Shown: piece after piece, positions 1 through 64,000 of the stretch
Layout of the letters: each line of letters starts with the position of its first letter
Position numbering within the stretch: the stretch's first letter is position 1
Origin: Oligoflexia bacterium
GTDB lineage: Bacteria; Bdellovibrionota; UBA1018; CAIPTA01
Length of the DNA stretch: 64,000 nt
NCBI GenBank assembly: GCA_903867855.1
Contig: CAIPTA010000181.1
Coordinates: 12,038 to 76,037 of the forward strand
Direction of reading: 5' to 3'
The notes under the pieces: generated by a model
Seen by the model: the letters and a program-made list of their open reading frames with translations, nothing else
What the model was told of the DNA's origin: nothing
Databases searched by the model: none
Made by a program: the position numbers and the translations under genes

Positions 1-1
1 G

Positions 2-568
2 TTCACCCGCGTGAAAGAGGAATTCGAGCGGCTTCACTTTGCGGAAAATTTGGAAATGCGTGCACTGGGTGGTGAAGGTGGCGTGCTCCAAGAAAAAAAA
101 TCCTTACCTAGCTTCGTGTGCGAGGAAAATGGGAACTTTTTTTGGCGCTGGTTTAGTGATGATCGCGTGGCAGCTTTTGGAAAAAATTTGCCGGCGCTAT
201 TATCGTTCGAGGATACGGAATCCGAGCGAATCGAATTGGGTGAAAGTAAATGGGGCGCGGAATTTGGGCCAGAAGTGAATGTGCTCGATGCGGGATTATT
301 CGATCGTCTACCTGGAAACAAGGGGTGCTATCCCGGCCAAGAAGTAGTGGAAAGATCTTTGAGTGTTGGGCACCCAGCGCGTGCAATGATCCAGGTAAAG
401 GGCGATTGTGAACTCGGCGCTGCACTTTCGGTGGATGGGAAGGATGTAGGCAAGATCACCAGTGTTTCGCCCCGTGGAGTTTATGCCCTAGCAATAGTAC
501 AATGGAAGTATCGCGAAGAAATGAGTTTTGATCATCAGGGAAGGAAGATCGTTCGATGCCACAAGTGA
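2..568 (+). CDS. YgfZ-type folate-binding tRNA-modification protein (GcvT-like fold), 5'-partial at window edge
   Basis: ORF 11..568 is open back to position 2 with no stop. It contains the YgfZ signature K-G-C-Y-x-G-Q-E (KGCYPGQE) with about 80 aa after it, so the N-terminal part lies upstream of the window. Confidence 0.6.
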   Translation, partial: FTRVKEEFERLHFAENLEMRALGGEGGVLQEKKSLPSFVCEENGNFFWRWFSDDRVAAFGKNLPALLSFEDTESERIELGESKWGAEFGPEVNVLDAGLFDRLPGNKGCYPGQEVVERSLSVGHPARAMIQVKGDCELGAALSVDGKDVGKITSVSPRGVYALAIVQWKYREEMSFDHQGRKIVRCHK

Positions 569-855
569 AAGTGAACCACGAGATTGAAGGAAAAAAGAAG
601 GATGTCTACAAGGCAGTAAAGACATACCTAAATGGCCGCGACACTTTAAAAAAATTAGGCGCTGATATCGATTGGGATGATGCAGGCCATTCCGGGGCGA
701 TCGAAGCGAGCAATTTCAAGGGAGAGATTGTAGTGGTGGAAAAATCAGGATCTTCCACCGTTACGATTACGATTGATCTTCCGCTCTTGCTCACGCCATT
801 CAAATCGAAGGTGGAAGAGGAATTAAAAAAACATTTGGGGCGAGTAAAGGCCTGA
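556..855 (+). CDS. small conserved protein, possibly PHA-granule-region (PF09650-like) family
   Basis: 99-aa ORF with ATG at 556. The pattern KKLGADIDWDD...G.IVVVEKSG..V.ITIDLPLLL recalls the polyhydroxyalkanoate-system small-protein family. This is recalled from memory, not searched. Confidence 0.35.
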   Translation: MPQVKVNHEIEGKKKDVYKAVKTYLNGRDTLKKLGADIDWDDAGHSGAIEASNFKGEIVVVEKSGSSTVTITIDLPLLLTPFKSKVEEELKKHLGRVKA

Positions 856-861
856 ATTGGA

Positions 862-1575
862 TTAGGGGCCAGGAACGGGGTTCACGATAAAGTTTACGCC
901 GTAGTTTCCTGGGTTGAAGGCCACTTGATGCTGCTTATCATTCGCGCTCGGCGTATAGAGCATATAGCCCATGATGTGCACTGTGGGGGAAATGCATTTG
1001 CCGGTGGTGGTGGGACAAATTGGTACCCACCAGAGCACTAGGCGAAAAGGGCAAAAGCTACTCGTTGTTGTATTTCCTACTTCGTTTGTGCCGCCGCCAG
1101 CCGCGAAGGGCGTTCCCGACCAGGTATTGCACTGAGCGCCAGTGAGAGTGAATCCCTTGGTAGTGGTGGTGCTTTGGTAGTAAACCGCGCCTGCAGTATT
1201 ATACACATCAAAGGCACCCGTCACCGAGGAAGAGTAATAATTTACGGAGCTATTCGAGGCTACTGAAGGCCCGTTATTCGCAGGATTGGGCGCTTGAGCC
1301 GCGCAATCGGTATAGTTGATTAGGCAAGCGAAGGTAGTGCTATTATTGGCGCCCCATAGCGTTTTCTTCCAGCCTGTTGGGTTTTGTAGAATCGACACCA
1401 CATCTCTACGAATCTGATTGGCTTGAAAGCTAATGCTGGAATTAGAATTTGTTTTGTTTAGGTTATCGATCAACTTGAACGAGGTAAGAATCACCACGGA
1501 GCTTAAGCCAACGGCGATCAGGGATTCCACTAGGGTAAAGCCTAAGCTATTTTTTTTCTTCACGGCTAACCTCAA
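862..1575 (-). CDS. type IV pilin-like protein (paralogue A) with C-terminal Cys motif
   Basis: N-terminus MRLAVKKKNSLG|FTLVESLIAVGL is a class-III prepilin leader with Gly-1/Phe+1/Glu+5 and a hydrophobic helix. C-terminus carries CPFRLVLWWVPICPTTTGKC...GY.LY.P...V.FNPGNYGVN, shared with 2902..3564 and 3670..4587. Confidence 0.75.
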   Translation of the reverse strand: MRLAVKKKNSLGFTLVESLIAVGLSSVVILTSFKLIDNLNKTNSNSSISFQANQIRRDVVSILQNPTGWKKTLWGANNSTTFACLINYTDCAAQAPNPANNGPSVASNSSVNYYSSSVTGAFDVYNTAGAVYYQSTTTTKGFTLTGAQCNTWSGTPFAAGGGTNEVGNTTTSSFCPFRLVLWWVPICPTTTGKCISPTVHIMGYMLYTPSANDKQHQVAFNPGNYGVNFIVNPVPGP

Positions 1576-1576
1576 A

Positions 1577-2905
1577 TCAAAGTATTGGGAATTCCGCTCT
1601 CGGTTCCCGAATCACAAAAAAGGTGAGTAAACAAAAAAGTATGGGCCAAAGCCAAAAGGCCTTGAGTATATATTTGTTTTCTACTCTCAGATAAAGTTCG
1701 CCAAGGCCCCAAATAAAGGCAAAGAGGGGTAAATAGGCCACTCGATCCGCCACGAGGCTTAGCTTCATGAAGGGCACATAGAAGAGGCCGCTGATGGAAA
1801 GGTAGGTAGCAAAGGTAACGCTTAATAACCAATAGCGCTTTGCGAGCCCCCAGATAAAGAGGCCGAGTGAGGCTACGGAAAGTAAGAGAAATAGCCAATT
1901 GAGTCCGGCTAACGTTTGCTTTGTGCGCACGGGGATTTCCGTGAAGCTTAACGATCGCAAGAGATAGTAGCTAAAGGTGCGACCCTCCACTTCCAGTTTT
2001 TCTTTCATGGCTTCAGGGCTCTTGGCGAACTGATCCTGAAGATATCTCTCTTCATGTTTGATGGGGGCTGGGGGAGCTTCGGCTTTCACCGCTATTGGAG
2101 TAGTAAGGATTTTTTTACTTTTACGAATCTTGGCCGTCTTCTTGATGGGCGCTTCTTTCGTTGGGGCCGCCACAAGTTCAGCGGGTTTTGGGGGATTCGT
2201 TAAAAAGTAGCTCGCACTATGCTCCGCTTCCGTGGGGTAATCATAGATTCCATGGGAAACGAGGAAGGCAGAATAGACGCTGAATAGGAGTGCAGGCGAG
2301 GAGTGAAGTAAACTTTTTTTCCAACCCAAAATTTTCGCATTCTTAAAAATTTCCATTGGCGCCAAGAAAAAAGCATAGCTTTTAGTGATCATCATGGCCA
2401 CAAGCAGAGCATTGCTGCGAAGGGGGGAGGCGGGCTTTTCTTCTAAAAAATCGCGCAGCCAAAAAGCGAAGAAAAGCGTGGAAAGCAGGCAGCCGATTTG
2501 GCTAATCCAAGTTACGGCCTCCACGGTGATGGGGCTTAGCCAAAAAAGGCTCGCAGAGAAGAGGGCGGCGGCAAAGGATTTTTTTCGTAAAAAAAGAAAT
2601 AAACAAAATCCATTTGCCCAGTGAAGCAGAATGAGTGCGCTGCGATAGAGAGCGAAATTTAAATGGAAGCCTTGGTATAGCAGCCAGTAAACGCTATGAG
2701 TGAGCGGCCAAGCCTTGGTATTCATTTGGCCGCGATACCAGTATTGCAGTGGGTTCTGGCTACTTTTTATGAAGCTATTGCCGAAGATTAGCGAGTTGTC
2801 ATCTACAAAGGCGCCATAGTGCAGGCTTGGAAAATACAATAGGAACAGAAGCGCGAGAGCGATTCCGGGCACAAAGTATTTTTGTTTAACCAGGGCTTCC
2901 ATCAT
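1577..2905 (-). CDS. polytopic inner-membrane protein, GT-C/PMT-like putative glycosyltransferase
   Basis: 442 aa with many hydrophobic helices and an acidic DD motif in the first loop (AFVDDNSLIF). A Lys/Pro/Ala-rich linker is followed by about 4 more TM helices. The gene abuts pilin paralogue A (1575/1577) and overlaps paralogue B by 4 nt, so it is probably co-transcribed with both. Confidence 0.35.
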   Translation of the reverse strand: MMEALVKQKYFVPGIALALLFLLYFPSLHYGAFVDDNSLIFGNSFIKSSQNPLQYWYRGQMNTKAWPLTHSVYWLLYQGFHLNFALYRSALILLHWANGFCLFLFLRKKSFAAALFSASLFWLSPITVEAVTWISQIGCLLSTLFFAFWLRDFLEEKPASPLRSNALLVAMMITKSYAFFLAPMEIFKNAKILGWKKSLLHSSPALLFSVYSAFLVSHGIYDYPTEAEHSASYFLTNPPKPAELVAAPTKEAPIKKTAKIRKSKKILTTPIAVKAEAPPAPIKHEERYLQDQFAKSPEAMKEKLEVEGRTFSYYLLRSLSFTEIPVRTKQTLAGLNWLFLLLSVASLGLFIWGLAKRYWLLSVTFATYLSISGLFYVPFMKLSLVADRVAYLPLFAFIWGLGELYLRVENKYILKAFWLWPILFCLLTFFVIREPRAEFPIL

Positions 2906-3564
2906 GGGTTTGGTGTGAGCACCAAATTCACTCCGTAGTTATTTGGATTAAAGGGCACTTTCTGGGCGGTATGGGAGGTGGGGGGATTATAAAGAGTATA
3001 GCCGAATACGTGCACCAGTGGATTTACGCAGCTCCCCACTGTGGTGGGGCAAATGGGCACCCACCAGAGCACCAATCGAAAGGGGCATTGCATATTCGGA
3101 GTAACAGTGGAAAAGCCTGTGGCGCCAGCGGTCGAAACCCCATTGGCCCAGTTAGTGCCGCATTGCTGGCCGCTGATATTAAAACCGCGAGCACCATCGG
3201 TACTGATGGGATAATAATTCACTCCAGAAGTATCATACACATCGAAAACGCCAGCCGGAGAGGCACTGGAAAATGTTCCCGATGCGGGGCCGTTCGTTTT
3301 ATAGGCGCTACAATCGGTGCCATTTTTCACGCAGGCAAGCGCGGCATTTCCTTTGATGGTATGTCGCCATGCGGTGAGGTTGGAAAGCAGGATGGAGATT
3401 TGCTTGCGAAAGGCATCAGCCTGAGCGGAGTTCGCGGCAGCAGTGGAGGATTTGTTCATGGTGGTATTGAGCGACATCATGCCGAGTGCTGCAATAGACG
3501 AAAGAGAAACAGCCACCATGAATTCAATGAGGGTAAACCCCAATTTATTGGAAATTAATTTCAT
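2902..3564 (-). CDS. type IV pilin-like protein (paralogue B)
   Basis: MKLISNKLG|FTLIEFMVAVSLSS is a canonical prepilin N-terminus with G|FTLIE. C-terminus carries CPFRLVLWWVPICPTTVGSC...GYTLYNP...VPFNPNNYGVN. Confidence 0.75.
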   Translation of the reverse strand: MKLISNKLGFTLIEFMVAVSLSSIAALGMMSLNTTMNKSSTAAANSAQADAFRKQISILLSNLTAWRHTIKGNAALACVKNGTDCSAYKTNGPASGTFSSASPAGVFDVYDTSGVNYYPISTDGARGFNISGQQCGTNWANGVSTAGATGFSTVTPNMQCPFRLVLWWVPICPTTVGSCVNPLVHVFGYTLYNPPTSHTAQKVPFNPNNYGVNLVLTPNP

Positions 3565-3669
3565 TTCTCCCCACTTTGCCCCAGAGTATAATTATAAACT
3601 AAGTTAAAGGGAATAACCAAGAGCGTGTCCTCGGGGAGACAGTCTGGCTGGAAACCGTGTAAAGTGGCG

Positions 3670-4587
3670 ATGGAGTTTGCCGTGAACAGAAAATACAGAA
3701 AAAATGAATTTGGCTTCGCGCTGCCTATCGTATTGGTGATGATCGCCTTGATCGCCGTGGTTACGGTGTATATGATCAGTCGCTCCACGGCGAGTTCGAA
3801 ACAATCAATTTATACGAATGGAACATTTCAAGGATCGAATATTATTACCCAGGTAACGAACCTAATTCAGGATAGTACCGCTTGGGATCATACCTTATAT
3901 GCCAACGCAGCGATGAGTTGCCTGAAGTTTAGTCCGGGAGTGGATTGCTATGCCGCCTCGACTGCGAACGGCAGCACCTATGTGCAGAATGTTACCTATC
4001 CCACCACAATGACTGGCTCTTTCGTGCTGTACGATCGCTCCGGTAAAATTTTTTATGATTCAACGGCCGCCACGAATGGATTCGACTATACGGGGCAGCC
4101 TTGCCCGTATACCACGTCAAATAGTTATAGCAATTCGTCGAATACAAAAACCTACGGTGATTCCAGCGGACAGTGCCCCTTTCGATTAGTGCTATGGTGG
4201 CAACCTCATTGCACACCAGCCTCTTCTCCCTGCAACTTAAATAATGCCCACCTCGATTATTATACGATTTATGGCTACTTGCTCTTTTCGCCAGTGGGAA
4301 ATAATACGTATAAAGTTCCATTTCGTCCGGAGAACTATAAAATCAGCATTAAAAAATCCACTACGGCAGCGAATGCTAACTATTGTTGTGCGATTGAGTG
4401 TAAGCGCACAACAGCCGATGCGGGCACGGCCTATGTAACCAAAACCATCGTGCAATCAGCAAATTGTTATCCGGGATCCTCGGAAGTGCCTTCCTCGATT
4501 TGTGGAGATGTATTTGCCGCGGATCCAGATGAGTGGGCCTATGATGGGAACGTAGTGACTAATTCTGGCACTTGTGCGGGCGGGTAA
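3670..4587 (+). CDS. pilin-like protein paralogue C (atypical, lacks Glu+5)
   Basis: Reading from the internal ATG at 3670 gives MEFAVNRKYRKNEFG|FALPIVLVMIALIAV: a short basic leader, Gly-Phe, then a hydrophobic helix with Ile at +5. A GTG at 3625 is an alternative start. Shares CPFRLVLWWQPHCTPASSPC...IYGYLLFSP...YKVPFRPENY with paralogues A and B. Confidence 0.55.
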   Translation: MEFAVNRKYRKNEFGFALPIVLVMIALIAVVTVYMISRSTASSKQSIYTNGTFQGSNIITQVTNLIQDSTAWDHTLYANAAMSCLKFSPGVDCYAASTANGSTYVQNVTYPTTMTGSFVLYDRSGKIFYDSTAATNGFDYTGQPCPYTTSNSYSNSSNTKTYGDSSGQCPFRLVLWWQPHCTPASSPCNLNNAHLDYYTIYGYLLFSPVGNNTYKVPFRPENYKISIKKSTTAANANYCCAIECKRTTADAGTAYVTKTIVQSANCYPGSSEVPSSICGDVFAADPDEWAYDGNVVTNSGTCAGG

Positions 4588-4676
4588 AATGACTGGAAAA
4601 CTTGGAATTAGTGCGCGATTATTAACGTCATCATTGATGGCGATGGTTTGCTTTTTAGTGAAGATAGGTTGAATCC

Positions 4677-5642
4677 ATGATTAAAAATATCAGAATTTTG
4701 TTTTTGTTTCTTTTTTCGGTTCAAGCAGGTGCAACGAGCTATGTGGGAATTGGAACGGCGTCTCCGGCGTCATTACTCACGCTTTACACAACGACAAATA
4801 TTCAGGGGCTAGAGATTGATGGAACATCTACCGCAACTAATACGGTGAAAAGCCTTTTTCTTGCGAACGTTACTGCCGGATCTTATAATTCCATCACCCA
4901 AACCGGGGATCAAGGAATAATCTACATGGGGACGACGATAGGTACTCCCAAGGGTTTTTTCATCGCGCCTTGGGCTAGTGCCACCACAGGTCTTCGGCTC
5001 GATACTAATGGCAACGTCGGGATCGGCACGACCTCTACGTACGGAGCTCTAACTGTAGCTAATGGTACAGATCATACGCTTAATGTGCGTGGGGATCCCG
5101 TCTCATTCGGTCTGCCTGCTGGTCTTCTTGGGCCGATTCTTCAAGGCGTAAATAGCGCTCAAACTGTCCAAGAGCCGATCACCTTGGAGGGATCAACAAT
5201 TAACTTGATGGGTGGAAGTGTGGGTATAGGTACCAGTAGCCCCTCTTATGCTTTAGATGTAACAGGCACCATCAGAGCTACAAATCTAATTCTAACTTCT
5301 GATCGCAGAGCAAAGAAAAATATAAGTAGTTTAGATGAAACAGAATCGTTGGAAAAATTGAGCCGATTGAATCCAGTTTCCTTTGAATGGAAAAACTCTG
5401 GCGAGGCTGATCTTGGTATTATCGCGCAGGAGCTTGCGGAGGTTTATCCTGAACTAGTTTTGAAGGATCAACAGGGCGCGCTTTCAATTCGTTCCACTTC
5501 TCTCATTGCTCCGCTCATTGCCTCAGTGAAAAAATTAAAGAGCGACAATGAACTATTGCGAGAAGAAAACGGAAAACAGAAATCGCGCCTCGATGAGTTA
5601 GAGAAAAAATTTAACGCTCTAGCAGCAAAAATAGAAAAGTAA
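4677..5642 (+). CDS. secreted tail-fibre-like (mosaic adhesive trimer-like) protein with C-terminal peptidase S74 intramolecular-chaperone domain
   Basis: Signal peptide MIKNIRILFLFLFSVQAGA. Repeated VGIGT..P..L.V fibre motifs. C-terminal block SDRRAKKNISSLDE...LSRLNPVSFEWK...DLGIIAQELAEVYPELV...SLIAPLIASVKKLKSDNELLREEN matches the auto-cleaving chaperone of phage tail fibres and endosialidases. Confidence 0.8.
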   Translation: MIKNIRILFLFLFSVQAGATSYVGIGTASPASLLTLYTTTNIQGLEIDGTSTATNTVKSLFLANVTAGSYNSITQTGDQGIIYMGTTIGTPKGFFIAPWASATTGLRLDTNGNVGIGTTSTYGALTVANGTDHTLNVRGDPVSFGLPAGLLGPILQGVNSAQTVQEPITLEGSTINLMGGSVGIGTSSPSYALDVTGTIRATNLILTSDRRAKKNISSLDETESLEKLSRLNPVSFEWKNSGEADLGIIAQELAEVYPELVLKDQQGALSIRSTSLIAPLIASVKKLKSDNELLREENGKQKSRLDELEKKFNALAAKIEK

Positions 5643-5646
5643 AACT

Positions 5647-6486
5647 ATGCTTCTTTCCCTGCTTATCACATTACTATCTAGCACTTTTGCTCATGCCACT
5701 GCTTGTGCGACCAGTGGTTTGATGACAGTCGCCTCTGGCGTTAATACTGTTTGCCAAAACAGTGTTTTAGGAACTCCTCAGGGATCATCTCTCGGCACTT
5801 GTGCAGGAACAACAGCTGGAACCACCACTTATTCGGCGGGTACCTACAAAGTATGTGATGGCTCTAATTGGTACGACATGAAGGGGAGTTCCATTGGCTC
5901 TTGTGTGGGAACTACAGCGGGCACATTGTCATACGTCTCAAATGCCTTTCAGTTTTGTGATGGTACTAATTGGTATAGTTTAACCTCTGGTACTGTGACG
6001 ATTAACTTAACCTCTACTTCCTGTGATGGAGTTTATTGTAAATATGTGAGCAGTGGAGATGCTGATGCAAATGGATATTGCATCAGTAATGGGTATGCCT
6101 CCGCTGTTTCTTCTACCTCAGGCGGGAACGGTTGCAACGGCTGTTATTATGTCGATTGGGTGTCCAATGCTTGGAACACTCCATATCACAATTGCAACAG
6201 CTGTAATCAAATGGCTACGGTTACTTGCCAAAGTGGAACTCCAAGTATTCCTTGTGGCGAAGCAATTTACTCCACAGGTGTTGTAAGTAACTATATCGAT
6301 GGAACTTGGGGGTCGATTAATGCGGGCTCTTGTCCGTACCCGAGTATGTATCAATTCCAAAACCTTGGCAGTCAGAGCACGGATCAAGGAGTGAAGCCTT
6401 TAGTCCGTTGTGGATATTGTGGTCCAGGGTCGGTGAACAACCCCTCAGTGACTTGCCTGAATAACTCAAATTGTGTGGCTCATTAA
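5647..6486 (+). CDS. secreted Cys-rich protein with internal duplication
   Basis: Signal peptide MLLSLLITLLSSTFAHA and more than 25 Cys. The segment C.GTTAGT..Y......CDG.NWY occurs twice in tandem. It starts 5 nt after the fibre gene stop. Confidence 0.6.
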   Translation: MLLSLLITLLSSTFAHATACATSGLMTVASGVNTVCQNSVLGTPQGSSLGTCAGTTAGTTTYSAGTYKVCDGSNWYDMKGSSIGSCVGTTAGTLSYVSNAFQFCDGTNWYSLTSGTVTINLTSTSCDGVYCKYVSSGDADANGYCISNGYASAVSSTSGGNGCNGCYYVDWVSNAWNTPYHNCNSCNQMATVTCQSGTPSIPCGEAIYSTGVVSNYIDGTWGSINAGSCPYPSMYQFQNLGSQSTDQGVKPLVRCGYCGPGSVNNPSVTCLNNSNCVAH

Positions 6487-6679
6487 GGGAGCGCTTACTG
6501 TGAAAGCGCGGCTACTTCAGAAACGCCCAGTGTGCCTTCGATCACTACATTCTCATTTGCCTTGGCCTGCGAGGCGAGGGCGATAAATCGGGCGCCGATA
6601 ACTGCTACTCTGATCATGTTTACTCCTGGGTAAAGTGCCGATGCCTGGGTATAGAGCATCGCGTTGCTCGTGGCTATGC

Positions 6680-7519
6680 TTACAATATTTTATGGATAGA
6701 TTTTACTGGCGCTAGCTTCCGCTTCAGCAGCGCAGGCACCGGGCAGAGAAGGATACTCATCCAAACCGCCACGCTAAAATAGAGCGACATCCAAAGAAAT
6801 TCATAGCCCCAATCTTTCACATCGTGAGTGACCATCCAGCGCGTGTTGAGATCTTTTATGCCATCCATAAAGCCTAGAAACTGCTTGCCGCTCGCAATAT
6901 CCGCCTGATGACGACTCATGTACATGGGCACATCTACAGTGGCCATATACATCACATACATCGCGCACCCAATGGCACCGAGGATGATCGCTCTACGAAA
7001 CCAGCCTTGAAAGTGTGAGCGAAGATCAAGAAGAGCCAACACGATCAAGAAATAGCTCACTCCCCACAATGATTCCTCCACGCAGTTGCCGATATAATTT
7101 GTGGTCACCACGGCATACCAAGAGCAAATTTCTGCCACACAGATAAGCGGCACAATCATGCGCGCAATTTTGCTCGTGAAATTTGCCTTACTCTCTTGAG
7201 CGAGAAAGGAAAGGAGCTCCGCCCATTCAGCCACGAAACAAAGTTCTGCGATTGTGGCTACAGAGCGGCCCACGAAAACGGAGGAGAGCCAAGTATCAAA
7301 GAGGCAAATGCGCTGCACATCTGCCCTCGGCAGAAGGGAGCGAAAGGCGCAGCCGAAAACATAGGCGCCAGAAAGGAGGAGGAGTTTTTTTGTGGTGGGA
7401 TCCTTTGGGAGGCTTAGGCGGGCCTTTGTCCAAGCGCTACAATTTAGTGCGCTCACACCTACTAGAAAGAGCCACCAAATGGCCACAGGGTTTGAGAGGG
7501 TAATCCAGGAGAGATTCAT
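6680..7519 (-). CDS. hypothetical polytopic membrane protein
   Basis: 279-aa ORF with multiple hydrophobic segments and no recognisable motif. It overlaps the downstream MNT gene start by 4 nt. Confidence 0.45.
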   Translation of the reverse strand: MNLSWITLSNPVAIWWLFLVGVSALNCSAWTKARLSLPKDPTTKKLLLLSGAYVFGCAFRSLLPRADVQRICLFDTWLSSVFVGRSVATIAELCFVAEWAELLSFLAQESKANFTSKIARMIVPLICVAEICSWYAVVTTNYIGNCVEESLWGVSYFLIVLALLDLRSHFQGWFRRAIILGAIGCAMYVMYMATVDVPMYMSRHQADIASGKQFLGFMDGIKDLNTRWMVTHDVKDWGYEFLWMSLYFSVAVWMSILLCPVPALLKRKLAPVKSIHKIL

Positions 7520-7788
7520 TTGGTGAGCCTATAGAAGCATTTACTAAAGAGCCGGATATGTTCGAGCAGTTCTTTGCTTTCAATTTGGGTATAGATCGAG
7601 AGGTCTATTTTATAGGGTAGGAGTAGATCATCTAGCGCGGATTCTATGGCCAAGAGTTCTGAATTTTTTCTAAAGTTAACTTTGGCTCTAGAACCGTAAA
7701 CCAGAACTTCTTCTACATTCGAAAATGCGCTAAAAACATCTTGAATGCTAGCAATGGTTTTTTCGCTGAGGCCAAACTCACTTTTCAT
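7516..7788 (-). CDS. MNT-type minimal nucleotidyltransferase (HI0073-like), catalytic motif degenerate
   Basis: ..LVYGSRAKVNFRKNSELLAIE.. aligns with the HI0073-type G-S-x(9-11)-D-x-D-L motif, but DLD reads EL: one codon shorter and only one acidic residue retained. Overlaps the HEPN partner by 4 nt. Confidence 0.55.
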   Translation of the reverse strand: MKSEFGLSEKTIASIQDVFSAFSNVEEVLVYGSRAKVNFRKNSELLAIESALDDLLLPYKIDLSIYTQIESKELLEHIRLFSKCFYRLTK

Positions 7789-8015
7789 GTATGTAAAAGG
7801 CTACTTAATTTTTGGGAAAGTTTTTCAAACTGGTCGAGATAGGATCCTACTACCTTTTGGATAATATCCTCTGCCGTTGGGCGATTATAGGTATGGGATG
7901 TTTGATTTCTGCTCTTGATCATTTCCATCCAGCAATCTCCGTCGCTCATTTGCTGAAGAGCTACTTTGAAGTTTTGGAAACGCTGCTGCCAGCGAATTTC
8001 TTGTCTCATGATCAC
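7785..8015 (-). CDS. HEPN / nucleotidyltransferase-substrate-binding (HI0074-like) protein, internally shortened
   Basis: N-terminus IRWQQRFQNFKVAL and C-terminal R-x4-H-x-Y HEPN motif (RNQTSHTY) are both present. At 76 aa the protein is far shorter than the family norm (about 120-140 aa), consistent with an in-frame internal deletion. Confidence 0.5.
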   Translation of the reverse strand: MIMRQEIRWQQRFQNFKVALQQMSDGDCWMEMIKSRNQTSHTYNRPTAEDIIQKVVGSYLDQFEKLSQKLSSLLHT

Positions 8016-8085
8016 GAGTATCTTTGAGTAAATTCCTTAGGTCAAACCCCGTGGGCCGAGCCCCTGAGCTCTTCTAGAGGTCGAA

Positions 8086-8433
8086 ATGGAATACTTAGCA
8101 AAAACTAAAAAAAAGACGCTTGCAATGCGGCAAAAAACAATTACGCTAACGAATGTAAGAAATTGTCAGAGCAGTTTTCGTGGAGGAGAACTAGTGGGAA
8201 ATAAACTCTTTGATGAAGTGAAAGAATTGTCGGGATTGCCGGATGAGGTTGGTGGAGAACTTCAGACGCTGCTCGATAAACGTGGCCTTGCGCGCGAGCA
8301 GATGACTCTTGAGCAGCTTCGTGAAATGCTCTCGGAATATTTGGTGGAAGTGAATCGTCAGATGGAAGCTTCGGATGCGCTCTCAGCGGCATTCCACGCC
8401 ACAGTGCGATCCACAAAAGCGCCCACCCAGTAG
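8086..8433 (+). CDS. hypothetical protein (doubtful ORF; 3' end overlaps the convergent tRNA-dihydrouridine synthase gene)
   Basis: 115-aa ORF with no recognised motif. Its last 76 nt overlap the 3' end of the convergent 8358..9362 gene. Confidence 0.2.
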   Translation: MEYLAKTKKKTLAMRQKTITLTNVRNCQSSFRGGELVGNKLFDEVKELSGLPDEVGGELQTLLDKRGLAREQMTLEQLREMLSEYLVEVNRQMEASDALSAAFHATVRSTKAPTQ

Positions 8434-9362
8434 TCTTCAAAAAAGGCGCGAAGATCCTTCGCGTCTTCAAAGGTGAAAATTTTCTTTCTGGTTTCTTGCC
8501 AGTCTTTTGTTTGCGCCACGTACCAGGCCAGGTGCTTTTTCATTTGTACGCAACCCAACTTCGGATTCATATGCTCTTCGATCAAATCGAGGTGGCGACG
8601 AATCAAGCGAAACTTATATTCGTGCTGTTCCCGCGGAGTGAGCGTGGTGAAGTTACGATCAAAAACCCAAGGTTTGCCGAGTGCTCCGCGACCAATCATC
8701 ACCGAGTGACAGCCCGTTTCTTTCTGCATTCGCTCCGCATCCTCATAGGAGCGCACATCGCCATTTCCCGTGATGGGTAGTTTCACCGCTTCCACCACGG
8801 AGCGAATAATTTCCCAAGGAGCATGACCCGAATATTGCTGTGATCTTGTGCGCGGGTGCACGGCGATGGAATCCACGCCTTCCGATTCTGCAATTTGCGC
8901 GATCTCTACGGCGTTCACGTGGTGATCATCCCAACCACCGCGGATTTTAATGGTGAAGGGAATTTGCACCGCTTTGCGAATCGTGCGGAATACTTCAGCC
9001 GCTTTCAAGGGCTCGCGCATGAGCGCAGAACCTGCGCCAGTTTTCGTGATCTTCGGCACGGGGCAACCCATATTGAGATCGATTATATCCGCGCCTCTCT
9101 CTTCCATGATACGGGCCGCATAGGCGAGATCGGAGGGTTCGGCGCCGAAAATTTGGATCGCGATGGGTTTCTCTTCTGGGAGATAGCTCGCGAGGGAATA
9201 GGTGCGTTCGCTATTATAAACCAGGGCTTTGGCGCTAATTTCCTCGCTCGTGGTGAGCGAAGAGCCCAATTCCTTGCACAATAGCCGGAAGGGGGTATTG
9301 GAAATACCTGCCATTGGTGCGAGGCGGCATAGGTTTGTTAAATTATGTGGGCCAATGTTCAT
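8358..9362 (-). CDS. tRNA-dihydrouridine synthase (Dus family)
   Basis: IGPHNLTNLCRLAPMAGISNTPFR N-terminus and the FMN-binding TIM-barrel motifs ..IQIFGAEP..DIIDLNMGCPVPKITKTGAGSAL.. are present. Confidence 0.85.
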   Translation of the reverse strand: MNIGPHNLTNLCRLAPMAGISNTPFRLLCKELGSSLTTSEEISAKALVYNSERTYSLASYLPEEKPIAIQIFGAEPSDLAYAARIMEERGADIIDLNMGCPVPKITKTGAGSALMREPLKAAEVFRTIRKAVQIPFTIKIRGGWDDHHVNAVEIAQIAESEGVDSIAVHPRTRSQQYSGHAPWEIIRSVVEAVKLPITGNGDVRSYEDAERMQKETGCHSVMIGRGALGKPWVFDRNFTTLTPREQHEYKFRLIRRHLDLIEEHMNPKLGCVQMKKHLAWYVAQTKDWQETRKKIFTFEDAKDLRAFFEDYWVGAFVDRTVAWNAAESASEASI

Positions 9363-9481
9363 AGAAAGTGAAAAGGGTGTACAATAAAATTAGCTTCAGG
9401 TCTATCCCGACTAATCCGATATGTAGAATGAAGCAATTGCCTGAGAGGAGCCCTATAGTGAGCGACAGAGAACAGACCTCG

Positions 9482-10069
9482 ATGTATATCCCAAATCCAA
9501 TCGTAATCGAACAGACACCGAGGGGAGAGCGCCAGTACGATATTTACTCCCGCCTCATGCTCGATCGGATCATCTTTCTGGGCACAGAAGTGAATGATAC
9601 CGTGGCCAACCTTATCATGGCCCAGATGCTTTTCTTGGAAAGTAACGATCCAGATAAGGACATTAACTTTTATATCAATAGTCCCGGAGGCTCTGTGAGC
9701 GCGGGTCTTGGCATTTACGATGTGATGAAGTTCGTAAAGTGCGATGTTACCACCTATTGCATCGGCATGGCCGCTAGCATGGGAGCTTTCTTGCTTTCTG
9801 CGGGCACCAAGGGCAAGCGTTTTGCGCTACCTAATGCTCGTATCATGATTCACCAACCCTTGGGCGGAGCTCGCGGACAAGCCTCCGATATCGAGATTCA
9901 AGCCAAGGAAATTTTGTACTTGAAGAAGCGTCTCAATCAAATGCTCTCCGACCATACTGGACAGCCGATTGCGAAGGTGGAACAAGATACCGACCGCGAC
10001 AACTATATGAGCGCCGAAGAAGCGGTGAAGTATGGCCTAGTGGATAAAATGCTTACGCGTCACGAGTAA
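9482..10069 (+). CDS. clpP: ATP-dependent Clp protease proteolytic subunit
   Basis: [71 protein letters not shown] is the ClpP catalytic-triad context. An ATG at 9428 is an alternative start. The GTG at 9368 is rejected because it abuts the divergent Dus start. Confidence 0.9.
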
Positions 10070-10084
10070 ATTTTTGGGGGAACG

Positions 10085-11413
10085 ATGAATAAGACTCCGA
10101 CTGGAACCGGCAAAGGCGGCACACTTTATTGCTCTTTCTGTGGCAAAAGCCAACGGGAAGTGAAGAAGTTGATCGCAGGACCAAGCGTTTATATTTGTGA
10201 CGAGTGTATTGATCTCTGCAACGATATCATTACCGAAGACGTTACCAAAGAAGCCCCTGGGGTAGCTGGCGCCAAGAAAACTGGCGTGGAAAGCTTGCCG
10301 AAACCAGAGGAAATCAAGAAGCACCTCGATGAATACGTGATCGGCCAAGATCGCGCCAAGCGAGTGCTCTCGGTGGCGGTGTATAACCACTACAAACGCA
10401 TTAGTCAGCCTGGTGGAAAATCCCCTGGGGGTATCGAACTCGCAAAATCCAATATTTTGCTGGTAGGCCCCACTGGTTCGGGAAAAACCCTGCTCGCGCA
10501 AACGCTCGCGCGCATGCTGAATGTGCCGTTCACGATCGCCGATGCGACCACGCTTACTGAGGCGGGTTATGTGGGGGAAGACGTAGAAAATATCATCCTC
10601 TCGCTCTTGCAGAACTGCGATTTCGACGTGCAACGTGCTCAAAAGGGCATTGTGTATATCGACGAGGTGGATAAGATCACCCGCAAATCGGAAAACCCAT
10701 CCATTACCCGCGACGTATCTGGGGAAGGCGTGCAACAAGCGCTCCTCAAGATCATCGAAGGTACGGTTGCCAATGTGCCGCCCAAAGGGGGACGCAAACA
10801 CCCTCAGCAAGAGTTCATTCAGGTAGATACCTCGAATATTCTCTTCATCTGCGGTGGCGCTTTCGTGGGTCTCGAGAAAACAATTCAAAACCGTATGGGC
10901 AAACGTGCCATGGGTTTGAGCACGAATCACAAAGAGAAAAAATTGCTCACCGGCCAGGAACTCTTCTCTGGCTTGGAGCCTGAGGATTTGGTTCATTACG
11001 GCTTGATTCCAGAGTTCGTAGGACGCTTGCCCGTAGTGGCCGCTCTTGCGGAGCTCGATGAAGCCGCTCTCGTGGACATTCTCACGAAGCCAAAAAACGC
11101 GCTCATCAAGCAATACCAAGCGCTGCTACAGATGGACAATGTGGCTCTCGAGTTCGAGAATCCTGCGATCCATGCGGTAGCTCAAGAAGCTCTACGCCGC
11201 CGCACAGGGGCAAGGGGACTTCGCGCCGTGCTCGAACAGCATATGCTAGATGTGATGTATGAAATCCCTGGTAGCACGAATATCAAGGGTTGCCGCGTGA
11301 CAAAAGAAGTGATCACGAACAACCAAAAACCAGAGCTGATCTATGCAGATCCCACTCCGGTGAAGAAGCCAGGCGAAGAAACTAAGACGCCATCTGACCA
11401 AGAAATCGCATGA
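10085..11413 (+). CDS. clpX: ATP-dependent Clp protease ATP-binding subunit ClpX
   Basis: N-terminal C4 zinc ribbon (CSFCGK..CDEC), Walker A GPTGSGKT and the full AAA+ module are present. The gene lies directly downstream of clpP. Confidence 0.95.
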
Positions 11414-11472
11414 TCCTTGACAGGGCCGCGTCTTTCTCCTAGTCTGTGTTCATTCACTGAAGGAGAATTTCT

Positions 11473-11700
11473 ATGGCCCGCGTCACCGTTGAAGATTGTC
11501 TGAAGCATGTAGTTAACCGCTATGAACTGGTGCACCTTTGCACTCGTCGTGCTCGTCAATTGCACCGTGGCGCAGAGCGTCTAGTTCCTTGCAAAAACAA
11601 TGATGTGATCGCAGCCCTTCGTGAAATCGCTGCTGGCAAAGTGCATTTCTTGCCACCATCTGCTCCTGTAGTAGACGAAAGCTCCACGCTCACCCAGTGA
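11473..11700 (+). CDS. rpoZ: DNA-directed RNA polymerase subunit omega
   Basis: MARVTVEDCLKHVVNRYELVHLCTRRARQL is a typical RpoZ N-terminus. Confidence 0.85.
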   Translation: MARVTVEDCLKHVVNRYELVHLCTRRARQLHRGAERLVPCKNNDVIAALREIAAGKVHFLPPSAPVVDESSTLTQ

Positions 11701-12677
11701 TCGTTCGCGCTGTTCTCTTCGCTATTCTTTTCAGTTCTTCGCTAGCCCGCGCTGCGGATAGGACTACTTCTATTCCCTATCTAGGGCCCGGCACGGATGT
11801 GATGTCGAAGGAGGAGTACCAGCGCGTTTACAAAAACTATATTCAGCTCAGTGCTCTCCTTGGCTATCCTTTTTTAGAAGGCAACGGTCCTGCTTGCGAT
11901 CATGACCTTCGCTCGATCTTTCGTCAATCCGGCTTCTTTAGTTATCCTGTGCCTGCGGATGCGGAGGAAGTGAAGAAGAGCAAATTTAGTTCAGGTTCTT
12001 CATTGGTGGAAAGCTACGAGCTTGGTGGCATCAGCATCCAAGTGGTGCGCGATGGAAAAACGAAAGCCTTAGATCGACTAATTTTAGTGAATGCGATCAC
12101 GCCAAAGGCCAAGCGTAAGTTGAGTCAGCTCCTGCGCAAAGAAATTTTATCCCTAGACCGTGACACTCGCACCGGCCTTGAAAAGGTGGCGGGCCTGCCT
12201 GTGGGATTTCCCCATCCCTTGCTCACTCAGGAATCCCAAGGTCTTTATGTGAAAATATTAAAATTCAATGGCAAGTTGGATGGCTGCGCGCCCTTGGCCT
12301 ACCTCGATAATACTTGGGTGGGCGGCTTTAATATCACTGATGCTGGTTGCCATGAGTTGCAGGATGCGGTGGAACAGGTGTGGACTGGCCATTCGACGGC
12401 GAAAAATTTTGCTGCCAGCGAAGTGCAAAAGATGCGGGATCACGCCATGAAACAAGCGATGAGCCATGGTTTAAGTGAGGCTGAGGCAGCAAAAATTGTG
12501 GCGAAGAATATAGTGGAACCCTTCACGGCGGATGTAAACGTGATCGGCAATGCGATGAGAAATTTGGCGCAATGTAATTCTCTGGCCCTCGGCAGCGGGA
12601 AGAAATCTCCTGGCGGCTCTGAACAGGAATCTCCCAATAAAGCAAATTCTACTCCCACAGGGAGCTCAGCAAAATAG
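11697..12677 (+). CDS. secreted hypothetical protein
   Basis: GTG start overlaps the rpoZ stop codon. Signal peptide MIVRAVLFAILFSSSLARA. No recognised catalytic motif. Confidence 0.45.
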   Translation: MIVRAVLFAILFSSSLARAADRTTSIPYLGPGTDVMSKEEYQRVYKNYIQLSALLGYPFLEGNGPACDHDLRSIFRQSGFFSYPVPADAEEVKKSKFSSGSSLVESYELGGISIQVVRDGKTKALDRLILVNAITPKAKRKLSQLLRKEILSLDRDTRTGLEKVAGLPVGFPHPLLTQESQGLYVKILKFNGKLDGCAPLAYLDNTWVGGFNITDAGCHELQDAVEQVWTGHSTAKNFAASEVQKMRDHAMKQAMSHGLSEAEAAKIVAKNIVEPFTADVNVIGNAMRNLAQCNSLALGSGKKSPGGSEQESPNKANSTPTGSSAK

Positions 12678-12685
12678 GAGAGGGT

Positions 12686-13930
12686 ATGATGAAGCAGATT
12701 TTATGGTTCTCTTTGTTTTTTAGCCTAGCGGCCTCCGCGGCCCCTGATTGCTCTAAGAAAATGGGCGATCGACCCAATAAATCAGCGAAGCCGGGCACGG
12801 TGAATACCGCCATGCCGATCGAGCATATTGTGGTGCTCATGCAAGAGAACCATAGCTTTGATAATTATTTCGGGAAACTCAACCAACCGCAATTCTACGG
12901 ATCAGCGATTGACGGCGTTTTAGATACGATGTGGAATCCCGATCAAGACGATAACAAAGTATTTGCCCATCATGAGGAAACGCTCTGCGTTTCTAATCCT
13001 AAGCACGATTGGGAATCCATGCATAGCGATTGGGATAACGGCAAAAATGATCAGTTCGTGGTGAATAATAATAACCAAACAATCGGCTATTTCGATCAAA
13101 CGGACATTCCCTTTTACTATGCTCTCGCAAATCGCTTTGCGGTAGCAGATCGCTATTTTGCCTCCGCGATGACTCAAACCTATCCAAATCGATTTTATTT
13201 ACTCACCGGAACATCCTTTGGACACGTGGAGAATGATCCAGTTTATTTTGGCAAGTTTAGCCAGAAAACTATTTTTGAATTGCTCACAGAAAATGGCATT
13301 AGCTGGAAATACTATAATGATGGCTCCGGGTATTTTCAGTTGTTCAAGTACTCTGCTAGCACTGCGGATAAGATCGTGAACCCATCGCAATTTGTGCAGG
13401 ATTTAAATTCCGGCAAGCTTCCTCAGGTTTCCTTTATCGATGCGAGTGATAAAGGGGAAGATGAACATCCCTCCGCCGATATTCAGCAGGGCCAAGTATT
13501 CGTGGCGCAAAGAATTAAAGAGCTCACTCAGAGCCCCTATTGGGCTAATAGCGTGCTTTTTCTCGCCTATGATGAGAACGGTGGCTTTTTTGATCACGTG
13601 GCTCCACCGGCAGCCTGCGCGCCGGATAGCATTGGCCCAAATCGCTTTGGCTTGCCCACAGGTGGCGATTTTCAGCACTACGGATTCCGTGTGCCCTTTG
13701 TGGCTGTATCGCCCTTTGCAAAAACGCACTATGTTTCCCATAAGACCTATGATCACACCTCGATCCTTCGCTTCATTGAAACGAAATTTAATTTACCAGC
13801 GCTAACCTCAAGGGATGCGAATGCCGATGATCTTTCCGATCTCTTCGATTATTCACAATCGAACCTAAGCGTAGATCTTCCAAGCGGAGCTATGGATCCC
13901 GCGAAAGCGTGTAAAGACTCTATTTTCTGA
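12686..13930 (+). CDS. secreted phosphoesterase-family enzyme (phospholipase C / AcpA acid-phosphatase type)
   Basis: Signal peptide MMKQILWFSLFFSLAASA. Hallmark IEHIVVLMQENHSFDNYFG of the PF04185 phosphoesterases. An AGGAGAGGG RBS precedes the ATG. Confidence 0.75.
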   Translation: MMKQILWFSLFFSLAASAAPDCSKKMGDRPNKSAKPGTVNTAMPIEHIVVLMQENHSFDNYFGKLNQPQFYGSAIDGVLDTMWNPDQDDNKVFAHHEETLCVSNPKHDWESMHSDWDNGKNDQFVVNNNNQTIGYFDQTDIPFYYALANRFAVADRYFASAMTQTYPNRFYLLTGTSFGHVENDPVYFGKFSQKTIFELLTENGISWKYYNDGSGYFQLFKYSASTADKIVNPSQFVQDLNSGKLPQVSFIDASDKGEDEHPSADIQQGQVFVAQRIKELTQSPYWANSVLFLAYDENGGFFDHVAPPAACAPDSIGPNRFGLPTGGDFQHYGFRVPFVAVSPFAKTHYVSHKTYDHTSILRFIETKFNLPALTSRDANADDLSDLFDYSQSNLSVDLPSGAMDPAKACKDSIF

Positions 13931-13970
13931 TTCAATTTCATAGATTTCGGGAAATTGCCGATCTATTTAG

Positions 13971-16475
13971 GTGAGATTTTTCGCCTTTTATTTTGCTGCC
14001 TTTTTTCTAAGTCATTCCGTGGCGTTCGCCGTTGATCTAGGGCCATTATTTAAAAATTGCCAAGAGGCATGGTCTAAACTTAGCACTTCGCAATCTAAGG
14101 ATAGGCAAGCCTTGCTCGATAGGGTGAATCCGTCTACCGACACATTGGATCAACTGGATCGCTTAACTGCTGTAGAAGATATTTTAAAATGGGGCAAAAC
14201 CACGGATGACGAATTGGATTATCTGCGCCTCATTCGTCTCCGCGATTATGTAGATGCACCAAATTATATGGCCGGTGTGGAAATCTATGGCCAGGAAACC
14301 TATCTCGCTTGGCGTGATGCAGATGAATTTTTAAAGAGCATTCCGATTGGAAAATTTGAACCCACTATCGATGTGCTTTCAAAGAATCATCGCTTGGCCA
14401 CATCTGCCTTGTCGAAAACTCTGAAGCGTCTTGATAGTATCATCCCCGATGGTCTGCTGGCGGATAAGGGCGGAGTGATCAAGCGTAGAAGCTCGATCAA
14501 TATTGTGCCGATCTTGGACCCCTTGAAACATCCCTTCACAGATGAGCAGTATGCGGCCATCAAAGCAAACCAATGGCTTCAGGGATTTGTAGAGCTCCCC
14601 ATTCATCAGCCTGGTAAACATTTTGGATATATCTACTATTCGAAACCAGAGGATACACAGCCTGAGCTCGAGGCCTTAATTAAATGGTATGATCTCAATA
14701 AAAATAAAATGGATCCGGTGGAGCTCGCCGCAAAGTTTTCCTATCGTTATACTTCGATTCATCCTTTCATTGATGGGAATGGACGTTCTTCTCGGCTCAT
14801 CATGGATCGTATCCTCGCTGAATATGGATTACCTCCACCCTTATTAAAAGATTCGTGGGAAGATATTGTGCTCGGCGAAGATAAATATGTGCAAGAAGTG
14901 CGCGATGGGATTGATCGCTACTTAACCCTAGCAGAACAAAAAGCGCCAACTTATTATAATAATAAAAGTGGCAACTTAGTTACAACAGGGGTGTTAAAAC
15001 TGTCGGCCGCTAGCGATAGAGTGCTCGCACCACTCAGCGGAGAAACATTTAAGGTAGAAGGCAAAGAACTTTATTTCAGCACTACAGATGGATTTTTCTA
15101 TGATCATTTTGGTGTGCCGTATTTGGTGCACGAAAATCGATTTTATCCAGTGGCCGATCGTAGCTATCGTTTATATGAATTGAATGCTACGGCAAAAATA
15201 GATGGATATACTGCAGGGCTCAGCAAAGGCCATGCCCTACAGCTAAGAGAGAATTTGCGTTTTATCAAAAGCGTTGCGGATAAAAGCGCAGATTTAACGA
15301 CGTTCACGGTGGAGCCGTATTCTTCGATCGCAGCCGCGAATAAAATTGGAGATTTCCAGTTTTTCCCTTGGCAGAAAGATCTTTTTCAAAGCGCGGCCAC
15401 AATTACGGAAACAGATCCAACTAAAATTCTTTCCGTGTTTCGCTTTCAAAAAACCACTTTCGCTGCTGGCGCAAATCCAGAAACGATACTGGCTCAGTAT
15501 GAGTATGTAGATTACCTATATTGGCAAATGCAGCAAGCGGCCAAAAAATATTTTCCTGATCTTGAGGCTACCGTGATGGAGAGTCGTCAAAAGTTGCACC
15601 AAGCGGGAAGAGATTTGCTAGAGCCTTATCGTCAGGCCCGTAATGCACTTCCGTCTGAAGGTGCCCAGCGAGTAAGCAATAACTATCGAGTGAAGCTTTT
15701 CGATGCTTACTTGGAAAATTCTAAGCTCAGTTATAAGAGCTTCGATCGAGCCATGGACGCTATGCCAGACGATTCCATGGTGGTGATGCGTAGTGATATG
15801 CCGATCGTTTCCAAAATTGGCTTCACTTCTATTAGCGATTTTAGGAAGTTGTTCACCAGCCTGCCAAATTCCAAGAAGTTGGGGATTTTCCTCGAAAAAT
15901 TGCAAGCCTTCATGACGGGAGAAGGCAAGCGCCCCCTGCAGCAAGTTATTGCTGGAATTCACGAAAAAATTGAAAATAATGAAGGCCCTTTTAAGTTCTT
16001 GCCGCCATTTTTAGAGAAGATGTATTTTGATATTGAAAAAACCTATAACGATGGCGGTTACAACGCATTTCTAACTGCGCTAGCTAAAGTTCTAGAGAGT
16101 CCCTATGTTCATCGAGGTCTGGGCGACGAGTGGGAGCGTGCCTTCGTAGTGCAGCAATTACATGCTGGAGATGTGGGGAATAAATCTCTTAAATCTTTCA
16201 CAACGAACACAAATTTAATGAGTGGGGTGCCTTTTGTGGATATTCCTGCAAAGGGACAAATCTCCTTTGTGCGAATTCCAAAAACCAAGATCAAGCCTCA
16301 ACTGGGCTCTGATATGTTTACGAATGAATACGAAATATTGGCAACCGATATAGTTGGGCCGCAGAGAATTATTCAAAAGTTTTCTGGAGCGGAATTGGCG
16401 CAGCCAATTACTCCGGTAGAAGCTCTGCCGGATACAGATCCAAATAAACAATTTATGCAGCAGTATTTTAATTGA
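13971..16475 (+). CDS. large secreted Fic (Fido) domain protein
   Basis: Signal peptide ..FFAFYFAAFFLSHSVAFA. The canonical Fic active-site motif H-P-F-x-D-G-N-G-R-x-x-R (HPFIDGNGRSSR) is intact and embedded in an otherwise unrecognised 834-aa protein. No (S/T)xxxE(G/N) inhibitory motif was noticed by eye. Confidence 0.75.
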   Translation: MRFFAFYFAAFFLSHSVAFAVDLGPLFKNCQEAWSKLSTSQSKDRQALLDRVNPSTDTLDQLDRLTAVEDILKWGKTTDDELDYLRLIRLRDYVDAPNYMAGVEIYGQETYLAWRDADEFLKSIPIGKFEPTIDVLSKNHRLATSALSKTLKRLDSIIPDGLLADKGGVIKRRSSINIVPILDPLKHPFTDEQYAAIKANQWLQGFVELPIHQPGKHFGYIYYSKPEDTQPELEALIKWYDLNKNKMDPVELAAKFSYRYTSIHPFIDGNGRSSRLIMDRILAEYGLPPPLLKDSWEDIVLGEDKYVQEVRDGIDRYLTLAEQKAPTYYNNKSGNLVTTGVLKLSAASDRVLAPLSGETFKVEGKELYFSTTDGFFYDHFGVPYLVHENRFYPVADRSYRLYELNATAKIDGYTAGLSKGHALQLRENLRFIKSVADKSADLTTFTVEPYSSIAAANKIGDFQFFPWQKDLFQSAATITETDPTKILSVFRFQKTTFAAGANPETILAQYEYVDYLYWQMQQAAKKYFPDLEATVMESRQKLHQAGRDLLEPYRQARNALPSEGAQRVSNNYRVKLFDAYLENSKLSYKSFDRAMDAMPDDSMVVMRSDMPIVSKIGFTSISDFRKLFTSLPNSKKLGIFLEKLQAFMTGEGKRPLQQVIAGIHEKIENNEGPFKFLPPFLEKMYFDIEKTYNDGGYNAFLTALAKVLESPYVHRGLGDEWERAFVVQQLHAGDVGNKSLKSFTTNTNLMSGVPFVDIPAKGQISFVRIPKTKIKPQLGSDMFTNEYEILATDIVGPQRIIQKFSGAELAQPITPVEALPDTDPNKQFMQQYFN

Positions 16476-18156
16476 TTGCTGGAAGCAGTGTGCTTAAGGA
16501 ACCCAGATCGTTTCTAAGTTGAATACCGATTCCGGCACCGAGGCCAGCGCAGGAATTAGTAACACTTTTTTTAATCGCAAATGTATTTTTGCAGTATTGA
16601 TTTTTTACGTCCGGAGCGGAAGGTTCCGCATCGGAGCAGAAAATAGAATTAAATATGGATAGACCAGAAGTCACATCTCCCAAAGGGTTCACTATATCTA
16701 TTACTTGGCCGCCAGCCAGGGCAAGGCCACCCTCATAGATCCCAATTCCGCCAATCGCGGCCACTAACTGATGAGGCAATTCCGTATCACTTGTGGAAAT
16801 CACGCCTTTTCCAAAAAATAGACCCGAAACTAAGTCCGCACCAAAGTCGATAGGGGCATTAATGGTGGAATCGATGATCGTGCCCACATAGCCAATATCA
16901 GAAGCAAAATAAGCGGCACCACGAAAAATCGGAGTAAAGAAATTTTCCTGTGGAGCTGGTGGTGGCGGTGAAATTTTTTTCTGGGGCAAGGGGTGAATTG
17001 TGTCTACCACTATTTTCGCTACGGCCTTAGCCTGGCCTGGCTGGAATTTTTCTTCGAGCATTTGAAAACTGCCTTGGTATCGCATTAGTAGTGCTTCGAT
17101 AAAGAGTACGTCATCCTCTCCCAGCGCACGATAAGATTTCGCGGCTCTTTCCATGGCTCCGGGTATATCTGAATAATGGTCTGATTCGCGCAATTCGAGA
17201 ATAGTATTCCAGACTAATTGATCTGCTTTTTCTTGCCCGAGTTGGTCTCTTATTTTCCAAAGGAATGATGGCAAAAAACTTTCCCATTTCGTTTCTGTTG
17301 GCGTGGAATTTGTGACTTCAACTATTTTACTGAAATCCAGTTCGTAGCTTTCGCCCGCGAATTCCTTAAGGCCAAGAAAAGAATTTTTTTCATTTATCGA
17401 GCTAGCCAGGTAGCTGCCCAGATTCAAGGAGATTGGTTTTTTTTCTGGATCGGGGAGTAGTCCGGGAGAATCTACGGCTGCATAGAATGCTTCCAAGTAA
17501 ATTAGGTCGGGCAGCTTGGCTGCGTCCATCCCAAAGTTAAAGTGGGCGAGGGTTTTGGCTGGTTCGAGTATTCCTAGAGTTACCCAGTCGTGTTCATAAA
17601 CTGCCTGGCCTTCATTCTCTGCGGTATCATACCAGTTTATATCTTCTAATCCTTGCTTGCGGCTATGAAACCAAATTTCTTCATTCCAGGAGCCATTTCT
17701 AGGAATATAGCGAGCGCTATTAAATTCCGCTTTTTCGGAAAAATGTTTTTGGGCATCGAATGCTTTATTCAAATCAAGCCGAACCAAAATTTTTCGATCT
17801 AGTGCTGAGTCTGGGCGTATTTGCGTGGCTAGTTTCAAAAAATATTCATGGGCCTTGGTGAGGTGGTAGAGCACATTGTTCGCATCAAAGGAGCGTTTTT
17901 TTATTGCGTCTTCACTGTCGGCACTTACTAATTTGAAGAAAGAATTTTCTGCCGCGTTGGAGCTATTTATTTGGAGTGCGCTTTTACAGCTTTCTTCTTC
18001 CAGCGAAGTTATTTTATAGCCTTGGTCGCTATCGATTTTTTCACTTGTAATAATAGCGCATTTATCTACGCTAGCCTCGATGGCGTTTTGGAGCTTCGCT
18101 ACCGCAGGCTGCGTGCAGAATAAGCTAAGGATTAGATAGAGCCATGGGCGATGCAT
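16468..18156 (-). CDS. secreted hypothetical protein with Gly-rich C-terminal region
   Basis: Signal peptide MHRPWLYLILSLFCTQPAVA and 562 aa. Convergent with the Fic gene, with which it overlaps by 8 nt. No known motif. Confidence 0.45.
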   Translation of the reverse strand: MHRPWLYLILSLFCTQPAVAKLQNAIEASVDKCAIITSEKIDSDQGYKITSLEEESCKSALQINSSNAAENSFFKLVSADSEDAIKKRSFDANNVLYHLTKAHEYFLKLATQIRPDSALDRKILVRLDLNKAFDAQKHFSEKAEFNSARYIPRNGSWNEEIWFHSRKQGLEDINWYDTAENEGQAVYEHDWVTLGILEPAKTLAHFNFGMDAAKLPDLIYLEAFYAAVDSPGLLPDPEKKPISLNLGSYLASSINEKNSFLGLKEFAGESYELDFSKIVEVTNSTPTETKWESFLPSFLWKIRDQLGQEKADQLVWNTILELRESDHYSDIPGAMERAAKSYRALGEDDVLFIEALLMRYQGSFQMLEEKFQPGQAKAVAKIVVDTIHPLPQKKISPPPPAPQENFFTPIFRGAAYFASDIGYVGTIIDSTINAPIDFGADLVSGLFFGKGVISTSDTELPHQLVAAIGGIGIYEGGLALAGGQVIDIVNPLGDVTSGLSIFNSIFCSDAEPSAPDVKNQYCKNTFAIKKSVTNSCAGLGAGIGIQLRNDLGSLSTLLPAIN

Positions 18157-18276
18157 CGCCTTAAATAAGCAAGAATTGCGCCCGTCTCTAGATCAGGTAT
18201 ATTTGCTTTGAGGGGTGCAACTCTGTCTACGGTTTTGACACTCGCAGAATTGGTCACAAGAGGCTTGAAATTGGGC

Positions 18277-20598
18277 CTACTGTGCCTTTGTTGTTTTGGA
18301 TATGATCGGACTCGTTTGACTATTCCCCAGCGAATCCGTGGCTACTACTTGGAAGTAGTAGGTGCTGTTAGCACTCAATCCATTCACGGTTACTACTTGC
18401 GTGTCGCTCGCAGTGCTTACTTGCACTGTTTGGAGAGACAAGCTTGTAGGGCTCGTTCCAACGGAGACTACTGCGGTAGAAAGTGCTCCGGGTGTTCGCC
18501 AGATGAGAGTGGCTGAGGTGGCTGTTGTTGTGCCATCGAAGCCAAGTATGGTCCATCCAGGAGTGGGATTGGTTCCTGTGCCCGTGCCAGTTCCTGTGCT
18601 GGTTGAAGTTGCTGTGGCAGTTTGAGTTGCTGTAGCAGTTTGAGTTGCCGTAGCAGTTTGCGTGGCTGTGGCCGTCGCGGTATCAGTCGCGGTCACGGTT
18701 TGTGTTGCTGTGGCTGTATCAGTAGCGCTTGCTGTCTGAGTCGCTGTAGCAGTCGCAGTTTGCGTTGCAGTAGCTGTCTGTGTAGCAGTCGCGGTCGCGG
18801 TTTGTGTTGCTGTGGCTGTATCAGTAGCGCTTGCTGTTTGAGTCGCTGTAGCAGTTTGCGTTACTGTGGCTGTCTGAGTCGCAGAAGCAGTTTGGGTAGC
18901 AGTAGCCGTCTGCGTAGCAGTTGCCGTTTGCGTTGCCGTAGCTGTCTGTGTGGCAGTCGCAGTTTGAGTTACTGTAGCTGTCTGTGTGGCAGTCGCAGTA
19001 GCAGTTGAAGTTACTGTTGCTGGTAAAGTGTCCACGTCGATCACTAGGCTATTTTTTTGCGTGCCAACTTGGTCACTTGCCGTAACCATGAAATAGTATT
19101 TGGATCCAGAGGCAAGATTCGAAACTGTGAGAGTGTGATTGGTGGCAAAGCTGGTTTCGTCGATTTCATTTGGAAAATTCACACCATCGATTCCCCATTT
19201 CAACTTGCCTTTGGTGGCAGCTTCTGGAGTTTGCCATACTAAGCTCACGCTGTTGAGTGCACCTTGTCCGGAGAATCCAACGATGTTCCAAACAACAGGG
19301 GCATTTGGTTGGCAATAGGTGATTGCGATTTTACTTGCGGCGCTCCCGGCATTCGCCAAGTGAACTATATCCGTGAGCGCAGTATAAGAATAAGGCTCGG
19401 TGCTTTGATCCACTTTTGCAGAGATGGAATTTGGATCGATCCAATTAGCGGGCCAAGAAAGCTTAAAGTCGTGGTTGATATTTACGCTATCAGAAATAGA
19501 GCTACCGATCTGTGCGAGACCCTTTGTATAGTCATCTTCAAAATTAAATAGCACGCCGCCAGTTTTCTGCACCATTTCGAAATATCCGTAGCCAAGGGAG
19601 GGATAGATGCAAGCAGCCTTCATGCTATTGTGAATGGCAAGATCCGCTTTTGTTACGTGAACGATGGCGTGGGTGGTTACAGGCATATCGCCTTTTAGGG
19701 CTTTTACAGCGGCAAATGTGGTATCGGTATTAATGCCAGTTTTATCATAGTAGTTCTTTTTTACATTCGATTCATAGGCCACATCGCAGCGAACAGGCAT
19801 GCCGAGCGCGTGCATCTCTGCATCGCTTGGGAAATAGGAGCCGATCTCGTTTTCGTCGCTCATAAATAAAATAGATAGAGCTGCATCAGGACGAAAAAAA
19901 CCTTTCGCTTGGTTTTCTTTCGCGTTTTTTGTAACTGCATAATAGAGGCTATAGAAGAGGGCCTCGCCGCTACCGTCATAATCGACGATCTTCATGCCGG
20001 ATTGAAAAATTTGCTGTAGGTCTTTTGCAATTTGCTGTGAGTTAAGTTTTTTATTGCTCAAGACATACGGAATATCTTTGGATGGTGAGTAGAGCACGCC
20101 GCGATGTGCGGAGTTTGCTTGGCCGAGCAGCACAGCATAGTTGATGTCTGAATCAGAGGGAAGCTCGCGCACCATGCTCTCAATATTGCTGGCAATGCGC
20201 TGCCAATTGGTTTCCATGCTACCCGAAGTATCCATCACAAAAAGAATATCTAGCTTGCGCGTGCAAGTGGCCGCATTTTGCTCAAAGTGATCCGTATTAC
20301 ATGTTGTGGGTGGCGAAGTGGGCTGCGGAGGATTTACGATCACCACGGGAGGCGATGGGGGCACTACAACGGGGGTGGGTATGTGTTCGATGGCCTTACA
20401 TTCCGCCACGATATTGGGATATTTTTTGAGGAGCTCGGCGCTGATTTTTCCTTTTTCATAGGCATCTTCCAGGCGATCACAGATCTCCCGATTGGGGTGA
20501 ACGGCGCAAGCGGCAAGAAGGCCTGATATAAGGAAAAATCCAGTAAATTTAATAAGATACCGGATTATTGTAGTGCTATTTGAATTTGTGCTACCCAT
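18277..20598 (-). CDS. lipoprotein with von Willebrand factor A domain, (TATATQ)n linker and fibronectin-III-like domains
   Basis: Lipobox ..ISGLLAAC. VWA MIDAS motif LDILFVMDTSGSME. About 140 aa of T-A-T-A-T-Q hexapeptide repeats. Flanking beta-rich segments (..LTVSNLASGSKYYFMV..; ..TVNGLSANSTYYFQVVATD..) are typical of FN3. Confidence 0.7.
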   Translation of the reverse strand: MGSTNSNSTTIIRYLIKFTGFFLISGLLAACAVHPNREICDRLEDAYEKGKISAELLKKYPNIVAECKAIEHIPTPVVVPPSPPVVIVNPPQPTSPPTTCNTDHFEQNAATCTRKLDILFVMDTSGSMETNWQRIASNIESMVRELPSDSDINYAVLLGQANSAHRGVLYSPSKDIPYVLSNKKLNSQQIAKDLQQIFQSGMKIVDYDGSGEALFYSLYYAVTKNAKENQAKGFFRPDAALSILFMSDENEIGSYFPSDAEMHALGMPVRCDVAYESNVKKNYYDKTGINTDTTFAAVKALKGDMPVTTHAIVHVTKADLAIHNSMKAACIYPSLGYGYFEMVQKTGGVLFNFEDDYTKGLAQIGSSISDSVNINHDFKLSWPANWIDPNSISAKVDQSTEPYSYTALTDIVHLANAGSAASKIAITYCQPNAPVVWNIVGFSGQGALNSVSLVWQTPEAATKGKLKWGIDGVNFPNEIDETSFATNHTLTVSNLASGSKYYFMVTASDQVGTQKNSLVIDVDTLPATVTSTATATATQTATVTQTATATQTATATQTATATQTATATQTASATQTATVTQTATATQTASATDTATATQTATATATQTATATQTATATATQTASATDTATATQTVTATDTATATATQTATATQTATATQTATATSTSTGTGTGTGTNPTPGWTILGFDGTTTATSATLIWRTPGALSTAVVSVGTSPTSLSLQTVQVSTASDTQVVTVNGLSANSTYYFQVVATDSLGNSQTSPIISKTTKAQ
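18575..19022. repeat. tandem 18-bp coding repeat (about 23 units) encoding (TATATQ)n in the VWA lipoprotein
   Basis: Near-identical 18-nt units (gcagtttgagttgctgta-like) run across about 450 bp. The opposite-strand Cys/Ser-rich ORFs (18622..19008 etc.) are artefacts of this repeat. Confidence 0.8.
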
Positions 20599-20842
20599 AT
20601 AAGCCGCTTTCTTAATAAAGTTTATATTTCTTAATATTTAGGATAAGCGAAAAACACGGAAGCGTCAAATGCTCCGGGCTTAATGATGTAAGTATTTGTT
20701 TTTATTTAATTTAAATTAGCTCTCCTTGGATTCTAAAGAGTTCATTTTAGGAGTTTGGCGGGGCTAAGACGAATAAAGAGCTTTCCATGTATGACGCTAT
20801 GCACTATAAGTGCCGAAACAAACATTTCGAAGGAGTTCTCTT

Positions 20843-21214
20843 ATGAAATACCTACTTATTCTATTGGCAACCATGGGCTTGAGCCACGTGGCTTTCGCTG
20901 AAGACTATCGCTGCGATCAGCCTGTGAGCAAAGATGGCGAACGCATTCAAGGTGGCCCAAGCTACGACGTTACGAGCGATGCGGATAATGGCGTGTTTCT
21001 CGTAATCAACCAAGGCGTGGTGCATGGCCCAAGCGTAGCCCCAACAGAACTGAAGATGAAGCATGTTGGACATTCCATCGATGGCCCGGAAATTTACCAC
21101 GCTGGAAATGTGACGGTTACATTTAATAATTTTTATTTAGGCGGCGTAGTGCGCACTAGCGTTACTCTTGACCTGAAACAAGGCGGCAGAGTCTTCGAAG
21201 CGGCTTGTAAATAA
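20843..21214 (+). CDS. small secreted hypothetical protein
   Basis: ATG at 20843 gives the signal peptide MKYLLILLATMGLSHVAFA. An AT-rich promoter region and GGAG RBS lie upstream. Confidence 0.4.
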   Translation: MKYLLILLATMGLSHVAFAEDYRCDQPVSKDGERIQGGPSYDVTSDADNGVFLVINQGVVHGPSVAPTELKMKHVGHSIDGPEIYHAGNVTVTFNNFYLGGVVRTSVTLDLKQGGRVFEAACK

Positions 21215-21275
21215 TTTCCGGATTTTGATTTTATAATGGCCTGTCTCCGCTCATGCTGTGGCAGGCGTTCTTTTT
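21215..21275. terminator. putative bidirectional terminator between convergent genes
   Basis: gcctg..(loop)..caggc stem followed by a T-run (gttcttttttt). The loop is long, so this is a weak call. Confidence 0.3.
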
Positions 21276-24221
21276 TTAAAGAAGAAGGCTGCGAATATCG
21301 TCTTTGGTGAGTTCTGCGGTATCGCCTGAGCCACTGAGGAGGGAACCCGCCAGCGCGCGTTTCTTCTTCTGCAATTGCAGGATTCGATCTTCCACTGTAT
21401 TGCGAGCCACTAGGCGGTGAATGAACACAGGATTCAGCTGTCCAATTCGGTGAGCGCGATCCGCTGCCTGATCCTCTGTGGCTGGGTTCCACCAAGGATC
21501 GAGAATGAATACGTGATCGGCCGCCGTAAGGGTAATTCCCACGCCGCCAGCCTTCAGCGAGATCAGCATCACCGGCGGACCATCATCTTTTTGGAAGGTG
21601 GAAACAATCGTCTCGCGATTTTTGCTGCTACCATCTAAGCGAATGAATTTGATACCTAGGGCGTTGAGGCGCGGCTCCACGAGATCAAGGAGAGATGTCC
21701 ACTGCGAGAATACGAGAGCCTTGTGATTATGGGAAAGCGATTCCTGTAAAATCTCCATAAACAATTCTAGTTTTGCAGAGCCGAAGTTCGCATCTAAGCC
21801 ACTGCCGGGCACCATACTGCCATGACAGCAGCTCTGTCGAAGGCGGAGTAGCATTTCAAGTGCGGCCATCACGGATCCAGAATCTAATTTTTCCAGCACT
21901 TCTTTGCGAGAGGCCGCGAGCACGCCATTGTAGAGAGATTGCTCTTGCTCATTGAGATCACAGTGGAGCACGATTTCTGTTCGCGCTGGTAATTCTGGCG
22001 CCACATCTTTTTTCAGGCGTCGTAAGATAAAGGGACGGATCTTCGTGCGGAGGCGCTCCAAGCGCCGCTCACTGCCACTGCGGATGGCTTCCCCATAGAG
22101 ACGATTAAATTCTTCACGGGTGCCTAGTAGGCCAGGATTCAGGAAATGGAACTGACTCCAAAGATCATCCAGATTATTTTCAATAGGTGTGCCGGAAAGT
22201 GCAATGCGGAAATTACCGCGCAGGCGGTGTGCGGCTTTCGCAATTTGGCTATCGGGATTTTTGATTGTCTGTGCTTCATCGAGAATCACAGTGTCCCAGG
22301 GCATCTCGCAGAGTTTATCCTGCTCGATACGGTATACACCATAACTCGTTAACACCACATCTGCATCGATGGTGCGGGAGGCGCCATGGTAAATGGTATA
22401 TTTGAGTCCAGGTCGGAAATCAGAAATTTGATCGGCCCAGGATTGCAGCACGCTGGTAGGGCAGATCACTAGCGTTTTCCCATCAAGGCAGGCGATAGAT
22501 TGAAGCGTTTTCCCAAGACCCATATCATCGGCGAGCAAAGCACCCATGCCGAGTTTGCGCAAAAAACAGAGCCAATCTACACCGCGCTTTTGGTAGAGAC
22601 GAAGATCCGCTTTCAAATCTTTTGGCAGGGGCACATGGGGTATACGCTCCAGCTTCATAAGACTATCGCGCAAGTCTTTCAATTTTTCAGAGATAGCTTG
22701 GCCGCTGTCTTCGCAGAGGCTGGCCGCTTCAGGAAGTAAATAGTTAGGAAGTTTTTCTGTGGCTTTTCTCGCATTGAGCAGTGCCTCAGCGCGATCCGCA
22801 TATTTTAAGAGCCAGTCTTGCGGTAGGGATCCCCAGCCACCGTTGGCGAGTGGCACGAAGCTGCGATTATTTTTCCAAGCAGCTAGCACATCCACAGAGT
22901 TGGCGGAGGCACGTCCACCGTTGGCGGTGAAGCCGAGATTAAACTCTCCTTCGCCCACTTCCATATTGGGAATGAGCTCACCTTCCACGCGAAAGGAGTT
23001 GAGGCCATTGCCGGTAGTTTCCCAGCTATTTAATTTCGACACAAAGAGTAGAGCAGATTCGCCCTCGTAATGACTCTGGCGACCCACCTGCAATTGCAAT
23101 TCACTGTGGAGGCGCTTTACGAGACGCTCTTCTTCCACGAGATCACGCTCAGGAATTTCCATACTCTCCACGATCATTTCCGAACCACGCACTTCCGCGA
23201 TCGGTGGATTTCCATAAAACATCTGTGGATACACAGAGAGCCGATCTTGGGTTTCCGCTTGGAGGTGCAAAACCAAGCGAGGCGGAAATTTTTTGAGGCG
23301 CGGGGCTTTTTGCGTTTCGATGCGCACTACCATTTTCGCCTCAAGGCCAGGGAGAATGGTTGAGGCGAAACGCTGGATATCTTTGGCGGGGATATGGCCA
23401 AAGGCTTCACGCTCTTTGGTGCTGAAGGCAGGCTCGCGCACGGCCTTGAGCGTATTTCCGCAGAGTACGGCGCCATTTTTGAAAGCGTAGCCAACGTTGG
23501 AATCGTTTACGAGCTCAAACTTGAAGCCACCCTTATCATCGATGAGTCTGGCCTGCGGGCTCACTGTTTGCGCAGAAATCTCTACCGGCTTTTCTTCGAA
23601 AGTGACTGCAGGGTGACCCTTAATGGCAGCGAGCAAACGGGTGAGGGTATAGCGATCGAGTGGATTGGAATGAGAGCCGCCGAGCACATGATCGATGGCA
23701 TAGTCTTCTTTCGTGGCGATGGGGGCTTGGCCCGTGATCCGTCCTGATTGAATGCCGCCAATATAGGCGACTAAACTCTGGTTGAGTTTCACCTCTTTCG
23801 TGCCGCTCACAAGATAGCGATCAAAATTTAAATAGCCGCTCTGGCGATAGAAGCGATAGTCGATGCGCGGCGGGCCTGAAGGCGCAGCGGTGGTGGCCTT
23901 CTTACTCGTTTTGGTTTTGCCCACTAAGGCTTCTTGCTTGGTGAGGCCATTTTTGAAGGCCGTAGCGGCAGCCACAGCGTGCACACAGGGGTCGTTACGA
24001 TCGCCACAGTCGCAGTGCCAATCCATTTCCGTGGGCCAGAGAGTAACTTTAGGGCTCACAGCTTGATTCGGACGGTTAATCTTTAGTAAAATTTCTTCCG
24101 GGCTACGCGAACTTTCAAAAACAATTCCATCTTTCGCCAGGGCGATACCCTTTGTCCACACATTGGGGAGCGCCGCTTCTTGTAGGGCTGCGTAGAGTTG
24201 TTGAATGTTGATAGGGTCCAT
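21276..24221 (-). CDS. SNF2-family helicase with N-terminal SWIM zinc finger
   Basis: SWIM motif WHCDCGDRNDPCVHAVAAA. SNF2 N-domain with DDMGLGKTLQSIA, DEAQTIKNP and a helicase-C block (..LISLKAGGVGITLTAADHVFILDPWWNPATEDQAADRAHRIGQ). Confidence 0.85.
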   Translation of the reverse strand: MDPINIQQLYAALQEAALPNVWTKGIALAKDGIVFESSRSPEEILLKINRPNQAVSPKVTLWPTEMDWHCDCGDRNDPCVHAVAAATAFKNGLTKQEALVGKTKTSKKATTAAPSGPPRIDYRFYRQSGYLNFDRYLVSGTKEVKLNQSLVAYIGGIQSGRITGQAPIATKEDYAIDHVLGGSHSNPLDRYTLTRLLAAIKGHPAVTFEEKPVEISAQTVSPQARLIDDKGGFKFELVNDSNVGYAFKNGAVLCGNTLKAVREPAFSTKEREAFGHIPAKDIQRFASTILPGLEAKMVVRIETQKAPRLKKFPPRLVLHLQAETQDRLSVYPQMFYGNPPIAEVRGSEMIVESMEIPERDLVEEERLVKRLHSELQLQVGRQSHYEGESALLFVSKLNSWETTGNGLNSFRVEGELIPNMEVGEGEFNLGFTANGGRASANSVDVLAAWKNNRSFVPLANGGWGSLPQDWLLKYADRAEALLNARKATEKLPNYLLPEAASLCEDSGQAISEKLKDLRDSLMKLERIPHVPLPKDLKADLRLYQKRGVDWLCFLRKLGMGALLADDMGLGKTLQSIACLDGKTLVICPTSVLQSWADQISDFRPGLKYTIYHGASRTIDADVVLTSYGVYRIEQDKLCEMPWDTVILDEAQTIKNPDSQIAKAAHRLRGNFRIALSGTPIENNLDDLWSQFHFLNPGLLGTREEFNRLYGEAIRSGSERRLERLRTKIRPFILRRLKKDVAPELPARTEIVLHCDLNEQEQSLYNGVLAASRKEVLEKLDSGSVMAALEMLLRLRQSCCHGSMVPGSGLDANFGSAKLELFMEILQESLSHNHKALVFSQWTSLLDLVEPRLNALGIKFIRLDGSSKNRETIVSTFQKDDGPPVMLISLKAGGVGITLTAADHVFILDPWWNPATEDQAADRAHRIGQLNPVFIHRLVARNTVEDRILQLQKKKRALAGSLLSGSGDTAELTKDDIRSLLL

Positions 24222-24752
24222 AAAGAGTGAAGACTATAGCACGTTCTCAGCATAGGAAAAGCGAGAAGCTGATAGAAGTAAAAAAAAGCGAATGATGGTT
24301 TTGGCCTCGGATACGAATAATCTATGATTTCAGTAGTTTAAGTTTTTTGAGAATTTTTGGCTCGGGAGGATTTTTTATGGGGCCGGCTAGCGGCTTCTGG
24401 GGTGAGGGCAAATTTGGCAGTTGTGATTATTGACCATCCTCAGAAACCCTAAAAGATTTTCGGTGACTCCCATTCTTATACTTTCGTTCACAAAATATTC
24501 TGGATTTGGCTAATTCCTCCTCTTAGTCGACATTCGACTTAATGAATAAGCTCAGCGGCAAAGAGAACACAGCAGAGGTCGTCAAATTTTTTTGAAATAG
24601 CCTCTCAACGAGAGCGTCTGATGTTACGCGCTTTCCTAATACCAAACTACTTGTAGCTGTGGCGAAATTACCGAAGGTAGGCTCGGTAAATTTTGAGTAT
24701 ATGTCGCGACGAGGCTCTTGGTATGGTGATTTTCTATACCTTCGTTCACTAG

Positions 24753-25298
24753 TTGTGGTATCAAGAATTTATGAAACAGGGTGATTTTTTTCCTATCCAA
24801 CAAAAAGCCTATGGTGGTGAGCTACTGAAAACTCGTCGTGGTCGCATGCATGGGCGCACTCTTTCTACGAAACATTCAATGCACCTTGTGCTCCGCTCTA
24901 CTCGGGCTAAAGGGGCGCTTTCTTTTTTAAGACATCGGATCACAATTGATCGTATTTTGACTAAATTTGCGGCAAAAAATGGAGTAAGGATTTTGTCTCT
25001 GGCCAACGTAGGGAATCACCTGCACCTGGAGATACGGCTCTCTACGCGGCATACTTATCGCGCCTTCATTCGAGCGATCACGGCGGCTATCGCCATGGCG
25101 GTGCAAGGGAAGAATCGCTGGAATAAGATTCAAGAGAAATTTTGGGACTATCGCCCCTTTACCCGCATCGTAGTGGGCTATCGAGCGCTGCTCTCGTTAA
25201 AAGACTATATCGAGATCAATCAGCTAGAGGGACTTGGCGTAGCACGGTCGAAGTCTCGTCTAGCTTTGGGCTGGCGAGTAGTGAGACCGCCAGGGTGA
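24753..25298 (+). mobile_element. RAYT / IS200-like HUH (Y1) tyrosine-transposase gene, apparently solitary
   Basis: HUH motif NHLHLEIRL and a C-terminal KFWDYRPF...DYIEINQL block matching the RFWE...DYIYINP catalytic-Tyr helix of REP-associated tyrosine transposases. A 530-bp non-coding region lies upstream. Confidence 0.55.
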
Positions 25299-25299
25299 T

Positions 25300-28008
25300 C
25301 TAAACCACGAAGTTGACTAACTTCCCGTTCACATAGATTTGCTTACGAATAGTTTTGCCAGCTAACTGTGCTTGCACTGCTTCTCTAGCCATCGCAATCG
25401 CAAACACTTCCGCTTCCGAGCTTCCCACAGGAGCTTCGAACTGATCCCGGAGTTTTCCATTCACTTGCACCACAATTTTCATGGCATTTGCCACCAAGAA
25501 CTGTGGGTTCGCTGCAGGCCATGGCGCGAGGGTTACACTCGTGGTGTGACCAAGCTTGGCCCATAGTTCTTCCGCAAAGTGGGGAGCGAAGGGAGCGAGA
25601 AGCACGGCGAAAGTTTCAAACACTTCTTTTGTCTGCGCCTTGCCGGAAAGCTCATTCACGCAAATCATGAATTGGGAGACGGCCGTATTAAAACTTAGGT
25701 TTTGAATATCCTTTGTTACTTTATCAATCGTTTGATGGAGCACGCGCATGGCTTCTTCGGAAACTGGAGTGGTGGAGAGGGAGAGAGTTTCGCTCTCGTC
25801 ATTACCGTGAGTCCAGCGCCAGGCTTTTTGCAAGAAACGATAGACGCCTTCGATGCCGCTCATATTCCAGGGCTTGAACTGCTCCAAGGGGCCAAGGAAC
25901 ATTTCAAAAAGTCTCAAGGTGTCTGCGCCGTAGCGAGCGACAACCTGATCAGGATTGATCACATTATAAAAGCTCTTGCTCATCTTCTCTGCGGCCGAGC
26001 CGCAGCGATAGCGATCGTCTTCCAAGATAAATTTGGCATTTTTATATTCCGGACGCCAATTGCGAAAGGCTTCTAAATTCAAGAAATCATTTTCCACGAA
26101 GCTCACATCCACGTGGAGTGCCTGGGTATCGTACTTATCGCGAAGACCATAGCTCACGAAAGTGTTCACATCGCTTTTGAGTCTATACACATAACTAGAT
26201 CTACCCTGGATCAAGCCTTGGTTCACCAGCTTCTTGAAGGGTTCTTCCACTGGTGCAAAGCCAATATCGAAAAGGAATTTACACCAGAAGCGGGAGTAGA
26301 TGAGGTGGCCCGTGGCGTGTTCTGCGCCGCCGATATAAAGATCCACATTCTGCCAGTAGTTCAGCGATTCTTTGCTCGCCAATTCTTTCGAATTTTTTGG
26401 ATCCATATAGCGGAAATAGTAGGCAGACGATCCTGCAAATCCGGGCATGGTGGAAAGTTCGAGAGGGTAACCATCTTTTGTTTGCCAATTTTTTGCGCGG
26501 CCGAGCGGCGGTTCCCCGGTTTCCGTGGGCAAATATTTATCCACTTCGGGAAGGGCCACAGGGAGCTCTTCTGTGGGCAACACTTTCGGTAAACCATCTT
26601 TATAGTAGACAGGGAAGGGTTCGCCCCAATAGCGCTGGCGCGAGAAGATTGCATCGCGCAACCGGTAATTTACTTTGCGAGTGCCCACGCCCAATTTTTC
26701 TAGTTCCTGTATAGCGCGAGTGATGGCGCTACTCGCTTGCAGGCCATTCATAAAATCAGAGTTGATCATCTTGCCGTCGGTCGCTTCGAAGGCTTCCTTC
26801 TCGATATTGCCGCCTTCTACTACGGGGAGAATGGGGAGAGAGAAGTGTTTTGCAAAAGCATAGTCCCGCGAGTCGTGAGCCGGCACAGCCATGATGGCGC
26901 CGGTGCCATAGCCGCCGAGCACATAATCGCCAATCCAAATCGGAATGGGTTTCTTGGTGAAAGGATGGATTGCATAGGAGCCAGTGAACACGCCGCTCAC
27001 GCGTTTCACATCGGCCAAACGATCTCGCTCCGTGCGTTTTTTGCATTCTTCGAGATAGGCATCTACGGCGGGTCTCTGGGCGCTACTTGCAAGCTTTAGG
27101 GACCAATCACTTTCCGGAGCGAGCACCATAAAGCTCACGCCGAAAATAGTATCGGGGCGCGTGGTGAAAATGCGCAAAGAATCAGTGGAATTTTGGATCG
27201 CGAAATCTACTTCGCCGCCCACGCTTTTGCCGATCCAGTTGCGCTGCATTTCTTTTACCGCTTCCGACCACTCTAACTTCTCTAAGCCTTGGAGCAATCG
27301 TTCCGCATAGGGCGAAATACGGAGCGACCATTGCTTCATGATTCTTTGCTCTACGGGATGGCCGCCGCGCACAGAGAGTCCATCTTTCACTTCATCATTC
27401 GCTAGCACGGTGCCGAGGGCTGCACACCAGTTCACAGGAAGATCAGCAAGGTAAGCGATGCGGTGATTTTGCAATTCGGCTTCACGAGCAGCAGGAGAAA
27501 GTTTCGTCCACTCCGGGTGCTGTTTCTCGAGATGAGAAATCGGCATGGCTTTGTCTAGTTTCACATCATAGTAGTGATCAAACATTTGGGCGAAGGCCCA
27601 CTGTGTCCACTTATAGTATTCCGGATCACAGGTGGAAACTTCACGGCTCCAGTCAAAAGAGAGGCCGATTTTATCGAGTTGCTCGCGATAGGTAGCGATA
27701 TTTTTTTTCGTGGTCGTAGCTGGATGCTGACCGGTTTGAATTGCGTATTGTTCGGCGGGGAGTCCGAAGGCATCCCAGCCCATAGGGTGCAGCACATTGA
27801 AACCCTGCGCGCGGCGGAAGCGGCAAATGATATCACTGGCAATATAGCCCAGGGGGTGACCCACGTGGAGACCCGCGCCCGATGGATAGGGGAACATATC
27901 GAGCACATAGTATTTCGGTTTCTTCGGATCGGTGCCGGTTTTGTACACCGCATTTTTCGCCCAATAGTTCTGCCACTTTTTTTCAATTGATTCGGGTTGG
28001 TATGCCAT
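25300..28008 (-). CDS. leuS: leucyl-tRNA synthetase
   Basis: MAYQPESIEKKWQNYW..YVLDMFPYPSGAGLHVGHPLGY (HIGH region) and KMSKS present. Full-length class-I LeuS architecture. Start taken at the ATG at 28008. Confidence 0.95.
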   Translation of the reverse strand: MAYQPESIEKKWQNYWAKNAVYKTGTDPKKPKYYVLDMFPYPSGAGLHVGHPLGYIASDIICRFRRAQGFNVLHPMGWDAFGLPAEQYAIQTGQHPATTTKKNIATYREQLDKIGLSFDWSREVSTCDPEYYKWTQWAFAQMFDHYYDVKLDKAMPISHLEKQHPEWTKLSPAAREAELQNHRIAYLADLPVNWCAALGTVLANDEVKDGLSVRGGHPVEQRIMKQWSLRISPYAERLLQGLEKLEWSEAVKEMQRNWIGKSVGGEVDFAIQNSTDSLRIFTTRPDTIFGVSFMVLAPESDWSLKLASSAQRPAVDAYLEECKKRTERDRLADVKRVSGVFTGSYAIHPFTKKPIPIWIGDYVLGGYGTGAIMAVPAHDSRDYAFAKHFSLPILPVVEGGNIEKEAFEATDGKMINSDFMNGLQASSAITRAIQELEKLGVGTRKVNYRLRDAIFSRQRYWGEPFPVYYKDGLPKVLPTEELPVALPEVDKYLPTETGEPPLGRAKNWQTKDGYPLELSTMPGFAGSSAYYFRYMDPKNSKELASKESLNYWQNVDLYIGGAEHATGHLIYSRFWCKFLFDIGFAPVEEPFKKLVNQGLIQGRSSYVYRLKSDVNTFVSYGLRDKYDTQALHVDVSFVENDFLNLEAFRNWRPEYKNAKFILEDDRYRCGSAAEKMSKSFYNVINPDQVVARYGADTLRLFEMFLGPLEQFKPWNMSGIEGVYRFLQKAWRWTHGNDESETLSLSTTPVSEEAMRVLHQTIDKVTKDIQNLSFNTAVSQFMICVNELSGKAQTKEVFETFAVLLAPFAPHFAEELWAKLGHTTSVTLAPWPAANPQFLVANAMKIVVQVNGKLRDQFEAPVGSSEAEVFAIAMAREAVQAQLAGKTIRKQIYVNGKLVNFVV

Positions 28009-28148
28009 AGACGAAAATCCTAGCATTTTTTTGGAAGCTTTTGGGGATTGTGCGCAGCGATATTTTATTTGTGCCGCCTTGTTTCTTGACAGATGCACTA
28101 CCTTTTCGTACCAATTCCTATCGCTTTATTAATTGTGAGAGGAATTTC

Positions 28149-30209
28149 ATGCAGAACATTCTAGTTATGTCCCCGCTGATCGCAGGCCCGATTGCGCTAC
28201 TCATCGCTCTATTCTTATATGTGCGGATCAAAGCTTTGCCTGATGGCAATGAAACCATGAATCGCATCGGGAAATACGTGCGCGAAGGCTCCATGGCATT
28301 CCTCACTCGTGAGTATAAAGTGCTAGCGGTATACTCCGTAGTGGTAATGGTGCTCTTGTTTTTCACGCTCGGCACTCTTTCTGCTGTTTGCTTCTTGCTC
28401 GGCGCTGTTTTGAGTCTCATGGCCGGCTTCTTCGGTATGAAGGCGGCTACCTTTGCTAACGTGCGCACTGCTCAAAGTGCTCGCGAAGGTTCAAAGCCAA
28501 ACGCCTTGCTCACTGCACTAGATGGTGGCGCGGTGATGGGTCTTTCAGTTGCAGGTCTTGGCCTTTTGGGTCTCGGCATTCTTTATTACTTGTTCCAGGC
28601 TTCGGATCAACTTGCCACGGTGCTTCACTCCTTTGCCGTAGGCGCTAGCTCGATCGCTCTTTTTGCGCGTATCGGTGGTGGTATCTATACCAAAGCGGCA
28701 GACGTGGGTGCGGATATCGCTGGTAAAGTGATCGAGAATATTCCGGAAGATGACCCACGTAACCCTGGTGTGATCGCCGATAACGTGGGCGATAACGTGG
28801 GTGACGTGGCCGGTATGGGCGCCGATATCTACGAATCCATGGTGGCAGCGATTGTTTCCGCGATGGCGATTGCCCTCACGGTGCCAGCAGCTGGCTTGGA
28901 TAAACTTTCTCCTGGCATGATCGAAACCAACCTTCGTTTCCTTGCCTTGAGCCTTCCATTGCTTCTTTCGGTGATTGGTCTCGTGATTAGCGTGGGCATG
29001 ATTTTCGTGGCTCGCTTTATGCGAAACGGCAATCCAGCCACTGTGCTGCGTAACTGTCTCATCATTCCACCAGTAGTGGTAACCGCTGTTTCGGCAGTGC
29101 TCATGCCGATGCTTGGGGTGAGTCAATCCGTAACGATTGCTCTTGCTGCCGGTGCATTCGGTGGTGCGATCATTGGCTTGATCACGGAATACTATACTGC
29201 TGCCTCGCCGATTCGTAAGATCGCAGAAGCTTGTACCACGGGTGCGGGCACTGGCGTGATCCGCGGTTTGGCTGTTGGTATGGAATCCATCGTGGTGCCT
29301 ATGGGTGTGGTGGCTCTTGCGGCTGGCATCTCTAACCACTTCTTGGATCTCTACGGAATTGCGATCGCCGCGGTGGGCATGCTCTCCGGTACTGCCATCG
29401 TGATGACGGTGGACGCCTACGGACCTATCGCCGATAACGCTGGCGGTATTTCGGAAATGAGCGGACTCGGCAAAGAAGTGCGCGACATTACCGATGAACT
29501 AGATGCTGTGGGAAATACCACTGCGGCAATCGGAAAAGGTTTCGCCATCGGCTCTGCAATTCTCACCGTGTTGGCGCTTTTCTCTGCCTACAATATGGAG
29601 ATCAACCATGTGCGTGAAGCCCATGGCAAGGGTGCTCTTGTATTGCAGTTAACGGATGCGAACGTATTGATTGGCCTCATCATCGGCTCGATTCTGCCTT
29701 TCATCGTGGGTGCTAGCACCATGACGGCAGTAGGACGCGCCGCCGGTTCGATCGTAGAAGAGATCGGCCGTCAGTTCCGTGAAATTCCTGGTTTGCTCCA
29801 AGGAAAAGCAGAACCACAACCAGATAAAATCGTAGACATCGCAACCATCGCAGCTCTTAAGGAAATGATTTTCCCTGGCTTAGTAGCGATCTTCGCGCCG
29901 ATCCTGATTGGTTTGGTACTAGGCCCTGCCGCTCTGGCTGGTACCTTGGCTGGTTCCCTCGCTGTTGGCGCAACACTCTCTCTCTTCATGGCAAACGCCG
30001 GTGGAGCTTGGGATAATGCGAAGAAGTATATCGAGAAGGGTAAGTTGGAAGGCCACAAAAAAGGCAGCGATGCTCATAAGGCTGCTGTGGTAGGCGATAC
30101 GGTTGGCGATCCTTTCAAGGATACGTCCGGCCCAGGGATTGCGATTTTGATTAAGGTGATGGGTGTGGTGTCGCTGCTTATCGCCCCTCTAATCGCGCTC
30201 CTCGGCTAG
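28149..30209 (+). CDS. hppA: membrane-bound proton/sodium-translocating pyrophosphatase
   Basis: [49 protein letters not shown] are the H+-PPase signature motifs. About 16 TM helices. GAGAGGA RBS 8 nt before the ATG at 28149. Confidence 0.9.
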
Positions 30210-30547
30210 GAAAATTTCCAATCTCTGCGTTGCTCTCCTCGCGCCCCGTTCCGCTGGCCACTAGGCCAGCTCACGGTTGCGCTCGTCGAGCGCCTTTATC
30301 TTGGAAATTTTTCTACGCCTCGAAAAATTTATATAGTGGCGCTTCAAAAATCCCATAGCCTTTGTTGGACTTCTCCTTCCTTCTGCAGCGGCCAGCTCGG
30401 CCGCTTTAGTCGGGCGTCGGCGTCCGCCGCGGCTCTGGAATTTTTGCCGCGTCTTCGCAGTTGCCGCAGGGCTGAGCGCAGTAGCGCGAAGTCAGATTGA
30501 AAATTTACCTTCGCCGCGGAAATCAGATAGCCCGCTATCAATTTCAA
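30210..30547. other. GC-rich structured intergenic block with multiple palindromes and a recurring GGAAATTTT-like motif
   Basis: Palindromes tggccactaggcca and gcggccagctcggccgc share GGCCAGCTC. The motifs gaaaatttcc, tggaaattttt, tggaatttttg and tgaaaattta recur at irregular spacing. The composition is visibly more GC-rich than surrounding intergenic DNA. Confidence 0.35.
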
Positions 30548-30587
30548 AAAAAGCCCTCTGCATTTGGGTGCAGAAGGGCTTTTTTGT
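30548..30587. terminator. bidirectional rho-independent terminator
   Basis: aaaaaaagccctctgcatttgggtgcagaagggcttttttg is a perfect GC-rich stem flanked by A-run and T-run, between hppA (+) and the convergent giant secreted-protein gene (-). Confidence 0.7.
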
Positions 30588-30601
30588 TAATTATATTTTA
30601 T

Positions 30602-33448
30602 TTAGTTGGCTTTTTTGAAGCCGTTTGTGAAGTCATTGGAGTTATTGATGCCTTTGTCGGAAGTGGCAGATTCGTCTTGCTTAGACATTGCATCGGGCAC
30701 CGCTCCTTTTGCGTCAGTTATTTTTTTATGCATTACCTCGCACGCACATTTCTTCGTAGTTGGAGGGGCTCCAAGATCACAGGTTGCATCGGCGTCGGTA
30801 TAGGCAGAGCTCGAAGTCGCCGCGGGGGTAGTCATTGCACAAGCTTGCATTAAATTGGAGTACGCATCAAGAATACTTCCATTGCCATTTGCGAGTTCGG
30901 GTGTGCGTTCTTTAAAGTTAAATGTACTTGGAACTTCTGCAACGCAACCAGCGTTAACTTGTGCTTGGCATGCTAATTTACCAGCAGCGCCTCCACTTTT
31001 TTTCTTACAACCGTCTAAGGATTCGACGGCAGCAGAATAGGCCTTTACGGTTGAGTCATTGCTATTTGCGTTCATTGCAGCTTGAGCAATGTTTTTTTGA
31101 GCAGCCTCATCTGAACAATCATCGGAATTACCAGAGCAGGCGCTATTCGCTTGGCTTCTGCAGTCGGCAAGATCCGATTTTACCTCATTTGCACTGTCGG
31201 AACTATCTGAGCCACTATCGCTGGGTTTGGATCCGTTTTCTTGTCCATTCCGCATCATCCCACTTAGTAGTGTTATGAATCGTTTTTCTGAATTAGGGCT
31301 GCATAAATTTGCATAAGGCGCTCTGCAGTTGTTGCTTCCCAAAACTTTATCTAAATCGTCATAGTCTGATTTGATTAGGCTGCAATATCCAGTCATCGCC
31401 ATAGCCTCATTTTTTTTGTCCAAAACTTTATTTTTCAAATCAGTAGTGGCCTTCGCGTTTGCAGTGACGGATTCTGGATCCATATCGCTAACGCCGAGGA
31501 GGCCCTTCGCATCTGGCATTGGATCAGAGGAGAAGAGATTATTTCTATCTTTATCTTTCGTGAGGCTCGCGGGGTCTGCCTTTTTCATCGTAATACCAGC
31601 AGTGGCAGGTACGCCGAGAGCCGCTAGAGAGGAGCTAAGGTCAGCCACGGCGGAAGTAACTTTTCCAGCAGCGATAGCGAAAGAAGCCGATGCGGCTCCG
31701 ATCACATTAGTAATCTGAGCATTTGTAGCTTTTGCAAAACTAACTAATTTTTGTTTGTAAGCGCTTGATTGGGAGACATCGTAATCCTCTCGCTGCTGCA
31801 TCAGGGTGATACAAGCTTCAAAGCCAACGCATGTTTGCTGATCGGGCACTGTGGTTGGGCTGCCATTTGTATCCAGGGTTAGGTGCTGAAGTGTAATCGT
31901 GGTTGGGCTTGGATTAGCGGTCCAGGTGCCGCCAGTGCTGAGCTGAGCATACGCAGTTGTGCCGTTGATTCCACTTTCTAACTGCGCTTTAAGTTCTCGT
32001 AAACAATCGAGGCCTGCAGTCGGATCTGTGGTGGCGCTGCAGTTCGCTGCAAACTGGGAAAGACCGGTACTATAGCTTTTCGAGAATCGCGTGAGGAATC
32101 GGTTCATTGCTTTCGTCACTGTATTTGTGGCTTGGGTCTCGATAGATAAAATTTTCTTTTTAGCTGAGTCTACTTGATAGTAGCCAGCATAGTACTTTGG
32201 TCCCTGTGAGTTCATGTCTTGATCAAAATTGTTCATGGCCCTTTTAAAACAAGTCTTCATCGAACTTTGGTAGAAGTTTTTTAGAGTATCAGGGCTCACG
32301 GAACTTCCATTCAAGGCAAGTGAATCAAAAGTTGAGCTTAAATTGGTGAGTGCTTGTGCAAGCTGATTATTTACATACTGTTTAAAAGCTTTAGGGTCCA
32401 AAGCATTTAAATTTCCTGCACTAATGGAGTTCTGCAGGATATCTTGCTGCTGCTGAATTAAGCTGCTGATGTTTGCCGAGTTGCCGTTATTGAGCTCACC
32501 CTGCACCTGATTGGCGCCAAACGATTGGTTGGTAGCAGAGGCCAAACACGCAAGGGGAGACATCAAGCTTGTGCCATTGGGGCCGTTAATTCTGCAGGGC
32601 ATATTGCTATCGCCCACAAAGCATCCATTGATAGCATCACTGAGAATGCCTTTCATCCAATCATTTGCGGTTTTATTGCTGCTTATTTTGAGGTTGTCCA
32701 CCTGCCCCGCGAGATCTCCCGCAAAGCCTTGGCCACCAATGCTTACATCGCTGGCCCCTTGCGCTCCAGAGGAGCTAGGACTGATTAGGGATTGAACTTG
32801 GTTGATCATCGCATCAACTGCTTGGAGTTGATTGTTGAGGCCATTATCTCCTTCAAGATCATCCTTTATCTTTTTCGCCATATCGTCATAGTTCGTTACG
32901 ATGGATTGCTGGCTATCGTAAGCACCGTTGGCGGCTTCAATATAGGCTTTTAGCTGATCCTTGAATTGACCAGTAGCGATGGCATCCATCGCGGTTTGCA
33001 TATTCTTAATACAAAGAAAGCGATCGTTAGCGGCAGAAAACTGATCGAGCCAGGTAAGAGCATCTCCCCAAACAGTGTTGTAGGTCGAACATGTAACCTT
33101 CTCGCCAAGAATCGCGTTGGGGGGAAGTGCTGCTCCGCTTGCTGACCGTTTTCCTTTTTTTGCATTCGTTTCACACTGCGCTTCCGTAGCCATCGCCTGA
33201 GCAATAGCTGCGTTAGCTTGGCCAAGTTGAGTCCCTACGGTTCCCATTTTCGCGGTGGCGCCTACGAAGCTCGCCATATTCTGCGCTTGGTTTACGCCGT
33301 TAATTACCGTGGTGAGGCCGAGAGCTGCGCCACTAATTGCGCCAGCAGCTCCGGAGGCGGCATCAGTGCTTGCATCTCCCAACGCTGTGGAGCTGGCGAT
33401 CGATAGCAAAAGTATAGAGCAGGTGATGAGTTTTAAATCGGTGCGCAT
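30602..33448 (-). CDS. giant secreted Cys-containing A/S/N/Q-rich protein of unknown function
   Basis: Start at the ATG at 33448, with a GGAGG RBS. Signal peptide MRTDLKLITCSILLLSIASSTALG. About 950 aa with low-complexity composition and numerous paired Cys. Confidence 0.5.
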   Translation of the reverse strand: MRTDLKLITCSILLLSIASSTALGDASTDAASGAAGAISGAALGLTTVINGVNQAQNMASFVGATAKMGTVGTQLGQANAAIAQAMATEAQCETNAKKGKRSASGAALPPNAILGEKVTCSTYNTVWGDALTWLDQFSAANDRFLCIKNMQTAMDAIATGQFKDQLKAYIEAANGAYDSQQSIVTNYDDMAKKIKDDLEGDNGLNNQLQAVDAMINQVQSLISPSSSGAQGASDVSIGGQGFAGDLAGQVDNLKISSNKTANDWMKGILSDAINGCFVGDSNMPCRINGPNGTSLMSPLACLASATNQSFGANQVQGELNNGNSANISSLIQQQQDILQNSISAGNLNALDPKAFKQYVNNQLAQALTNLSSTFDSLALNGSSVSPDTLKNFYQSSMKTCFKRAMNNFDQDMNSQGPKYYAGYYQVDSAKKKILSIETQATNTVTKAMNRFLTRFSKSYSTGLSQFAANCSATTDPTAGLDCLRELKAQLESGINGTTAYAQLSTGGTWTANPSPTTITLQHLTLDTNGSPTTVPDQQTCVGFEACITLMQQREDYDVSQSSAYKQKLVSFAKATNAQITNVIGAASASFAIAAGKVTSAVADLSSSLAALGVPATAGITMKKADPASLTKDKDRNNLFSSDPMPDAKGLLGVSDMDPESVTANAKATTDLKNKVLDKKNEAMAMTGYCSLIKSDYDDLDKVLGSNNCRAPYANLCSPNSEKRFITLLSGMMRNGQENGSKPSDSGSDSSDSANEVKSDLADCRSQANSACSGNSDDCSDEAAQKNIAQAAMNANSNDSTVKAYSAAVESLDGCKKKSGGAAGKLACQAQVNAGCVAEVPSTFNFKERTPELANGNGSILDAYSNLMQACAMTTPAATSSSAYTDADATCDLGAPPTTKKCACEVMHKKITDAKGAVPDAMSKQDESATSDKGINNSNDFTNGFKKAN

Positions 33449-33563
33449 AGAGCCTCCAAAGCGAATCCCCATCTAACTGATCGGACTTTTCTAGAAAAGT
33501 CTTTACCGTAGGAAAATACTTTGGATATTGTTTAAGGATTTTACAGTGTCTAAAAGTTCGACA

Positions 33564-35870
33564 CTATTGGAAGCTTAAGAGCTTAGAGAAGATGATCGCG
33601 ATTTGGCCACGGTCCGCTTTATAGTTCCACTGTTCAAAGGTGAGGTAGCGCCACCAAACATAACGCGCCTCTTCGCCCAGGCTTTCAGTGGGCACATGCT
33701 GGAAGCGAAGCAAATAGGTGAAGAGGGCAAACCAATCTTCATTCGATTTCAATCCGTGTGGCGTGGCCTTTTCGCCGAGGAAACGAGCGAAAGTTGGATA
33801 GGCAGTTTGGCCTTCGGATTGATCGATATAACCATCTTTATTTACATCGTATTTCGAGAAAAGAATTTCGATATAATACGGAATCAAGATATAGGCTTCC
33901 GTGTCGGATAGCTGATAAGGCGCGCTTGCGCTACCTTTTCTCACCAAAGCATCAAAGGCTTCCATAATGGATCCTTGTTGGGCGGCTGGCTGGCCTTTGA
34001 AGTAGTTCGCGAAGGCGGGAATATAATTCCAATACTCAGGCGCATTTTTCTTAAAGGCATTGCGGTAGCAAGTGGCATCGATCAAGGCATTTCCCTTTGC
34101 ATCCACGCCGGTGGAGCCACAGATGGCCTCAATCGAGGAATGCACAATTGGAGCTTGCTTCACTACAGAGAGCAATAAGTACTCAAGTTCGAGCGCATCG
34201 TTGATACTGAGAATATTATTGCCCACGCCAGCGTAGGTGAACATATCTGCTTCTAGCATATAGGTTGTGGCGGAATCTTTAGAACTCTCCGAGAGAATAT
34301 TGGCGCTCTCTAGAATAGGGAAGAAATCTGCCCACAAGGAGTTCACTTCATTCTTGGTGAGGGCAGGGTCACTGAGCGGCTGGGGAGTGCCGTAGCCACG
34401 CATCATGAGCGCCGAGATACTTCGGAAAATATTGAGATAGCTGAGGTTGGTAAAGCCAATGTCCTCCGCGGGCTTGCCATCAGGAATGGTTACCCAGGCC
34501 GTATTGAGCGGCATTACCGTGCGCACGTTCGCGATTCGCTTTTGCATATCGCGGATGGCGGCGAGAGAATTTTGATCGCCGAAGGATGTCCACTGCAGGG
34601 CTTTATCGGGCGTGACTGCGAGAATATCACTTCGCTTCATAGTGATTGAGTTGATGTTTTGACCATTCGCTACACTAGTATAGAGACCGCTCAAATAGAG
34701 CTGCGCTTCCGACCAATTGGTGAAATCCGCATACATTTGATCGATGCTACCAGGATTAATTCCGGTATTTTTCTCTGCAAGCGGGGCAGCCTTATAGAAA
34801 ACTTTATCAAAGAGCACGCGAAGCACTGGCTTTAGAGAATCTGCAGAGATCGGCACGAGCTGATTCGCAGAGAGTGTATCGATCATCGTATCCAATTCAT
34901 CGTAGCTGATGAAACCGGCTGGGTGGTTGGCGATAGAAAGTTGGAGAAGTGTTTTAGCGTCGGCGGCGATTTGTTCAAAACGCTGCAAGCCTTTTCCCTT
35001 CACTAGCGAATCATGCTGCTTTTGGTAGTAGGCGGTGCGCACTGCGAGGGTGAAATAGCGAGGCACTAAATAGAATACTTGCTGCCAATCGCTCTTTTGG
35101 ATCACATCGGCGGGTGGAGCTACGAGAATGGATTTTCCGTAACGAACAATCTTGAGGTAGCGCAATGCATCTACAGCCCAAGCCCCGCCATTATCTGCCG
35201 GGTTCGGACCATAAAAGAGAAAGCCCATTTGGGTGATCAAGGCATCGAGATGATCGAAGCTATAGGTACCAATACTTCCCTGCAGGGCCTCACCAATTTT
35301 GGCGGTGGCATCATTGAGCGCTTGGAAGGCATTTTCAAAGCTATCGGGGTCGAGTCCGCGCTTGGAAATCATATCGAAGCCGAATGGTAAATAGGGGCGC
35401 ATCACCTTCGACTGCTGCCGGAATACTTCCATGATACGAAGTGTATTGCGAAGTTCGTCGGCGGTGATTTGGTCTACGCGTCCGCCGAGCACGCCTTGCT
35501 TAAAGGCCATCGCTTCCGCAATAAACTCAGGAGTGAGTGTGCGGTTCTTCATGAAAAATTTCTGAATGAAGGCGCGAAGTTCTTCTGGAGTATAGTAATC
35601 CGGGTTAGCCCCTTTGGTGCTTTCCACAAAAGTTCGGAAGGCTTTACTTAAGCAGAGCCAGAAGGAATCTAGTTCGTCTTCACTAATAGTGCCCTGGAAG
35701 AATTTTTTGAAAGGAGTGCCAGGATCGGAAAGGCAACCTCCAGACAGCGCATTCACGGATAGGGATTGCGGATCTTGTTGAGGATCATTGAGCTTGAGCG
35801 AGCAGGCGGTGAGCAAGCTGCTGGCAATGGCGATTGCTGCGATTGGGCGAAGGATTTTACTAAAAGACAT
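33564..35870 (-). CDS. large lipoprotein with EF-hand-like Ca-binding loop
   Basis: Lipobox ..SSLLTAC. C-terminal DVNKDGYIDQSE fits the EF-hand loop pattern D-x-N-x-D-G-x-I-x-x-x-E. 768 aa, otherwise unrecognised. Confidence 0.5.
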   Translation of the reverse strand: MSFSKILRPIAAIAIASSLLTACSLKLNDPQQDPQSLSVNALSGGCLSDPGTPFKKFFQGTISEDELDSFWLCLSKAFRTFVESTKGANPDYYTPEELRAFIQKFFMKNRTLTPEFIAEAMAFKQGVLGGRVDQITADELRNTLRIMEVFRQQSKVMRPYLPFGFDMISKRGLDPDSFENAFQALNDATAKIGEALQGSIGTYSFDHLDALITQMGFLFYGPNPADNGGAWAVDALRYLKIVRYGKSILVAPPADVIQKSDWQQVFYLVPRYFTLAVRTAYYQKQHDSLVKGKGLQRFEQIAADAKTLLQLSIANHPAGFISYDELDTMIDTLSANQLVPISADSLKPVLRVLFDKVFYKAAPLAEKNTGINPGSIDQMYADFTNWSEAQLYLSGLYTSVANGQNINSITMKRSDILAVTPDKALQWTSFGDQNSLAAIRDMQKRIANVRTVMPLNTAWVTIPDGKPAEDIGFTNLSYLNIFRSISALMMRGYGTPQPLSDPALTKNEVNSLWADFFPILESANILSESSKDSATTYMLEADMFTYAGVGNNILSINDALELEYLLLSVVKQAPIVHSSIEAICGSTGVDAKGNALIDATCYRNAFKKNAPEYWNYIPAFANYFKGQPAAQQGSIMEAFDALVRKGSASAPYQLSDTEAYILIPYYIEILFSKYDVNKDGYIDQSEGQTAYPTFARFLGEKATPHGLKSNEDWFALFTYLLRFQHVPTESLGEEARYVWWRYLTFEQWNYKADRGQIAIIFSKLLSFQ

Positions 35871-37254
35871 AGTATAATCCTCCTCGTGCGCGGCTATTGT
35901 GCTGAAACTTACTTACGATATCCACATTGTCTGCGGCAGTGGAGCCGAGCATATCGAGCCCCGCATTTAGCATCCAGCGACTCGAGAAATTATAGAAAAA
36001 ATCGCTCACAAAAATATTTTCTTTATGAATGGGGATATAAATGAATTTTACAGAGGCCTTAAAGATTCCTGCCCAAGATTCTAAGATGGGGCCTAAGAGT
36101 GCAATGCTATAGGCGTCGCTGAACATATAGCGAGGCTCAAAGATACCTGTGGGGCTAGAGGTGGCGAAGGAGCCGCTATCTGGGGCGTTACCGCCTTCCA
36201 CATGAATATAGGAAATCTCCGCTTGGGTGGAGGCTAGTCCACGACCATGGAGATTTTGCTGTAAAAGGCCGCTTGCCACAGTGGCATTTTTCGTGGTTTG
36301 GATATTCCAGTTTGAAGCTGGGGTATCCGCCTTGGTATTCTCTTGGATAACAGAGCCTGTGATTTTTGTGTTGGCGCCAGCGATTCCTACATCTGCCGCG
36401 TAGATCTGGTGGTAAAGCACGCGAGTATATACATCGATAGGCAAGGTGAGAGTGCTCAAATTGAGCTGACCTATATAGTTAAGCAAGATCTGGTTCATGG
36501 GCTTATAGGCAAAGGAAGCTCTGCTCCACAAGCCGTGCTCGGGATTACCCACTCGATAGCTAATGCCAGTGCCTGGGTTGTCGAGCACATCACGAATGCC
36601 TGGAAAGTGCAGCGTAAGATTAAGAGTAGTAGCTTGGTTGAAAAGGAGCACCGTGGACGAAGGACAGCTAAACCAAGGCGAGTTTGTTTTACAAACGCCG
36701 CCACTGATATCTTTTGATGTGCCTAGCTCCGGGATAAAAAGTGGGGTGGCGAAAACGGTGAGCTCGGAAGAATTGTCAGGGGCCTTGTAGTGTAGGAAGA
36801 AACCTGCCAGGCCATCTTGTTGCTCTTGTAGGTAATCCCAGCGGAAGCGAGGCTGAAAGAGACCTAGCGACCAATAGCTATCTACGGTGCTCCAATCCTC
36901 GCGCTTGCGGCCGAAGACGAGCTGCCAGGAGGAAGGCTTGGTGGCGATATAGGCTTCATGCACATCGTAGGAATGGTAGCCGCCGGAATGAAGGCCTAGC
37001 ATGGCTTCGCCATTAAACTCTGCTTCCAGCTTATCGGTGGCACGATACGCATCATAGCCAACAGAGGCCGCGAAATAGCCCACTCGCTGGGCGGGGAGCG
37101 CATCTGCGCTTTGCGTGAAATAGTGCACATCGGAGAGTCCGAAGCGGAAAGTATTTTTATCGACGTCGGAAAAGTTGGTGGGCACAGCGTGCGCAGTGGA
37201 AATAGAAAAGAAAAGCCATAAGCATAGGCTTCCCATTTTCTTAAGTTTCCGCAT
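35860..37254 (-). CDS. outer-membrane beta-barrel protein (unknown family)
   Basis: Signal peptide MRKLKKMGSLCLWLFFSISTAHA. Alternating amphipathic beta-strand texture. C-terminal ..GGLYYVF with terminal Phe is typical of OM beta-barrels. The 3' end overlaps the lipoprotein gene start by 11 nt. Confidence 0.5.
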   Translation of the reverse strand: MRKLKKMGSLCLWLFFSISTAHAVPTNFSDVDKNTFRFGLSDVHYFTQSADALPAQRVGYFAASVGYDAYRATDKLEAEFNGEAMLGLHSGGYHSYDVHEAYIATKPSSWQLVFGRKREDWSTVDSYWSLGLFQPRFRWDYLQEQQDGLAGFFLHYKAPDNSSELTVFATPLFIPELGTSKDISGGVCKTNSPWFSCPSSTVLLFNQATTLNLTLHFPGIRDVLDNPGTGISYRVGNPEHGLWSRASFAYKPMNQILLNYIGQLNLSTLTLPIDVYTRVLYHQIYAADVGIAGANTKITGSVIQENTKADTPASNWNIQTTKNATVASGLLQQNLHGRGLASTQAEISYIHVEGGNAPDSGSFATSSPTGIFEPRYMFSDAYSIALLGPILESWAGIFKASVKFIYIPIHKENIFVSDFFYNFSSRWMLNAGLDMLGSTAADNVDIVSKFQHNSRARGGLYYVF

Positions 37255-37442
37255 TGGCAACAACAGCATTTTGCTCCACTGATAAGGCAATTTTTTCTAG
37301 CCTTTAGTATAGCAATCTGCTTCCTATAAAACAACGCAAGAAAGCCGCAGAAACGCTCAGCTATTGGTTTAGGGGTACTTGTTAAAAGGTATTTATTTAT
37401 AGCCAAAAACACTACGTGTTTAGGTTTTTGACAGCTGAAAAA

Positions 37443-38573
37443 CTAATGCTCAAGTTGGCGTGTGAGCTGCGCGAGAGTTTTATATTCTCTCCATGTTCGC
37501 TTCAAGGCCGCACTTTCTGCGTTGAGGCGCTTACGGAAATAGCGTTGACGAATTTTCGTCTCCCGAGAGGGGAATTCGCGGCGGAGTTTTGCGAGCTGTT
37601 GGATTTTCTCTTCAATATTGGCCTTGAGGGCTTCCAACTGCTGGTGACACTGTAGCGCTAGTTCACTCTGCGCCTTTGGTAATTGTTCGTGGGTATTCTC
37701 TAATTTTGCCTTATAGATTTGCCAATCCGGTGTGCGAGTTAGATTCGAAGAAAAACCAAATTTATTTAGCGACCAAATCAACCACTTACTTGGATCCCAG
37801 TGATACCAAGCGATGCCATTACGATAATCGTTGGCGAACACATGGTGAAAGTTATGAAATCCTTCGCCATTGGAAAAGAGTGCGGTGATCCAGCTATCGC
37901 GAGCAGTTACTTTTGTGGAATAGGGCTGGTTGCCAAGCACGTGAGCCATGGAATTGATGAAAAAAGTGCCATGATGAACAAAAACAGTGCGGAACAGACC
38001 ACCAAAGAGAAAACCTGCAAAGGGGTAGCCGCAGAGATAGCCTAAAAAAGTAGGGAGCACAAAGCCGGTGGTAACCGCGATCGGTAGATAGTATTTATCC
38101 TGCCAAAGCACCAACGGATCTTTCAGTAGATCACGAATATTATCGTAGGTGCGTTCTTCTGGATCCTTATAAAAAATCCAACCCATGTGGGCATAGAAAA
38201 AGCCACGATTGATATTATAGGGATCGCCCTCTTTATCCACGAAGCGATGATGGTAGCGATGATCGGAAGACCATTTAAGCGCTGAATTCTGCAAGGCGCC
38301 CGCACCGAAGATGAGATAGAGAAATTTTACCACGCGATTGCAATCGTAGCTTTGGTGAGAAAACTGACGATGATATCCAGCAGTGATGCCTAGGCTAGTT
38401 AGCCATGTCATCGCAGAGAAAATAAAAAAGTAGCCCCAGTGCCAACCATTCACGTGAAGGTAGACAGGGATTAGCGCGACGCTTAATGCTGGTGTGAGAA
38501 TTAAAAACGCTGCGTTGATCGGACTAAATTTGCCATTCCATATCGGGGCGTGCTGCCAGTTTTTATTTGTCAT
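37443..38573 (-). CDS. membrane fatty-acid (acyl-CoA / acyl-lipid delta-9-type) desaturase
   Basis: Three histidine boxes (HRQFSH, HRYHH, HNFHH) in a four-TM-helix scaffold. Confidence 0.8.
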   Translation of the reverse strand: MTNKNWQHAPIWNGKFSPINAAFLILTPALSVALIPVYLHVNGWHWGYFFIFSAMTWLTSLGITAGYHRQFSHQSYDCNRVVKFLYLIFGAGALQNSALKWSSDHRYHHRFVDKEGDPYNINRGFFYAHMGWIFYKDPEERTYDNIRDLLKDPLVLWQDKYYLPIAVTTGFVLPTFLGYLCGYPFAGFLFGGLFRTVFVHHGTFFINSMAHVLGNQPYSTKVTARDSWITALFSNGEGFHNFHHVFANDYRNGIAWYHWDPSKWLIWSLNKFGFSSNLTRTPDWQIYKAKLENTHEQLPKAQSELALQCHQQLEALKANIEEKIQQLAKLRREFPSRETKIRQRYFRKRLNAESAALKRTWREYKTLAQLTRQLEH

Positions 38574-38609
38574 GGGATAAGTATTACAGAGAAACGGAGA
38601 TAGTGTAAG

Positions 38610-39944
38610 TTAAGAATTTGTCTCAATTTGATTAAGTGCGTTGTACGCGGCTACCTTATACGCCTCAGCAAGAGTGGGATAGTTGAATACCGACTCGCGA
38701 ATGAAATCGAGTTTCGCCCCGAGACGTTGGAGTAGGAGCCCGATGTGCACGAGTTCCGTGGCGCCTTGGCCAATGATATGAGTGCCGAGGAGTTCCTTTG
38801 TTTCCCGATGAATGAAAAGTTTCAGTAAGCCATCCTCATCGCCCAAAATCTGACCCCGCGCGAGCTCCGAATAGTGGGCGCGCCCTACTACGAAGGGGAT
38901 CTTTTTCTCTAGGAGTTCCCGTTCGCCAAGGCCGGCGTAGGCAATTTCAGGATCGCAGTAAATTCCATAGGGGTAGATATCGGGAAATTTCGGATTGGAA
39001 AGTCCAAATGCATGCCTGGCAGACATGCGACCCTGTTCAGAGGATGTGGCAGCGAGCGCTGGGGCACCGATCACATCACCAGCAGCGTAAATATGGGGCA
39101 GATTCGTTTGGTAGTTTTCATTCACCACAATAAATCCGCGTGGATCTGTGAGCACACCTGCCTTTGACAACGCAAGGGCTTCTGTGTTCGGGGCACGGCC
39201 CATGCAAATCAGGGTAGCATCGAAGCGAAAAGCTTTTTTGCCTAGTTTAATTTTTAACTTCGCAGATCCTTTAGCCTGTTCAAAAGGCCCGATCTCTTCT
39301 CCGAGCTGAAACTTTACCCCTAATGAGCTGAGTTTTTTGCGGAGCATGGCGATCATTTCATCGTCTACATTGCGGAGTAATTCCTTGCGGCGATCCACAA
39401 GCGTAACTTTCGTGCCGAGACGAGCGAAGAGGCTGGCATATTCACAGCCAATCACTCCAGCACCTAGAATTAGCAGCTCTTTTGGCCCCTTGCTCATGGA
39501 AAGAATGGAGTCAGAATCGTGCACATTCTTCCATTGAAAAGGAAATTCGGGAAGGTGGAGGGGACGCGCCCCAGTAGCGATCAGAAATTTTTTGCCTTCG
39601 AGAACCGTAGTAGATTTTTCCACCAGAATTTGATGACTGTCAAGGAAGCTTGCCTTCCCTACGAAGTGAGATACTTTATTGCGCGCAAATTGATCTTTTA
39701 CAAGGCGGGTTTCCCGCGCTGAAATTTTTTGAGCTGCCGCCTGCGCTTTCTTCCAAGTGCTATTTGGTTTTAGCGCTGCTTCGCGAAGCATTTTGCTGGG
39801 AATGGTACCGAGGTGCGCACAAGCCCCACCTAATTTTTTATTTTCTACGATAGCAACGCTTTTACCGGCCTTCACCGCTTGAATGGCGGCTCGTTGGCCG
39901 GCGGGGCCTGAGCCGATCACAATCAGGTCAAAGCTTTGCTTCAT
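38610..39944 (-). CDS. sthA: soluble pyridine-nucleotide transhydrogenase-like flavoprotein disulfide-reductase family member
   Basis: FAD-binding N-terminus DLIVIGSGPAG. The site GGACAHLGTIPSK carries a single Cys, as in SthA/UdhA, rather than the CxxxxC of lipoamide dehydrogenases. NAD-binding GAGVIGCEYA. Confidence 0.6.
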   Translation of the reverse strand: MKQSFDLIVIGSGPAGQRAAIQAVKAGKSVAIVENKKLGGACAHLGTIPSKMLREAALKPNSTWKKAQAAAQKISARETRLVKDQFARNKVSHFVGKASFLDSHQILVEKSTTVLEGKKFLIATGARPLHLPEFPFQWKNVHDSDSILSMSKGPKELLILGAGVIGCEYASLFARLGTKVTLVDRRKELLRNVDDEMIAMLRKKLSSLGVKFQLGEEIGPFEQAKGSAKLKIKLGKKAFRFDATLICMGRAPNTEALALSKAGVLTDPRGFIVVNENYQTNLPHIYAAGDVIGAPALAATSSEQGRMSARHAFGLSNPKFPDIYPYGIYCDPEIAYAGLGERELLEKKIPFVVGRAHYSELARGQILGDEDGLLKLFIHRETKELLGTHIIGQGATELVHIGLLLQRLGAKLDFIRESVFNYPTLAEAYKVAAYNALNQIETNS

Positions 39945-40420
39945 TAGTGGTGGTGGCCACCAGCGCCGTGCACGTGTCCGTGGGCCTGCTCTTCTTCTGT
40001 GGCCAAGCGGATTTCCATCAACTCTACATCGAAATCGAGGTCTTTACCGGCGAGGGGATGATTGCCATCCAGTACCACTTCTTTATCATTCACGGAGGTA
40101 ACTACGAATACTGGGGCGTGGTGATCATTTGCATCCGGACGAAAGCGATCGCCAATTTTTACGTCTAAATCTTTTGGGAACTGAGTGCGAGGCACGCTCA
40201 TCATGCGATCCTCTTCTTTTTCGCCGTAAGCATCTTTCGCGAGCACATGAACTTTCTTTTTATCGCCCACTTTCATTTCCAAGAGAGCAAGTTCGAGACC
40301 AGGGATGATTTGGCTGTGTCCGGCTAAAAAGGCTAGAGGCTCCGCTCCGCGGGAACTATCCAGCACGGTGCCAGAATTATCGGTGAGGGTATAGTGAAAG
40401 GCGATTACATTCGTAGACAT
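39944..40420 (-). CDS. slyD: FKBP-type peptidyl-prolyl isomerase with His-rich metal-binding tail
   Basis: FKBP fold motifs (..FHYTLTDNSGTVLDSS.., ..GHSQIIPGLELALLEMKVGDKK..) and C-terminal EEQAHGHVHGAGGHHH. Confidence 0.7.
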   Translation of the reverse strand: MSTNVIAFHYTLTDNSGTVLDSSRGAEPLAFLAGHSQIIPGLELALLEMKVGDKKKVHVLAKDAYGEKEEDRMMSVPRTQFPKDLDVKIGDRFRPDANDHHAPVFVVTSVNDKEVVLDGNHPLAGKDLDFDVELMEIRLATEEEQAHGHVHGAGGHHH

Positions 40421-40527
40421 GAGAGCTCCTTTTTGAACACGCTTAGCCAGAATACCATCATAAATTTTTTCATTCCGATACAGGAAAATTCTGATAGACT
40501 CGAAAACATTCTTTAAGGAGGAATTTC

Positions 40528-40809
40528 ATGACACGCCGTAACCTTGCCGGGCTATTTTTGCTACTTTTCTCATTCACTTCGGTGGCTGTAACAGCTCAAG
40601 CGGATGACGCTTCTCCAGTATCGGTGAGTCATCCTGCGAAGAAGAAATCGCACTCTCACAAGAAATCCAAAAAGAACAAAAAATCTAGGGGCAAAAGAAG
40701 CTCGCCTAGCTCCAAAATGGGTAAGCGGAAATCTCATTCGCCCCAAGTTACGAATGCCGCTCAAGAGCCAGGCACTCCTCTACCGCCTCCTCAAGTACCG
40801 AAAGAATAG
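40528..40809 (+). CDS. small secreted Lys/Ser-rich basic protein
   Basis: Signal peptide MTRRNLAGLFLLLFSFTSVAVTAQA, then KKKSHSHKKSKKNKKSRGKRSSPSSKMGKRKSHS and a Pro-rich tail. Confidence 0.4.
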   Translation: MTRRNLAGLFLLLFSFTSVAVTAQADDASPVSVSHPAKKKSHSHKKSKKNKKSRGKRSSPSSKMGKRKSHSPQVTNAAQEPGTPLPPPQVPKE

Positions 40810-41229
40810 TTTCTGCTCGGCTAAATAAAGCACCCCAAACGCTCCGAGGCATAGCCACTTCATCGTGGTGAATTCCGGCAAATAATGGGGTGCCAAATTC
40901 CCTGATTGAAGGCAATAGAGGATAGTGCCCGTTTCGATCACATCGGCAGTTGCGGCGAGCGCGATAAAATTTCCTAGCATTTTATTTTTGGCATTATGGG
41001 CTAGCCTCAGGAGCAGGGCCACGTAGGCTGGAATGAACAGAAAAAGATCAGCGCACTCGCCCCAGAAATGCCTACGCTCATCGATCGGAGTGAGCGAGCT
41101 CAAGAAATATCTCGCCTCTTCTACGCTATAGTGAAATCTAGCATCTAGTGTTGGAAGGCCGTGGTTCAGAGTACTCACGAGTATTCCCGCAGAAACAAAA
41201 AATCCGAGTTGCCAGCGCCAATTTTTCAT
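40780..41229 (-). CDS. hypothetical small membrane protein
   Basis: 149 aa with 3-4 hydrophobic helices and no motif. Confidence 0.35.
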   Translation of the reverse strand: MKNWRWQLGFFVSAGILVSTLNHGLPTLDARFHYSVEEARYFLSSLTPIDERRHFWGECADLFLFIPAYVALLLRLAHNAKNKMLGNFIALAATADVIETGTILYCLQSGNLAPHYLPEFTTMKWLCLGAFGVLYLAEQKLFFRYLRRR

Positions 41230-41232
41230 CCG

Positions 41233-42294
41233 CTACCTCGTGTTCATCGCCACACGAAGCGCCTCAATCCACTCATTTGGCGATATGGGGAGATCCACAT
41301 GCCAGGGGCGCTTTGCTTCTAAAATAACTGGATCGTTCACATCCTTGGGGAGTGTCCACGCTCTACCAAGGGAATCTACTAGTTCCAAGAAAATGGCGAG
41401 TCGATACAATAAAGGATCCACTTCCTTTAGGAAGTAAGGTTCGCGATAGAAGCGCACACTCGGCTCGATATTCTTGAACACCGAATAAAAATGAAGACCG
41501 AAAGCCGATGGCTCCTCTTGAGAAACACCAAACACTTTGCGTTCGCGCACGAGGCGCGCGATCGCGGGGATTTTCAATTTGCCCATTTCTTCTTCGAACT
41601 CCGACCAGTTTGGGTAGGCGAGAGCCATGTGGAGTTTACCAATTTGGGTGAGCATCGCCGCAGGAGCAGCTAACTTATGAAAGCCAAATTGCGGGGCACG
41701 CTCTGCTAGGCAATGCGCGAGCAGGGCATAGCGGCGTGCTCGTTTATTAGTCTCCACGAAATAAGGTTCTAAGTTTTTTTTGAAATCATCTCGCTGGGAG
41801 CCGATCAGGCGCAGCCAATCGAAGAGAGTTCCAGAGGCATAAACACTCTCAGAATAAGGAAATTTATTGCGCGTAAAGAGCTCTTCCATTTCGAGAGCAG
41901 TGCGGAGGTATTCAGAGGCAACGAAGCCTTTTTTTTCCTTCGTTTCTAGGGCTGGAAATTTTCCAGTCACGGCTCTGTGCATTCGAAGTGCGATGATCAA
42001 GTTTCTACTCCCAATCATTCCCAGTAAATTGATCAGGCGATGGGTGGGGCTTTGCTTTTTTTTCGTCTTATCTTCTTTGTCGTCTTTTTCTTCTTTGGCC
42101 ACGCGAGCGGTTTTCTGCATCACGAAGGCAGCGAAAATATTTTTGTACACTGGGTTGCGGTTGAGAATTCCCACGAGATCATCGGTGGTAACATCAATAT
42201 CAATAAATTCCTGAAGAGTATCATTGGCCGTAGCACCGAGCTGGATCGGAAAAATGCTTTTGGTGAGGATTCCGTGTAGAGCGCTATCTGCCAT
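41233..42294 (-). CDS. HDOD-domain signalling protein (putative)
   Basis: ..HRLINLLGMIGSRNLIIALRM.. resembles the HDOD core (LG.n.vRNL..a..). No HD catalytic His-Asp dyad was recognised. Confidence 0.4.
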   Translation of the reverse strand: MADSALHGILTKSIFPIQLGATANDTLQEFIDIDVTTDDLVGILNRNPVYKNIFAAFVMQKTARVAKEEKDDKEDKTKKKQSPTHRLINLLGMIGSRNLIIALRMHRAVTGKFPALETKEKKGFVASEYLRTALEMEELFTRNKFPYSESVYASGTLFDWLRLIGSQRDDFKKNLEPYFVETNKRARRYALLAHCLAERAPQFGFHKLAAPAAMLTQIGKLHMALAYPNWSEFEEEMGKLKIPAIARLVRERKVFGVSQEEPSAFGLHFYSVFKNIEPSVRFYREPYFLKEVDPLLYRLAIFLELVDSLGRAWTLPKDVNDPVILEAKRPWHVDLPISPNEWIEALRVAMNTR

Positions 42295-42356
42295 TTTGAT
42301 TCAGGATAGGAGCTTCGACACTTGAAGTCAAATTGCAAAGGTCTCATACTAGAGGA

Positions 42357-42758
42357 ATGAAAACGATCGCTAAAGATATTATGTCGCAAAAGTTAATCGT
42401 GGCTCGAGAGGGCATGAATATCGAGGAGGCGGTGAAGCTACTGGTGAATAATAAAATTACTGGATTGCCCGTGGTTGATGCCGCTGGGCATATGATCGGT
42501 ATCCTCTCGGAGTATGATATAATCGCGACCGTGGGAAAGCAGACTCATATCGAGGCCTCTCTCTTTGCCAATTCTATTTCCTACACAAAAACTGTGGAGA
42601 GCGTAGATGAGGATACTCCGCTAGCGGATATTCTACAGCGATTTATTAATTTGAAGTGTCGTCGCCTCCCCGTGCTGGATAAAGCGAAACGCCTAGTGGG
42701 AATAATTTCTCGCAGGGATGTGATGAAGGTTCTCTACTACCGCGCGAAAGTAAATTGA
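42357..42758 (+). CDS. CBS-domain pair protein
   Basis: Two CBS repeats (..ITGLPVVDAAGHMIGILSEYDII..; ..RRLPVLDKAKRLVGIISRRDVMKVL). AGAGGA RBS before the ATG at 42357. Confidence 0.75.
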   Translation: MKTIAKDIMSQKLIVAREGMNIEEAVKLLVNNKITGLPVVDAAGHMIGILSEYDIIATVGKQTHIEASLFANSISYTKTVESVDEDTPLADILQRFINLKCRRLPVLDKAKRLVGIISRRDVMKVLYYRAKVN

Positions 42759-43399
42759 TGAAAATACAGCTGCGTAATCAGGATGGGATCGAGGTGCTAG
42801 AGCTAGAAGGCTCCATCGATGCTCATGATATGCAAGTATTGAAGGCCGGGATCACCAAGCTTTTGCGGGCCGGAAAAAATCGCATCATCCTCAGTTTCGC
42901 TGATTCTATTGCCCTCATCACGGGCGACATTTTGCGTGAGATCGCGATTCTAGACCTTTTTGCCAAGGAGTTGGCGGGGGCAGTAGTTTTGGCGACTTCG
43001 AATGAAAAACTCACTCAAGTGATTTTAAATTATACAAAGCCTTCCGTTTTATCCGCATTCCCTGAAGTGAAGCTCGCCGTTTCTTTTTTTAAAAATGCCA
43101 AAGAGGAATCCCTCAAGCCCTTTGATTCTAAAGTGGCGAATGAGCAGCTAGCCGCAAAGGATACAGAGATTTCCGCGCTCAAAAATCAGCTAAAGCTTCT
43201 CGATCCTCGCGAAGTAGCAGATCTTCGCAAAAAGAACGCCGAGCTACTGAAGCAAAATGGAATGCTAGAAGAAGAGTTAGCGGCTTCCCTTAAAGTGAGG
43301 CGTGCGCCTCCCACCGTGGCCGCCTATGAGCAGAAAGTGAATCTTTTGGAGGGATCGCTCGCGAGGCTCACAGAGCAATTGCAAAAGGCTAAGCAATGA
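42758..43399 (+). CDS. STAS-domain (anti-sigma-antagonist-like) protein with C-terminal coiled coil
   Basis: N-terminal ..GIEVLELEGSIDAHDMQVLKAGITKLL..RIILSFADSIALITGD.. has STAS topology. C-terminal heptad-rich segment (LKNQLKLLDPREVADLRKKNAELLKQNGMLEEELA). Confidence 0.55.
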   Translation: MKIQLRNQDGIEVLELEGSIDAHDMQVLKAGITKLLRAGKNRIILSFADSIALITGDILREIAILDLFAKELAGAVVLATSNEKLTQVILNYTKPSVLSAFPEVKLAVSFFKNAKEESLKPFDSKVANEQLAAKDTEISALKNQLKLLDPREVADLRKKNAELLKQNGMLEEELAASLKVRRAPPTVAAYEQKVNLLEGSLARLTEQLQKAKQ

Positions 43400-43593
43400 G
43401 TTCTTTCATTCGTGATACATGCACGGCCTGCGCGATTTGCGAGGGTGTATGTCCCACGAAGAGCATTTTTCCCGTTGGCGAAAAATTCTCGATCGATACG
43501 GATACTTGTGAAGAATGCAAGCTCTGCGTTTCCGTTTGTCCGGTGGACGCGATAATTAAACTGAAGCCGCCAGGCTCTGGTTCAGCTGCATAA
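43396..43593 (+). CDS. 2x[4Fe-4S] ferredoxin
   Basis: CTACAICEGVCP and CEECKLCVSVCP are two CxxCxxCxxxCP clusters. Confidence 0.8.
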   Translation: MSSFIRDTCTACAICEGVCPTKSIFPVGEKFSIDTDTCEECKLCVSVCPVDAIIKLKPPGSGSAA

Positions 43594-44668
43594 ATCGTTT
43601 CAAACCTAGAGCTAGGCTTGCTTCCTGCCATGTTGGATCACTTGGGTTAAACGCAAGGTAGAGTTTGTCGCCAGCTTTGGTGAGTGCTCTCGGATCTTTA
43701 AAGCGATTCTTCCACGCAAAATTTTCTTCTCGCAAAGCCCGAAGCACAGCAAAGTTTCCGATCGTGCCAAACTCTTGCAGGAAGTAATGCCAATTCGTCT
43801 TTGGCAAAGCTGCTCGAAGGGCCTCAGAAAACATTCCAGCGCTTTGATAGCTCTCCGTTTTGGCCGCAGGGAAATCTAAGCTCCTTTGAAAGCAGCTTGT
43901 GGCAAAGCTAGCCGCATCAGAATCGCCAAACAGAAACTCTTTACCTCTCTTGCCAAGCCCTGTGTGCACGTCTAATACGTAGGCTTCTTCAGTTAAGGGA
44001 AAGTGCTGGCGTAAAAATTCCACCACATGAAGTATTTCACGTTGTAAGGATGTGCCTGCATAAAAAAGTCCATCAGGATGGGTGTTTTGGCCGGATGCAA
44101 TAGCTTGGAGCGCACGCTCTTTTCCGTGGCCTAGAAGTTGGAACAAAAAACCAAAATAGCTCGTATATTTCGCTCGCGGAGTAGAAGGGGAGAGAAAGGG
44201 ATGAAACTTTTCGTAGTCTGGATTGATCTTAGTTTTATCTTTTAAAAAATTCCGATTGAGGTCCACATTATTGGCGTTGGTGCGGCGGTAAAATGCCATG
44301 CCAAAGGCATTCAATCCATGAATAAAAAGAATGGAGTGATCACCTTGGGCGAGTAATTTAGCGTCGAGAGATTCTTTCAGAATTTTGGTTTGAATAGCAG
44401 AGCCGGTATACGCCTCGATGCCATGCAATCCAGAAATATGAAGCAGTAATTTTTTTGGATTCCGCTTGAGCATGGAAAAGTCTACATAGAGCTCGGAGCT
44501 TTCCTCGGCTGGTGCTCGCAATCTTAATTGGCGAAAGCCGCGGGCTTCTGCTGCCGCCAGAAAATGATCGCGAGCGGTGGCATAGTCTTTTTGAAAATAG
44601 CTCAACCCAAGCTCTCCACAAAGGCCAGTACTTCTTCCACGTGGCCATCCACTTTCACGCCGCGCCAT
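43556..44668 (-). CDS. M14-like zinc carboxypeptidase / succinylglutamate-desuccinylase-fold protein (DUF2817-like), putative
   Basis: ..LLLHISGLHGIEAYTGS.. resembles the HxxE zinc site of the deacylase/M14 fold. Weak call. Confidence 0.35.
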   Translation of the reverse strand: MARRESGWPRGRSTGLCGELGLSYFQKDYATARDHFLAAAEARGFRQLRLRAPAEESSELYVDFSMLKRNPKKLLLHISGLHGIEAYTGSAIQTKILKESLDAKLLAQGDHSILFIHGLNAFGMAFYRRTNANNVDLNRNFLKDKTKINPDYEKFHPFLSPSTPRAKYTSYFGFLFQLLGHGKERALQAIASGQNTHPDGLFYAGTSLQREILHVVEFLRQHFPLTEEAYVLDVHTGLGKRGKEFLFGDSDAASFATSCFQRSLDFPAAKTESYQSAGMFSEALRAALPKTNWHYFLQEFGTIGNFAVLRALREENFAWKNRFKDPRALTKAGDKLYLAFNPSDPTWQEASLALGLKRFMQLNQSLAASV

Positions 44669-45042
44669 TCTTGCAGGATTTTACCTTTTTCATCTAAGAG
44701 AAAAGTGCTGCGTTCGATGCCGCGCACTTTTTTTCCATACATATTTTTCATCTTGATCACATCGAATTCTTTGCAGGCGGCTTCTTCGCTATCACTCAAG
44801 AGATGAAAGGGAAACTTCATCTTAGCGCGAAAGCGTTCATGGGAGGCGAGGCTATCCCGCGAAATGCCGAAAATCTCCACGCCAAGTTTTTGAAATTTTC
44901 TATAGTGCTTCGCGAACGCTTCCCCTTCTCGCGTGCAGCCTGGGGTGCTATCCTTTGGGTAAAAATAGAGCAGCACTTTTTTGCCTTTCCAGTCGGAAAG
45001 ATCGAAGGATTCGCCGGAGGTGGAAGCTAATTTTTGGTTCAT
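44602..45042 (-). CDS. bcp: thiol peroxidase Bcp (peroxiredoxin Q)
   Basis: ..KKVLLYFYPKDSTPGCTREG.. is the peroxidatic Cys motif. Start taken at the ATG at 45042, not the long upstream extension. Confidence 0.8.
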   Translation of the reverse strand: MNQKLASTSGESFDLSDWKGKKVLLYFYPKDSTPGCTREGEAFAKHYRKFQKLGVEIFGISRDSLASHERFRAKMKFPFHLLSDSEEAACKEFDVIKMKNMYGKKVRGIERSTFLLDEKGKILQEWRGVKVDGHVEEVLAFVESLG

Positions 45043-45971
45043 GTTTTGGCCTTTCTGAAATAGGGGAAGGATTGAATCGTAAGCGCGGTTAGAATTAATA
45101 ATGCACCAGCGGCCTGCCAAATATTGAGGCGCTCGCCTAAATAGAAGTAGCCCACAAGCGCTCCCTGAATTGGCTGCACAAATAGCGTGAGCGACACAAA
45201 GGCAACCGGAGCACTTTGCAGCGCATAGGTCCAATAGGCATAGGTGATTGTGGTTCCGAGCGGACCCATCCAAAGCAGCGCGAGCATGCTTTTGCTATTC
45301 AATAAAGATAGATTGGGAAAGCTTTCCTGGCGAATTGCGAAAAGATACATCGAAAAAAAGAAATAGCCTAAGCTTAAAGCAAATCCAAAAATAGTGATGG
45401 GGGAAAATTCTTCCGCCAGTCTTCTGCTAATGATGCTATACATTGCCTCCGCTGGCAGCGCGAGCATCATCAAAATATTTCCCATGTTGAATAGGGAAAG
45501 CGATTCACTCACTTTGTCTGGCCGCAGATTACTCAAAAAACAAAAGCCCACCACGGCAAATTGAAACGCGAGCAATTGTCGCCACGCCATTCGCTCGCCT
45601 AAAAATACTCGAGCCAACACCACGGCAAAGAGGGGTTCTAGCGCAACTATGATAGCATTTTCCGTGGCGGTGCTTCTGGCTAGGCCCGTATACTGAAAAT
45701 AGGGCGAGGCAAAAAAGGTGATGATGCCCATCAAAAAAATCCACAGAATATGCGGGCGACTCAGTACCTTACGGATTACTGGCCCAGATTGCTTTTTTCG
45801 CGCCATATGAACGATGGCAATCAACAAGACACCGAGCCAAGCAGCGCCATAGCGGAGCCACGCGGTTTGGAAGGGGGAATAGTCCTGCAAGAGGATTTTC
45901 CCCATCGTGGGATTCGTTGCCCATATTGCATTGCATATAATTAGACCGACTAAAGTTTGCCAAGACATCAC
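45039..45971 (-). CDS. EamA/DMT-family transporter
   Basis: 10-TM drug/metabolite-transporter duplication pattern. 310 aa. Confidence 0.7.
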   Translation of the reverse strand: MMSWQTLVGLIICNAIWATNPTMGKILLQDYSPFQTAWLRYGAAWLGVLLIAIVHMARKKQSGPVIRKVLSRPHILWIFLMGIITFFASPYFQYTGLARSTATENAIIVALEPLFAVVLARVFLGERMAWRQLLAFQFAVVGFCFLSNLRPDKVSESLSLFNMGNILMMLALPAEAMYSIISRRLAEEFSPITIFGFALSLGYFFFSMYLFAIRQESFPNLSLLNSKSMLALLWMGPLGTTITYAYWTYALQSAPVAFVSLTLFVQPIQGALVGYFYLGERLNIWQAAGALLILTALTIQSFPYFRKAKT

Positions 45972-46059
45972 CCGAGAATATATTTGTTTTTCCCGTCCAC
46001 TGCTATATGTTTATAGCGTGCAACCATTTGATCTTTTTTCCCCCACCGAAGAACACAAA

Positions 46060-47217
46060 ATGCTTCGGGACACAGTGCGCGATTTTACGAAATCAGAAGT
46101 GGAGCCTCAGGCTCATGAACACGATCGTAAGGAGCGCTTCAATCTCTCTTTGTTCAAGAAGCTAGGTGAACTTGGATTGCTCGGTATTACTGTGCCGGAT
46201 ACCTTTGGTGGAGCTGGAATGGATGCTCTCGCGGCCTGCATCGCGATTGAAGAGCTGAGCTATTCCGATCCTGGTTTTGCACTCGCCTATTTGGCCCATT
46301 CGATTTTGTGCGCCAATAATATTGCGCAAAACGCGAGCACAGAGCAAAAAAAGAAATACTTGCCGAAGCTTTGCACCGGCGAATGGATTGGCGCCATGGC
46401 AATGTCGGAGCCGAATGCGGGCACTGATGTGCTAGGCATGGAAACTCGCGCCGTGCAGTCTGGCACAAACTATTTGCTAACTGGTCGTAAGATGTGGATT
46501 ACGAATGGCACCACGGATGAGCAGGGTACTCCTGCGGATGTGGTGCTCGTCTACGCGCGCAGTGATATCAAAGATTCTGGTAAAAAAGCGGAAGTAACTA
46601 CCTTCCTCGTGGATAGATCGATGAGCGGCTATTCGGTGGGGCAAAAAATTGTGGATAAGCTCGGTATGCGCGCCTCCAATACGGCGGAGCTCGTATTTGA
46701 TAAAGTGCCTGTACCGAAAGAAAATCTAGTGGGCGAACCAGGCCATTCGCTCTTGCACATGATGAAGAATTTAGAAATCGAACGCCTCACCTTGGCTGCC
46801 ATGAGTTTGGGAATGGCTCGTAGAGCACTCGAAATCATGAACCGCTATGCGGAAGAACGTAGTGCCTTTGGTAATTCTCTCAATCGTTTTGGACAAATTC
46901 AGCGTCATATCGCCGAGAGCTATGTGGAATATAAGGCTGCCCGTTGCTACCTCTATGAAGTGGGTCGCAACTTGAATTTGGCTGTGGAAGGTAACCGCGT
47001 GGATTCTGATGGCGTGAAACTCTTTGCCGCTACCATGGCGAAGAATGTTTGCGACAAAGCCATTCAGGTGCTCGGTGGCTATGGCTATGTGGGTGAATAT
47101 ACCGTGGAGCGCCTATGGCGCGATGCTAAGCTTATCGAAATTGGTGGGGGCACCTTAGAGGCCCATCACAAAAATATCACTAGGGATCTCGCAAAAAATC
47201 CGAGCTTAATAGAATAG
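46060..47217 (+). CDS. acyl-CoA dehydrogenase (isovaleryl-CoA dehydrogenase-like)
   Basis: ..GAMAMSEPNAGTDV..WITNG.. and the C-terminal catalytic region ..YGYVGEYTVERLWRDAKLIEIGGGT.. are typical ACAD. Confidence 0.85.
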   Translation: MLRDTVRDFTKSEVEPQAHEHDRKERFNLSLFKKLGELGLLGITVPDTFGGAGMDALAACIAIEELSYSDPGFALAYLAHSILCANNIAQNASTEQKKKYLPKLCTGEWIGAMAMSEPNAGTDVLGMETRAVQSGTNYLLTGRKMWITNGTTDEQGTPADVVLVYARSDIKDSGKKAEVTTFLVDRSMSGYSVGQKIVDKLGMRASNTAELVFDKVPVPKENLVGEPGHSLLHMMKNLEIERLTLAAMSLGMARRALEIMNRYAEERSAFGNSLNRFGQIQRHIAESYVEYKAARCYLYEVGRNLNLAVEGNRVDSDGVKLFAATMAKNVCDKAIQVLGGYGYVGEYTVERLWRDAKLIEIGGGTLEAHHKNITRDLAKNPSLIE

Positions 47218-47223
47218 AGGCCC

Positions 47224-47679
47224 ATGTTCTGGAAACTATTGCATGCTGCTTTAGCCTTCGCGGTGGATATCGAAGACGATGATTTTCATGAACTACAAAA
47301 TCAGGCTTCGCAAGCACTAGAGAGTTTAAAGAATTTTCAGCAGCCGGGGGCAACGCACTCGGCCTTAGATCATGTGCGCGTTCGCGTGATGCACTTGGCG
47401 ACGGATCAACACTTTCTTAATGCCTTGCAAAAACTCTGGAATCATCCGAATCGCATGCTCTGTATTTATTTGGAGATTGGCGCCGTAGTGCTGATCACAG
47501 TGTATAAAGCGTGGCGCCAAGCTGTGCAGAAGCATTGGTTTGGCAAGCTATTCGTAGGTTTCTACTGTATGATTCTACTTTGGGGCTCGGTGAGCTTCGC
47601 GATTCCTTACTATTGCTATGGAGACAGTTATCTCACTGTGCTCAAGGGAATCAAATCTGTCGTATTCGACACGAAATAG
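47224..47679 (+). CDS. hypothetical small membrane protein
   Basis: 151-aa ORF with two hydrophobic helices, immediately upstream of the catalase-related gene. Confidence 0.3.
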   Translation: MFWKLLHAALAFAVDIEDDDFHELQNQASQALESLKNFQQPGATHSALDHVRVRVMHLATDQHFLNALQKLWNHPNRMLCIYLEIGAVVLITVYKAWRQAVQKHWFGKLFVGFYCMILLWGSVSFAIPYYCYGDSYLTVLKGIKSVVFDTK

Positions 47680-47688
47680 AGGTCTTCC

Positions 47689-48849
47689 TTGAAAAATCAA
47701 TTTGTAACTGTGGTCGCAATGTCCTGCTTTTTCCTGCACCTGGAAAGCTTTGCTGCTGGTGCGAAACCGGTTTCAACTCCTGTGCCGCAACTGGAACCGC
47801 CTTTAGAGTTCGGTGAGATATGGGATGCCGAACAAGAGATTAACCTCCAGAGTGTTTTGGATACCACTCAGGCGATGCTGCTAAAGCGTTCTGAAGGGGC
47901 TAGTTTCATTCGTCGTGATGCTCACCCAAAGCACCATGGATGTGTAAAGGCAGATTTTGTAGTGGATAGCTCATCGCTCGCTCCTGAGCTCCGTGTAGGA
48001 ATTTTCGCAGAAAATACGAAAAAAGTTTTCCCTGCTATTATCCGATTCTCTAATGGCAATCCCGATGGCGGCCAGAGTGCTGATCTCGCGAAAGACATTC
48101 GCGGCATGGCTGTGAAGCTCATCAATATTGAAGGCACCAAATCTGGTAGCCAGGATTTCGTGATGCTTACGAGTAAAGAATTTTTTAGCAAAAATGGGAA
48201 GGACTACCATGAGCTCCACGATGCGCTCGGCGGCGGTTCGCTTTCAACTCTTTGGTATTTGCTGCTTCATGGCACGGAGCGTTCGATTCTTTTGAACAGC
48301 CAGATAGAGGCGGCAAACCCTCTGCAGCTTAGCTACTTTAGTTCAGTTCCTTATAAGCTTGGTGCGCGCACGATGAAATTCAAGGTGGAGCCATGTGCCG
48401 TGAATCCAAAAGATACAGTGCCAGGTAAAGATGCAAATACGAATTATTTACGAGAACGATTGGCTAGCAGTTTAGCGAAAAACGCCTCGTGTTTTGATTT
48501 TTTTGTAGAGCCTAATATGGACATGGAAACTCAACCCGTGGAAAATCCAATGATCCCATGGGACGAAACAAAATCACCCTATATTAAAGTGGCAAGCATC
48601 CAAATCCCAGTGCAGCAAGGAAGTGATTCTGAGGGCCAACTCAATTTTTGTGAAAATTTGAGTTTTGATCCTTGGCATACGCTTCCAGGCACTCGTCCGA
48701 TGGGACAAATTAATCGCATGCGCGCCAAAATCTATCCGTTCATTTCTTCTCTTCGCCACCAATATAATAATACGCCGATACTAGAGCCTCGCGATCAGAA
48801 CTTCTGCGCCGGTGAATCTGCGGCTCTTTGCGCCGCGCCCAAGCATTAG
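47689..48849 (+). CDS. secreted catalase-related (catalase-fold haem) protein
   Basis: TTG start with an AGAGG RBS. Signal peptide. FIRRDAHPKHHG..F....IIRFSNGNPDGGQSADLAKDIRGMAVKL aligns with the catalase core FDRERIPERVVHAKG..F...VRFSTV.GERGSADT.RDPRGFA.KF. Confidence 0.5.
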   Translation: MKNQFVTVVAMSCFFLHLESFAAGAKPVSTPVPQLEPPLEFGEIWDAEQEINLQSVLDTTQAMLLKRSEGASFIRRDAHPKHHGCVKADFVVDSSSLAPELRVGIFAENTKKVFPAIIRFSNGNPDGGQSADLAKDIRGMAVKLINIEGTKSGSQDFVMLTSKEFFSKNGKDYHELHDALGGGSLSTLWYLLLHGTERSILLNSQIEAANPLQLSYFSSVPYKLGARTMKFKVEPCAVNPKDTVPGKDANTNYLRERLASSLAKNASCFDFFVEPNMDMETQPVENPMIPWDETKSPYIKVASIQIPVQQGSDSEGQLNFCENLSFDPWHTLPGTRPMGQINRMRAKIYPFISSLRHQYNNTPILEPRDQNFCAGESAALCAAPKH

Positions 48850-50162
48850 AAATAGGGCTCTAAAATTTCTCGGCCATTGATTTTGGCTCGTAAGGTTGTG
48901 AGGGCGGTGAAGACTCCCAAGATCTTCCTATCTAAAAAAAGTAGCTCTTGTGGCGGCGTACGCAGCATGAATTTTTTCGGAATTTCTAGGGCGCGCTCCG
49001 CTACGCGCTTCGGCAAGTTTCCCTCAGCCCAAGCATATTCATCCGTCTGAAATGGCTCCACGATGAGGCTGCACAAAGCATGCAGATAGTCTTTCAATTC
49101 TTCGGAGTCGCCAGGCACCAGCACTCTGAGGGCAATGGTGGCCGCCTCAAATTCTTGGCGATCCTTGCGCAAAATACCCCTTAGCATGCGCAAGTGAGTA
49201 TGTGTAAAAGCAGGCTCGAACTCTCTCACGGCGCCGAAATCATAGAGTATCCATTTATCTTCTTCGCCATTTTTACCAAGGTGAATACGGTAATTTCCAA
49301 AATGAGGATCTGTTTGCACAATGTGCAATTCATAAATTTCTTTGAAGAGGAGGCTTAAGAGATCTTTAGATAATTTATTGCGTCTGGCTTGAGAAAGCTT
49401 TGCTATTTCATCGCTATCCACACCAACACCAGGCAAATACTCCATGGCTAAAATTCGTTTTCCAGAAAACTCAGGAAAGGGCTTCGGGATGAGAAAGTTG
49501 TTGCCCAGTTTCTCGCGAAAGTATTCGAGACGCTTTAGTTCCAGTTCATAGTCGAGCTCTTGCTTCAACATGAACTTAATTTCAGCAAACACAGGATCCA
49601 TATTTGGCAGCTTTGGAATGGCGCTAGAAAATTTTAGGAAGTTTTTGAGGGCGCGGAGATCGCTATCCACCGCATCGTCTACCCCAGGATACTGAACCTT
49701 AAGCACAATATTTTCGTTAGTACTTAGAATAGTGGCACGATGAACTTGCCCTAAGGAGGCCGCCCCTAGGGCTTCATCGTCGATTTTTAGCTTTGCCATT
49801 CGCTCTTTTCCGAGCCTGCGGGTGATGGTTTTCTCCATCTCTTCCCATTCTACAGCTGGAGAATTCGAGTGGAGGGTTTTTAGGAGTGCATTGATTTCGG
49901 GTGGAAAAAAATGCTCACCATACATGGAGAGCATCTGGCCCACCTTCATGAGGCTACCCTTAAGCTCACCAAACTCTTTCGCAAGCGCAGCCGCTTGGGA
50001 TAGTCGCAAGGCTTGTTTGCCAAGCTTCTTTTTTGTTTCGTCAGAAAAGATCGAGCCAAGGCTTTCTGCGGCACTCTTCGCCCCAGCTTCCATGCCGAGC
50101 ATCGCGAGACTCATGCTTCGAGAAAAGAGTCCGGATTTAATTTTTTTGATCTTTTTTGCCAT
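48846..50162 (-). CDS. ABC1/UbiB-family atypical kinase
   Basis: ..AAASLGQVHRA..VLKVQYPGV.. and HTDPHFGNY are the ABC1 kinase motifs. Confidence 0.8.
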   Translation of the reverse strand: MAKKIKKIKSGLFSRSMSLAMLGMEAGAKSAAESLGSIFSDETKKKLGKQALRLSQAAALAKEFGELKGSLMKVGQMLSMYGEHFFPPEINALLKTLHSNSPAVEWEEMEKTITRRLGKERMAKLKIDDEALGAASLGQVHRATILSTNENIVLKVQYPGVDDAVDSDLRALKNFLKFSSAIPKLPNMDPVFAEIKFMLKQELDYELELKRLEYFREKLGNNFLIPKPFPEFSGKRILAMEYLPGVGVDSDEIAKLSQARRNKLSKDLLSLLFKEIYELHIVQTDPHFGNYRIHLGKNGEEDKWILYDFGAVREFEPAFTHTHLRMLRGILRKDRQEFEAATIALRVLVPGDSEELKDYLHALCSLIVEPFQTDEYAWAEGNLPKRVAERALEIPKKFMLRTPPQELLFLDRKILGVFTALTTLRAKINGREILEPYF

Positions 50163-50163
50163 G

Positions 50164-51534
50164 CTATTTTTTAAAAAGTGCCAGCGCTTTTGCCCTTTGG
50201 ATCGAATGATCTACGATGGGTAGCGGATAGCCCAAAATGCCATCGGGGCAGTGAATCGTTTTTTTTCCCTGCAATTTTAGCTCTGGCACTTCGGAGCGAA
50301 TGAAAGCACCATCCGGATCAAAGCGTTCCGATTGAGAGTAAGGATTGAATATGCGGAAATAGGGCTGGGCATCGCAGCCTGTGGAGGCGGACCACTGCCA
50401 GCCACCATTATTCGCTGCTAAGTCAAAATCGAGAAGGTGCTTGGCAAAATAATCTTCGCCGAGTCGCCAATCAACAAGTAAATCCTTTGTTAGAAAGGAA
50501 GCCACTACCATGCGCAAGCGATTGTGCATCCAGCCTGTGGTATTGAAGTGTCTCATTGCTGCATCGATGATAGGAAAGCCAGTTTTGCCTGCACACCACG
50601 CTTCGAAGTGTTCTTTTTTTCCTGGCCACACAATGCCTTCCAGTTCCTTTTTAAAGCTATGACCCACCACATGGGGGTTATTAGCGAGTATCATATGATA
50701 AAAATCTCGCCAGGTGAGTTCATTCAGCCATGCTGCTGGGCCTTCGCCGTCTAGATTATTTACTGCTCGCACTGCCTCGCGAACGCTCAAGGTGCCAAAG
50801 CGAAAGTGCACAGAGAGACCAGAGGTGCCATCAACGCTTGGAATATCTCGCAGCTTTTTGTAGTCGTGAATTTTGGGAAGGAATGCTCTCAAGCGTTTTA
50901 GCGCGGCCGTTCTTCCCGGTTCCAACCAAAGCGGGCTAGGCGTAAATCCGATCTGTTTCATCGACCATTCATGGTTGTATGAACTAATTTCGGAGGCGGC
51001 CAAGAGTGCTTTCCAGCGCACTTTCTTCTCTTCGTAGTGCTCGGGCCGCATCGCTTTGAGCCAGGCATTCTTATAAGCGGTATAGACCTTAAAGCTCTCG
51101 CCGCTGCCGTTCAATATCTCTCGTTTTTCGAAAATCACTTGGTCTTTGAAGCTATGAAAGGCAATCCCTTGTGACTGGAGACCCTTATGAACCTTGGCAT
51201 CTCGGGAAATCGCATAAGGCTCATAGTCGGCATTAGTGAATACAGCATCAATGCTAAGCGCTTTTGCAACTTTGGGGATCTCTTCTGTAGGATCACCTAT
51301 CCTTACAAGGAGTTGGCTGCCATTTTCTCGGAGTTTTTGATCAATTTCTTCCAGGCTTTTATGAATGAACGTGAGGCGACGATCCTGCCGATCCAGCTTA
51401 TTCAGGATTTTAGGATCAAAGTTAAAGCAAACCACGAGTTCGTCGCCAAAGGCCGCCGCAGCAGCTAAAGCGGCATGATCATTGAGTCGTAAATCTCTAC
51501 GGATCCAGCAAAGCGCCCTTTTTTTCTTTTGCAT
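50164..51534 (-). CDS. deoxyribodipyrimidine photolyase / cryptochrome-family flavoprotein
   Basis: N-terminal alpha/beta domain (LCWIRRDLRLNDHAAL) and FAD-binding C-terminus (TGFPIIDAAMR..TGWMHNRLRMVVASFL..DWR.GEDYF..LLDFDLA.NNGGWQW). Start taken at the ATG at 51534. Confidence 0.85.
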   Translation of the reverse strand: MQKKKRALCWIRRDLRLNDHAALAAAAAFGDELVVCFNFDPKILNKLDRQDRRLTFIHKSLEEIDQKLRENGSQLLVRIGDPTEEIPKVAKALSIDAVFTNADYEPYAISRDAKVHKGLQSQGIAFHSFKDQVIFEKREILNGSGESFKVYTAYKNAWLKAMRPEHYEEKKVRWKALLAASEISSYNHEWSMKQIGFTPSPLWLEPGRTAALKRLRAFLPKIHDYKKLRDIPSVDGTSGLSVHFRFGTLSVREAVRAVNNLDGEGPAAWLNELTWRDFYHMILANNPHVVGHSFKKELEGIVWPGKKEHFEAWCAGKTGFPIIDAAMRHFNTTGWMHNRLRMVVASFLTKDLLVDWRLGEDYFAKHLLDFDLAANNGGWQWSASTGCDAQPYFRIFNPYSQSERFDPDGAFIRSEVPELKLQGKKTIHCPDGILGYPLPIVDHSIQRAKALALFKK

Positions 51535-51655
51535 TGGCCGAATATACCCCAATTTTAAATTTGATAGGGAAAAATGCAGAAAATTCCTTTTCTGACGCAC
51601 TATTTAGGCGTATAGAATAGGCATCAAAAATGTTCCCTGAAGAGGAGTGCTTCTC

Positions 51656-52543
51656 ATGTCAGATTCTAGACAAGTGAATTTAAAAACAGGTCTCGCCGAA
51701 ATGCTAAAAGGCGGCGTGATTATGGACGTGATGAACGTAGAGCAAGCCAAGATCGCAGAAGCAGCGGGTGCAGTAGCGGTAATGGCGCTTGAGCGCATTC
51801 CAAGCTTGATCCGCAGCCAGGGCGGCGTGGCTCGCATGAGCGATCCAAAAATGATTTCCGATATCATGCAGGTAGTTTCCATTCCTGTGATGGCAAAGTG
51901 TCGAATTGGCCATTTTGCAGAAGCGCAAATCTTGCAGCAACTCGGTGTTGATTTTATCGATGAATCCGAAGTGCTCACTCCTGCGGATGAAGCAAATCAC
52001 ATAAATAAATTTGATTTTAAGGTTCCTTTTGTTTGTGGTTGCACCAATTTGGGTGAAGCCCTTCGCCGCATCGGTGAAGGCGCTGCCTTGATTCGTACCA
52101 AGGGCGAAGCTGGCACTGGCAATGTGGTAGAAGCAGTTCGCCACATGCGCCAACTCATGACGGAGATTCGTCGCCTCAAAACATTAGATAGCACTGAGCT
52201 TTTCGCGGAGGCAAAACGTTTGCAGGCACCGTTAGAAATCGTGCAGCTTACTGCAAAACTCGGACGCCTTCCCGTGCCAAATTTTGCCGCTGGTGGCGTG
52301 GCGACTCCGGCAGATGCTGCGCTGATGATGCAGCTTGGGGCTGAAACTGTATTTATTGGTTCTGGCGTATTCCAAGATGCTACCGCAAAAGAAGCCGAGG
52401 CTCGCGCGCGTGCCGTAGTGAAGGCAACTGCGCAATTCAATAATCCAGCAATTCTACTTGAGGCCTCCACTGGCTTACCAAAAGCCATGACCGGTGTAGA
52501 AGCCGTAGCTCCTGAAAATCGTTTGGCAGGGCGCGGTTGGTAA
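51656..52543 (+). CDS. pdxS: pyridoxal 5'-phosphate synthase lyase subunit
   Basis: [46 protein letters not shown] is near-invariant PdxS sequence. AGAGGAG RBS before the ATG at 51656. Confidence 0.95.
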
Positions 52544-53109
52544 TCGGGATATTAGCCTTGCAAGGCTGCGTAGAGCCCCATGCGGAGCATTTACGCTCTC
52601 TTGGTATTAGCGTGCGCTATGTGAGGCTTCCCTCTGATCTAGATGGAATCGATGGCTTGATTTTGCCGGGCGGCGAGAGCACCACCATGCTGAAGTTGGC
52701 TAGGGTGTTTGGTGTGTGGGAAAAACTCCTTCCGCTAAGTAAGCAAATTCCATTTTGGGGTATTTGCGCGGGTTCCATCCTGATGGCCACCCAGGTAGAA
52801 AATCCAGAGCAAGAATCTCTGGGCGTAATTGATCTTACTGTACGTCGCAATGCTTATGGTCGTCAGCTAGAGAGTTTTCAAGGAAATGTAGATACCGATA
52901 CTGGCCCAGAGGCGGCTGTTTTCATTCGTGCGCCGAAGTTCACAAAATTTGGATCTACAGTGAAAGTTGCGGGCAGGGTGAATGGCGAAGCGGTTTTCCT
53001 AGAAGAAGGAAGGCATATGGTCACGGCCTTTCATCCGGAGATGACGGACTCCAATTGGTGTCACCAACGCTTCTTAGCTAAAATTTCTGCGAATACGCCT
53101 GGCCTTTAA
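52537..53109 (+). CDS. pdxT: pyridoxal 5'-phosphate synthase glutaminase subunit
   Basis: IGILALQG...[18 protein letters not shown].. is the class-I glutamine amidotransferase triad. TTG start overlaps the pdxS stop. Confidence 0.9.
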
Positions 53110-54611
53110 GCTCGCGGAATAAAACTTCCGTGGAAACCGAGCGGTAGGTAGCGCCCAAGCCAGGCCCGTGCCACAAGCTCTAAACTAATTTCTTTGCGAA
53201 TATCTAGAAATGTTTCATCTCGATCTGCATCGTAGCCAAGATGGAGAATCCACGCATTTTTATCATCTGGAACATAGAGCGGTTCGCCGAGGCACTGCCG
53301 CGCAGAAACCGTAATTCTCTTTGCGCTGCGAGCTTCTAGATCCCAGCAGGCGAGGGTATTGAAGGCTAAAGGGTCCTCATTACCGAAAGCAGCTTCGAGC
53401 AAATGGTAGTGACTCATGGGCTTGCCAAGGAGATGCGAATTCACGCCGGGAAAATCTGTGGGCACTCCATCACTAATTTGCGTGCGCGAGCGGAGTTTCA
53501 TTGTGGCGAGATCGATGCTAAAGCGCGTGATCCAGGAGTTGGGGGATGGCGGCATCACGTCTGCTGACCAGTTCTCAAACATCGCGTAGGCAGAATCATC
53601 GGGCATCACCACGGAATCAAAATGGAGCTGACCTGATTCCTCCCATGCATTGCAATGGTGGAAGGCGAGTCCGCCCGGTGAGCTTTCAATCTCTAGTGGC
53701 GAGGCTGAGCCATCTTTTCTCACCAAGATGATGCGGAATGGTTTGCTGCCATCATACTCTAAGAGATCGGCGATGGGAGATTGTCCGAGGGCGGCCCCGA
53801 GTAGTTTTACTTTTAAGGGCGCAACCAAAAAAACCATATAGTTTTCTGTGAGCAGACAATCATGGATCGGAAAAAAACCGCCGAGCGAATGGCTAGCCAC
53901 TTGTGTGAGCTGCTCACTGCCTTTTGCTAGACGAAAAACTTTTAGCTCCGGAGAAAGCGCTTGTGTGATGCCATAGCTATACACATCTCCCGTTACTGGA
54001 TCTAGCTTTGGGTGCGCTGTGAAGGTGGTATGCACGGCAAGGGAGCCACCAAAATTCCAGGTACCGGTGGCGTGCAAGCTTTCTGGATCAAGAGCTGTGG
54101 GCCAGCTCGATTCCGATAAGGCTAATAATTTACCGCCAATAGTTTGAATATTAATATTGGGTGGATATTTATAGCCGCGAGAGTGGCCTTCGCAAGCTGT
54201 GCCGAATTCGGTATAAAGCATTTTTTTGGCTGCTTGCTCTGCAGCGCGCTCTGGCGTGCCTACGAAAGCGCTTTGCAGTTGCACTCTGGAATCTGAAATG
54301 TGGAGAGCAGAGAGATAGGCATCTCCGTCAAAAAAATGGGTGAGCTCGCGACCAAAGGTCTCTTTAGATCCGGGTCCGATGCGATAGAGGGTGCCGCGGA
54401 TAGAGGCAGGAATGCTGCCTTCAATTTCTGTAATTGTGGCAGGGCCTTCAAAACTCGCGCTGCGATAGGCGAGCCAACTCAAGCGTTGTTTCGCGGTAGA
54501 GAGCGAAGTGGTTTTTTGAAAAAAACTCCACGCCCGGATAGGCACAGAGAGCGATGCTGCGAACCCTAGGCTGCCGAGACTAATGGTTTGCAAGAATTTT
54601 CTTCGTTCCAT
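53106..54611 (-). CDS. Tat-exported carotenoid-cleavage (RPE65/lignostilbene) dioxygenase-family protein
   Basis: Tat motif MERRKFLQTISLGSLGFAASLS. ..THFFDGDAY.. and further His-containing beta-propeller blades are typical of carotenoid oxygenases. Confidence 0.7.
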   Translation of the reverse strand: MERRKFLQTISLGSLGFAASLSVPIRAWSFFQKTTSLSTAKQRLSWLAYRSASFEGPATITEIEGSIPASIRGTLYRIGPGSKETFGRELTHFFDGDAYLSALHISDSRVQLQSAFVGTPERAAEQAAKKMLYTEFGTACEGHSRGYKYPPNINIQTIGGKLLALSESSWPTALDPESLHATGTWNFGGSLAVHTTFTAHPKLDPVTGDVYSYGITQALSPELKVFRLAKGSEQLTQVASHSLGGFFPIHDCLLTENYMVFLVAPLKVKLLGAALGQSPIADLLEYDGSKPFRIILVRKDGSASPLEIESSPGGLAFHHCNAWEESGQLHFDSVVMPDDSAYAMFENWSADVMPPSPNSWITRFSIDLATMKLRSRTQISDGVPTDFPGVNSHLLGKPMSHYHLLEAAFGNEDPLAFNTLACWDLEARSAKRITVSARQCLGEPLYVPDDKNAWILHLGYDADRDETFLDIRKEISLELVARAWLGRYLPLGFHGSFIPRA

Positions 54612-54779
54612 TTAAGCCACCTTTGCTTTTCGAAATCGTATCGCGAACTAAAGAAAATGCAATGGGTATAAATTAGGTTTATGGGATACCTTGCTTTTAA
54701 ATTGCTATGGCATTTCAAGTTCCCTATGGTAAAAATTAAGGCAGTCAATCTCATTAAGAATTAAGGAGGATCCTGAATT

Positions 54780-55328
54780 ATGATGTTCAAGCGTAATTTC
54801 TTTTTGTCCCTAGCGTGTCTACTATTTTTGGTTTCCGGTGCAGCAAAAGCAGATGGCCTGAAAACTGTTCCTTCTGTTGATTTGAATCAATACTTAGGCA
54901 CTTGGTATCAGATCTCTCGCAATATCCTGTTTTTTGAAATGGATTGTTCCGCTTGTTCTCGTCAAGTGCTTGCCCCACAAGCAGATGGTTCTGCTAGTGT
55001 TTGGAATACTTGCAATCAGGGCTCGCCGTTGGGTCGCGTAGTGAGTATTCGCGGCACAGCTACTGTGGAGAACCCACAAACGAATGCTGAACTTCTTGTA
55101 GATTTTGGTCTGCCAAACAAGGGTCAATATTGGATCATTGCTTTGGCTCCTGATTACCACTGGGCTGTTGTGTCTGATCCAACGAAAAAATCTCTTTACG
55201 TGCTTTCAAAAACTCCAACGCTTGATAGCGATTCTTATAAAGCGGCAGTGGCTGCTGCGAGCGTGCAAGTGGATACTTCTCAGCTTGCAATTACCAATCA
55301 ATCTGACTGTAGCTATCCAGCTAATTAG
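54780..55328 (+). CDS. blc: bacterial lipocalin (Blc-like)
   Basis: Signal peptide followed by the lipocalin SCR1 motif YLGTWYQISR. Confidence 0.65.
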   Translation: MMFKRNFFLSLACLLFLVSGAAKADGLKTVPSVDLNQYLGTWYQISRNILFFEMDCSACSRQVLAPQADGSASVWNTCNQGSPLGRVVSIRGTATVENPQTNAELLVDFGLPNKGQYWIIALAPDYHWAVVSDPTKKSLYVLSKTPTLDSDSYKAAVAAASVQVDTSQLAITNQSDCSYPAN

Positions 55329-55342
55329 CGGAGATAGTGGCC

Positions 55343-56275
55343 ATGACAAGAGCAGCTCTATTCTTTTTGCTAGTTCTTAGCGGCTTATTGGCGAATATCC
55401 AGGCAAAGGCAGATGGTCTGCAATTGCCTGGGCCTCCTGTAAGCGCGGCTAACCCGGGGAGCAAGGTATATTCCTATTCAGTGCAGGGCGCTGAGATCAG
55501 CTGTTCTGGACGAAAGGTTAATCTCTTTGTTCCCACTGGTGGAAGCGGCTCGGAAGTATTCCCCGTATTGGTGTATGGTCATGGCCAGGCTCTTTCCTTA
55601 GAAAATTATCAGGCTACGCTTGAGCATTTAGCCAAGAAAGGTATCGTAGTTATTTTTCCCGCCTACGATACTGGCTTCTTTGATACCAACTGGATTCGTA
55701 TGGGAACAGACTATGTGAATCTCGCGGCATGCGCGATGGCGAGTTTAGGGAAACAAGTCACAGTTGAGCAAGTGGTTTTCGCAGGCCATTCGAAAGGTGG
55801 CTATGTGGCGGGTGTGGCGGCAGGAGTTGCGTTTAAGAACAAGATGTCAATTAAACCGAAGACGGTTATTTTGTTAGAGCCAGCCGGTGCAGATCTCGAT
55901 TCACTTCGGTTTCTAGATCCTTCTGTTTCCATGACAGTAGTTTTCTCGGATCACGATACCATTGTGAAAGAAAGTATCGCTCAATCCATCTATAGTTCTG
56001 CGCCGAGTATAATAAAGCAGTTTATTGGTCTAAAAAGCTATGATCAAACAATTCCGACTGTTACTGCAGATCATTTCTGGCCTTTGACGAAGAGTTCCGC
56101 CTTCGGTGGGGGCAGTGAAAATGCACTCCATTACTATGGCGAATGGAAATGGCTCACTGCTGCGGCTTTGGATGTAGCGGCCGGCGCTAAGTTCAATAAT
56201 CCCTATTTATATGGTGAGGAGGCCCTGGATAAGGGCATACCTAATTTCAAGGATAGCGTGCAGCGAAGTTTCTAG
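55343..56275 (+). CDS. secreted alpha/beta-hydrolase (esterase/lipase-like)
   Basis: Signal peptide. ..VLVYGHGQA.. oxyanion region and nucleophile elbow FAGHSKGG. Confidence 0.6.
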   Translation: MTRAALFFLLVLSGLLANIQAKADGLQLPGPPVSAANPGSKVYSYSVQGAEISCSGRKVNLFVPTGGSGSEVFPVLVYGHGQALSLENYQATLEHLAKKGIVVIFPAYDTGFFDTNWIRMGTDYVNLAACAMASLGKQVTVEQVVFAGHSKGGYVAGVAAGVAFKNKMSIKPKTVILLEPAGADLDSLRFLDPSVSMTVVFSDHDTIVKESIAQSIYSSAPSIIKQFIGLKSYDQTIPTVTADHFWPLTKSSAFGGGSENALHYYGEWKWLTAAALDVAAGAKFNNPYLYGEEALDKGIPNFKDSVQRSF

Positions 56276-56287
56276 CTGGCAATTAGA

Positions 56288-56602
56288 TTAGAAGCAGGGC
56301 GAAAACCAAGGCTTTTGAGTCATGGTTTGCACTTCAATGGTTTCACCTTTATCGTTGGTTTGTTTGGCGGTAAACCAAATATAGTTGCACATAAAGCCGC
56401 CACTAATACCATTTTCATTTACTGTGCTTTCATCGAGAGTCCAGCTCTCGTTGTTTATTTCCCGATCTGCATCGATTTGGGCATTAAATTTATAGATTGC
56501 TGCCGCTTTGCATTCAGGCAAGTAGGACGGCTCACTTTTAGCCAGCGCAGAAACGCTACCAAGAAGAGCAATGGCACAGAACATTGTTGGGATCAGGCGC
56601 AT
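56288..56602 (-). CDS. small secreted hypothetical protein
   Basis: ATG at 56602 with a GGAG RBS. Signal peptide MRLIPTMFCAIALLGSVSALA. Confidence 0.35.
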   Translation of the reverse strand: MRLIPTMFCAIALLGSVSALAKSEPSYLPECKAAAIYKFNAQIDADREINNESWTLDESTVNENGISGGFMCNYIWFTAKQTNDKGETIEVQTMTQKPWFSPCF

Positions 56603-56837
56603 AGTAAACTCCGATGCTTTTGATTTTGGGCAATCTATCATATGGACTAATTTAATCAAGTATTGTTCGCATTATATTGGCTCTTGCGGAGCGAGAGATA
56701 CGGCTCATCTCTTATATCTAATGATTTCAGTACTTTAAGTGTTTTCAGCTAGAAAGCACATTCCACTCTTCCGATGGGTTATCCCGTCGTCCAAGGCTAT
56801 AACCATGTTCGTGCAGAAGAACTAAAAGGAGCCCCCA

Positions 56838-57410
56838 ATGTTGAAATCCATACTTAGAAACCAAATGCTACTTAGTCTATTCCTTGCCATGATTGCGTAT
56901 AGCTCAGGCAATACCAATGCCTATGCGCAGAGCTTTTACGGTGGTGGTGGTGGCCGTGGAGAGGCATTAGATCCGAGCTATGCGGAAGAGGCCGAACAAA
57001 TGCGCAATGAGGCCGTGCAGATTTACCGAGATGCAGCCAAACAATCTGGCGATGAAGCCTTAAGTCAAATCGCAGATGCTTTGTCGAGTTCGCAGCTGCT
57101 TTCAGGAGATGTTGGCACCTGCTACGGTGGAGGAAAAGATCTAGTCTGTAGTGCAATAACTTATCCCATGGAAGCCGCCACTTACTTTTGCACCGAACCA
57201 ACTATGCCTTTACTGCTTCATGAGGCGGCCCATCTCATTCAATCGAATGGACAAGTGGAAGGCGCCGAGGTGGAATGCGAAGCTGATAAGCATATGATCA
57301 TGGCCTTTTACTACGGCAGAGGTGAAGTTGAGCATGGGCTATATGACAAGATTTTCCGTTGCCCTGGCAATCTCGAAATGGAGCGTAAGTTCCGTAGTGG
57401 TGGCAGATAG
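56838..57410 (+). CDS. small secreted protein with HExxH zinc-binding motif
   Basis: Signal peptide, Gly-run, then ..MPLLLHEAAHLIQ.. (HEAAH) and 6 Cys in 190 aa. Confidence 0.45.
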   Translation: MLKSILRNQMLLSLFLAMIAYSSGNTNAYAQSFYGGGGGRGEALDPSYAEEAEQMRNEAVQIYRDAAKQSGDEALSQIADALSSSQLLSGDVGTCYGGGKDLVCSAITYPMEAATYFCTEPTMPLLLHEAAHLIQSNGQVEGAEVECEADKHMIMAFYYGRGEVEHGLYDKIFRCPGNLEMERKFRSGGR

Positions 57411-57433
57411 ATAGCTCTGTCACGTCCCACTGC

Positions 57434-59866
57434 TTACAGCGTTCCCGGCGGCGTGATACCAAAGCGAGTGTCTGCCTTATTCTGCAATTTATAGCGATGG
57501 AAAGTGCAGGCTCTTTTTTGGAAGGGAAGCGTGCCTATTTGTTTCTCTAGTTTTCCAATATCGAAGGCAGAGGGATTGGTAGGGTCGGCGCTATTCTCAT
57601 TGAAATAGAGCGTAGTAGTGCAAATACTTTGGGTAGTATCGTCGGGCCAATTGGCTAAGGTTCCATTGGTAGAGCTCGGAATATTGGAGGAAAGTAGCCA
57701 AAGCATGCATAGCTCACCTAGGCGCTGCCCATGGGGTCGGTTCGCTCCATCTTGGGCATTTTCATTAGCCGCATAAGCGGATTCTCTTTGCACCGCTTGT
57801 TGAAAGCCCTTCACAAAAAATTGGCGAAACACTTGAATATTTTCCTCGATATCTGAGCGCGCGTTATCGAGATCGTCAGCGATTGGATCTAGATCTCCAA
57901 TCCCAGCGGACTGCAGGGCCACAGCGAGATCTTGCCCACTTGCCTTTAGTATCGTGGATTGGGTGGTGCCGATTTCACTATTCGCGAATCGATTTTGCAG
58001 GTCGATGTTCACGAGGCCATTCATATCCGTGAGAAATACTTGGGTGCCATTTTGCAGATCGAACAAATTGAAGATGGCTACTAAGCGCTGCACTTGGCAT
58101 TGCTCTGGGGTGAGCGCAATCGGAGTGGGTGGAATTTCTTCCGTGCCAGATTTGGTTGGTAAAACCTTCGGTAATTGTGCAGGGCAGGCTTCCGCATCGG
58201 AAACGGTGAGCTGACGAATCGTTTCATCTACCTTGTGTTTTTCCTGCAGAAGGGAAAGCGGCAACTCAGGATTGTTCGAATTATACTGAATCATGCCATC
58301 CAAGAAACTCGAAATATTTTGCAGCACTTGGTAGGGCGAAAGTGGCGCTCCATTGGAGGAAACTCTTGCGCTCGATAAAATGATGCCAGCATTAGTGGCG
58401 ATGATGCGAGCAAAGTCGGCGTTCACAAGAACCTGTACATTAGGCACTAGCTTATTCCAATTATTTAAGAGCTGGCTCGAAGCCACTGAGAGTTGCGCAG
58501 GATTATAGAGCCCAAGTGTATTGCCGATATAATCCGTGAGCTGAGCGAGTCCGGGTGTTCCGCTGATGCCTTGGTCAGCGGGAGGAACTGCAGGACATAC
58601 AGCCTGTGGCCCAAGCGCGATCCAGCAGGCCCAGAGCGAAGGATTCGACTGGTAAATGCTAAACGGAGTGGGCGTAGAGGTGAAAGAGTTTGGTCCGGTG
58701 ATTGTGGTAGCAGGTGTAATTAGTTGAATCGAAAGACCGGCTATCATGTTCACGATAGCCGCCGATTTGGCATTATCGGAAGAGGCTGATTGCGCTTGGT
58801 CGAGGGCATTGTTGATGGCTGCGATGGAATTTAGATTTTGCTCCTGCACCTCGAAAATTTCTTGGAACACGCTATTTTGTTTTGAGGCTTGGAAGCTATC
58901 CTGCGGCGGCACTTCATTCTGAATTTGACTTAGCCACTGAAGCAAGGAAGGCATCTGCCGACTCAATATATCAATCCCTTTCCACAGAGGGGTGGAGGAA
59001 TAATTCGGCAAACGATTTTTTCTGGCGAGGTCGAGGAGCGTATAGGAATCGTCGGCGTTGCAATAGCTTTCGGTCATCGATTCAAGAGCGCACTCGAGAG
59101 AATCTGGCATTTGACTGCTTTGTGCCGCAAAAATCGCCTCATCATATTGTCCCGTTCGCAAAGTTTCTAGGCCAGTGCTCATTAATTGGCCGATCACAGA
59201 TACGCCGGCACCAAATACGCCGGGTAAAAAACTGCCACCATAGGCTGCGAGATTGGTGCCTAATTCGAGTGCAGCGATAGGGGATTGCTGTAGACATTGC
59301 GTGAGGCTCGGAGAGGTAGAGGTGGTGGTAAGTTGCTGGCCCCAACTGAGCATGGAGCTGAGCTGGCTCACTCGCACATTATGCTGAGAGGTTTGCGTGG
59401 ATACATTGTAGGTGGCTTGATCATTATACATCTGCAAACGCAACGTACTGATAGCTTCCTGGAGGCTCACTGCTTCCGCCGAACCCGCTTTCGAATTCTG
59501 CAAGGCTAGCGTGAGCAGTTGATAGCTCTGCTGGTCGGTTTGGTAGTTCGCATAACTCGCGCCAGACTGGAGATTCTGAATGCTATTTGCTGCCGATTGA
59601 ATGGTAGAGAGTTCGCTGATAAATGGTTTGCAGGCATCCGTATTTTTTAGATTCTCAATTACATTCACGATGGCTTGGCTTTGGGCATTTGCCGCTTGCG
59701 TGAAAACACCTTGGGAGCCGCAGCTGCCTTGAAACGCGGAAAGTACGGCGGGCGCCGCATCCGGACGATTATCTTTCAAGCCTTGGCCGAAGCCGTGGGC
59801 ATTCGTGGCTACAAAAAAATTGATAACCAATAAGAAAAAGAACGGAATATTTTTAGGATTCACCAT
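57434..59866 (-). CDS. giant secreted Cys-containing Q/N/S-rich protein of unknown function
   Basis: Start at the ATG at 59866, with a GAGGG RBS. Signal peptide MVNPKNIPFFFLLVINFFVATNAHG. About 810 aa with low-complexity composition and paired Cys throughout. Confidence 0.5.
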   Translation of the reverse strand: MVNPKNIPFFFLLVINFFVATNAHGFGQGLKDNRPDAAPAVLSAFQGSCGSQGVFTQAANAQSQAIVNVIENLKNTDACKPFISELSTIQSAANSIQNLQSGASYANYQTDQQSYQLLTLALQNSKAGSAEAVSLQEAISTLRLQMYNDQATYNVSTQTSQHNVRVSQLSSMLSWGQQLTTTSTSPSLTQCLQQSPIAALELGTNLAAYGGSFLPGVFGAGVSVIGQLMSTGLETLRTGQYDEAIFAAQSSQMPDSLECALESMTESYCNADDSYTLLDLARKNRLPNYSSTPLWKGIDILSRQMPSLLQWLSQIQNEVPPQDSFQASKQNSVFQEIFEVQEQNLNSIAAINNALDQAQSASSDNAKSAAIVNMIAGLSIQLITPATTITGPNSFTSTPTPFSIYQSNPSLWACWIALGPQAVCPAVPPADQGISGTPGLAQLTDYIGNTLGLYNPAQLSVASSQLLNNWNKLVPNVQVLVNADFARIIATNAGIILSSARVSSNGAPLSPYQVLQNISSFLDGMIQYNSNNPELPLSLLQEKHKVDETIRQLTVSDAEACPAQLPKVLPTKSGTEEIPPTPIALTPEQCQVQRLVAIFNLFDLQNGTQVFLTDMNGLVNIDLQNRFANSEIGTTQSTILKASGQDLAVALQSAGIGDLDPIADDLDNARSDIEENIQVFRQFFVKGFQQAVQRESAYAANENAQDGANRPHGQRLGELCMLWLLSSNIPSSTNGTLANWPDDTTQSICTTTLYFNENSADPTNPSAFDIGKLEKQIGTLPFQKRACTFHRYKLQNKADTRFGITPPGTL

Positions 59867-60066
59867 GTGTATTTGTCCCTCGCTAAAATTTGTATCCCGC
59901 CAATAATTTAGGTGCAACAAAGGAGAGGCAATTTTTTGAGAAAACTATGAAATAAATACGCGATATGACGTTTTGCGTTATATCGTTTTATGTAAACATA
60001 TATTAGTTATAATTGACGGTTCATCCTTTTCTGGCAAGGATCTTTGCAGAAAGAGGGAATAAATTC

Positions 60067-61185
60067 CTAGTTGATAGTGGTATCCAGGGAGTTGTCTTGA
60101 GAGGGTTTGCCACAAGCTTCTTCGATGCAGGTCCAACCTGCGGCCTTGAGGGAGTCGCTCACATTCTGTTGGTGGCTTAAGAGATCGCGAACATAAGCGT
60201 CAGGGTCTACCAATGCGGCCTCTGCACCGGATTTCAATTGCGGCTTCAGCGGATAGGTATAGTAGAGAATGTGGTTCACTTCTTCAAGCTTATCCTTGGC
60301 AGTGGCATTGGAATCAGCGGCGAATTTCTGCTGGTACGCCTTTAAAGCGAAGATAGCTCGCTCAGAGGCGTCGAGGGCCGTCTCCCCTTGATCATCAGGA
60401 AAATCAGAAAATTTATCCACCTGGTTCACAGGAATTTTTTTGCTTTGAATTAACGCTGCCACTACTTTATCCGAAGCATTTCCCGCAGCAGACCAGAGCA
60501 GATCTTTCGTGCTCACATCTGCCCCAGCGTTGATAAGATCAAGAGCGATCTCCTGCTGTGAATTATAAACCGCTGTGCTGAGCACTGGAATCGCTTTTCC
60601 TAAACCACTATCCACTGCATTTGGATTTGCCTTATGTTCTAAAAGAATTTTTACGGCTACTTCATCTCTGTTCGTTACGGCGCGCACAATTGGAGTTGGG
60701 GCTTGGAACATTGGGTCACTCGATGGATCGCTAGAAGAGCCATTACTATTTGGATTCGCACCTTGTTCAAGGGCAAGAAGGGCACAGGCGTTTCTTTGCG
60801 CTATTTCATCTTCGCTTAGTTTGGCGTCGAAATCCTTTGCTTGGAAATCTAATACTCCGTTTAGATAAATGGTCGCTACTTTTTTGGGGTCACTGATATA
60901 GTCAGTATCATATTGGATCGCTAGAAATTGTTTACATTTCGCCAGCGGGGATTCTGGTGGGGGAGGCGCTGGCGCGGGCATAGGTGCGGTATCCACCGAA
61001 TCAGCGGAGTCATCTTGAGAATTTTCGCAGTAGTAATTGTTTACTTCATTCTTCACGATTGTAGAAAGGCTGCTAATGGCGTGTTTCAAGGAATCGAGTA
61101 GAGGCATTCCGGCATGGGCGGGAGGGGCAAATAAGCTGAGGCCCGAGAGTATGAGCACAGAAATGTTAAAGATTTTATTTTTCAT
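60067..61185 (-). CDS. secreted ankyrin-repeat protein
   Basis: Signal peptide MKNKIFNISVLILSGLSLFAPPAHA. Ankyrin-like helix-turn-helix repeats (..KANPNAVDSGLGKAIPVLSTAVYNSQQEIALDLINAGADVSTKD..). Pro-rich N-terminal spacer. Confidence 0.5.
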   Translation of the reverse strand: MKNKIFNISVLILSGLSLFAPPAHAGMPLLDSLKHAISSLSTIVKNEVNNYYCENSQDDSADSVDTAPMPAPAPPPPESPLAKCKQFLAIQYDTDYISDPKKVATIYLNGVLDFQAKDFDAKLSEDEIAQRNACALLALEQGANPNSNGSSSDPSSDPMFQAPTPIVRAVTNRDEVAVKILLEHKANPNAVDSGLGKAIPVLSTAVYNSQQEIALDLINAGADVSTKDLLWSAAGNASDKVVAALIQSKKIPVNQVDKFSDFPDDQGETALDASERAIFALKAYQQKFAADSNATAKDKLEEVNHILYYTYPLKPQLKSGAEAALVDPDAYVRDLLSHQQNVSDSLKAAGWTCIEEACGKPSQDNSLDTTIN

Positions 61186-61348
61186 AGATATGTCGATACG
61201 TTGAAAGCCTACTAGAGGTTATTCATGCTCTATGCCAGCGGAATACCATCGAAAAATCAGCGGAGTAGCCAGTTAGATTAGAGATCCAACTGCCGCGAGT
61301 AGTAGCAGGTGCCTATGTCTTGGGCAGCGAAATAGGCCCACTTCTAGT

Positions 61349-61900
61349 TTATTTCCACTTGATATTGCAGCCCAAACTTGGGCGTTGATCGTGAGATATC
61401 GGCTTTCCAGCAAGTAAATTATCGATGGCAGTTCTAAGGTCTTTGCCACTCACCGGAATTGAATTTCCAGGGCGGCTATCGTCTAATTGCCCGCGGTAAA
61501 CCAGGCGATGCTCCCGATCAAAAAGAAAATAATCTGGCGTACAGGCGGCATCAAAGGCCTTCGCCACGGATTGCGTTTCATCATAGAGATAAGGAAAGCT
61601 ATAGCCAGCTTCCTCTGCCTCCAGCTTCATCATGGCTGGACTATCTTGTGGGTGAAGAATAATATCGTTAGAGCTAATTGCACAAATTCCCACTCCAAAC
61701 GCAGAGTATTTTTTGCCAAGCTTCGCTAACTCGAATCGCACATGCTTCACGAAAGGGCAGTGGTTGCAAATAAACATAATCAATAATGGTTTACTTGCAA
61801 AGTCTAGATTCGTAACTATCTTTCCAGATACGGTATCTGGCAGTGAAAATTTTGGTGCAGGGGTGCCAAGGGCTAACATGGTAGAAGGAGTGCGTGCCAT
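61349..61900 (-). CDS. thioredoxin-fold thiol-disulfide oxidoreductase (AhpC/TSA-TlpA-like)
   Basis: CxxC site in ..LLIMFICNHCPFVKHV.. within a thioredoxin-fold-length protein. Confidence 0.6.
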   Translation of the reverse strand: MARTPSTMLALGTPAPKFSLPDTVSGKIVTNLDFASKPLLIMFICNHCPFVKHVRFELAKLGKKYSAFGVGICAISSNDIILHPQDSPAMMKLEAEEAGYSFPYLYDETQSVAKAFDAACTPDYFLFDREHRLVYRGQLDDSRPGNSIPVSGKDLRTAIDNLLAGKPISHDQRPSLGCNIKWK

Positions 61901-61997
61901 AAAAATTACGATAGCAGCACCTTGACAGATTGAAAAGCAAACTCATCTTTATCTATGTAAGGCGGCCACCTTCGAAACATTATCAGGAGGTTTTTGT

Positions 61998-62372
61998 ATG
62001 AGAACTGTATTTTTTCCAAATGTGTTGTTTGACAATTTAACGGAAGAAAAAGTGATTACCGCTCGCTCTAGAGTGGATGAGGATGCGGCAAACTACTATA
62101 TCCATGTAGAAGTGCCCGGTTTTTCCAAGAGCGATTTGAAGATCCTGATCGAGGATCGCGAGCTGAAAATTGAAGGGGAAAAGAAGGGGAAGTTCCCTGT
62201 TTCCCTAAAGAAGGCATTCAACTTGCCCGACGAAATCGAGATAGAAAAGATTCGTGCCCAAACAAAGGATGGTGTGCTGGAATTAGTGCTACCGAAAAGT
62301 GCAGCACTGGCCCCTAAAGAAATCCCGGTGGAAGAGGGCACTACGAGCTTGTTTCCGGTGGAAAAGGAATGA
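61998..62372 (+). CDS. Hsp20/alpha-crystallin small heat-shock protein
   Basis: ..ANYYIHVEVPGFSKSDLKILIEDRELKIEGEK.. and ..KDGVLELVLPK.. form the alpha-crystallin domain. Confidence 0.85.
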   Translation: MRTVFFPNVLFDNLTEEKVITARSRVDEDAANYYIHVEVPGFSKSDLKILIEDRELKIEGEKKGKFPVSLKKAFNLPDEIEIEKIRAQTKDGVLELVLPKSAALAPKEIPVEEGTTSLFPVEKE

Positions 62373-62400
62373 ATCGAGGCAAAGGCAAGAGATTTCCCGC

Positions 62401-63591
62401 TCAGGGAGATCTCTTGTTTTTTTCTAGGATCCATCTAGAAAAATATTTTGTGCTTTGATGTGCATGATGCCAGAGCAGGGTAGCAATGGTATTTTCCTTG
62501 GTTCGCCTTTGCTTTTCTTGCCATTTCTCTTCTAGCAATTGAATGAAACGCGGAGATTCTCTCTCCCTGGAAAAAAGTTCATGAAGAATAGCAATTCCAC
62601 GCCCGGAGGAGCTTTGCCATAGCACTTCATCTTCGTATAAGCGAATTGCTGCCTGCACAAAATCAGGCCCGCGATCGGCAATGAGACCACCCCAGAGGCT
62701 CGGATTGGGTAGCAATCCCTCTGCGCCAACAGGCGTGCTCACGCAGGGAGTGCCCACACTCCACGCATCCGTTATTTTTCCTTTTAGTCCGGCGCCAAAA
62801 AGAATTGGGGCGAGATTTACGCGATATTTTTTTAAGGTTTCATATTGATCGGGGGTGGCGCCACGAAAAAAAATCCGCATCGAAGAATTTTGTAGATCAA
62901 CAATTTCTTTACGGGGATAGGCGCCATAGAGATGAAGTTCTGCAAACGGCACTTGGCTTTTGATGCCTGGCCAAATTTCTTTCGCTAGGTACTGAGCGGC
63001 CTCAAAATTTGGCGGATGGCGGTAATTACCGATGAACATAAAGTGGGAGCGTTCGGAATAGCTTAGTCCACACTCTGCCTTTTCATAAAAAAAGGGCACA
63101 TAGGCCAGGAGTTCCTTTGGAAATTCAAATTCGGTTTGGATATATTCCATCTCGAATGTTGAAATCAATAAATTCAGATCGGAGCGATAGAGACTGGCTA
63201 ACTCGCGGGGAAGTGTTTCATCAAAGGCTCCTTTCTCTCTCTGCTGCCGTAAAAAATGAAGATCAATCGTATCGATTATTCGAAGGCATTTAGGAAATAG
63301 CTCTCGGATTCTCCAGCCAAATTGCTCTTCCGTCATAAAGCGATCAAAAATAGTGATATTGGGTTGCTCGGCAAGAAGCAGGGCTTGAAGCGCGGTTTCC
63401 TCAAGTGGAATTTGAATTATTTTCACTCCCAATGAACGCAACTCATCTGAAAATGAGTTTTCCTTTGAGTAGGCGAAGAATGTGACTCGCCAATCATTTT
63501 CTAAGCAGGCCTTTACTAAGGAGCGAGTGCGAACTCCGCCAGCGGAGGATCGCTGTTCGGGCCAGATTTGTGCCATGAAAACAATTTTCAA
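62401..63591 (-). CDS. putative glycosyltransferase (GT-B fold)
   Basis: Two-Rossmann-like layout with a C-terminal ..GLKGKITDAWSVGTPCVSTPVGAEG.. donor-binding-like block. Weak. Confidence 0.4.
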   Translation of the reverse strand: MKIVFMAQIWPEQRSSAGGVRTRSLVKACLENDWRVTFFAYSKENSFSDELRSLGVKIIQIPLEETALQALLLAEQPNITIFDRFMTEEQFGWRIRELFPKCLRIIDTIDLHFLRQQREKGAFDETLPRELASLYRSDLNLLISTFEMEYIQTEFEFPKELLAYVPFFYEKAECGLSYSERSHFMFIGNYRHPPNFEAAQYLAKEIWPGIKSQVPFAELHLYGAYPRKEIVDLQNSSMRIFFRGATPDQYETLKKYRVNLAPILFGAGLKGKITDAWSVGTPCVSTPVGAEGLLPNPSLWGGLIADRGPDFVQAAIRLYEDEVLWQSSSGRGIAILHELFSRERESPRFIQLLEEKWQEKQRRTKENTIATLLWHHAHQSTKYFSRWILEKNKRSP

Positions 63592-63992
63592 GATTGTTTT
63601 TCTTTCGCCGCTTTTTTGTAGCTTTCCATAGCTTTCTTTACCAAATCAGAGGCTTGCTTTTCGATATCCTTGCTCTCTGCGGCAGAGATAGTTTGGCCAT
63701 TAAATGCCGGAACCATAATATTATTGCGAATGAAATCATCCGCATTTTTGCCTGCTGGTGTATCCCGCACTTTAGACCAATCGAGCGCACCCTTACCATA
63801 AAGTAGACCGGCAAAGAGTTTCACCGCGACATTTTGTGAATTAATTTGGTTTTGTACAGCGCCCACGAGCAGAGCATCACCAAAGTGTGGCGACTGCAAA
63901 AGAATCCCGACTACTTGTTTTTTTAATGCATTTTGACTGGCCATTAACTCCGGAGAATCAAGGCTTTTTCCCTGTACTATAGCCGGAATCAA
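63588..63992 (-). CDS. hypothetical protein (may extend past window end)
   Basis: 134-aa ORF overlapping the downstream GT gene by 4 nt. No motif. Confidence 0.3.
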   Translation of the reverse strand: MIPAIVQGKSLDSPELMASQNALKKQVVGILLQSPHFGDALLVGAVQNQINSQNVAVKLFAGLLYGKGALDWSKVRDTPAGKNADDFIRNNIMVPAFNGQTISAAESKDIEKQASDLVKKAMESYKKAAKEKQS

Positions 63993-64000
63993 AATTGTAT

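Follow-up and report, generated by a model that had tools for sequence, protein, structure and literature searches.

The way in which predatory bacteria recognise so many kinds of prey is still an open question. Fibres termed MAT (mosaic adhesive trimer) are known from Bdellovibrio bacteriovorus, for which built-in variable tips have been proposed (Caulton et al. 2024, PMC10769870); the same work left open what the conserved parts of the MAT fibres bind, and it makes no mention of operons, partner genes or Cys-rich proteins. The locus considered here, from a Bdellovibrionota-type bacterium, brings these matters down to a single gene: what is the secreted, Cys-rich protein that is encoded directly behind a short phage-like fibre gene, and does it act together with the fibre? 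An earlier note on this DNA had viewed it as a protein of no recognised family and as a possible companion of the fibre, either a lectin-like or receptor-binding partner, a fibre tip or an assembly factor. The window, i.e. the whole stretch of 64,000 nucleotides that was analysed, is chromosomal (it encodes ClpP, ClpX, Dus, LeuRS and an SNF2 helicase) and gave no rRNA or tRNA matches. The closest named relatives of its ClpX, at 74-81% identity, belong to MAGs labelled Bacteriovoracia, Bdellovibrionota, Oligoflexia and Bdellovibrionales; judged by ClpX, the source is an uncultured Bdellovibrionota-type bacterium. The features of the locus are collected in Table 1.

Table 1. Features of the fibre/partner locus, with positions counted in the window
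Feature	Position	Strand	Details
Pilin-like gene	3625..4587	+	89 nt upstream of the fibre gene; database start 3670 (305 aa)
Short phage-like S74 fibre	4677..5642	+	321 aa; Peptidase_S74 (PF13884) 2.4e-16 over aa 208-262
Final 18 residues of the mature fibre (predicted)	5244..5297	+	SYALDVTGTIRATNLILT; new C-terminus upon predicted self-cleavage; proposed docking site
S74 chaperone-protease domain	5298..5639	+	Starts at the catalytic S208 of SDRRAK (SDxxxK), ends in a coiled coil
Secreted Cys-rich fibre partner	5647..6486	+	ORF, 279 aa, 20 Cys
Predicted signal peptide	5647..5697	+	aa 1-17, cleavage between AHA and T, read from the sequence by eye
Unit 1 (degenerate)	5698..5787	+	aa 18-47; C20 and C36 kept; CQNSVL replaces CDGxxW
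Unit 2	5788..5889	+	aa 48-81, SLGTCAGTTAGTTTYSAGTYKVCDGSNWYDMKGS; unit HMM 2.9e-17
Unit 3	5890..5991	+	aa 82-115, SIGSCVGTTAGTLSYVSNAFQFCDGTNWYSLTSG; unit HMM 1.4e-17
Middle Cys-rich domain	6004..6231	+	aa ~120-195; C126, C131, C145, C163, C166, C183, C186 and C194 conserved
C-terminal Cys-rich tail	6232..6483	+	aa 196-279, 6 Cys

The reading frame itself is a real gene, as had been assumed: the identical protein is called as a gene in several independent assemblies, and an ENA metagenome contig holds a 99%-identical copy with 2 differences from the target. Its N-terminus (MLLSLLITLLSSTFAHA, followed by T at the predicted cleavage point) resembles a signal peptide in having an AxA cleavage site, with neither a basic n-region nor a lipobox, and points to a secreted product. 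The protein is rich in S, G, T and N, and its mature part contains 20 Cys in 262 residues (7%), fewer than the more than 25 in about 260 that the earlier note had counted. These residues are distributed in even numbers along the successive segments of the protein (2+2+2+8+6), and within the repeat units they are spaced 16-18 residues apart. Because all 20 fall in even numbers per segment, the protein is probably fully disulfide-bonded, outside the cytoplasm; within the units, the pairs to be expected are C20-C36, C52-C70 and C86-C104. The same even numbers and the same spacing within the units fit disulfides rather than metal clusters, and on these grounds, together with the signal peptide and the Cys content of 7%, a metallothionein-like or metal-binding identity was rejected.

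The internal repeat reported for this protein is genuine, the best 34-residue self-match having 18 identities, whereas 200 shuffled sequences gave 9.8 on average and 13 at most. The motif given for it, C.GTTAGT..Y......CDG.NWY, is likewise present, with a spacer of seven residues rather than six (C.GTTAGT..Y.{7}CDG.NWY). The tandem duplication described in the earlier note is not peculiar to this gene: its two clear copies are the second and third units of a family module. A HMMER scan over 1.84 billion representatives returned at least 114 matching protein clusters, and nearly all of these 114 matches run through target residues ~45-120. The recurring unit is ~34 aa long and contains two Cys, with the consensus sCsGTtAGT..Y....FCDGTNWy.MkG, and there are three such units per module. 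When a unit HMM was built from the 114 matches and then used to count units, exactly three were found in 86 of the 109 proteins with detected units and two in the other 23, many of which are truncated or carry a decayed unit; more than three were found in none of the 109. Six Cys are conserved in an alignment of 59 modules (four invariant, two at at least 90%), and each of the three unit positions exhibits a consensus of its own.

The target can be placed within this scheme. Its units 2 and 3 are canonical, sharing 16 of 34 residues with each other and 57% identity at the DNA level, and unit 1 aligns with unit 1 of 58 relatives with both Cys in register, lacking DGxxW and matching the unit HMM weakly. 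The protein is therefore a divergent member of a CDGTNW triple-repeat family, with a decayed first unit. A recent, gene-specific duplication was rejected, since the DNA identity is as low as 57% and each copy fits the consensus of its own position across the family, which argues for the repeat being an ancestral domain. In AF2 models, both of the full-length protein and of the isolated module, units 2 and 3 reach a pLDDT of >90 and are formed by four short β-strands each. Most of the 114 relatives proceed directly from a signal peptide to the module, the signal peptide ending 1-3 residues before the first Cys, and in the target the signal peptide is predicted to end at A17 and the first Cys of the module is C20. 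The CDGxNW motif does not recur elsewhere in the six-frame translation of the window.

The view that the protein matches no recognised family was borne out. Pfam and NCBIfam provided no family for the target, and PHROGs gave no match below E=0.78; seven canonical relatives have no match in NCBIfam, and no Pfam model lies over the module in 112 members. A PDB sequence search with the target returned nothing, as did PDB profile searches with the module and with the middle domain, and Foldseek comparison of the AF2 models of the whole protein and of the module to the PDB found no neighbour with E <0.1. In BFVD, one marginal and unnamed match was obtained (A0A451ED92, E 0.02, TMq 0.59). The partner protein gave no tblastn match in 50,697 GenBank phage records, and nothing related to it was found in IMG/VR. 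Several identities could be rejected from these searches: membership of the Tfa or gp38 sequence families (no PHROG match <0.78, no match in phage records), of a known carbohydrate-binding or lectin family (no curated model, no significant structural match) and a phage structural module (no PHROG family, no relatives in phage records or IMG/VR). A literature search for the motif strings and for partner proteins of MAT fibres yielded nothing relevant. The module family is thus annotated in none of the databases searched (Pfam, NCBIfam, PHROGs and PDB), and neither the family, nor its constancy at three units, nor its association with S74 fibres (see below) appears to have been described in the databases and papers that were searched. 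The module merits a family definition even if the proteins merely act in parallel with the fibres, since none exists in Pfam or NCBIfam.

In the relatives, the module is followed by Lcl_C or DUF1554 domains, LVIVD propellers, RTX, LamG, F5/8-C or cadherin domains, or glycine-rich regions, and members encoded next to a fibre gene carry heads of the BNR propeller, cadherin/Big_9, Lcl_C, RTX and F5/8-C types. The family pattern to be read from these architectures is that of a constant module combined with a swappable extracellular binding head of adhesin type. Four small proteins (P0031, P0083, P0087 and P0089) have C-termini homologous to the middle domain of the target, with 12 invariant columns, and AF2 models this domain with moderate confidence only. 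The tail (aa 196-279) is confined to the target and its 99%-identical copies, P0001 being the only relative that covers it, and its pLDDT is <45. The head of the target consists of these two Cys-rich domains, without a recognisable binding fold.

The upstream gene was correctly taken by the earlier note to be a fibre gene. Its product begins with a signal peptide (aa 1-19), continues into a shaft in which the motif G(N/S)VGIGT occurs three times, and finishes with an intramolecular chaperone or self-cleaving domain of the S74 type, which was aligned with 14 other fibres encoded next to module genes. It matches many PHROG tail-fibre families (best 5e-23), its PDB sequence matches are the ICA domain of MYRF and a phage tail fibre, and relatives of it occur in 180 phage records. 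The combination of a C-terminal S74 domain with SDxxxK, a motif defined in PMC10769870, is that of the S74 subgroup of MAT fibres. Release of the domain is predicted to follow trimerisation of the fibre.

The two genes adjoin each other closely. The stop codon of the fibre gene ends at 5642 and the partner ATG lies at 5647, leaving 4 nt between them, and no terminator-like sites were found between or inside the two genes; from the spacing we infer that they are co-transcribed. The genes downstream of the partner in the window lie on the opposite strand and are convergent with it. Upstream, the pilin-like gene may share an operon with the fibre gene. It has been called as a gene, its N-terminus (..EFGFALPIVLVMIALIAV..) resembles that of a minor pilin without Glu5, it has a weak GspK match, and it is 30-33% identical to two N_methyl pilins of the window, 862-1575(-) and 2902-3564(-), which are its paralogues. 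The tail of the target and the Cys-rich C-terminus of this pilin-like ORF exhibit no similarity. A PilS pilin gene also lies upstream of the fibre/partner pair in locus L029. The data do not support a pilin gene as a fixed member of the cassette: one was seen in the window and L029 only and in none of the other loci, L002 included.

Whether the proximity of fibre and partner genes is peculiar to this genome was addressed by scanning GTDB genomes and JGI metagenomes with the module patterns and by searching the flanks on the contigs of the representatives with a fibre jackhmmer profile. In the window and in 16 independent loci (among them L002-L006, L011, L012, L020-L023, L029-L031 and L034), the module gene is immediately preceded, on its own strand, by an S74 fibre gene; L001 and L036 are copies of the window, L013 is apparently a copy of L004, and L032 is a copy of L031. 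The commonest junction between the two genes is a 4-nt overlap; other junctions range from an overlap that appears to be 35 nt long, where the gene may in truth start further on, to a gap of 78 nt. The linked fibres vary in length from 321 to >1,906 aa, and all of them share the junction GNVGIGT..P...L.V.G...AT...., leading directly into SDxxxK. Their hosts include Pseudobdellovibrionaceae, Bacteriovorax, Bdellovibrionales and uncultured Alphaproteobacteria MAGs, and linked loci come from metagenomes as well. Proteins consisting of the module only (123-137 aa) also exist, and one of these, that of L021 (137 aa), is linked to a fibre gene. The link therefore belongs to the module and not to any particular head. 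Members without an adjacent fibre gene were found in L007, where Micavibrio has three copies in tandem, in L033, which is surrounded by housekeeping genes, and in L014, L018 and L019, so that the module can work without an adjacently encoded fibre. Fibre adjacency is frequent in the family, not universal. The conserved synteny supports the idea of a partner of the fibre that had been put forward for this gene, for which no known family was found and the linkage to S74 fibres is strongly conserved.

Two natural fusions bear on the place that the unit may occupy on a fibre, and they point to different ends of it. The protein of L027 combines in one chain a fibre end (GIGTTSP..LDVNGEVRLGK), one unit and a Cys-rich C-terminus, without an S74 domain, which fits a location of the unit at the tip. 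The fibre of L002 carries one unit at its N-terminal, presumed cell-proximal end, which fits a location at the base or anchor.

A further indication was obtained from the co-variation of the two proteins. For 14 fibre/partner pairs, the pairwise divergence of units 2-3 was compared with that of separate fibre segments by Mantel tests. Only the divergence of the last 18-20 fibre residues ahead of the cleavage site follows that of the module (r 0.46-0.48, p 0.001-0.006; for the last 18, r=0.48 and p about 0.001-0.004); in the same 14 pairs, no such relation is seen for the adjoining shaft (r 0.12-0.13) or for either half of the chaperone domain (r 0.20 and 0.14). With the chaperone domain taken into account, the partial correlation of fibre tip and module amounts to 0.45 (p 0.004). 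As the coding region for the chaperone lies between the tip and the partner gene, simple co-inheritance should affect the chaperone at least as much as the tip. The relationship is reflected in two sequence classes: tips of the class ..KAT(N/D)L(I/L)LT pair with modules having a short first unit, and tips of the class ..KAT.F(I/V)ST pair with modules having a long C(T/S)SP.G first unit. Both tip/module classes are present in Pseudobdellovibrionaceae MAGs, that is, in one bacterial family. The co-variation withstands the removal of any one locus; with three loci left out at once, it drops to r=0.27 (p=0.09). Some class structure is seen in the chaperone domain as well. Drawn from 14 related pairs, the co-variation of the module with the fibre tip is suggestive only.

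These lines of evidence may be joined in a working model, in which the protein is an adaptor or binding head that is synthesised as a chain of its own and docks on the fibre via the triple repeat. This reading is preferred here, tentatively, and is given somewhat less than an even chance of being correct. The surface-fibre cassette of this Bdellovibrionota-type bacterium would then comprise two genes, of which the target is the second. The first gene would provide a phage-derived fibre, presumed to be trimeric, whose C-terminal S74 domain would fold the fibre and then cut itself off at S208. The second gene would be translated just behind the first, and its product exported by means of its own signal peptide. 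The N-terminal module, consisting of three putatively Cys-stapled β-hairpin units, would dock on the fibre, the likeliest site being the neo-C-terminal end ...TIRATNLILT, which would be exposed upon release of the S74 domain. The docked module would present the variable C-terminal part as a ligand-binding head, possibly directed at prey, so that the fibre would be armed by a separate protein, rather than by a tip domain within its own chain. Among the functions listed in the earlier note, a receptor-binding partner or fibre tip fits best, because of the swappable heads of adhesin or lectin type and the co-variation with the C-terminal end of the mature fibre.

The main rival, somewhat unlikely, is that the protein works on its own, as a secreted or surface-bound adhesin or lectin that shares no more with the fibre than its expression and acts in parallel with it on the same target, its repeat binding a glycan or a component of the surface of its own cell and thus serving for retention or presentation. 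The conserved aromatic and Asp/Asn/Thr residues of the unit (Y..FCDGTNWY) recall repeat lectins. The sole structural neighbours, at the top of the Foldseek results for both models, are β-hairpin repeat binders such as clostridial CROPs and choline-binding modules (E 0.16-1, TM 0.15-0.19), yet such matches are non-significant (E >0.1, TM <0.25). The arrangement of some relatives would also suit an independent role: the module is internal or C-terminal in P0002, P0044, P0029 and P0110, it has no adjoining fibre gene in L007 and L033, and the unit in the L002 fibre is at the N-terminus, the end by which MAT fibres are presumed to be fixed to the cell. An independent adhesin nevertheless leaves unexplained why the gene order is fixed, why stop and start overlap, and why the pairing with S74 fibres is near-exclusive in 17 loci, and it offers no reason for a co-variation restricted to the last 18 fibre residues.

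The protein could also serve the fibre in another way, as a maturation, capping or anchoring factor that caps the cleaved end, stabilises the fibre or tethers its base to the envelope or a pilus, without being a receptor-binding head. In favour of this are the location of the gene immediately behind the fibre gene, as for the assembly proteins of phage tail fibres, the existence of module-only members of 123-137 aa, and the pilin-like genes that precede the fibre gene in the window and in L029; the linkage to a pilin is absent in L002. An assembly role, which figured among the earlier suggestions, fits poorly, since S74 fibres possess their own intramolecular chaperone (PMC10769870) and the large, diverse C-terminal domains are typical of adhesins, not of chaperones, and are hard to square with a pure assembly function; nor does the protein match any assembly or chaperone family in PHROGs. 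This explanation is considered improbable. The constant N-terminus and hypervariable C-terminus resemble polymorphic toxin systems, in which the module would be a delivery handle and the C-terminus a payload, but the identifiable C-terminal domains are binding and adhesion folds, with no enzymes or toxins among them, and no conserved small gene of immunity type lies downstream (the downstream genes of the window being convergent, on the opposite strand), so that this reading was rejected as scarcely credible.

Returning to the separately made head that docks on the fibre, a more specific form of this proposal may be considered, which is itself rather doubtful. The triple repeat could be a single-chain, pseudo-threefold plug for the three identical neo-C-termini of a trimeric fibre, which would become accessible only once the S74 chaperone has cut itself off; self-cleavage would thereby license the loading of interchangeable, separately encoded heads, and the cognate tip and module classes would prevent paralogous fibre/head pairs of the same cell from mixing. 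The occurrence of single-unit proteins in some alphaproteobacteria weakens the logic of three units for three chains.

The finding points to a second, unreported layer of recognition, in the form of a widespread, unannotated secreted family which is paired gene by gene with S74 fibres and whose variable domains are of the type that specificity determinants would be expected to have. If the pairing is physical, it would entail a new protein domain as well as a new mechanism for arming a fibre, and the correspondence between tip class and module class would constitute a sequence rule that predicts cognate pairs. It would also provide a modular handle by which predator or phage-like fibres may be retargeted.

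Among known systems, several resemble the module or the cassette in part. Clostridial CROPs and pneumococcal choline-binding repeats are likewise composed of tandem short β-hairpin units in secreted binding proteins, yet they lack Cys staples, have other repeat lengths and vary in copy number, whereas the module is fixed at three. The core of the unit (..G...Y.....(F/Y)xDGTxW) also resembles the short Y..GDGTW or DUF2510-like hairpin motifs of fibre and actinobacterial proteins, a likeness confined to the level of the motif. One family member has a weak match to DUF2510 (E 2e-4, below the gathering threshold), and Cys-free unit-like motifs occur inside the fibre-like protein P0069 and the L002 fibre. 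The DUF2510-like motifs, however, have neither the paired Cys nor the fixed triple arrangement.

In phages, genes for tail-fibre assembly proteins are found directly downstream of the fibre gene, as is the case for Tfa of lambda, Mu and P2 and for gp38 of T4. In the gp37-gp38 system of phages T2 and S16, a monomeric gp38 adhesin sits on the tip of the trimeric fibre and bears the receptor-binding region. The partner gene immediately downstream of the fibre gene is shared by these systems and the cassette. Unlike gp38 and Tfa, the partner described here is chromosomal, exported by a predicted signal peptide and probably disulfide-rich, it accompanies an S74 fibre that is its own chaperone, and it has no similarity to PHROG families. 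Arming a fibre with a separate head is hence already a known idea, while the family and the cassette appear to be undescribed in the databases and literature that were searched.

The closest comparison is with the MAT fibres themselves. Both systems belong to a lineage of predatory bacteria, both rely on phage-like secreted fibres whose C-terminal S74 domain contains SDxxxK, and both combine a conserved presenting part with a diversified binding part, in which folds of the lectin or adhesin type are variable. The window fibre, however, is 321 aa long, compared to about 1,000 aa for the MAT fibres, and the variable part is differently placed: in the MAT fibres it forms the tip of the fibre chain, whereas in the cassette it resides in a separate secreted protein, encoded downstream and equipped with the triple repeat. 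Should the pseudo-threefold plug prove true, the cassette would represent a modular form of prey or surface recognition, distinct from both the built-in tips of the MAT fibres and the gp37/gp38 fibres of phages.

The fibre and the CDGTNW-type unit of its cysteine-rich partner, encoded in the window by two adjacent genes, are joined in a single chain at a locus from another source (L027). In the 3' fragment of this fibre gene (1960-2433), the 'GIGT' end of the fibre runs directly into a single CDGTNW-type unit, which a cysteine-rich C-terminus follows; the fragment lacks the S74 domain (the self-cleaving chaperone). This fragment is the one-chain version of the two-gene arrangement. The fibre gene is apparently split by a gene whose sequence resembles that of an insertion-sequence transposase.

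Unit-like sequences also occur within two other fibre chains. The N-terminal half of the L029 fibre consists of six mini cysteine hairpins of ~18 aa (P.C..NQ.L.FDG.SY.C), which replace the usual shaft. They resemble the unit of the partner in a shorter, related form, set within the fibre chain itself. The single unit that follows the signal peptide of the L002 fibre reads CTNPAGAAGNQMYNADYATMQFCNGSVW, and the same chain carries repeated 'YWRGDGTW' motifs, which resemble the unit core and are devoid of cysteines.

Features of the window and of related loci
Location	Strand	Feature	Remark
L027:1-2433		apparently interrupted fibre gene	putative insertion-sequence transposase gene at 655-1680
L029:1440-2456		complete short S74 fibre, 339 aa	metagenome origin
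L002:3566-5854		fibre of alphaproteobacterial MAG	signal peptide, then one CDGTNW-type unit at start
L007:66-7112		three tandem module-bearing paralogues	Micavibrio sp. UBA6147
L021:1052-3235		module-only partner gene (137 aa) and 588-aa ORF	both on one strand
window 862-1575	-	pilin-like gene 1	paralogue of the two other pilin-like genes
window 1577-2905	-	polytopic membrane protein, 442 aa	among pilin-like genes
window 2902-3564	-	pilin-like gene 2	paralogue of the two other pilin-like genes
window 3625-4587	+	pilin-like gene 3	GspK/PilX-like, without Glu5
window 7516-8015	-	two small overlapping genes	between fibre cassette and Dus gene
window 18277-20598	-	773-aa fn3-containing ORF	overlaps 30-cysteine ORF on opposite strand
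window 18622-19008	+	128-aa ORF, 30 cysteines	antisense to ORF 18277-20598(-)

The module of tandem units is found in further layouts. The L007 paralogues (986, 687 and >434 aa) have no adjacent fibre gene; their host is an epibiotic predator from a different phylum. At L021, the 588-aa ORF begins 3 nt past the module-only gene, and the variable head may be encoded there as a separate gene, or an error in sequencing or assembly may have broken one ORF in two.

Upstream of the window fibre gene, the three pilin-like paralogues share 30-43% identity and a C-terminal 'CPFRLVLWW.P.C' motif; two of the three have N_methyl prepilin motifs, the third being GspK/PilX-like instead. This third gene ends 89 nt ahead of the fibre gene, with which it shares its strand. 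In L029, too, a PilS pilin gene is located upstream of the fibre/partner pair. Type IV pili may be connected with the fibre cassette. The membrane protein encoded among the pilin-like genes gave no family match.

Elsewhere in the window, the two overlapping small genes resemble a toxin-antitoxin pair of the MNT/HEPN-like kind, composed of a nucleotidyltransferase, with a faint Polbeta match, and an NTase substrate-binding protein. The 30-cysteine ORF is in all likelihood spurious.

Of the module's structural neighbours, only the BFVD entry A0A451ED92 scored moderately (E 0.02 and TMq 0.59, at 15% identity across 105 columns). This entry is an unnamed viral protein of 342 aa.

Follow-up and report, generated by a model that had tools for sequence, protein, structure and literature searches.

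The window, i.e., the whole 64,000-nucleotide stretch of DNA that was analysed, carries at positions 13971..16475 (+) a gene for an 834-aa protein with a probable Sec signal peptide, in which a Fic domain with a complete catalytic motif is followed by a conserved middle domain and, in the C-terminal ~210 residues, by a region that adopts an ADP-ribosyltransferase (ART) fold in the AlphaFold2 model. The literature searches brought up no paper on a Fic protein of Bdellovibrio or on Fic fused to an ART, and to our knowledge, within the literature searched, this is the first Fic-ART fusion. Each of the two folds is well known in itself; the novelty lies in the constant arrangement of Fic, middle and ART domains as a cassette, in an ART sequence family missed by the current profile libraries, and in the confinement of the named members to Bdellovibrionota. 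We consider it rather probable that this Sec-exported protein holds two toxin-type enzymes, Fic and an ART of the ExE kind, which would do their work once delivered inside another cell, most plausibly a prey cell.

The individual effectors with which Bdellovibrio-like predators rapidly disable their prey are poorly understood, and the family described here is a concrete candidate that can be tested. The candidate would pair AMPylation with ADP-ribosylation, that is, two kinds of enzyme used by pathogens against host proteins, in a cassette that is conserved and diversified in Bdellovibrionota and re-used in giant multi-toxin proteins.

Gene, Genomic Context and Host

First of all, the gene is confirmed to be real. 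Its ORF, recognised at 13971-16475 as 834 codons for amino acids already in the preliminary description, opens with a GTG start that abuts the preceding in-frame TAG and closes with the stop codon at 16473-16475, and the same 834-aa product is given by the public gene callers (P0004). The alternative public record P0001 is a truncated call of 557 aa starting at Met278, and therefore the Fic domain is missing from it. The upstream neighbour, 40 nt away, encodes an exported phosphoesterase of family PF04185 (phospholipase C / acid phosphatase), and the downstream neighbour encodes a convergent exported protein of 562 aa without known domains, the 3′ ends of the two genes overlapping (−8 nt); both are unrelated to the Fic-ART protein. 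The genes that surround it in the window do not reappear beside the homologs at loci L001-L007, and the 683-aa gene upstream of the homolog P0003 is unrelated to the 562-aa neighbour in the window. A scan for promoters and terminators gave matches at chance level only. A reading as a defence system, raised by PADLOC, was rejected: the matches span about 70 residues, namely the generic Fic core of SoFic, PDC-S04 and PDC-S24, and none of them is full-length.

As to the host, the ClpX encoded in the window is 74-82% identical to its nearest relatives, and the named neighbours are MAGs of Bacteriovoracia, Bdellovibrionota, Oligoflexia and Bdellovibrionales. Since the identity reaches at most ~82% and the neighbours are MAGs of the Bdellovibrionota type, the organism is taken to be an uncultured member of the phylum, which supports the earlier placement of the host in Bdellovibrionota; from the phylum we infer its predatory lifestyle.

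Predicted Signal Peptide and N-Terminal Extension

Residues 1-20 (MRFFAFYFAAFFLSHSVAFA; 13971..14030, +) form a Sec signal peptide, predicted from the sequence and a heuristic, with cleavage after AFA (Ala20). The N-terminus is arranged as a basic n-region (MR), a hydrophobic core (FFAFYFAAFFLSHSV) and an AxA-type site (AFA, followed by VD in the predicted mature protein), and a twin-arginine motif was not found in the N-terminus of the window protein. By a crude hydrophobicity heuristic, 41 of the 53 family members begin with a signal-peptide-like segment, several of them with a lipobox, and the homolog N-termini that were inspected are all signal-like. The Sec signal proposed earlier is thus supported as probable by its layout, its AxA site and its relatives, and the window protein is probably exported via Sec.

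Behind the signal peptide lies an N-terminal helical extension (residues 21-120; 14031..14330, +), delimited by the AlphaFold2 model and by conservation, which holds a segment of the form H-x-x-E-h-Y-G as well as Cys30. The latter is the single Cys of the protein, is nearly invariant in the family, and would be the tenth residue after the predicted cleavage site.

Fic Domain

The Fic domain occupies residues ~121-325 (14331..14945, +) and resembles class II Fic proteins most. Its catalytic motif, HPFIDGNGRSSR (residues 264-275; 14760..14795, +), was located by motif scan and family alignment and is the sole Fic-type motif across the six frames of the window. The Pfam Fic model PF02661 matches residues 221-282 with an E value of 1.9e-14 and 54.7 bits against a cutoff of 24, and therefore the match lies far beyond chance. 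A full-length AlphaFold2 model was built from the alignment of 53 family sequences; its mean pLDDT is 87.9 and its pTM 0.86, and it is weak only at residues 19-23, 327-342 and 410-413. In this model DSSP assigns a beta-hairpin flap to residues 205-222 (14583..14636, +), which precedes the motif helices in the order expected of the Fic fold. The closest solved relatives of the domain, by sequence and by structure alike, are BT_2513 (3CUC) and FICD. The intact motif claimed in the preliminary description was found again, in full and with the Pfam match around it. Within the family, the complete HxFx(D/E)GNGRxxR is present in 27/53 representatives and the catalytic His in 47/53, the losses falling mostly on D268 and R275. 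The Fic domain of the window protein would be expected to take AMP, or a phospho-group akin to it, from a nucleotide and attach it to a hydroxyl of the target.

The Question of an Inhibitory Helix

Class II Fic proteins inhibit themselves through an N-terminal helix with the motif (S/T)xxxE(G/N), and mutation of its Glu to Gly lifts the inhibition (PMC3667792). The motif was sought about 125-134 residues before the catalytic His, which is where class II proteins would carry it, and in the window protein there is no match to it anywhere upstream of H264. The one literal match, TFKVEG (residues 359-364; 15045..15062, +), found by regex, lies downstream of the Fic motif in a beta-strand of the middle domain of the model. 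It was considered as a C-terminal inhibitory motif in the style of class III and rejected, being unconserved and placed in a beta-strand; because the closest homologs have Gly where it has Glu, and because regex matches scatter randomly in the family, it is judged a chance match. Among the 53 members these matches spread over 22 different alignment positions, and since no (S/T)xxxE(G/N) is conserved anywhere in the family, the canonical inhibitory device is absent. The preliminary description, which reported no auto-inhibitory motif, was right about the canonical one but had overlooked TFKVEG, albeit a match by chance.

Its further statement, that there is no obvious inhibitory helix, agrees with the lack of a canonical motif but is too strong, as the fold is nearest to the class II proteins FICD and BT_2513 and a conserved acidic residue, E104, is found. 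First, the helix of residues 133-146 (14367..14408, +) was matched by hhalign to the inhibitory helix of FICD, with a register that differs when other class II templates are used. Both global and local hhalign place H229-TVAI-E234-G235 of FICD (in a sequence consistent with the PDB alignment) opposite H140-RLAT-S145-A146. At the spot of S145, H-x4-E-(G/N) occurs in 8/53 relatives (hypergeometric p 0.004). On the FICD register, the inhibitory helix would be kept and its Glu lost, with Ser145 as the candidate replacement; hhalign against the class II proteins FICD, P0090 and P0091 yields three different registers for the inhibitory Glu. Second, the segment AGVEIYG (residues 101-107; 14271..14291, +), picked out by conservation, offers in E104 a candidate for a non-canonical inhibitory or structural Glu, since it is acidic in 41/53 members, with Y or F at Y106 in 45/53 and G at G107 in 44/53, and its conservation is thus far higher than that of a Glu at the spot of S145.

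C-Terminal ADP-Ribosyltransferase Domain

The roughly 700 residues outside the Fic motif that had been called unrecognisable do not remain so, because the C-terminal ~210 residues are, on the model, an ART fold whose catalytic triad is invariant in 53/53 sequences. The domain (residues ~601-810; 15771..16400, +) belongs to the R-S-E clade. In alignment and model, Arg607 (15789..15791, +) stands in strand beta1 (VVMRSD; strand 602-609) and is invariant (53/53). A poorly conserved helical insertion of ~100 residues (613-715; 15807..16115, +), evident from the model and from conservation, separates the Arg strand from the STS strand. It is followed, just ahead of the S-x-T-T strand, by a helix (16137..16163, +) with Arg723 (50/53) and His731 (47/53), the latter of which we take as a possible counterpart of the His in the catalytic site of cholera toxin and pertussis toxin. 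The STS-type motif S742-F-T744-T745 (16194..16205, +) comes next, on a strand (741-744) that leads into a helix (747-750); S742 is found in 53/53, position 744 is T or S in 52/53, and the form S-T-T occurs in 14 members. The last element, at the end of the ARTT loop, is the (E/Q)-x-E motif E786-Y-E788 (16326..16334, +), in which the strand 788-791 begins at E788 after a loop; E788 is present in 53/53, while position 786 is E in 32 members and Q in 19.

The full-length alignment of the 53 sequences, which reaches down to 16-20% identity, holds five invariant columns, and three of them are R607, S742 and E788. In the AlphaFold2 model these three residues stand in the canonical ART arrangement within an ART fold, and the full-length model repeats the structure matches to ART proteins (TreX 9.1, CARDS 8.0). 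Of the two major clades of ARTs, one is defined by an R-[ST]-E triad together with (E/Q)-x-E, and ExE is the signature of arginine-modifying enzymes (PMC11606950). As a member of the R-S-E clade (cholera/pertussis/TreX-like), the domain would be expected to pass ADP-ribose from NAD+ to its target, most likely to arginine.

By sequence models the domain is missed. The ART models of Pfam and NCBIfam give no match at E<=10, either for the window protein or for 38 C-termini of the family, and a profile search with the C-terminal region found no ART in the PDB. When the last 500 or 250 residues were compared with Pfam, NCBIfam and the PDB, as single sequence or as profile, only coiled-coil noise on the helical insertion came up, and these matches were set aside. 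Because the sequence models of Pfam, NCBIfam and the PDB all miss it, the domain represents a sequence family that has not been described before, although its fold is known.

Middle Domain, Family and Distribution

Between the Fic and ART domains lies a conserved middle domain (residues 346-600; 15006..15770, +) composed of a small beta unit and a helical bundle, with the conserved motifs DGF-Y, YP-DR, PWQK, AQY and ESR-K-H; in sequence and model searches for a recognisable relative, nothing specific matched it. It may serve as a scaffold, in the binding of targets or in translocation. The two closest homologs share 38-40% identity with the window protein over the full length, and the remaining ~540 residues are likewise conserved, with invariant (V/L)MRSD, KSFTTN and EYE(I/F)L. 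A word-indexed homolog search found only 3-4 proteins, even with a profile of 8 sequences, and an exhaustive profile search was required; with residues 331-834 it gave 86 cluster representatives among 1.84 billion proteins. The full-length representatives are nearly all 800-1,000 aa long with the start of the module at ~320-450, and a Pfam Fic match lies directly upstream of the module in 13 of the 14 representatives scanned. Public records name the family members only as "Fic family protein" or "hypothetical".

No full-length member, the giant proteins included, departs from the order Fic-middle-ART. In P0005 and its relatives (4,028-4,416 aa) the cassette is accompanied by domains of the ParB-like nuclease and transglutaminase-like kinds, and in P0006 (2,265 aa) by a glutamine deamidase domain. 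All family members with a named source belong to Bdellovibrionota, and in a scan of one genome per species, true relatives were found only in Bdellovibrionota, Bacteriovoracaceae, Bdellovibrio and Pseudobdellovibrio MAGs.

The Fic motif is complete in 23/32 members with ExE and in 2/19 with QxE (Fisher p 2.8e-5, uncorrected for phylogeny), and the window protein sits in the subfamily in which both the Fic and the ART centres are intact. This co-variation hints, at the level of sequence, at a functional linkage of the two chemistries. The preliminary view of the protein as a Fic effector agrees with its complete Fic motif but is itself incomplete, since the best-conserved catalytic signature of the family is the C-terminal R-S-(E/Q)xE (53/53, against 27/53 for the full Fic motif).

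Possible Mode of Action and Alternative Explanations

After cleavage behind Ala20, the mature protein would consist of a Fic domain without the canonical brake, the conserved middle domain and an ART of the ExE type. The periplasm is without ATP and NAD+. Since Fic and ART need ATP-type nucleotides and NAD+, respectively, the protein would become active only once it has entered another cell, for which prey is the most plausible candidate, or in a compartment of the prey that has gone leaky during the attack; some route out of the periplasm would have to serve this delivery. A prey-directed effector, as had been suggested, is a plausible reading.

It is unlikely, though worth weighing, that the ART alone is the effector, with the Fic domain auto-inhibited or a pseudo-enzyme that acts as a scaffold (for binding of nucleotide or target) or as a regulator of the ART. 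If so, it would be hard to account for a window protein in which all catalytic Fic residues are intact, for a Fic core whose average conservation (2.21 bits per position) exceeds that of every other region in the family and for the retention of the catalytic His in most members. E104, which might serve such an inhibition, shows no co-variation in the 53-member family with R275, the second Arg of the motif, with which an inhibitory acidic side chain in the gamma-phosphate site would be expected to pair, and the same null result was obtained for Glu at position 145.

We regard as improbable a coupled chemistry on one substrate, on the model of the mART and phosphodiesterase in SidE of Legionella, e.g., one in which the ART adds ADP-ribose, whose AMP-containing part is then processed or passed on at the Fic site. 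It is favoured by the constancy of the domain order even in giant proteins, by the pTM of the 834-residue multidomain model, which suggests rigid packing, and by the co-variation of the Fic motif with ExE/QxE; yet this co-variation, being uncorrected for phylogeny, may merely mark two subfamilies, and members with a dead Fic motif still have the ART triad, from which it follows that the ART has no strict need of Fic catalysis. Moreover, we know of no Fic enzyme that acts on ADP-ribose. In its strongest form, to which we attach equally little credence, Fic and ART would be an obligate catalytic pair that modifies one prey target in two steps or combinatorially, by a chemistry so far undescribed; if true, Bdellovibrio-like predators would have in this pair a means of killing or hijacking that is specific to their lineage.

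There is also little reason to expect in the C-terminal domain a glycohydrolase that consumes NAD+ (NADase) or a modifier of DNA or RNA instead of protein. ExE, which is the form present in the window protein, is the signature of the arginine type (PMC11606950), and the best matches of the fold, TreX, ArtA and pertussis S1, are toxins that modify proteins.

A protein in which Fic is the only effector, as first described, and the other residues are non-catalytic modules for delivery or target binding is very improbable, as the invariance of R, S and E over 53 sequences at ~16-20% identity, with E and Q alternating at −2, is unexpected in a non-catalytic module. Just as remote is a self-directed periplasmic regulator, no weapon, that would reversibly modify envelope or chaperone proteins of its own cell in the manner of FICD: the kinship of the Fic domain to FICD and BT_2513 and the failure to find a conserved adjacent immunity gene in the window and at loci L001-L007 speak for it, but the nucleotides that it needs are missing from the periplasm, a toxin-clade ART is fused to the Fic domain, and the giant relatives join the cassette to deamidase and nuclease toxin domains.

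Comparison with Known Systems

Compared with FICD/HYPE and BT_2513 (3CUC), the window protein is without the canonical (S/T)xxxE(G/N), hhalign putting Glu234 of FICD at Ser145; it also has no TPR domain, carries an ordered loop of 38 residues (153-190) ahead of the flap, and has the middle and ART domains fused downstream. With the ART toxins, namely TreX (Rhs/T6SS), pertussis toxin S1, ArtA/PltA, CARDS, heat-labile enterotoxin and Scabin, it shares 11-20% identity and no sequence-model match. Relative to the R-S-E toxins, it adds the ~100-residue helical insertion between the Arg and STS strands, has S-F-T-T in place of S-T-S, and is without B subunits, Rhs cage or immunity gene, while a Fic domain is fused to it.

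In the SidE family of Legionella, an mART and a phosphodiesterase (PDE) are united in one secreted polypeptide, and their coupling has been demonstrated. The window protein is like SidE in that an ART and a second nucleotide-handling catalytic domain would be joined in one secreted protein; the second domain is a PDE there and Fic here, and the coupling here is speculative. Among multidomain Fic toxins, IbpA joins Fic to a cysteine protease and AnkX joins it to ankyrin repeats, whereas here the partner of Fic is an ART, and the protein bears a plain Sec signal peptide instead of a T4SS signal or two-partner secretion.

Features of the Fic-ART protein and its start region

The Fic-ART protein (window 13971..16475, + strand, 834 aa) contains a sole cysteine, Cys30 (window 14058..14060), which is located ten residues past the point where the signal peptide is predicted to be cleaved and which nearly all family members share; its possible roles are an intermolecular disulfide or anchoring chemistry. 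Further along the chain, residues 153-190 (window 14427..14540) make up a conserved, confidently modelled and mostly non-helical segment of 38 residues, in which P159, G161, G168, K171 and R173 are conserved. This segment precedes the Fic flap (the beta-hairpin of residues 205-222) and is joined to it by beta-bridges in the AF2 model. It is possibly an elaboration, peculiar to this family, of the region that binds the target.

One public annotation (P0001) is a truncated call: its product begins at Met278 and has just 557 aa, so that the signal peptide and the whole Fic motif are dropped. The full 834 aa are called in other records. At the start itself, the GTG start codon and the AGGTGA that directly precedes it are overlapped by a small hairpin with a T-run after it (window 13969..13986, + strand). 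Since terminator-like matches around the gene are at chance level (10 observed against 7.9 expected), this hairpin and T-run may carry no meaning.

Genomic neighbourhood

Upstream and on the same strand, an exported PF04185 phosphoesterase of the phospholipase C/acid phosphatase family (window 12686..13930, +, E 1.2e-90) is separated from the Fic-ART gene by a gap of 40 nt, and the two genes may be co-transcribed. Directly before the phosphoesterase gene lies that of an exported 326-aa protein without domains (window 11697..12677).

On the downstream side, a 562-aa protein with a signal-like N-terminus (window 16468..18156, - strand) is encoded convergently, the 3′ ends of its gene and the Fic-ART gene overlapping by 8 nt; it had zero matches in Pfam, NCBIfam and PADLOC, and its adjacency to Fic-ART homologs elsewhere is not conserved. 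At higher coordinates lies the gene of a lipoprotein-like protein of 773 aa (window 18277..20598, -), with two fibronectin type III domains and a long low-complexity (T-A-T-Q)n repeat. A relative of its N-terminal part is found near the Fic-ART homolog of another locus (L004, 9258-10217).

Elsewhere in the window there are three large ORFs without a Pfam domain, all on the - strand (956 aa, 30602..33472; 476 aa, 35860..37290; 828 aa, 57434..59920), and an ORF at 33564..35870 with only a weak EF-hand match.

Homologs at other loci

In a Bdellovibrio sp. MAG (L006, ~9900-12342), the homolog is broken by a frameshift that separates its N-terminal region from the Fic core; the N-terminus has a lipobox and the Fic motif, HPFIDGNGRTSM, is missing the final Arg. 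Either this copy is decaying or the MAG was misassembled here. At locus L001, the homolog P0003 is adjoined by a smaller second Fic gene (358 aa; 1366-2442, -) and a 683-aa protein without domains (2557-4608, +), and a Y2 transposase fragment is close by.

In Bdellovibrionota MAGs, the cassette of Fic, middle and ART domains is embedded in giant proteins (P0005/P0096, 4,028-4,416 aa; P0006, 2,265 aa), accompanied by ParB-like nuclease, transglutaminase-like and glutamine-deamidase domains; these proteins look like multi-effector toxins.

Follow-up and report, generated by a model that had tools for sequence, protein, structure and literature searches.

A threonine-rich spacer in a lipid-anchored, integrin-beta-like protein of Bdellovibrionota: a probable stalk substitute rather than a contingency locus

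Introduction

In Ser-rich-repeat (SRR) glycoprotein adhesins of Gram-positive bacteria, such as GspB, Fap1 and SraP, functional domains of a surface protein are kept apart by a long stalk in which a hydroxy amino acid alternates with a variable residue (x), with a higher-order periodicity and a hydroxyl register that serves glycosylation. These proteins use Ser, reach hundreds to thousands of residues, are held by an LPXTG wall anchor and depend on accessory SecA2/Y2 for export and on dedicated Gtf enzymes; their stalks of Ser-x dipeptides bear dense glycosylation. Extended, Thr-rich, low-complexity linkers between domains are also known from the PT boxes of cellulases and from the O-mannosylated Thr clusters of mycobacterial lipoproteins, whose Thr-rich tracts are modified by the GT-C enzyme PMT.

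In Bdellovibrio bacteriovorus, lipobox proteins with a MIDAS fold set within a small beta-rich domain made of N- and C-terminal segments have been described as surface adhesins for prey invasion (PMC11003981). The protein described here belongs to the same phylum and is likened to Bd0875 and Bd1483 of strain HD100 (UniProt Q6MMY6, Q6MPH9) through their published description (PMC11003981). It shares with them the DxSxS motif and conserved acidic residues, as well as the architecture of a lipobox and a MIDAS domain inserted in a small beta-rich domain (strand 100-106, VWA 115-373, strands 377-429). Bd0875 and Bd1483 are described as head-only, whereas in the present protein the head is followed by a first FN3 domain (FN3-1), a spacer of 153 aa and a terminal FN3 that is conserved. 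This spacer is, like an SRR stalk, a long alternation of a hydroxy residue and x between domains, but it is built on Thr instead of Ser, spans 153 aa only and belongs to a protein with a lipobox anchor; an LPXTG anchor is absent, and Pfam searches found no SecA2/Y2 or Gtf families among the 38 ORFs of the window (the whole stretch of 64,000 nucleotides that was analysed). It differs from PT linkers in having one Pro, strict two-residue alternation and Gln or Asp punctuation every 6 or 8 residues.

Gene and domain layout

The protein is encoded by an ORF of 773 aa on the minus strand (18277..20598, stop codon at 18277..18279), as read in the window; gene callers give the same 773 aa on three public contigs, and the ORF is a real gene. 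Plus-strand ORFs over the repeat (e.g. 18622..19008, 128 aa, rich in Cys, Ser and Arg) were discarded as mirror artefacts of it. Around the gene, no promoter or terminator scored above shuffled expectation. There is no paralogue within the window, and a conserved operon partner was not found, the window neighbours in 8-32 kb having no homologue in any of 51 family loci. From the N-terminus, the protein is laid out as follows.

20506..20598, minus strand: signal peptide and lipobox, residues 1-31 (sequence reading; n-region with R13 and K17, hydrophobic core, L-A-A-C31)
20302..20505, minus strand: anchor-to-head tether, residues 32-99 (short helices at 37-68 with Cys40 and Cys67, then a Pro-rich stretch, PTPVVVPPSPPVVIVNPPQPTSPPTT)
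19306..20301, minus strand: head, residues 100-431 (VWA/MIDAS domain at about 115-373 inserted in a beta-sandwich; AF2, Foldseek, Pfam)
19030..19290, minus strand: FN3-1, residues 437-523 (family FN3 HMM, E 1.4e-28; Pfam fn3; AF2 pLDDT ~90)
18571..19029, minus strand: Thr/Ala/Gln spacer, residues 524-676, 153 aa (20 hexa- and octapeptide units and a degenerate tail, TSTSTGTGTGTGT)
18280..18555, minus strand: terminal FN3, residues 682-773 (family HMM, E 1.6e-28; Pfam fn3 best stretch 691-767; pLDDT ~90)

A reading made earlier from the sequence only had proposed a lipoprotein with VWA and FN3 domains, and this part of it is borne out. Searching for the SPase II pattern (positive charges in the n-region, a hydrophobic h-region and then [LVI][ASTVI][GAS]C) recovered R13 and K17 followed by FTGFFLISGLL-A-A-C31. 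Cys31 is invariant in the family alignment (A2) and a lipobox Cys is present in most homologues, which is consistent with a lipid-anchored envelope protein. Residue +2 is Ala, not Asp. Under the E. coli sorting rule, the default site of a lipoprotein with Ala at +2 is the outer membrane, on its inner leaflet, so that an outer membrane destination may be inferred. The tether that follows, on which a low-complexity scan was also run, is modelled with pLDDT <50 at residues 76-97 (AF2, full-length model), and in eleven long homologues a (T-x)n tract replaces the Pro-rich tether at this anchor-to-head position.

The VWA domain was missed by Pfam and NCBIfam scans of the full-length protein, in which the NCBIfam matches were low-complexity noise. 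The isolated head, however, scores 27.8 bits against Pfam PF00092 (VWA; gathering 23.8, E 3.4e-6), and VWA is matched in 29/42 family members at E<=0.01. The AF2 model of the head (pLDDT 92.6, pTM 0.87) has a predicted alpha/beta Rossmann-like VWA fold, inserted in a beta-sandwich formed by strand 100-106 and strands 377-429. The MIDAS is complete, with D-x-S-x-S (D123-T-S125-G-S127) and two further coordinating residues (E212, D248), and all five residues (D123, S125, S127, E212, D248) are invariant across 13-42 family members; Cys100, 271, 330 and 429 of the head are invariant too. Metal-dependent ligand binding by the head is a putative function. By phmmer against the PDB, the best matches over the MIDAS segment are the VWA domains of anthrax toxin receptor 2 and MIC2. 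Foldseek relates the head to the betaI and hybrid domains of integrin beta (probability 1.00, E 1e-9) and also to RrgA. The integrin beta headpiece is the best structural match, with ~370 aligned columns, the VWA domain inserted in a beta-sandwich, and D-x-S-x-S with Glu and Asp; identity is 10-14% and the TM-score 0.29-0.49 only. Unlike integrin beta, the protein has no alpha-subunit partner, PSI or EGF domains; it is a lipoprotein of bacteria, and its stalk is made with FN3.

Two stretches of the protein are recognised by Pfam fn3 (38.4 bits, cutoff 25), and the family FN3 model matches residues 437-528 and 682-773. The beta strands of FN3-1 lie at residues 440-523 (AF2). The terminal FN3 closes the protein with ...SKTTKAQ and is the most conserved FN3 of the family, with invariant W682, G686, D688, T691, I699-W700, T702 and, towards its end, S767-K768-x-T770-K771. 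The spacer sits between FN3-1 and this domain, C-terminal of the VWA head. The repeat had been thought to link the lipobox to the VWA domain and to set the reach of the latter; being downstream of the head, it cannot alter the distance of the VWA domain from the lipid anchor.

The spacer as a peptide

A Thr-rich linker with hexapeptide periodicity had been placed at 18575..19022, close to the limits given above. It had also been called a perfect (TATATQ)n repeat, but only 10 of its 20 units are exact; three are TATATATQ octapeptides and seven are variants (TATVTQ twice, TASATD twice, TASATQ, TVTATD and one long first unit), and the ends are degenerate. What is strict is the alternation, as Thr or Ser occupies 68/68 alternate positions of the core (residues 531-666; 65 Thr, 3 Ser), with Gln or Asp as punctuation. 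The spacer is composed mainly of T73, A44, Q17, S6, V4, G4 and D3, with its one Pro in 153 residues. A degenerate coding pattern for TATATQ occurs 14 times in the spacer and nowhere else in the window (0.01 expected by chance). When the spacer by itself was used as a database query, the only matches were weak ones to generic linkers rich in T, A and P, and no other TATATQ array came up.

Neutral simulation at the same synonymous saturation leaves 23% Thr in register and no exact unit, against the observed 68/68 and 10/20. Since the register is complete while four-fold sites are randomised (see below), purifying selection acts on the hydroxyl positions, and the strength of this selection says that the tract does more than span distance, which counts against a plain tether as the whole account.

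One way to explain such regularity is a folded beta structure whose extended strands would show Thr on one side and Ala on the other, for instance a beta-solenoid or cross-beta zipper similar to the TxT arrays of ice-binding proteins, serving as a rigid rod or as a surface for self-association. A regular beta fold would call for strict two-residue alternation with punctuation every 6 or 8 residues, as is kept here under selection, and TxT arrays on beta-solenoids are known in antifreeze and ice-nucleation proteins. However, AF2 gives residues 529-679 a pLDDT of 23-30 and no secondary structure between FN3 domains at ~90, and the spacer is predicted to be disordered, although low confidence in a region without alignment depth falls short of proof. 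It also has neither bulky hydrophobic core residues nor Gly, Asn or Pro at turn positions, and the acidic (T-D/E/N)n or Pro-rich spacers of relatives would not form the same fold. A folded spacer is thus considered highly improbable.

The spacer as DNA

The array had been described as about 23 near-identical 18-nt units and thereby as a substrate for slipped-strand mispairing. At the DNA level this description does not hold. TRF at period 18 gives 63% matches, and sixteen 18-nt units have a mean pairwise identity of 0.71, with 2/120 pairs identical. Self-identity at period 18 (0.662) is that of random synonymous recodings of the same peptide (0.659-0.670), and identity between units at four-fold sites is 0.305 against 0.313 expected, meaning that synonymous sites are fully randomised. 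As the 18-nt units are not near-identical, slippage on the 18-mer lacks a substrate. Exact repeats of at least 20 nt number only two in the spacer, one of 40 nt with its copies 102 nt apart and one of 26 nt with its copies 36 nt apart, and they are traces of block duplications at the following places.

18653..18754 and 18755..18856, minus strand: two tandem blocks of 102 nt (34 aa), 91/102 identical (TRF period 102, 90% matches), containing the 40-nt repeat, the longest, at 18696 and 18798
18833..18999, minus strand: older higher-order periodicity of 36 nt (12 aa; TRF, 4.6 copies, 80% identity), containing the 26-nt repeat at 18938 and 18974

The earlier reading amounts to a contingency locus, in which frequent slipped-strand or recombinational changes of copy number would supply the population with adhesin length variants. 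The array resembles such loci as an in-frame tandem repeat in a putative surface-protein gene with duplication in its past. The 102-nt blocks with their 40-nt exact core and the 36-nt periodicity record that past, and exact repeats of this length exceed what synonymous resampling yields (0/1000 resamplings reach 40 nt). It is unlike them in that the near-identity of DNA units is missing: units are 71% identical on average with identical pairs at 2/120, period-18 identity equals the synonymous-random expectation, and four-fold sites are saturated. Moreover, all unit lengths are multiples of 3 nt, so that on/off switching is impossible. Rare recombination between the two 102-nt blocks is the sole route left by which length might change.

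Copy number was compared in independent assemblies retrieved by looking up neighbouring genes. The window and two of these loci (L052 and L053) carry the gene with the same DNA throughout, and a further record calls the same 773 aa, no length polymorphism being observed. All are one clone, as their flanks show 0-1 mismatch in 15-21 kb, which makes this a weak test of copy-number variation. The array was resolved identically by a k=141 short-read assembly. Beyond this clone, an exact look-up of the protein gave no match, single-protein scans of genome and metagenome collections gave no close relative, and the closest relatives by alignment-based scans are at most 54% and 53% identical. Between two related lineages (P0028 and L056), which are 84% identical outside the spacer, (T-x)n spacers differ in length (71 vs 51 aa), as a contingency locus would allow. 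However, the spacer DNA of L056 is also scrambled and holds even fewer exact repeats than under random recoding, which suggests that DNA repetitiveness is avoided in the (T-x)n linker class. With the evidence on both sides considered, a contingency locus is very unlikely. A peptide repeat kept while its DNA is scrambled points instead to a stable linker, and not to a mutation-prone length switch.

Stalks in the family

The family is found almost only in Bdellovibrionota and comprises uncharacterised lipoproteins in which a modular stalk joins a MIDAS head like that of integrin beta to a terminal FN3 that is conserved. As a stalk, members carry 0 to 8 FN3 domains or else a spacer of low complexity, with differences even between paralogues of one genome; most relatives have 3 to 8 tandem FN3 domains with very short junctions. 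Among 49 complete members, non-FN3 spacers of more than 30 aa are present in 7/12 members with two or fewer FN3 domains and in 0/37 with four or more (Fisher p=9e-6, phylogenetic non-independence ignored). The rank correlation of spacer length with FN3 number is not significant (Spearman rho -0.19, p 0.18), which rejects a monotonic trade-off and leaves the categorical contrast alone standing. In several members with two FN3 domains the spacer residues number just 14-17, and the family clearly does not conserve the length of its stalk. An independent spacer of 129 aa, rich in Pro, Thr and Ser, accompanies a single FN3 in L014, and PT-type spacers occupy the same position in P0037, P0038, P0042 and L014; the equivalent spacers of relatives are acidic (T-D/E/N)n or Pro-rich. 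The (T-x)n module itself is also present in 13 further sequences of the family, where it occupies two linker positions, whereas none of the non-family ORFs among ~1000 from Bdellovibrionota loci has it. Head-only relatives of ~400-530 aa with a lipobox are present in Bdellovibrio and Pseudobdellovibrionaceae genomes, those of Bdellovibrio spp. being at 28-31% identity, and their MIDAS residues are kept, with the exception of L030, which has Gln at the first Asp position.

This variability bears on where the protein faces. It could be an outer-membrane protein turned towards the periplasm, with the terminal FN3 bridging to peptidoglycan or the inner membrane as a strut. The default destination of Ala +2 lipoproteins would fit such a strut, as would the conservation of the terminal FN3 independently of the stalk, and the invariant Cys pairs suit an oxidising compartment, though both locations provide one. 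A set of 0 to 8 extra FN3 modules, differing between paralogues, is nevertheless hard to square with a fixed periplasmic width, and Bd0875, the lipobox MIDAS protein taken as its analogue, is exposed at the surface (PMC11003981). A periplasmic strut is accordingly given very little probability; by analogy, the protein is probably exposed at the surface of the outer membrane, and the comparison with Bd0875 suggests a role in adhesion.

Possible O-glycosylation

The spacer had also been seen as a candidate track for O-glycosylation, and a GT-C-like enzyme had been noted at 1577..2905. O-glycosylation is plausible, the strict Thr/Ser register being compatible with it. A mucin-like stalk would have most of its Thr and Ser O-glycosylated in the periplasm, which would stiffen and extend the spacer and protect it from proteases, with the TMTC/PMT-like membrane protein of ORF 1577..2905 as a candidate enzyme. 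Selection on all 68 alternate hydroxyl positions speaks for it, and so does the confinement of the (T-x)n module to the family among the ORFs compared, with its 13 further occurrences at two linker sites. Residues 17-146 of ORF 1577..2905 align (E 2e-9) with TPR proteins including the DD motif of the first loop; some of these proteins carry PF13231 (PMT_2) and one is named protein O-mannosyl-transferase. A GT-C identity of the ORF may be proposed from motifs, and nothing links it to the spacer protein. Pfam gives the ORF no match at E<=1, the TPR domain that its relatives have is missing, and its position is 15 kb from the spacer gene, flanked by two pilin-like genes that are likelier clients. 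Furthermore, no glycosylation family, Pfam glycosyltransferases and Wzy_C/PglL included, turned up among the 38 window ORFs, no neighbour is conserved beside family members in 51 loci, and the literature searched contained nothing on O-glycosylation in Bdellovibrionota. Three copies of the Bacteroidota O-glycosylation sequon, D-[ST]-[AILVMT], are present in the spacer; that system is phylum-specific, and none of the corresponding genes were seen.

A glycosylated stalk is held to be a tentative possibility, on the unlikely side. A bolder version, in which an undescribed Bdellovibrionota system, possibly the product of 1577..2905, densely glycosylates the stalk, and (T-x)n is the standard glycosylated tether of MIDAS adhesins in this clade, appears doubtful; if true, it would give predatory bacteria their first reported glycoprotein stalk of the mucin type. 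Glycosylation is compatible with the explanation favoured below and would refine it.

A stable spacer as a probable stalk substitute

The best explanation, considered probable though well short of certain, is that a stable, flexible spacer replaces FN3 modules in the stalk of a lipid-anchored, integrin-beta-like adhesin. The head would be the functional core, near the N-terminal lipid anchor, and the stalk would run from it to the conserved terminal FN3, consisting here of one FN3 and the predicted-disordered 153-residue spacer. This spacer may act as a flexible or extended tether that sets the separation of the head from the terminal FN3, and in doing so it would stand in for the missing FN3 modules. 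Purifying selection holds the Thr/Ser register while the DNA has drifted to full synonymous randomisation, a combination that argues for a genetically stable array. The array grew by occasional block duplications, of 36 nt and then of 102 nt, and not by 18-nt slippage, with length shifts presumably occurring between lineages and not as a rapid switch. Our verdict is that the repeat is an ordinary low-complexity stalk substitute and not a contingency locus.

Altogether, a repeat that stands out in the peptide does not have to be mutable in the DNA, and scrambled codons under a conserved peptide register can be taken as the signature of a selected, stable linker. The 68/68 hydroxyl register offers a concrete hypothesis of O-glycosylation in a phylum for which protein glycosylation is not described in the literature searched. 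The family resembles the class of prey-invasion adhesins to which Bd0875 belongs, and if it has a role in prey contact, the type and length of the stalk would be natural variables.

Architecture and fold of the target lipoprotein

The target gene (18277..20598, minus strand) is present as an ORF encoding 773 aa, and the same product is called by gene callers on three public contigs.

Layout of the target protein, encoded on the minus strand
N-terminal end: signal peptide and lipobox L-A-A-C31
Residues 32-99: tether, with a Pro-rich stretch at its end
Next, about 330 aa: head, bearing DILFVMDTSGSM
Residues 437-523: FN3-1
Residues 524-676 (window 18571..19029): Thr/Ala/Gln tract, the spacer
Residues 682-773 (window 18280..18555): terminal FN3

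This layout bears out the sequence-only reading of a lipoprotein with VWA and FN3 domains, given the lipobox Cys31, the two FN3 domains and a VWA domain that, in the isolated head, lies above the Pfam threshold (PF00092, 27.8 bits against a curated 23.8). The Pfam scan of the full-length protein, which includes the 153-aa low-complexity tract, returned no VWA match, and spacers of this sort can hide domains from a scan; across the family, VWA is matched by 29 of 42 members. Sequence-only matches of the head in the PDB are weak, the top ones being VWA domains aligned over the MIDAS segment. The structure model of the head is confident (pLDDT 92.6, pTM 0.87), and its top structural matches are integrin beta-subunit headpieces (probability 1.00, E ~1e-9), in which a betaI domain is inserted in a hybrid domain; the pneumococcal pilus adhesin RrgA is also among the matches. 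The order of secondary structure, with a strand at 100-106, an alpha/beta VWA core at 115-373 and six strands at 377-429, fits a predicted VWA domain inserted in a beta-sandwich made by the flanking segments. By its modelled fold, the head would thus belong with VWA/MIDAS domains of the integrin betaI type and work like them. The family alignment shows no variation at MIDAS residues D123, S125, S127, E212 and D248, nor at Cys100, 271, 330 and 429. The closest characterized bacterial analogs of the head would be the lipobox MIDAS adhesins Bd0875 and Bd1483 of B. bacteriovorus, likened here by layout from their description in a 2024 study, which share the layout of the target protein (PMC11003981).

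Compared with the FN3 domains of the stalk, the terminal FN3 is far more conserved (W682, G686, D688, T691, I699-W700 and T702, and the tail I766-S767-K768-x-T770-K771, in the family alignment A2), and is kept even in members that have lost all stalk FN3 domains. It probably serves a binding or sorting role of its own.

A repeat maintained in the peptide

The spacer had been described as a perfect (TATATQ)n repeat. Its hexapeptide periodicity stands and its perfection does not: the tract consists of 20 units, ten of them exact TATATQ, another three TATATATQ and the remaining seven variants (TATVTQ twice, TASATD twice, TASATQ, TVTATD and one long first unit), followed by a degenerate TSTSTGTGTGTGT tail. 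Across the whole window, 14 matches to the degenerate coding pattern for TATATQ were counted, all of them within 18622..18999, against a chance expectation of 0.01, so the periodicity is real and far beyond chance. In the 136-aa core, every position of register 1 carries a hydroxy residue (65 Thr and 3 Ser, 68/68), and register 2 comprises 43 Ala, 17 Gln, 3 Val, 3 Asp and 2 Ser.

The DNA beneath this peptide had been read as some 23 near-identical 18-nt units, a description that the nucleotide comparison overturns. Matches at period 18 amount to only 63% in Tandem Repeats Finder, and sixteen in-register units share a mean identity of 71%, with two identical pairs out of 120. In 1000 recodings of the tract peptide with randomly drawn synonymous codons, period-18 self-identity ranged from 0.659 to 0.670; the observed 0.662 lies within that range, so the peptide accounts in full for the 18-nt periodicity. 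Between units, identity at four-fold-degenerate third positions is 0.305, compared with 0.313 for independent draws. Only a few long matches exceed the resampled expectation, and these come from block duplications:

18653..18754 and 18755..18856: two 102-nt (34-aa) block copies, identical at 91/102 positions
18833..18999: an older 36-nt periodicity

The longest exact repeat measures 40 nt, where about 17 would be expected, and 0 of 1000 resamplings reach 40 nt; only this repeat (spacing 102) and a 26-nt repeat (spacing 36) reach at least 20 nt in the whole array. All unit lengths are multiples of three, which makes switching by frameshift impossible. The plus-strand ORFs 18622..19008 (128 aa, rich in Cys, Ser, Arg and Leu) and 18362..18625 were rejected as genes, being mirror artefacts of the repeat's codon structure.

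Codon positions 1 and 2 are 91% identical between units, and synonymous sites are random. A neutral simulation run from a perfect array down to the observed synonymous decay ends with 23% of register positions still Thr (maximum 40%) and with every exact TATATQ unit lost, compared with the ten of 20 observed. Gene conversion was rejected as the cause of the register because it would have homogenized synonymous sites too. As both neutral decay and gene conversion fail, the Thr alternation itself is maintained, and the peptide register of the spacer is under selection.

Length variation within the clone and the family

In two other assemblies with this DNA (loci L052 and L053), the gene is base-for-base identical to that of the window, and across 15-21 kb of flank there is a difference of 0-1 base, so all three represent one clone. 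Resolution of the array in a k=141 short-read assembly is informative despite this single clone. The array does not pass the test that defines a tandem-repeat contingency locus, and the proposal that it serves as a length-switching repeat of this type is very unlikely to be right. Spacer length does change between lineages: family protein P0028 and locus L056 are 84% identical outside spacers of the (T-x)n type that measure 71 and 51 aa, and in the L056 spacer no exact DNA repeat is longer than 11 nt, where recoding leads one to expect 13.6. Lineages therefore drift apart in spacer length even though the DNA is not repetitive.

Nearly all homologues are found in MAGs of Bdellovibrionota (Bacteriovoracia, Oligoflexia, Bdellovibrionales), and the best is 50-54% identical to the target protein. 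Two paralogues per genome are frequent; the window holds no paralogue of the target gene. In the MAGs with locus pairs L007/L011, L003/L008, L004/L010 and L001/L012, the two differ in FN3 count (e.g. 6 and 8), which suggests a repertoire of stalk lengths inside one genome. Bdellovibrio and Pseudobdellovibrionaceae have head-only relatives of about 400-530 aa, with the lipobox Cys present; in these the MIDAS residues are retained, save that L030 has Gln at the first Asp position.

Among the 49 complete members, in those with at least four FN3 domains the non-FN3 residues from head to terminal FN3 add up to just 15-26, and the target protein's 153-160 are the extreme. Spacers longer than 30 aa are confined to members that have one or two FN3 domains (7/12 vs 0/37; Fisher p=9e-6, kinship ignored); a monotonic correlation between FN3 number and spacer length is not significant in the same 49 (rho -0.19, p 0.18). 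At the same position, P0037, P0038, P0042 and L014 (129 aa) carry Pro/Thr spacers, and P0028 and L056 an acidic (T-x)n spacer. Tracts of at least six (T-x) pairs occur in 13 other family sequences, within the anchor-to-head tether in 12 of them, and in none of the non-family ORFs among ~1000 ORFs of Bdellovibrionota loci. A database search with the spacer alone returned only generic T/A/P linkers.

Genes around the target locus

No neighbor gene is conserved across the 51 family loci. The window also encodes:

4677..5642 (+): 321 aa; a Peptidase_S74 domain ('chaperone of endosialidase', E 2e-16) precedes a coiled coil at the C-terminus, and there is a short TSTATNTV tract; the product resembles trimeric fibre proteins of the tail-fibre kind and may be a further surface adhesin
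7516..8009 (-) (L052 20148..20641): two small adjacent genes with NTase_sub_bind and faint Polbeta nucleotidyltransferase matches, which look like a putative HepT/MNT-type toxin-antitoxin system
13971..16475 (+): 834-aa Fic-domain protein adjoining the target locus
16468..18156 (-): 562 aa, signal peptide, no Pfam family
20810..21214: small secreted protein without family, between helicase and target genes
21276..24221 (-): 981-aa SWIM and SNF2 helicase, directly upstream of the target gene
24753..25298 (+): IS200-like Y1 transposase, beside the helicase gene
30602..33472, 35860..37290, 37443..38573 and 57434..59920 (all -): large ORFs (956, 476, 376 and 828 aa) without Pfam family at E<=1e-4
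33564..35870: 768-aa neighbor of these uncharacterized ORFs, EF-hand only

The product of 16468..18156 may be co-transcribed with the target gene, as it lies on the same strand 120 nt downstream; no homologue of it stands beside family members in the 51 loci. On the ERZ1426819 contig (68.9 kb, ENA and NCBI), the call for the Fic protein is only 557 aa long and an unrelated 87-aa gene comes next, unlike in L052 and L053, which agree with the window; either a structural variant or an assembly join accounts for this.

Role of the spacer

The spacer had been proposed to alter the reach of the VWA domain from the lipobox. It lies downstream of the head and so has no effect on that distance, which is set by residues 32-99; it would instead set the separation of the head and FN3-1 from the conserved terminal FN3. 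In the full-length model, residues 529-679 are coil (pLDDT 23-30) between FN3 domains at ~90. A folded two-faced beta structure for the spacer is most improbable, and a protein acting as a periplasm-spanning strut is equally so. By general polymer scaling, 153 residues would extend ~9-10 nm as a coil, and several times more if stiffened; this span brackets the ~4 FN3 modules absent relative to the commonest relatives. Altogether, the spacer is fairly likely to stand in for a stalk in this adhesin-like lipoprotein, as a stable segment that is disordered or extended; in how it works it would resemble the PT linkers, and also the Ser-x dipeptide stalks, that known surface proteins carry. The target protein is no member of the SRR adhesin family, as it lacks an LPXTG anchor, and accessory Sec or Gtf genes are absent among 38 window ORFs.

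Acting as a stalk does not by itself account for so strict a hydroxyl register, which needs a further function. Dense O-glycosylation of the Thr/Ser register is the most attractive candidate, and the strictness of that register speaks for it; it is nevertheless a doubtful one, since nothing ties the target protein to ORF 1577..2905 (-), 15 kb away, and no other glycosylation family was found among 38 window ORFs. This ORF encodes a 442-aa polytopic membrane protein without a Pfam match; 3 public contigs carry P0045, which is 100% identical to that protein. The first 130 residues of the ORF product align with TPR proteins (E 2e-9), some annotated PMT_2 or O-mannosyltransferase; the alignment covers the first-loop DD motif (residues 34-35), and the N-terminal region is TMTC/PMT_2-like. 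It is flanked by 862..1575 and 2902..3564 (-), both with pilin-type N-terminal methylation motifs, and 862..3564 could be a pilin or pseudopilin modification cassette.

What sets this case apart is a Thr-alternating, Gln-punctuated, codon-scrambled spacer replacing an FN3 stalk in an uncharacterized lipoprotein family of predatory bacteria; its value lies in a corrected first reading and in a glycosylation hypothesis that is cheap and testable.
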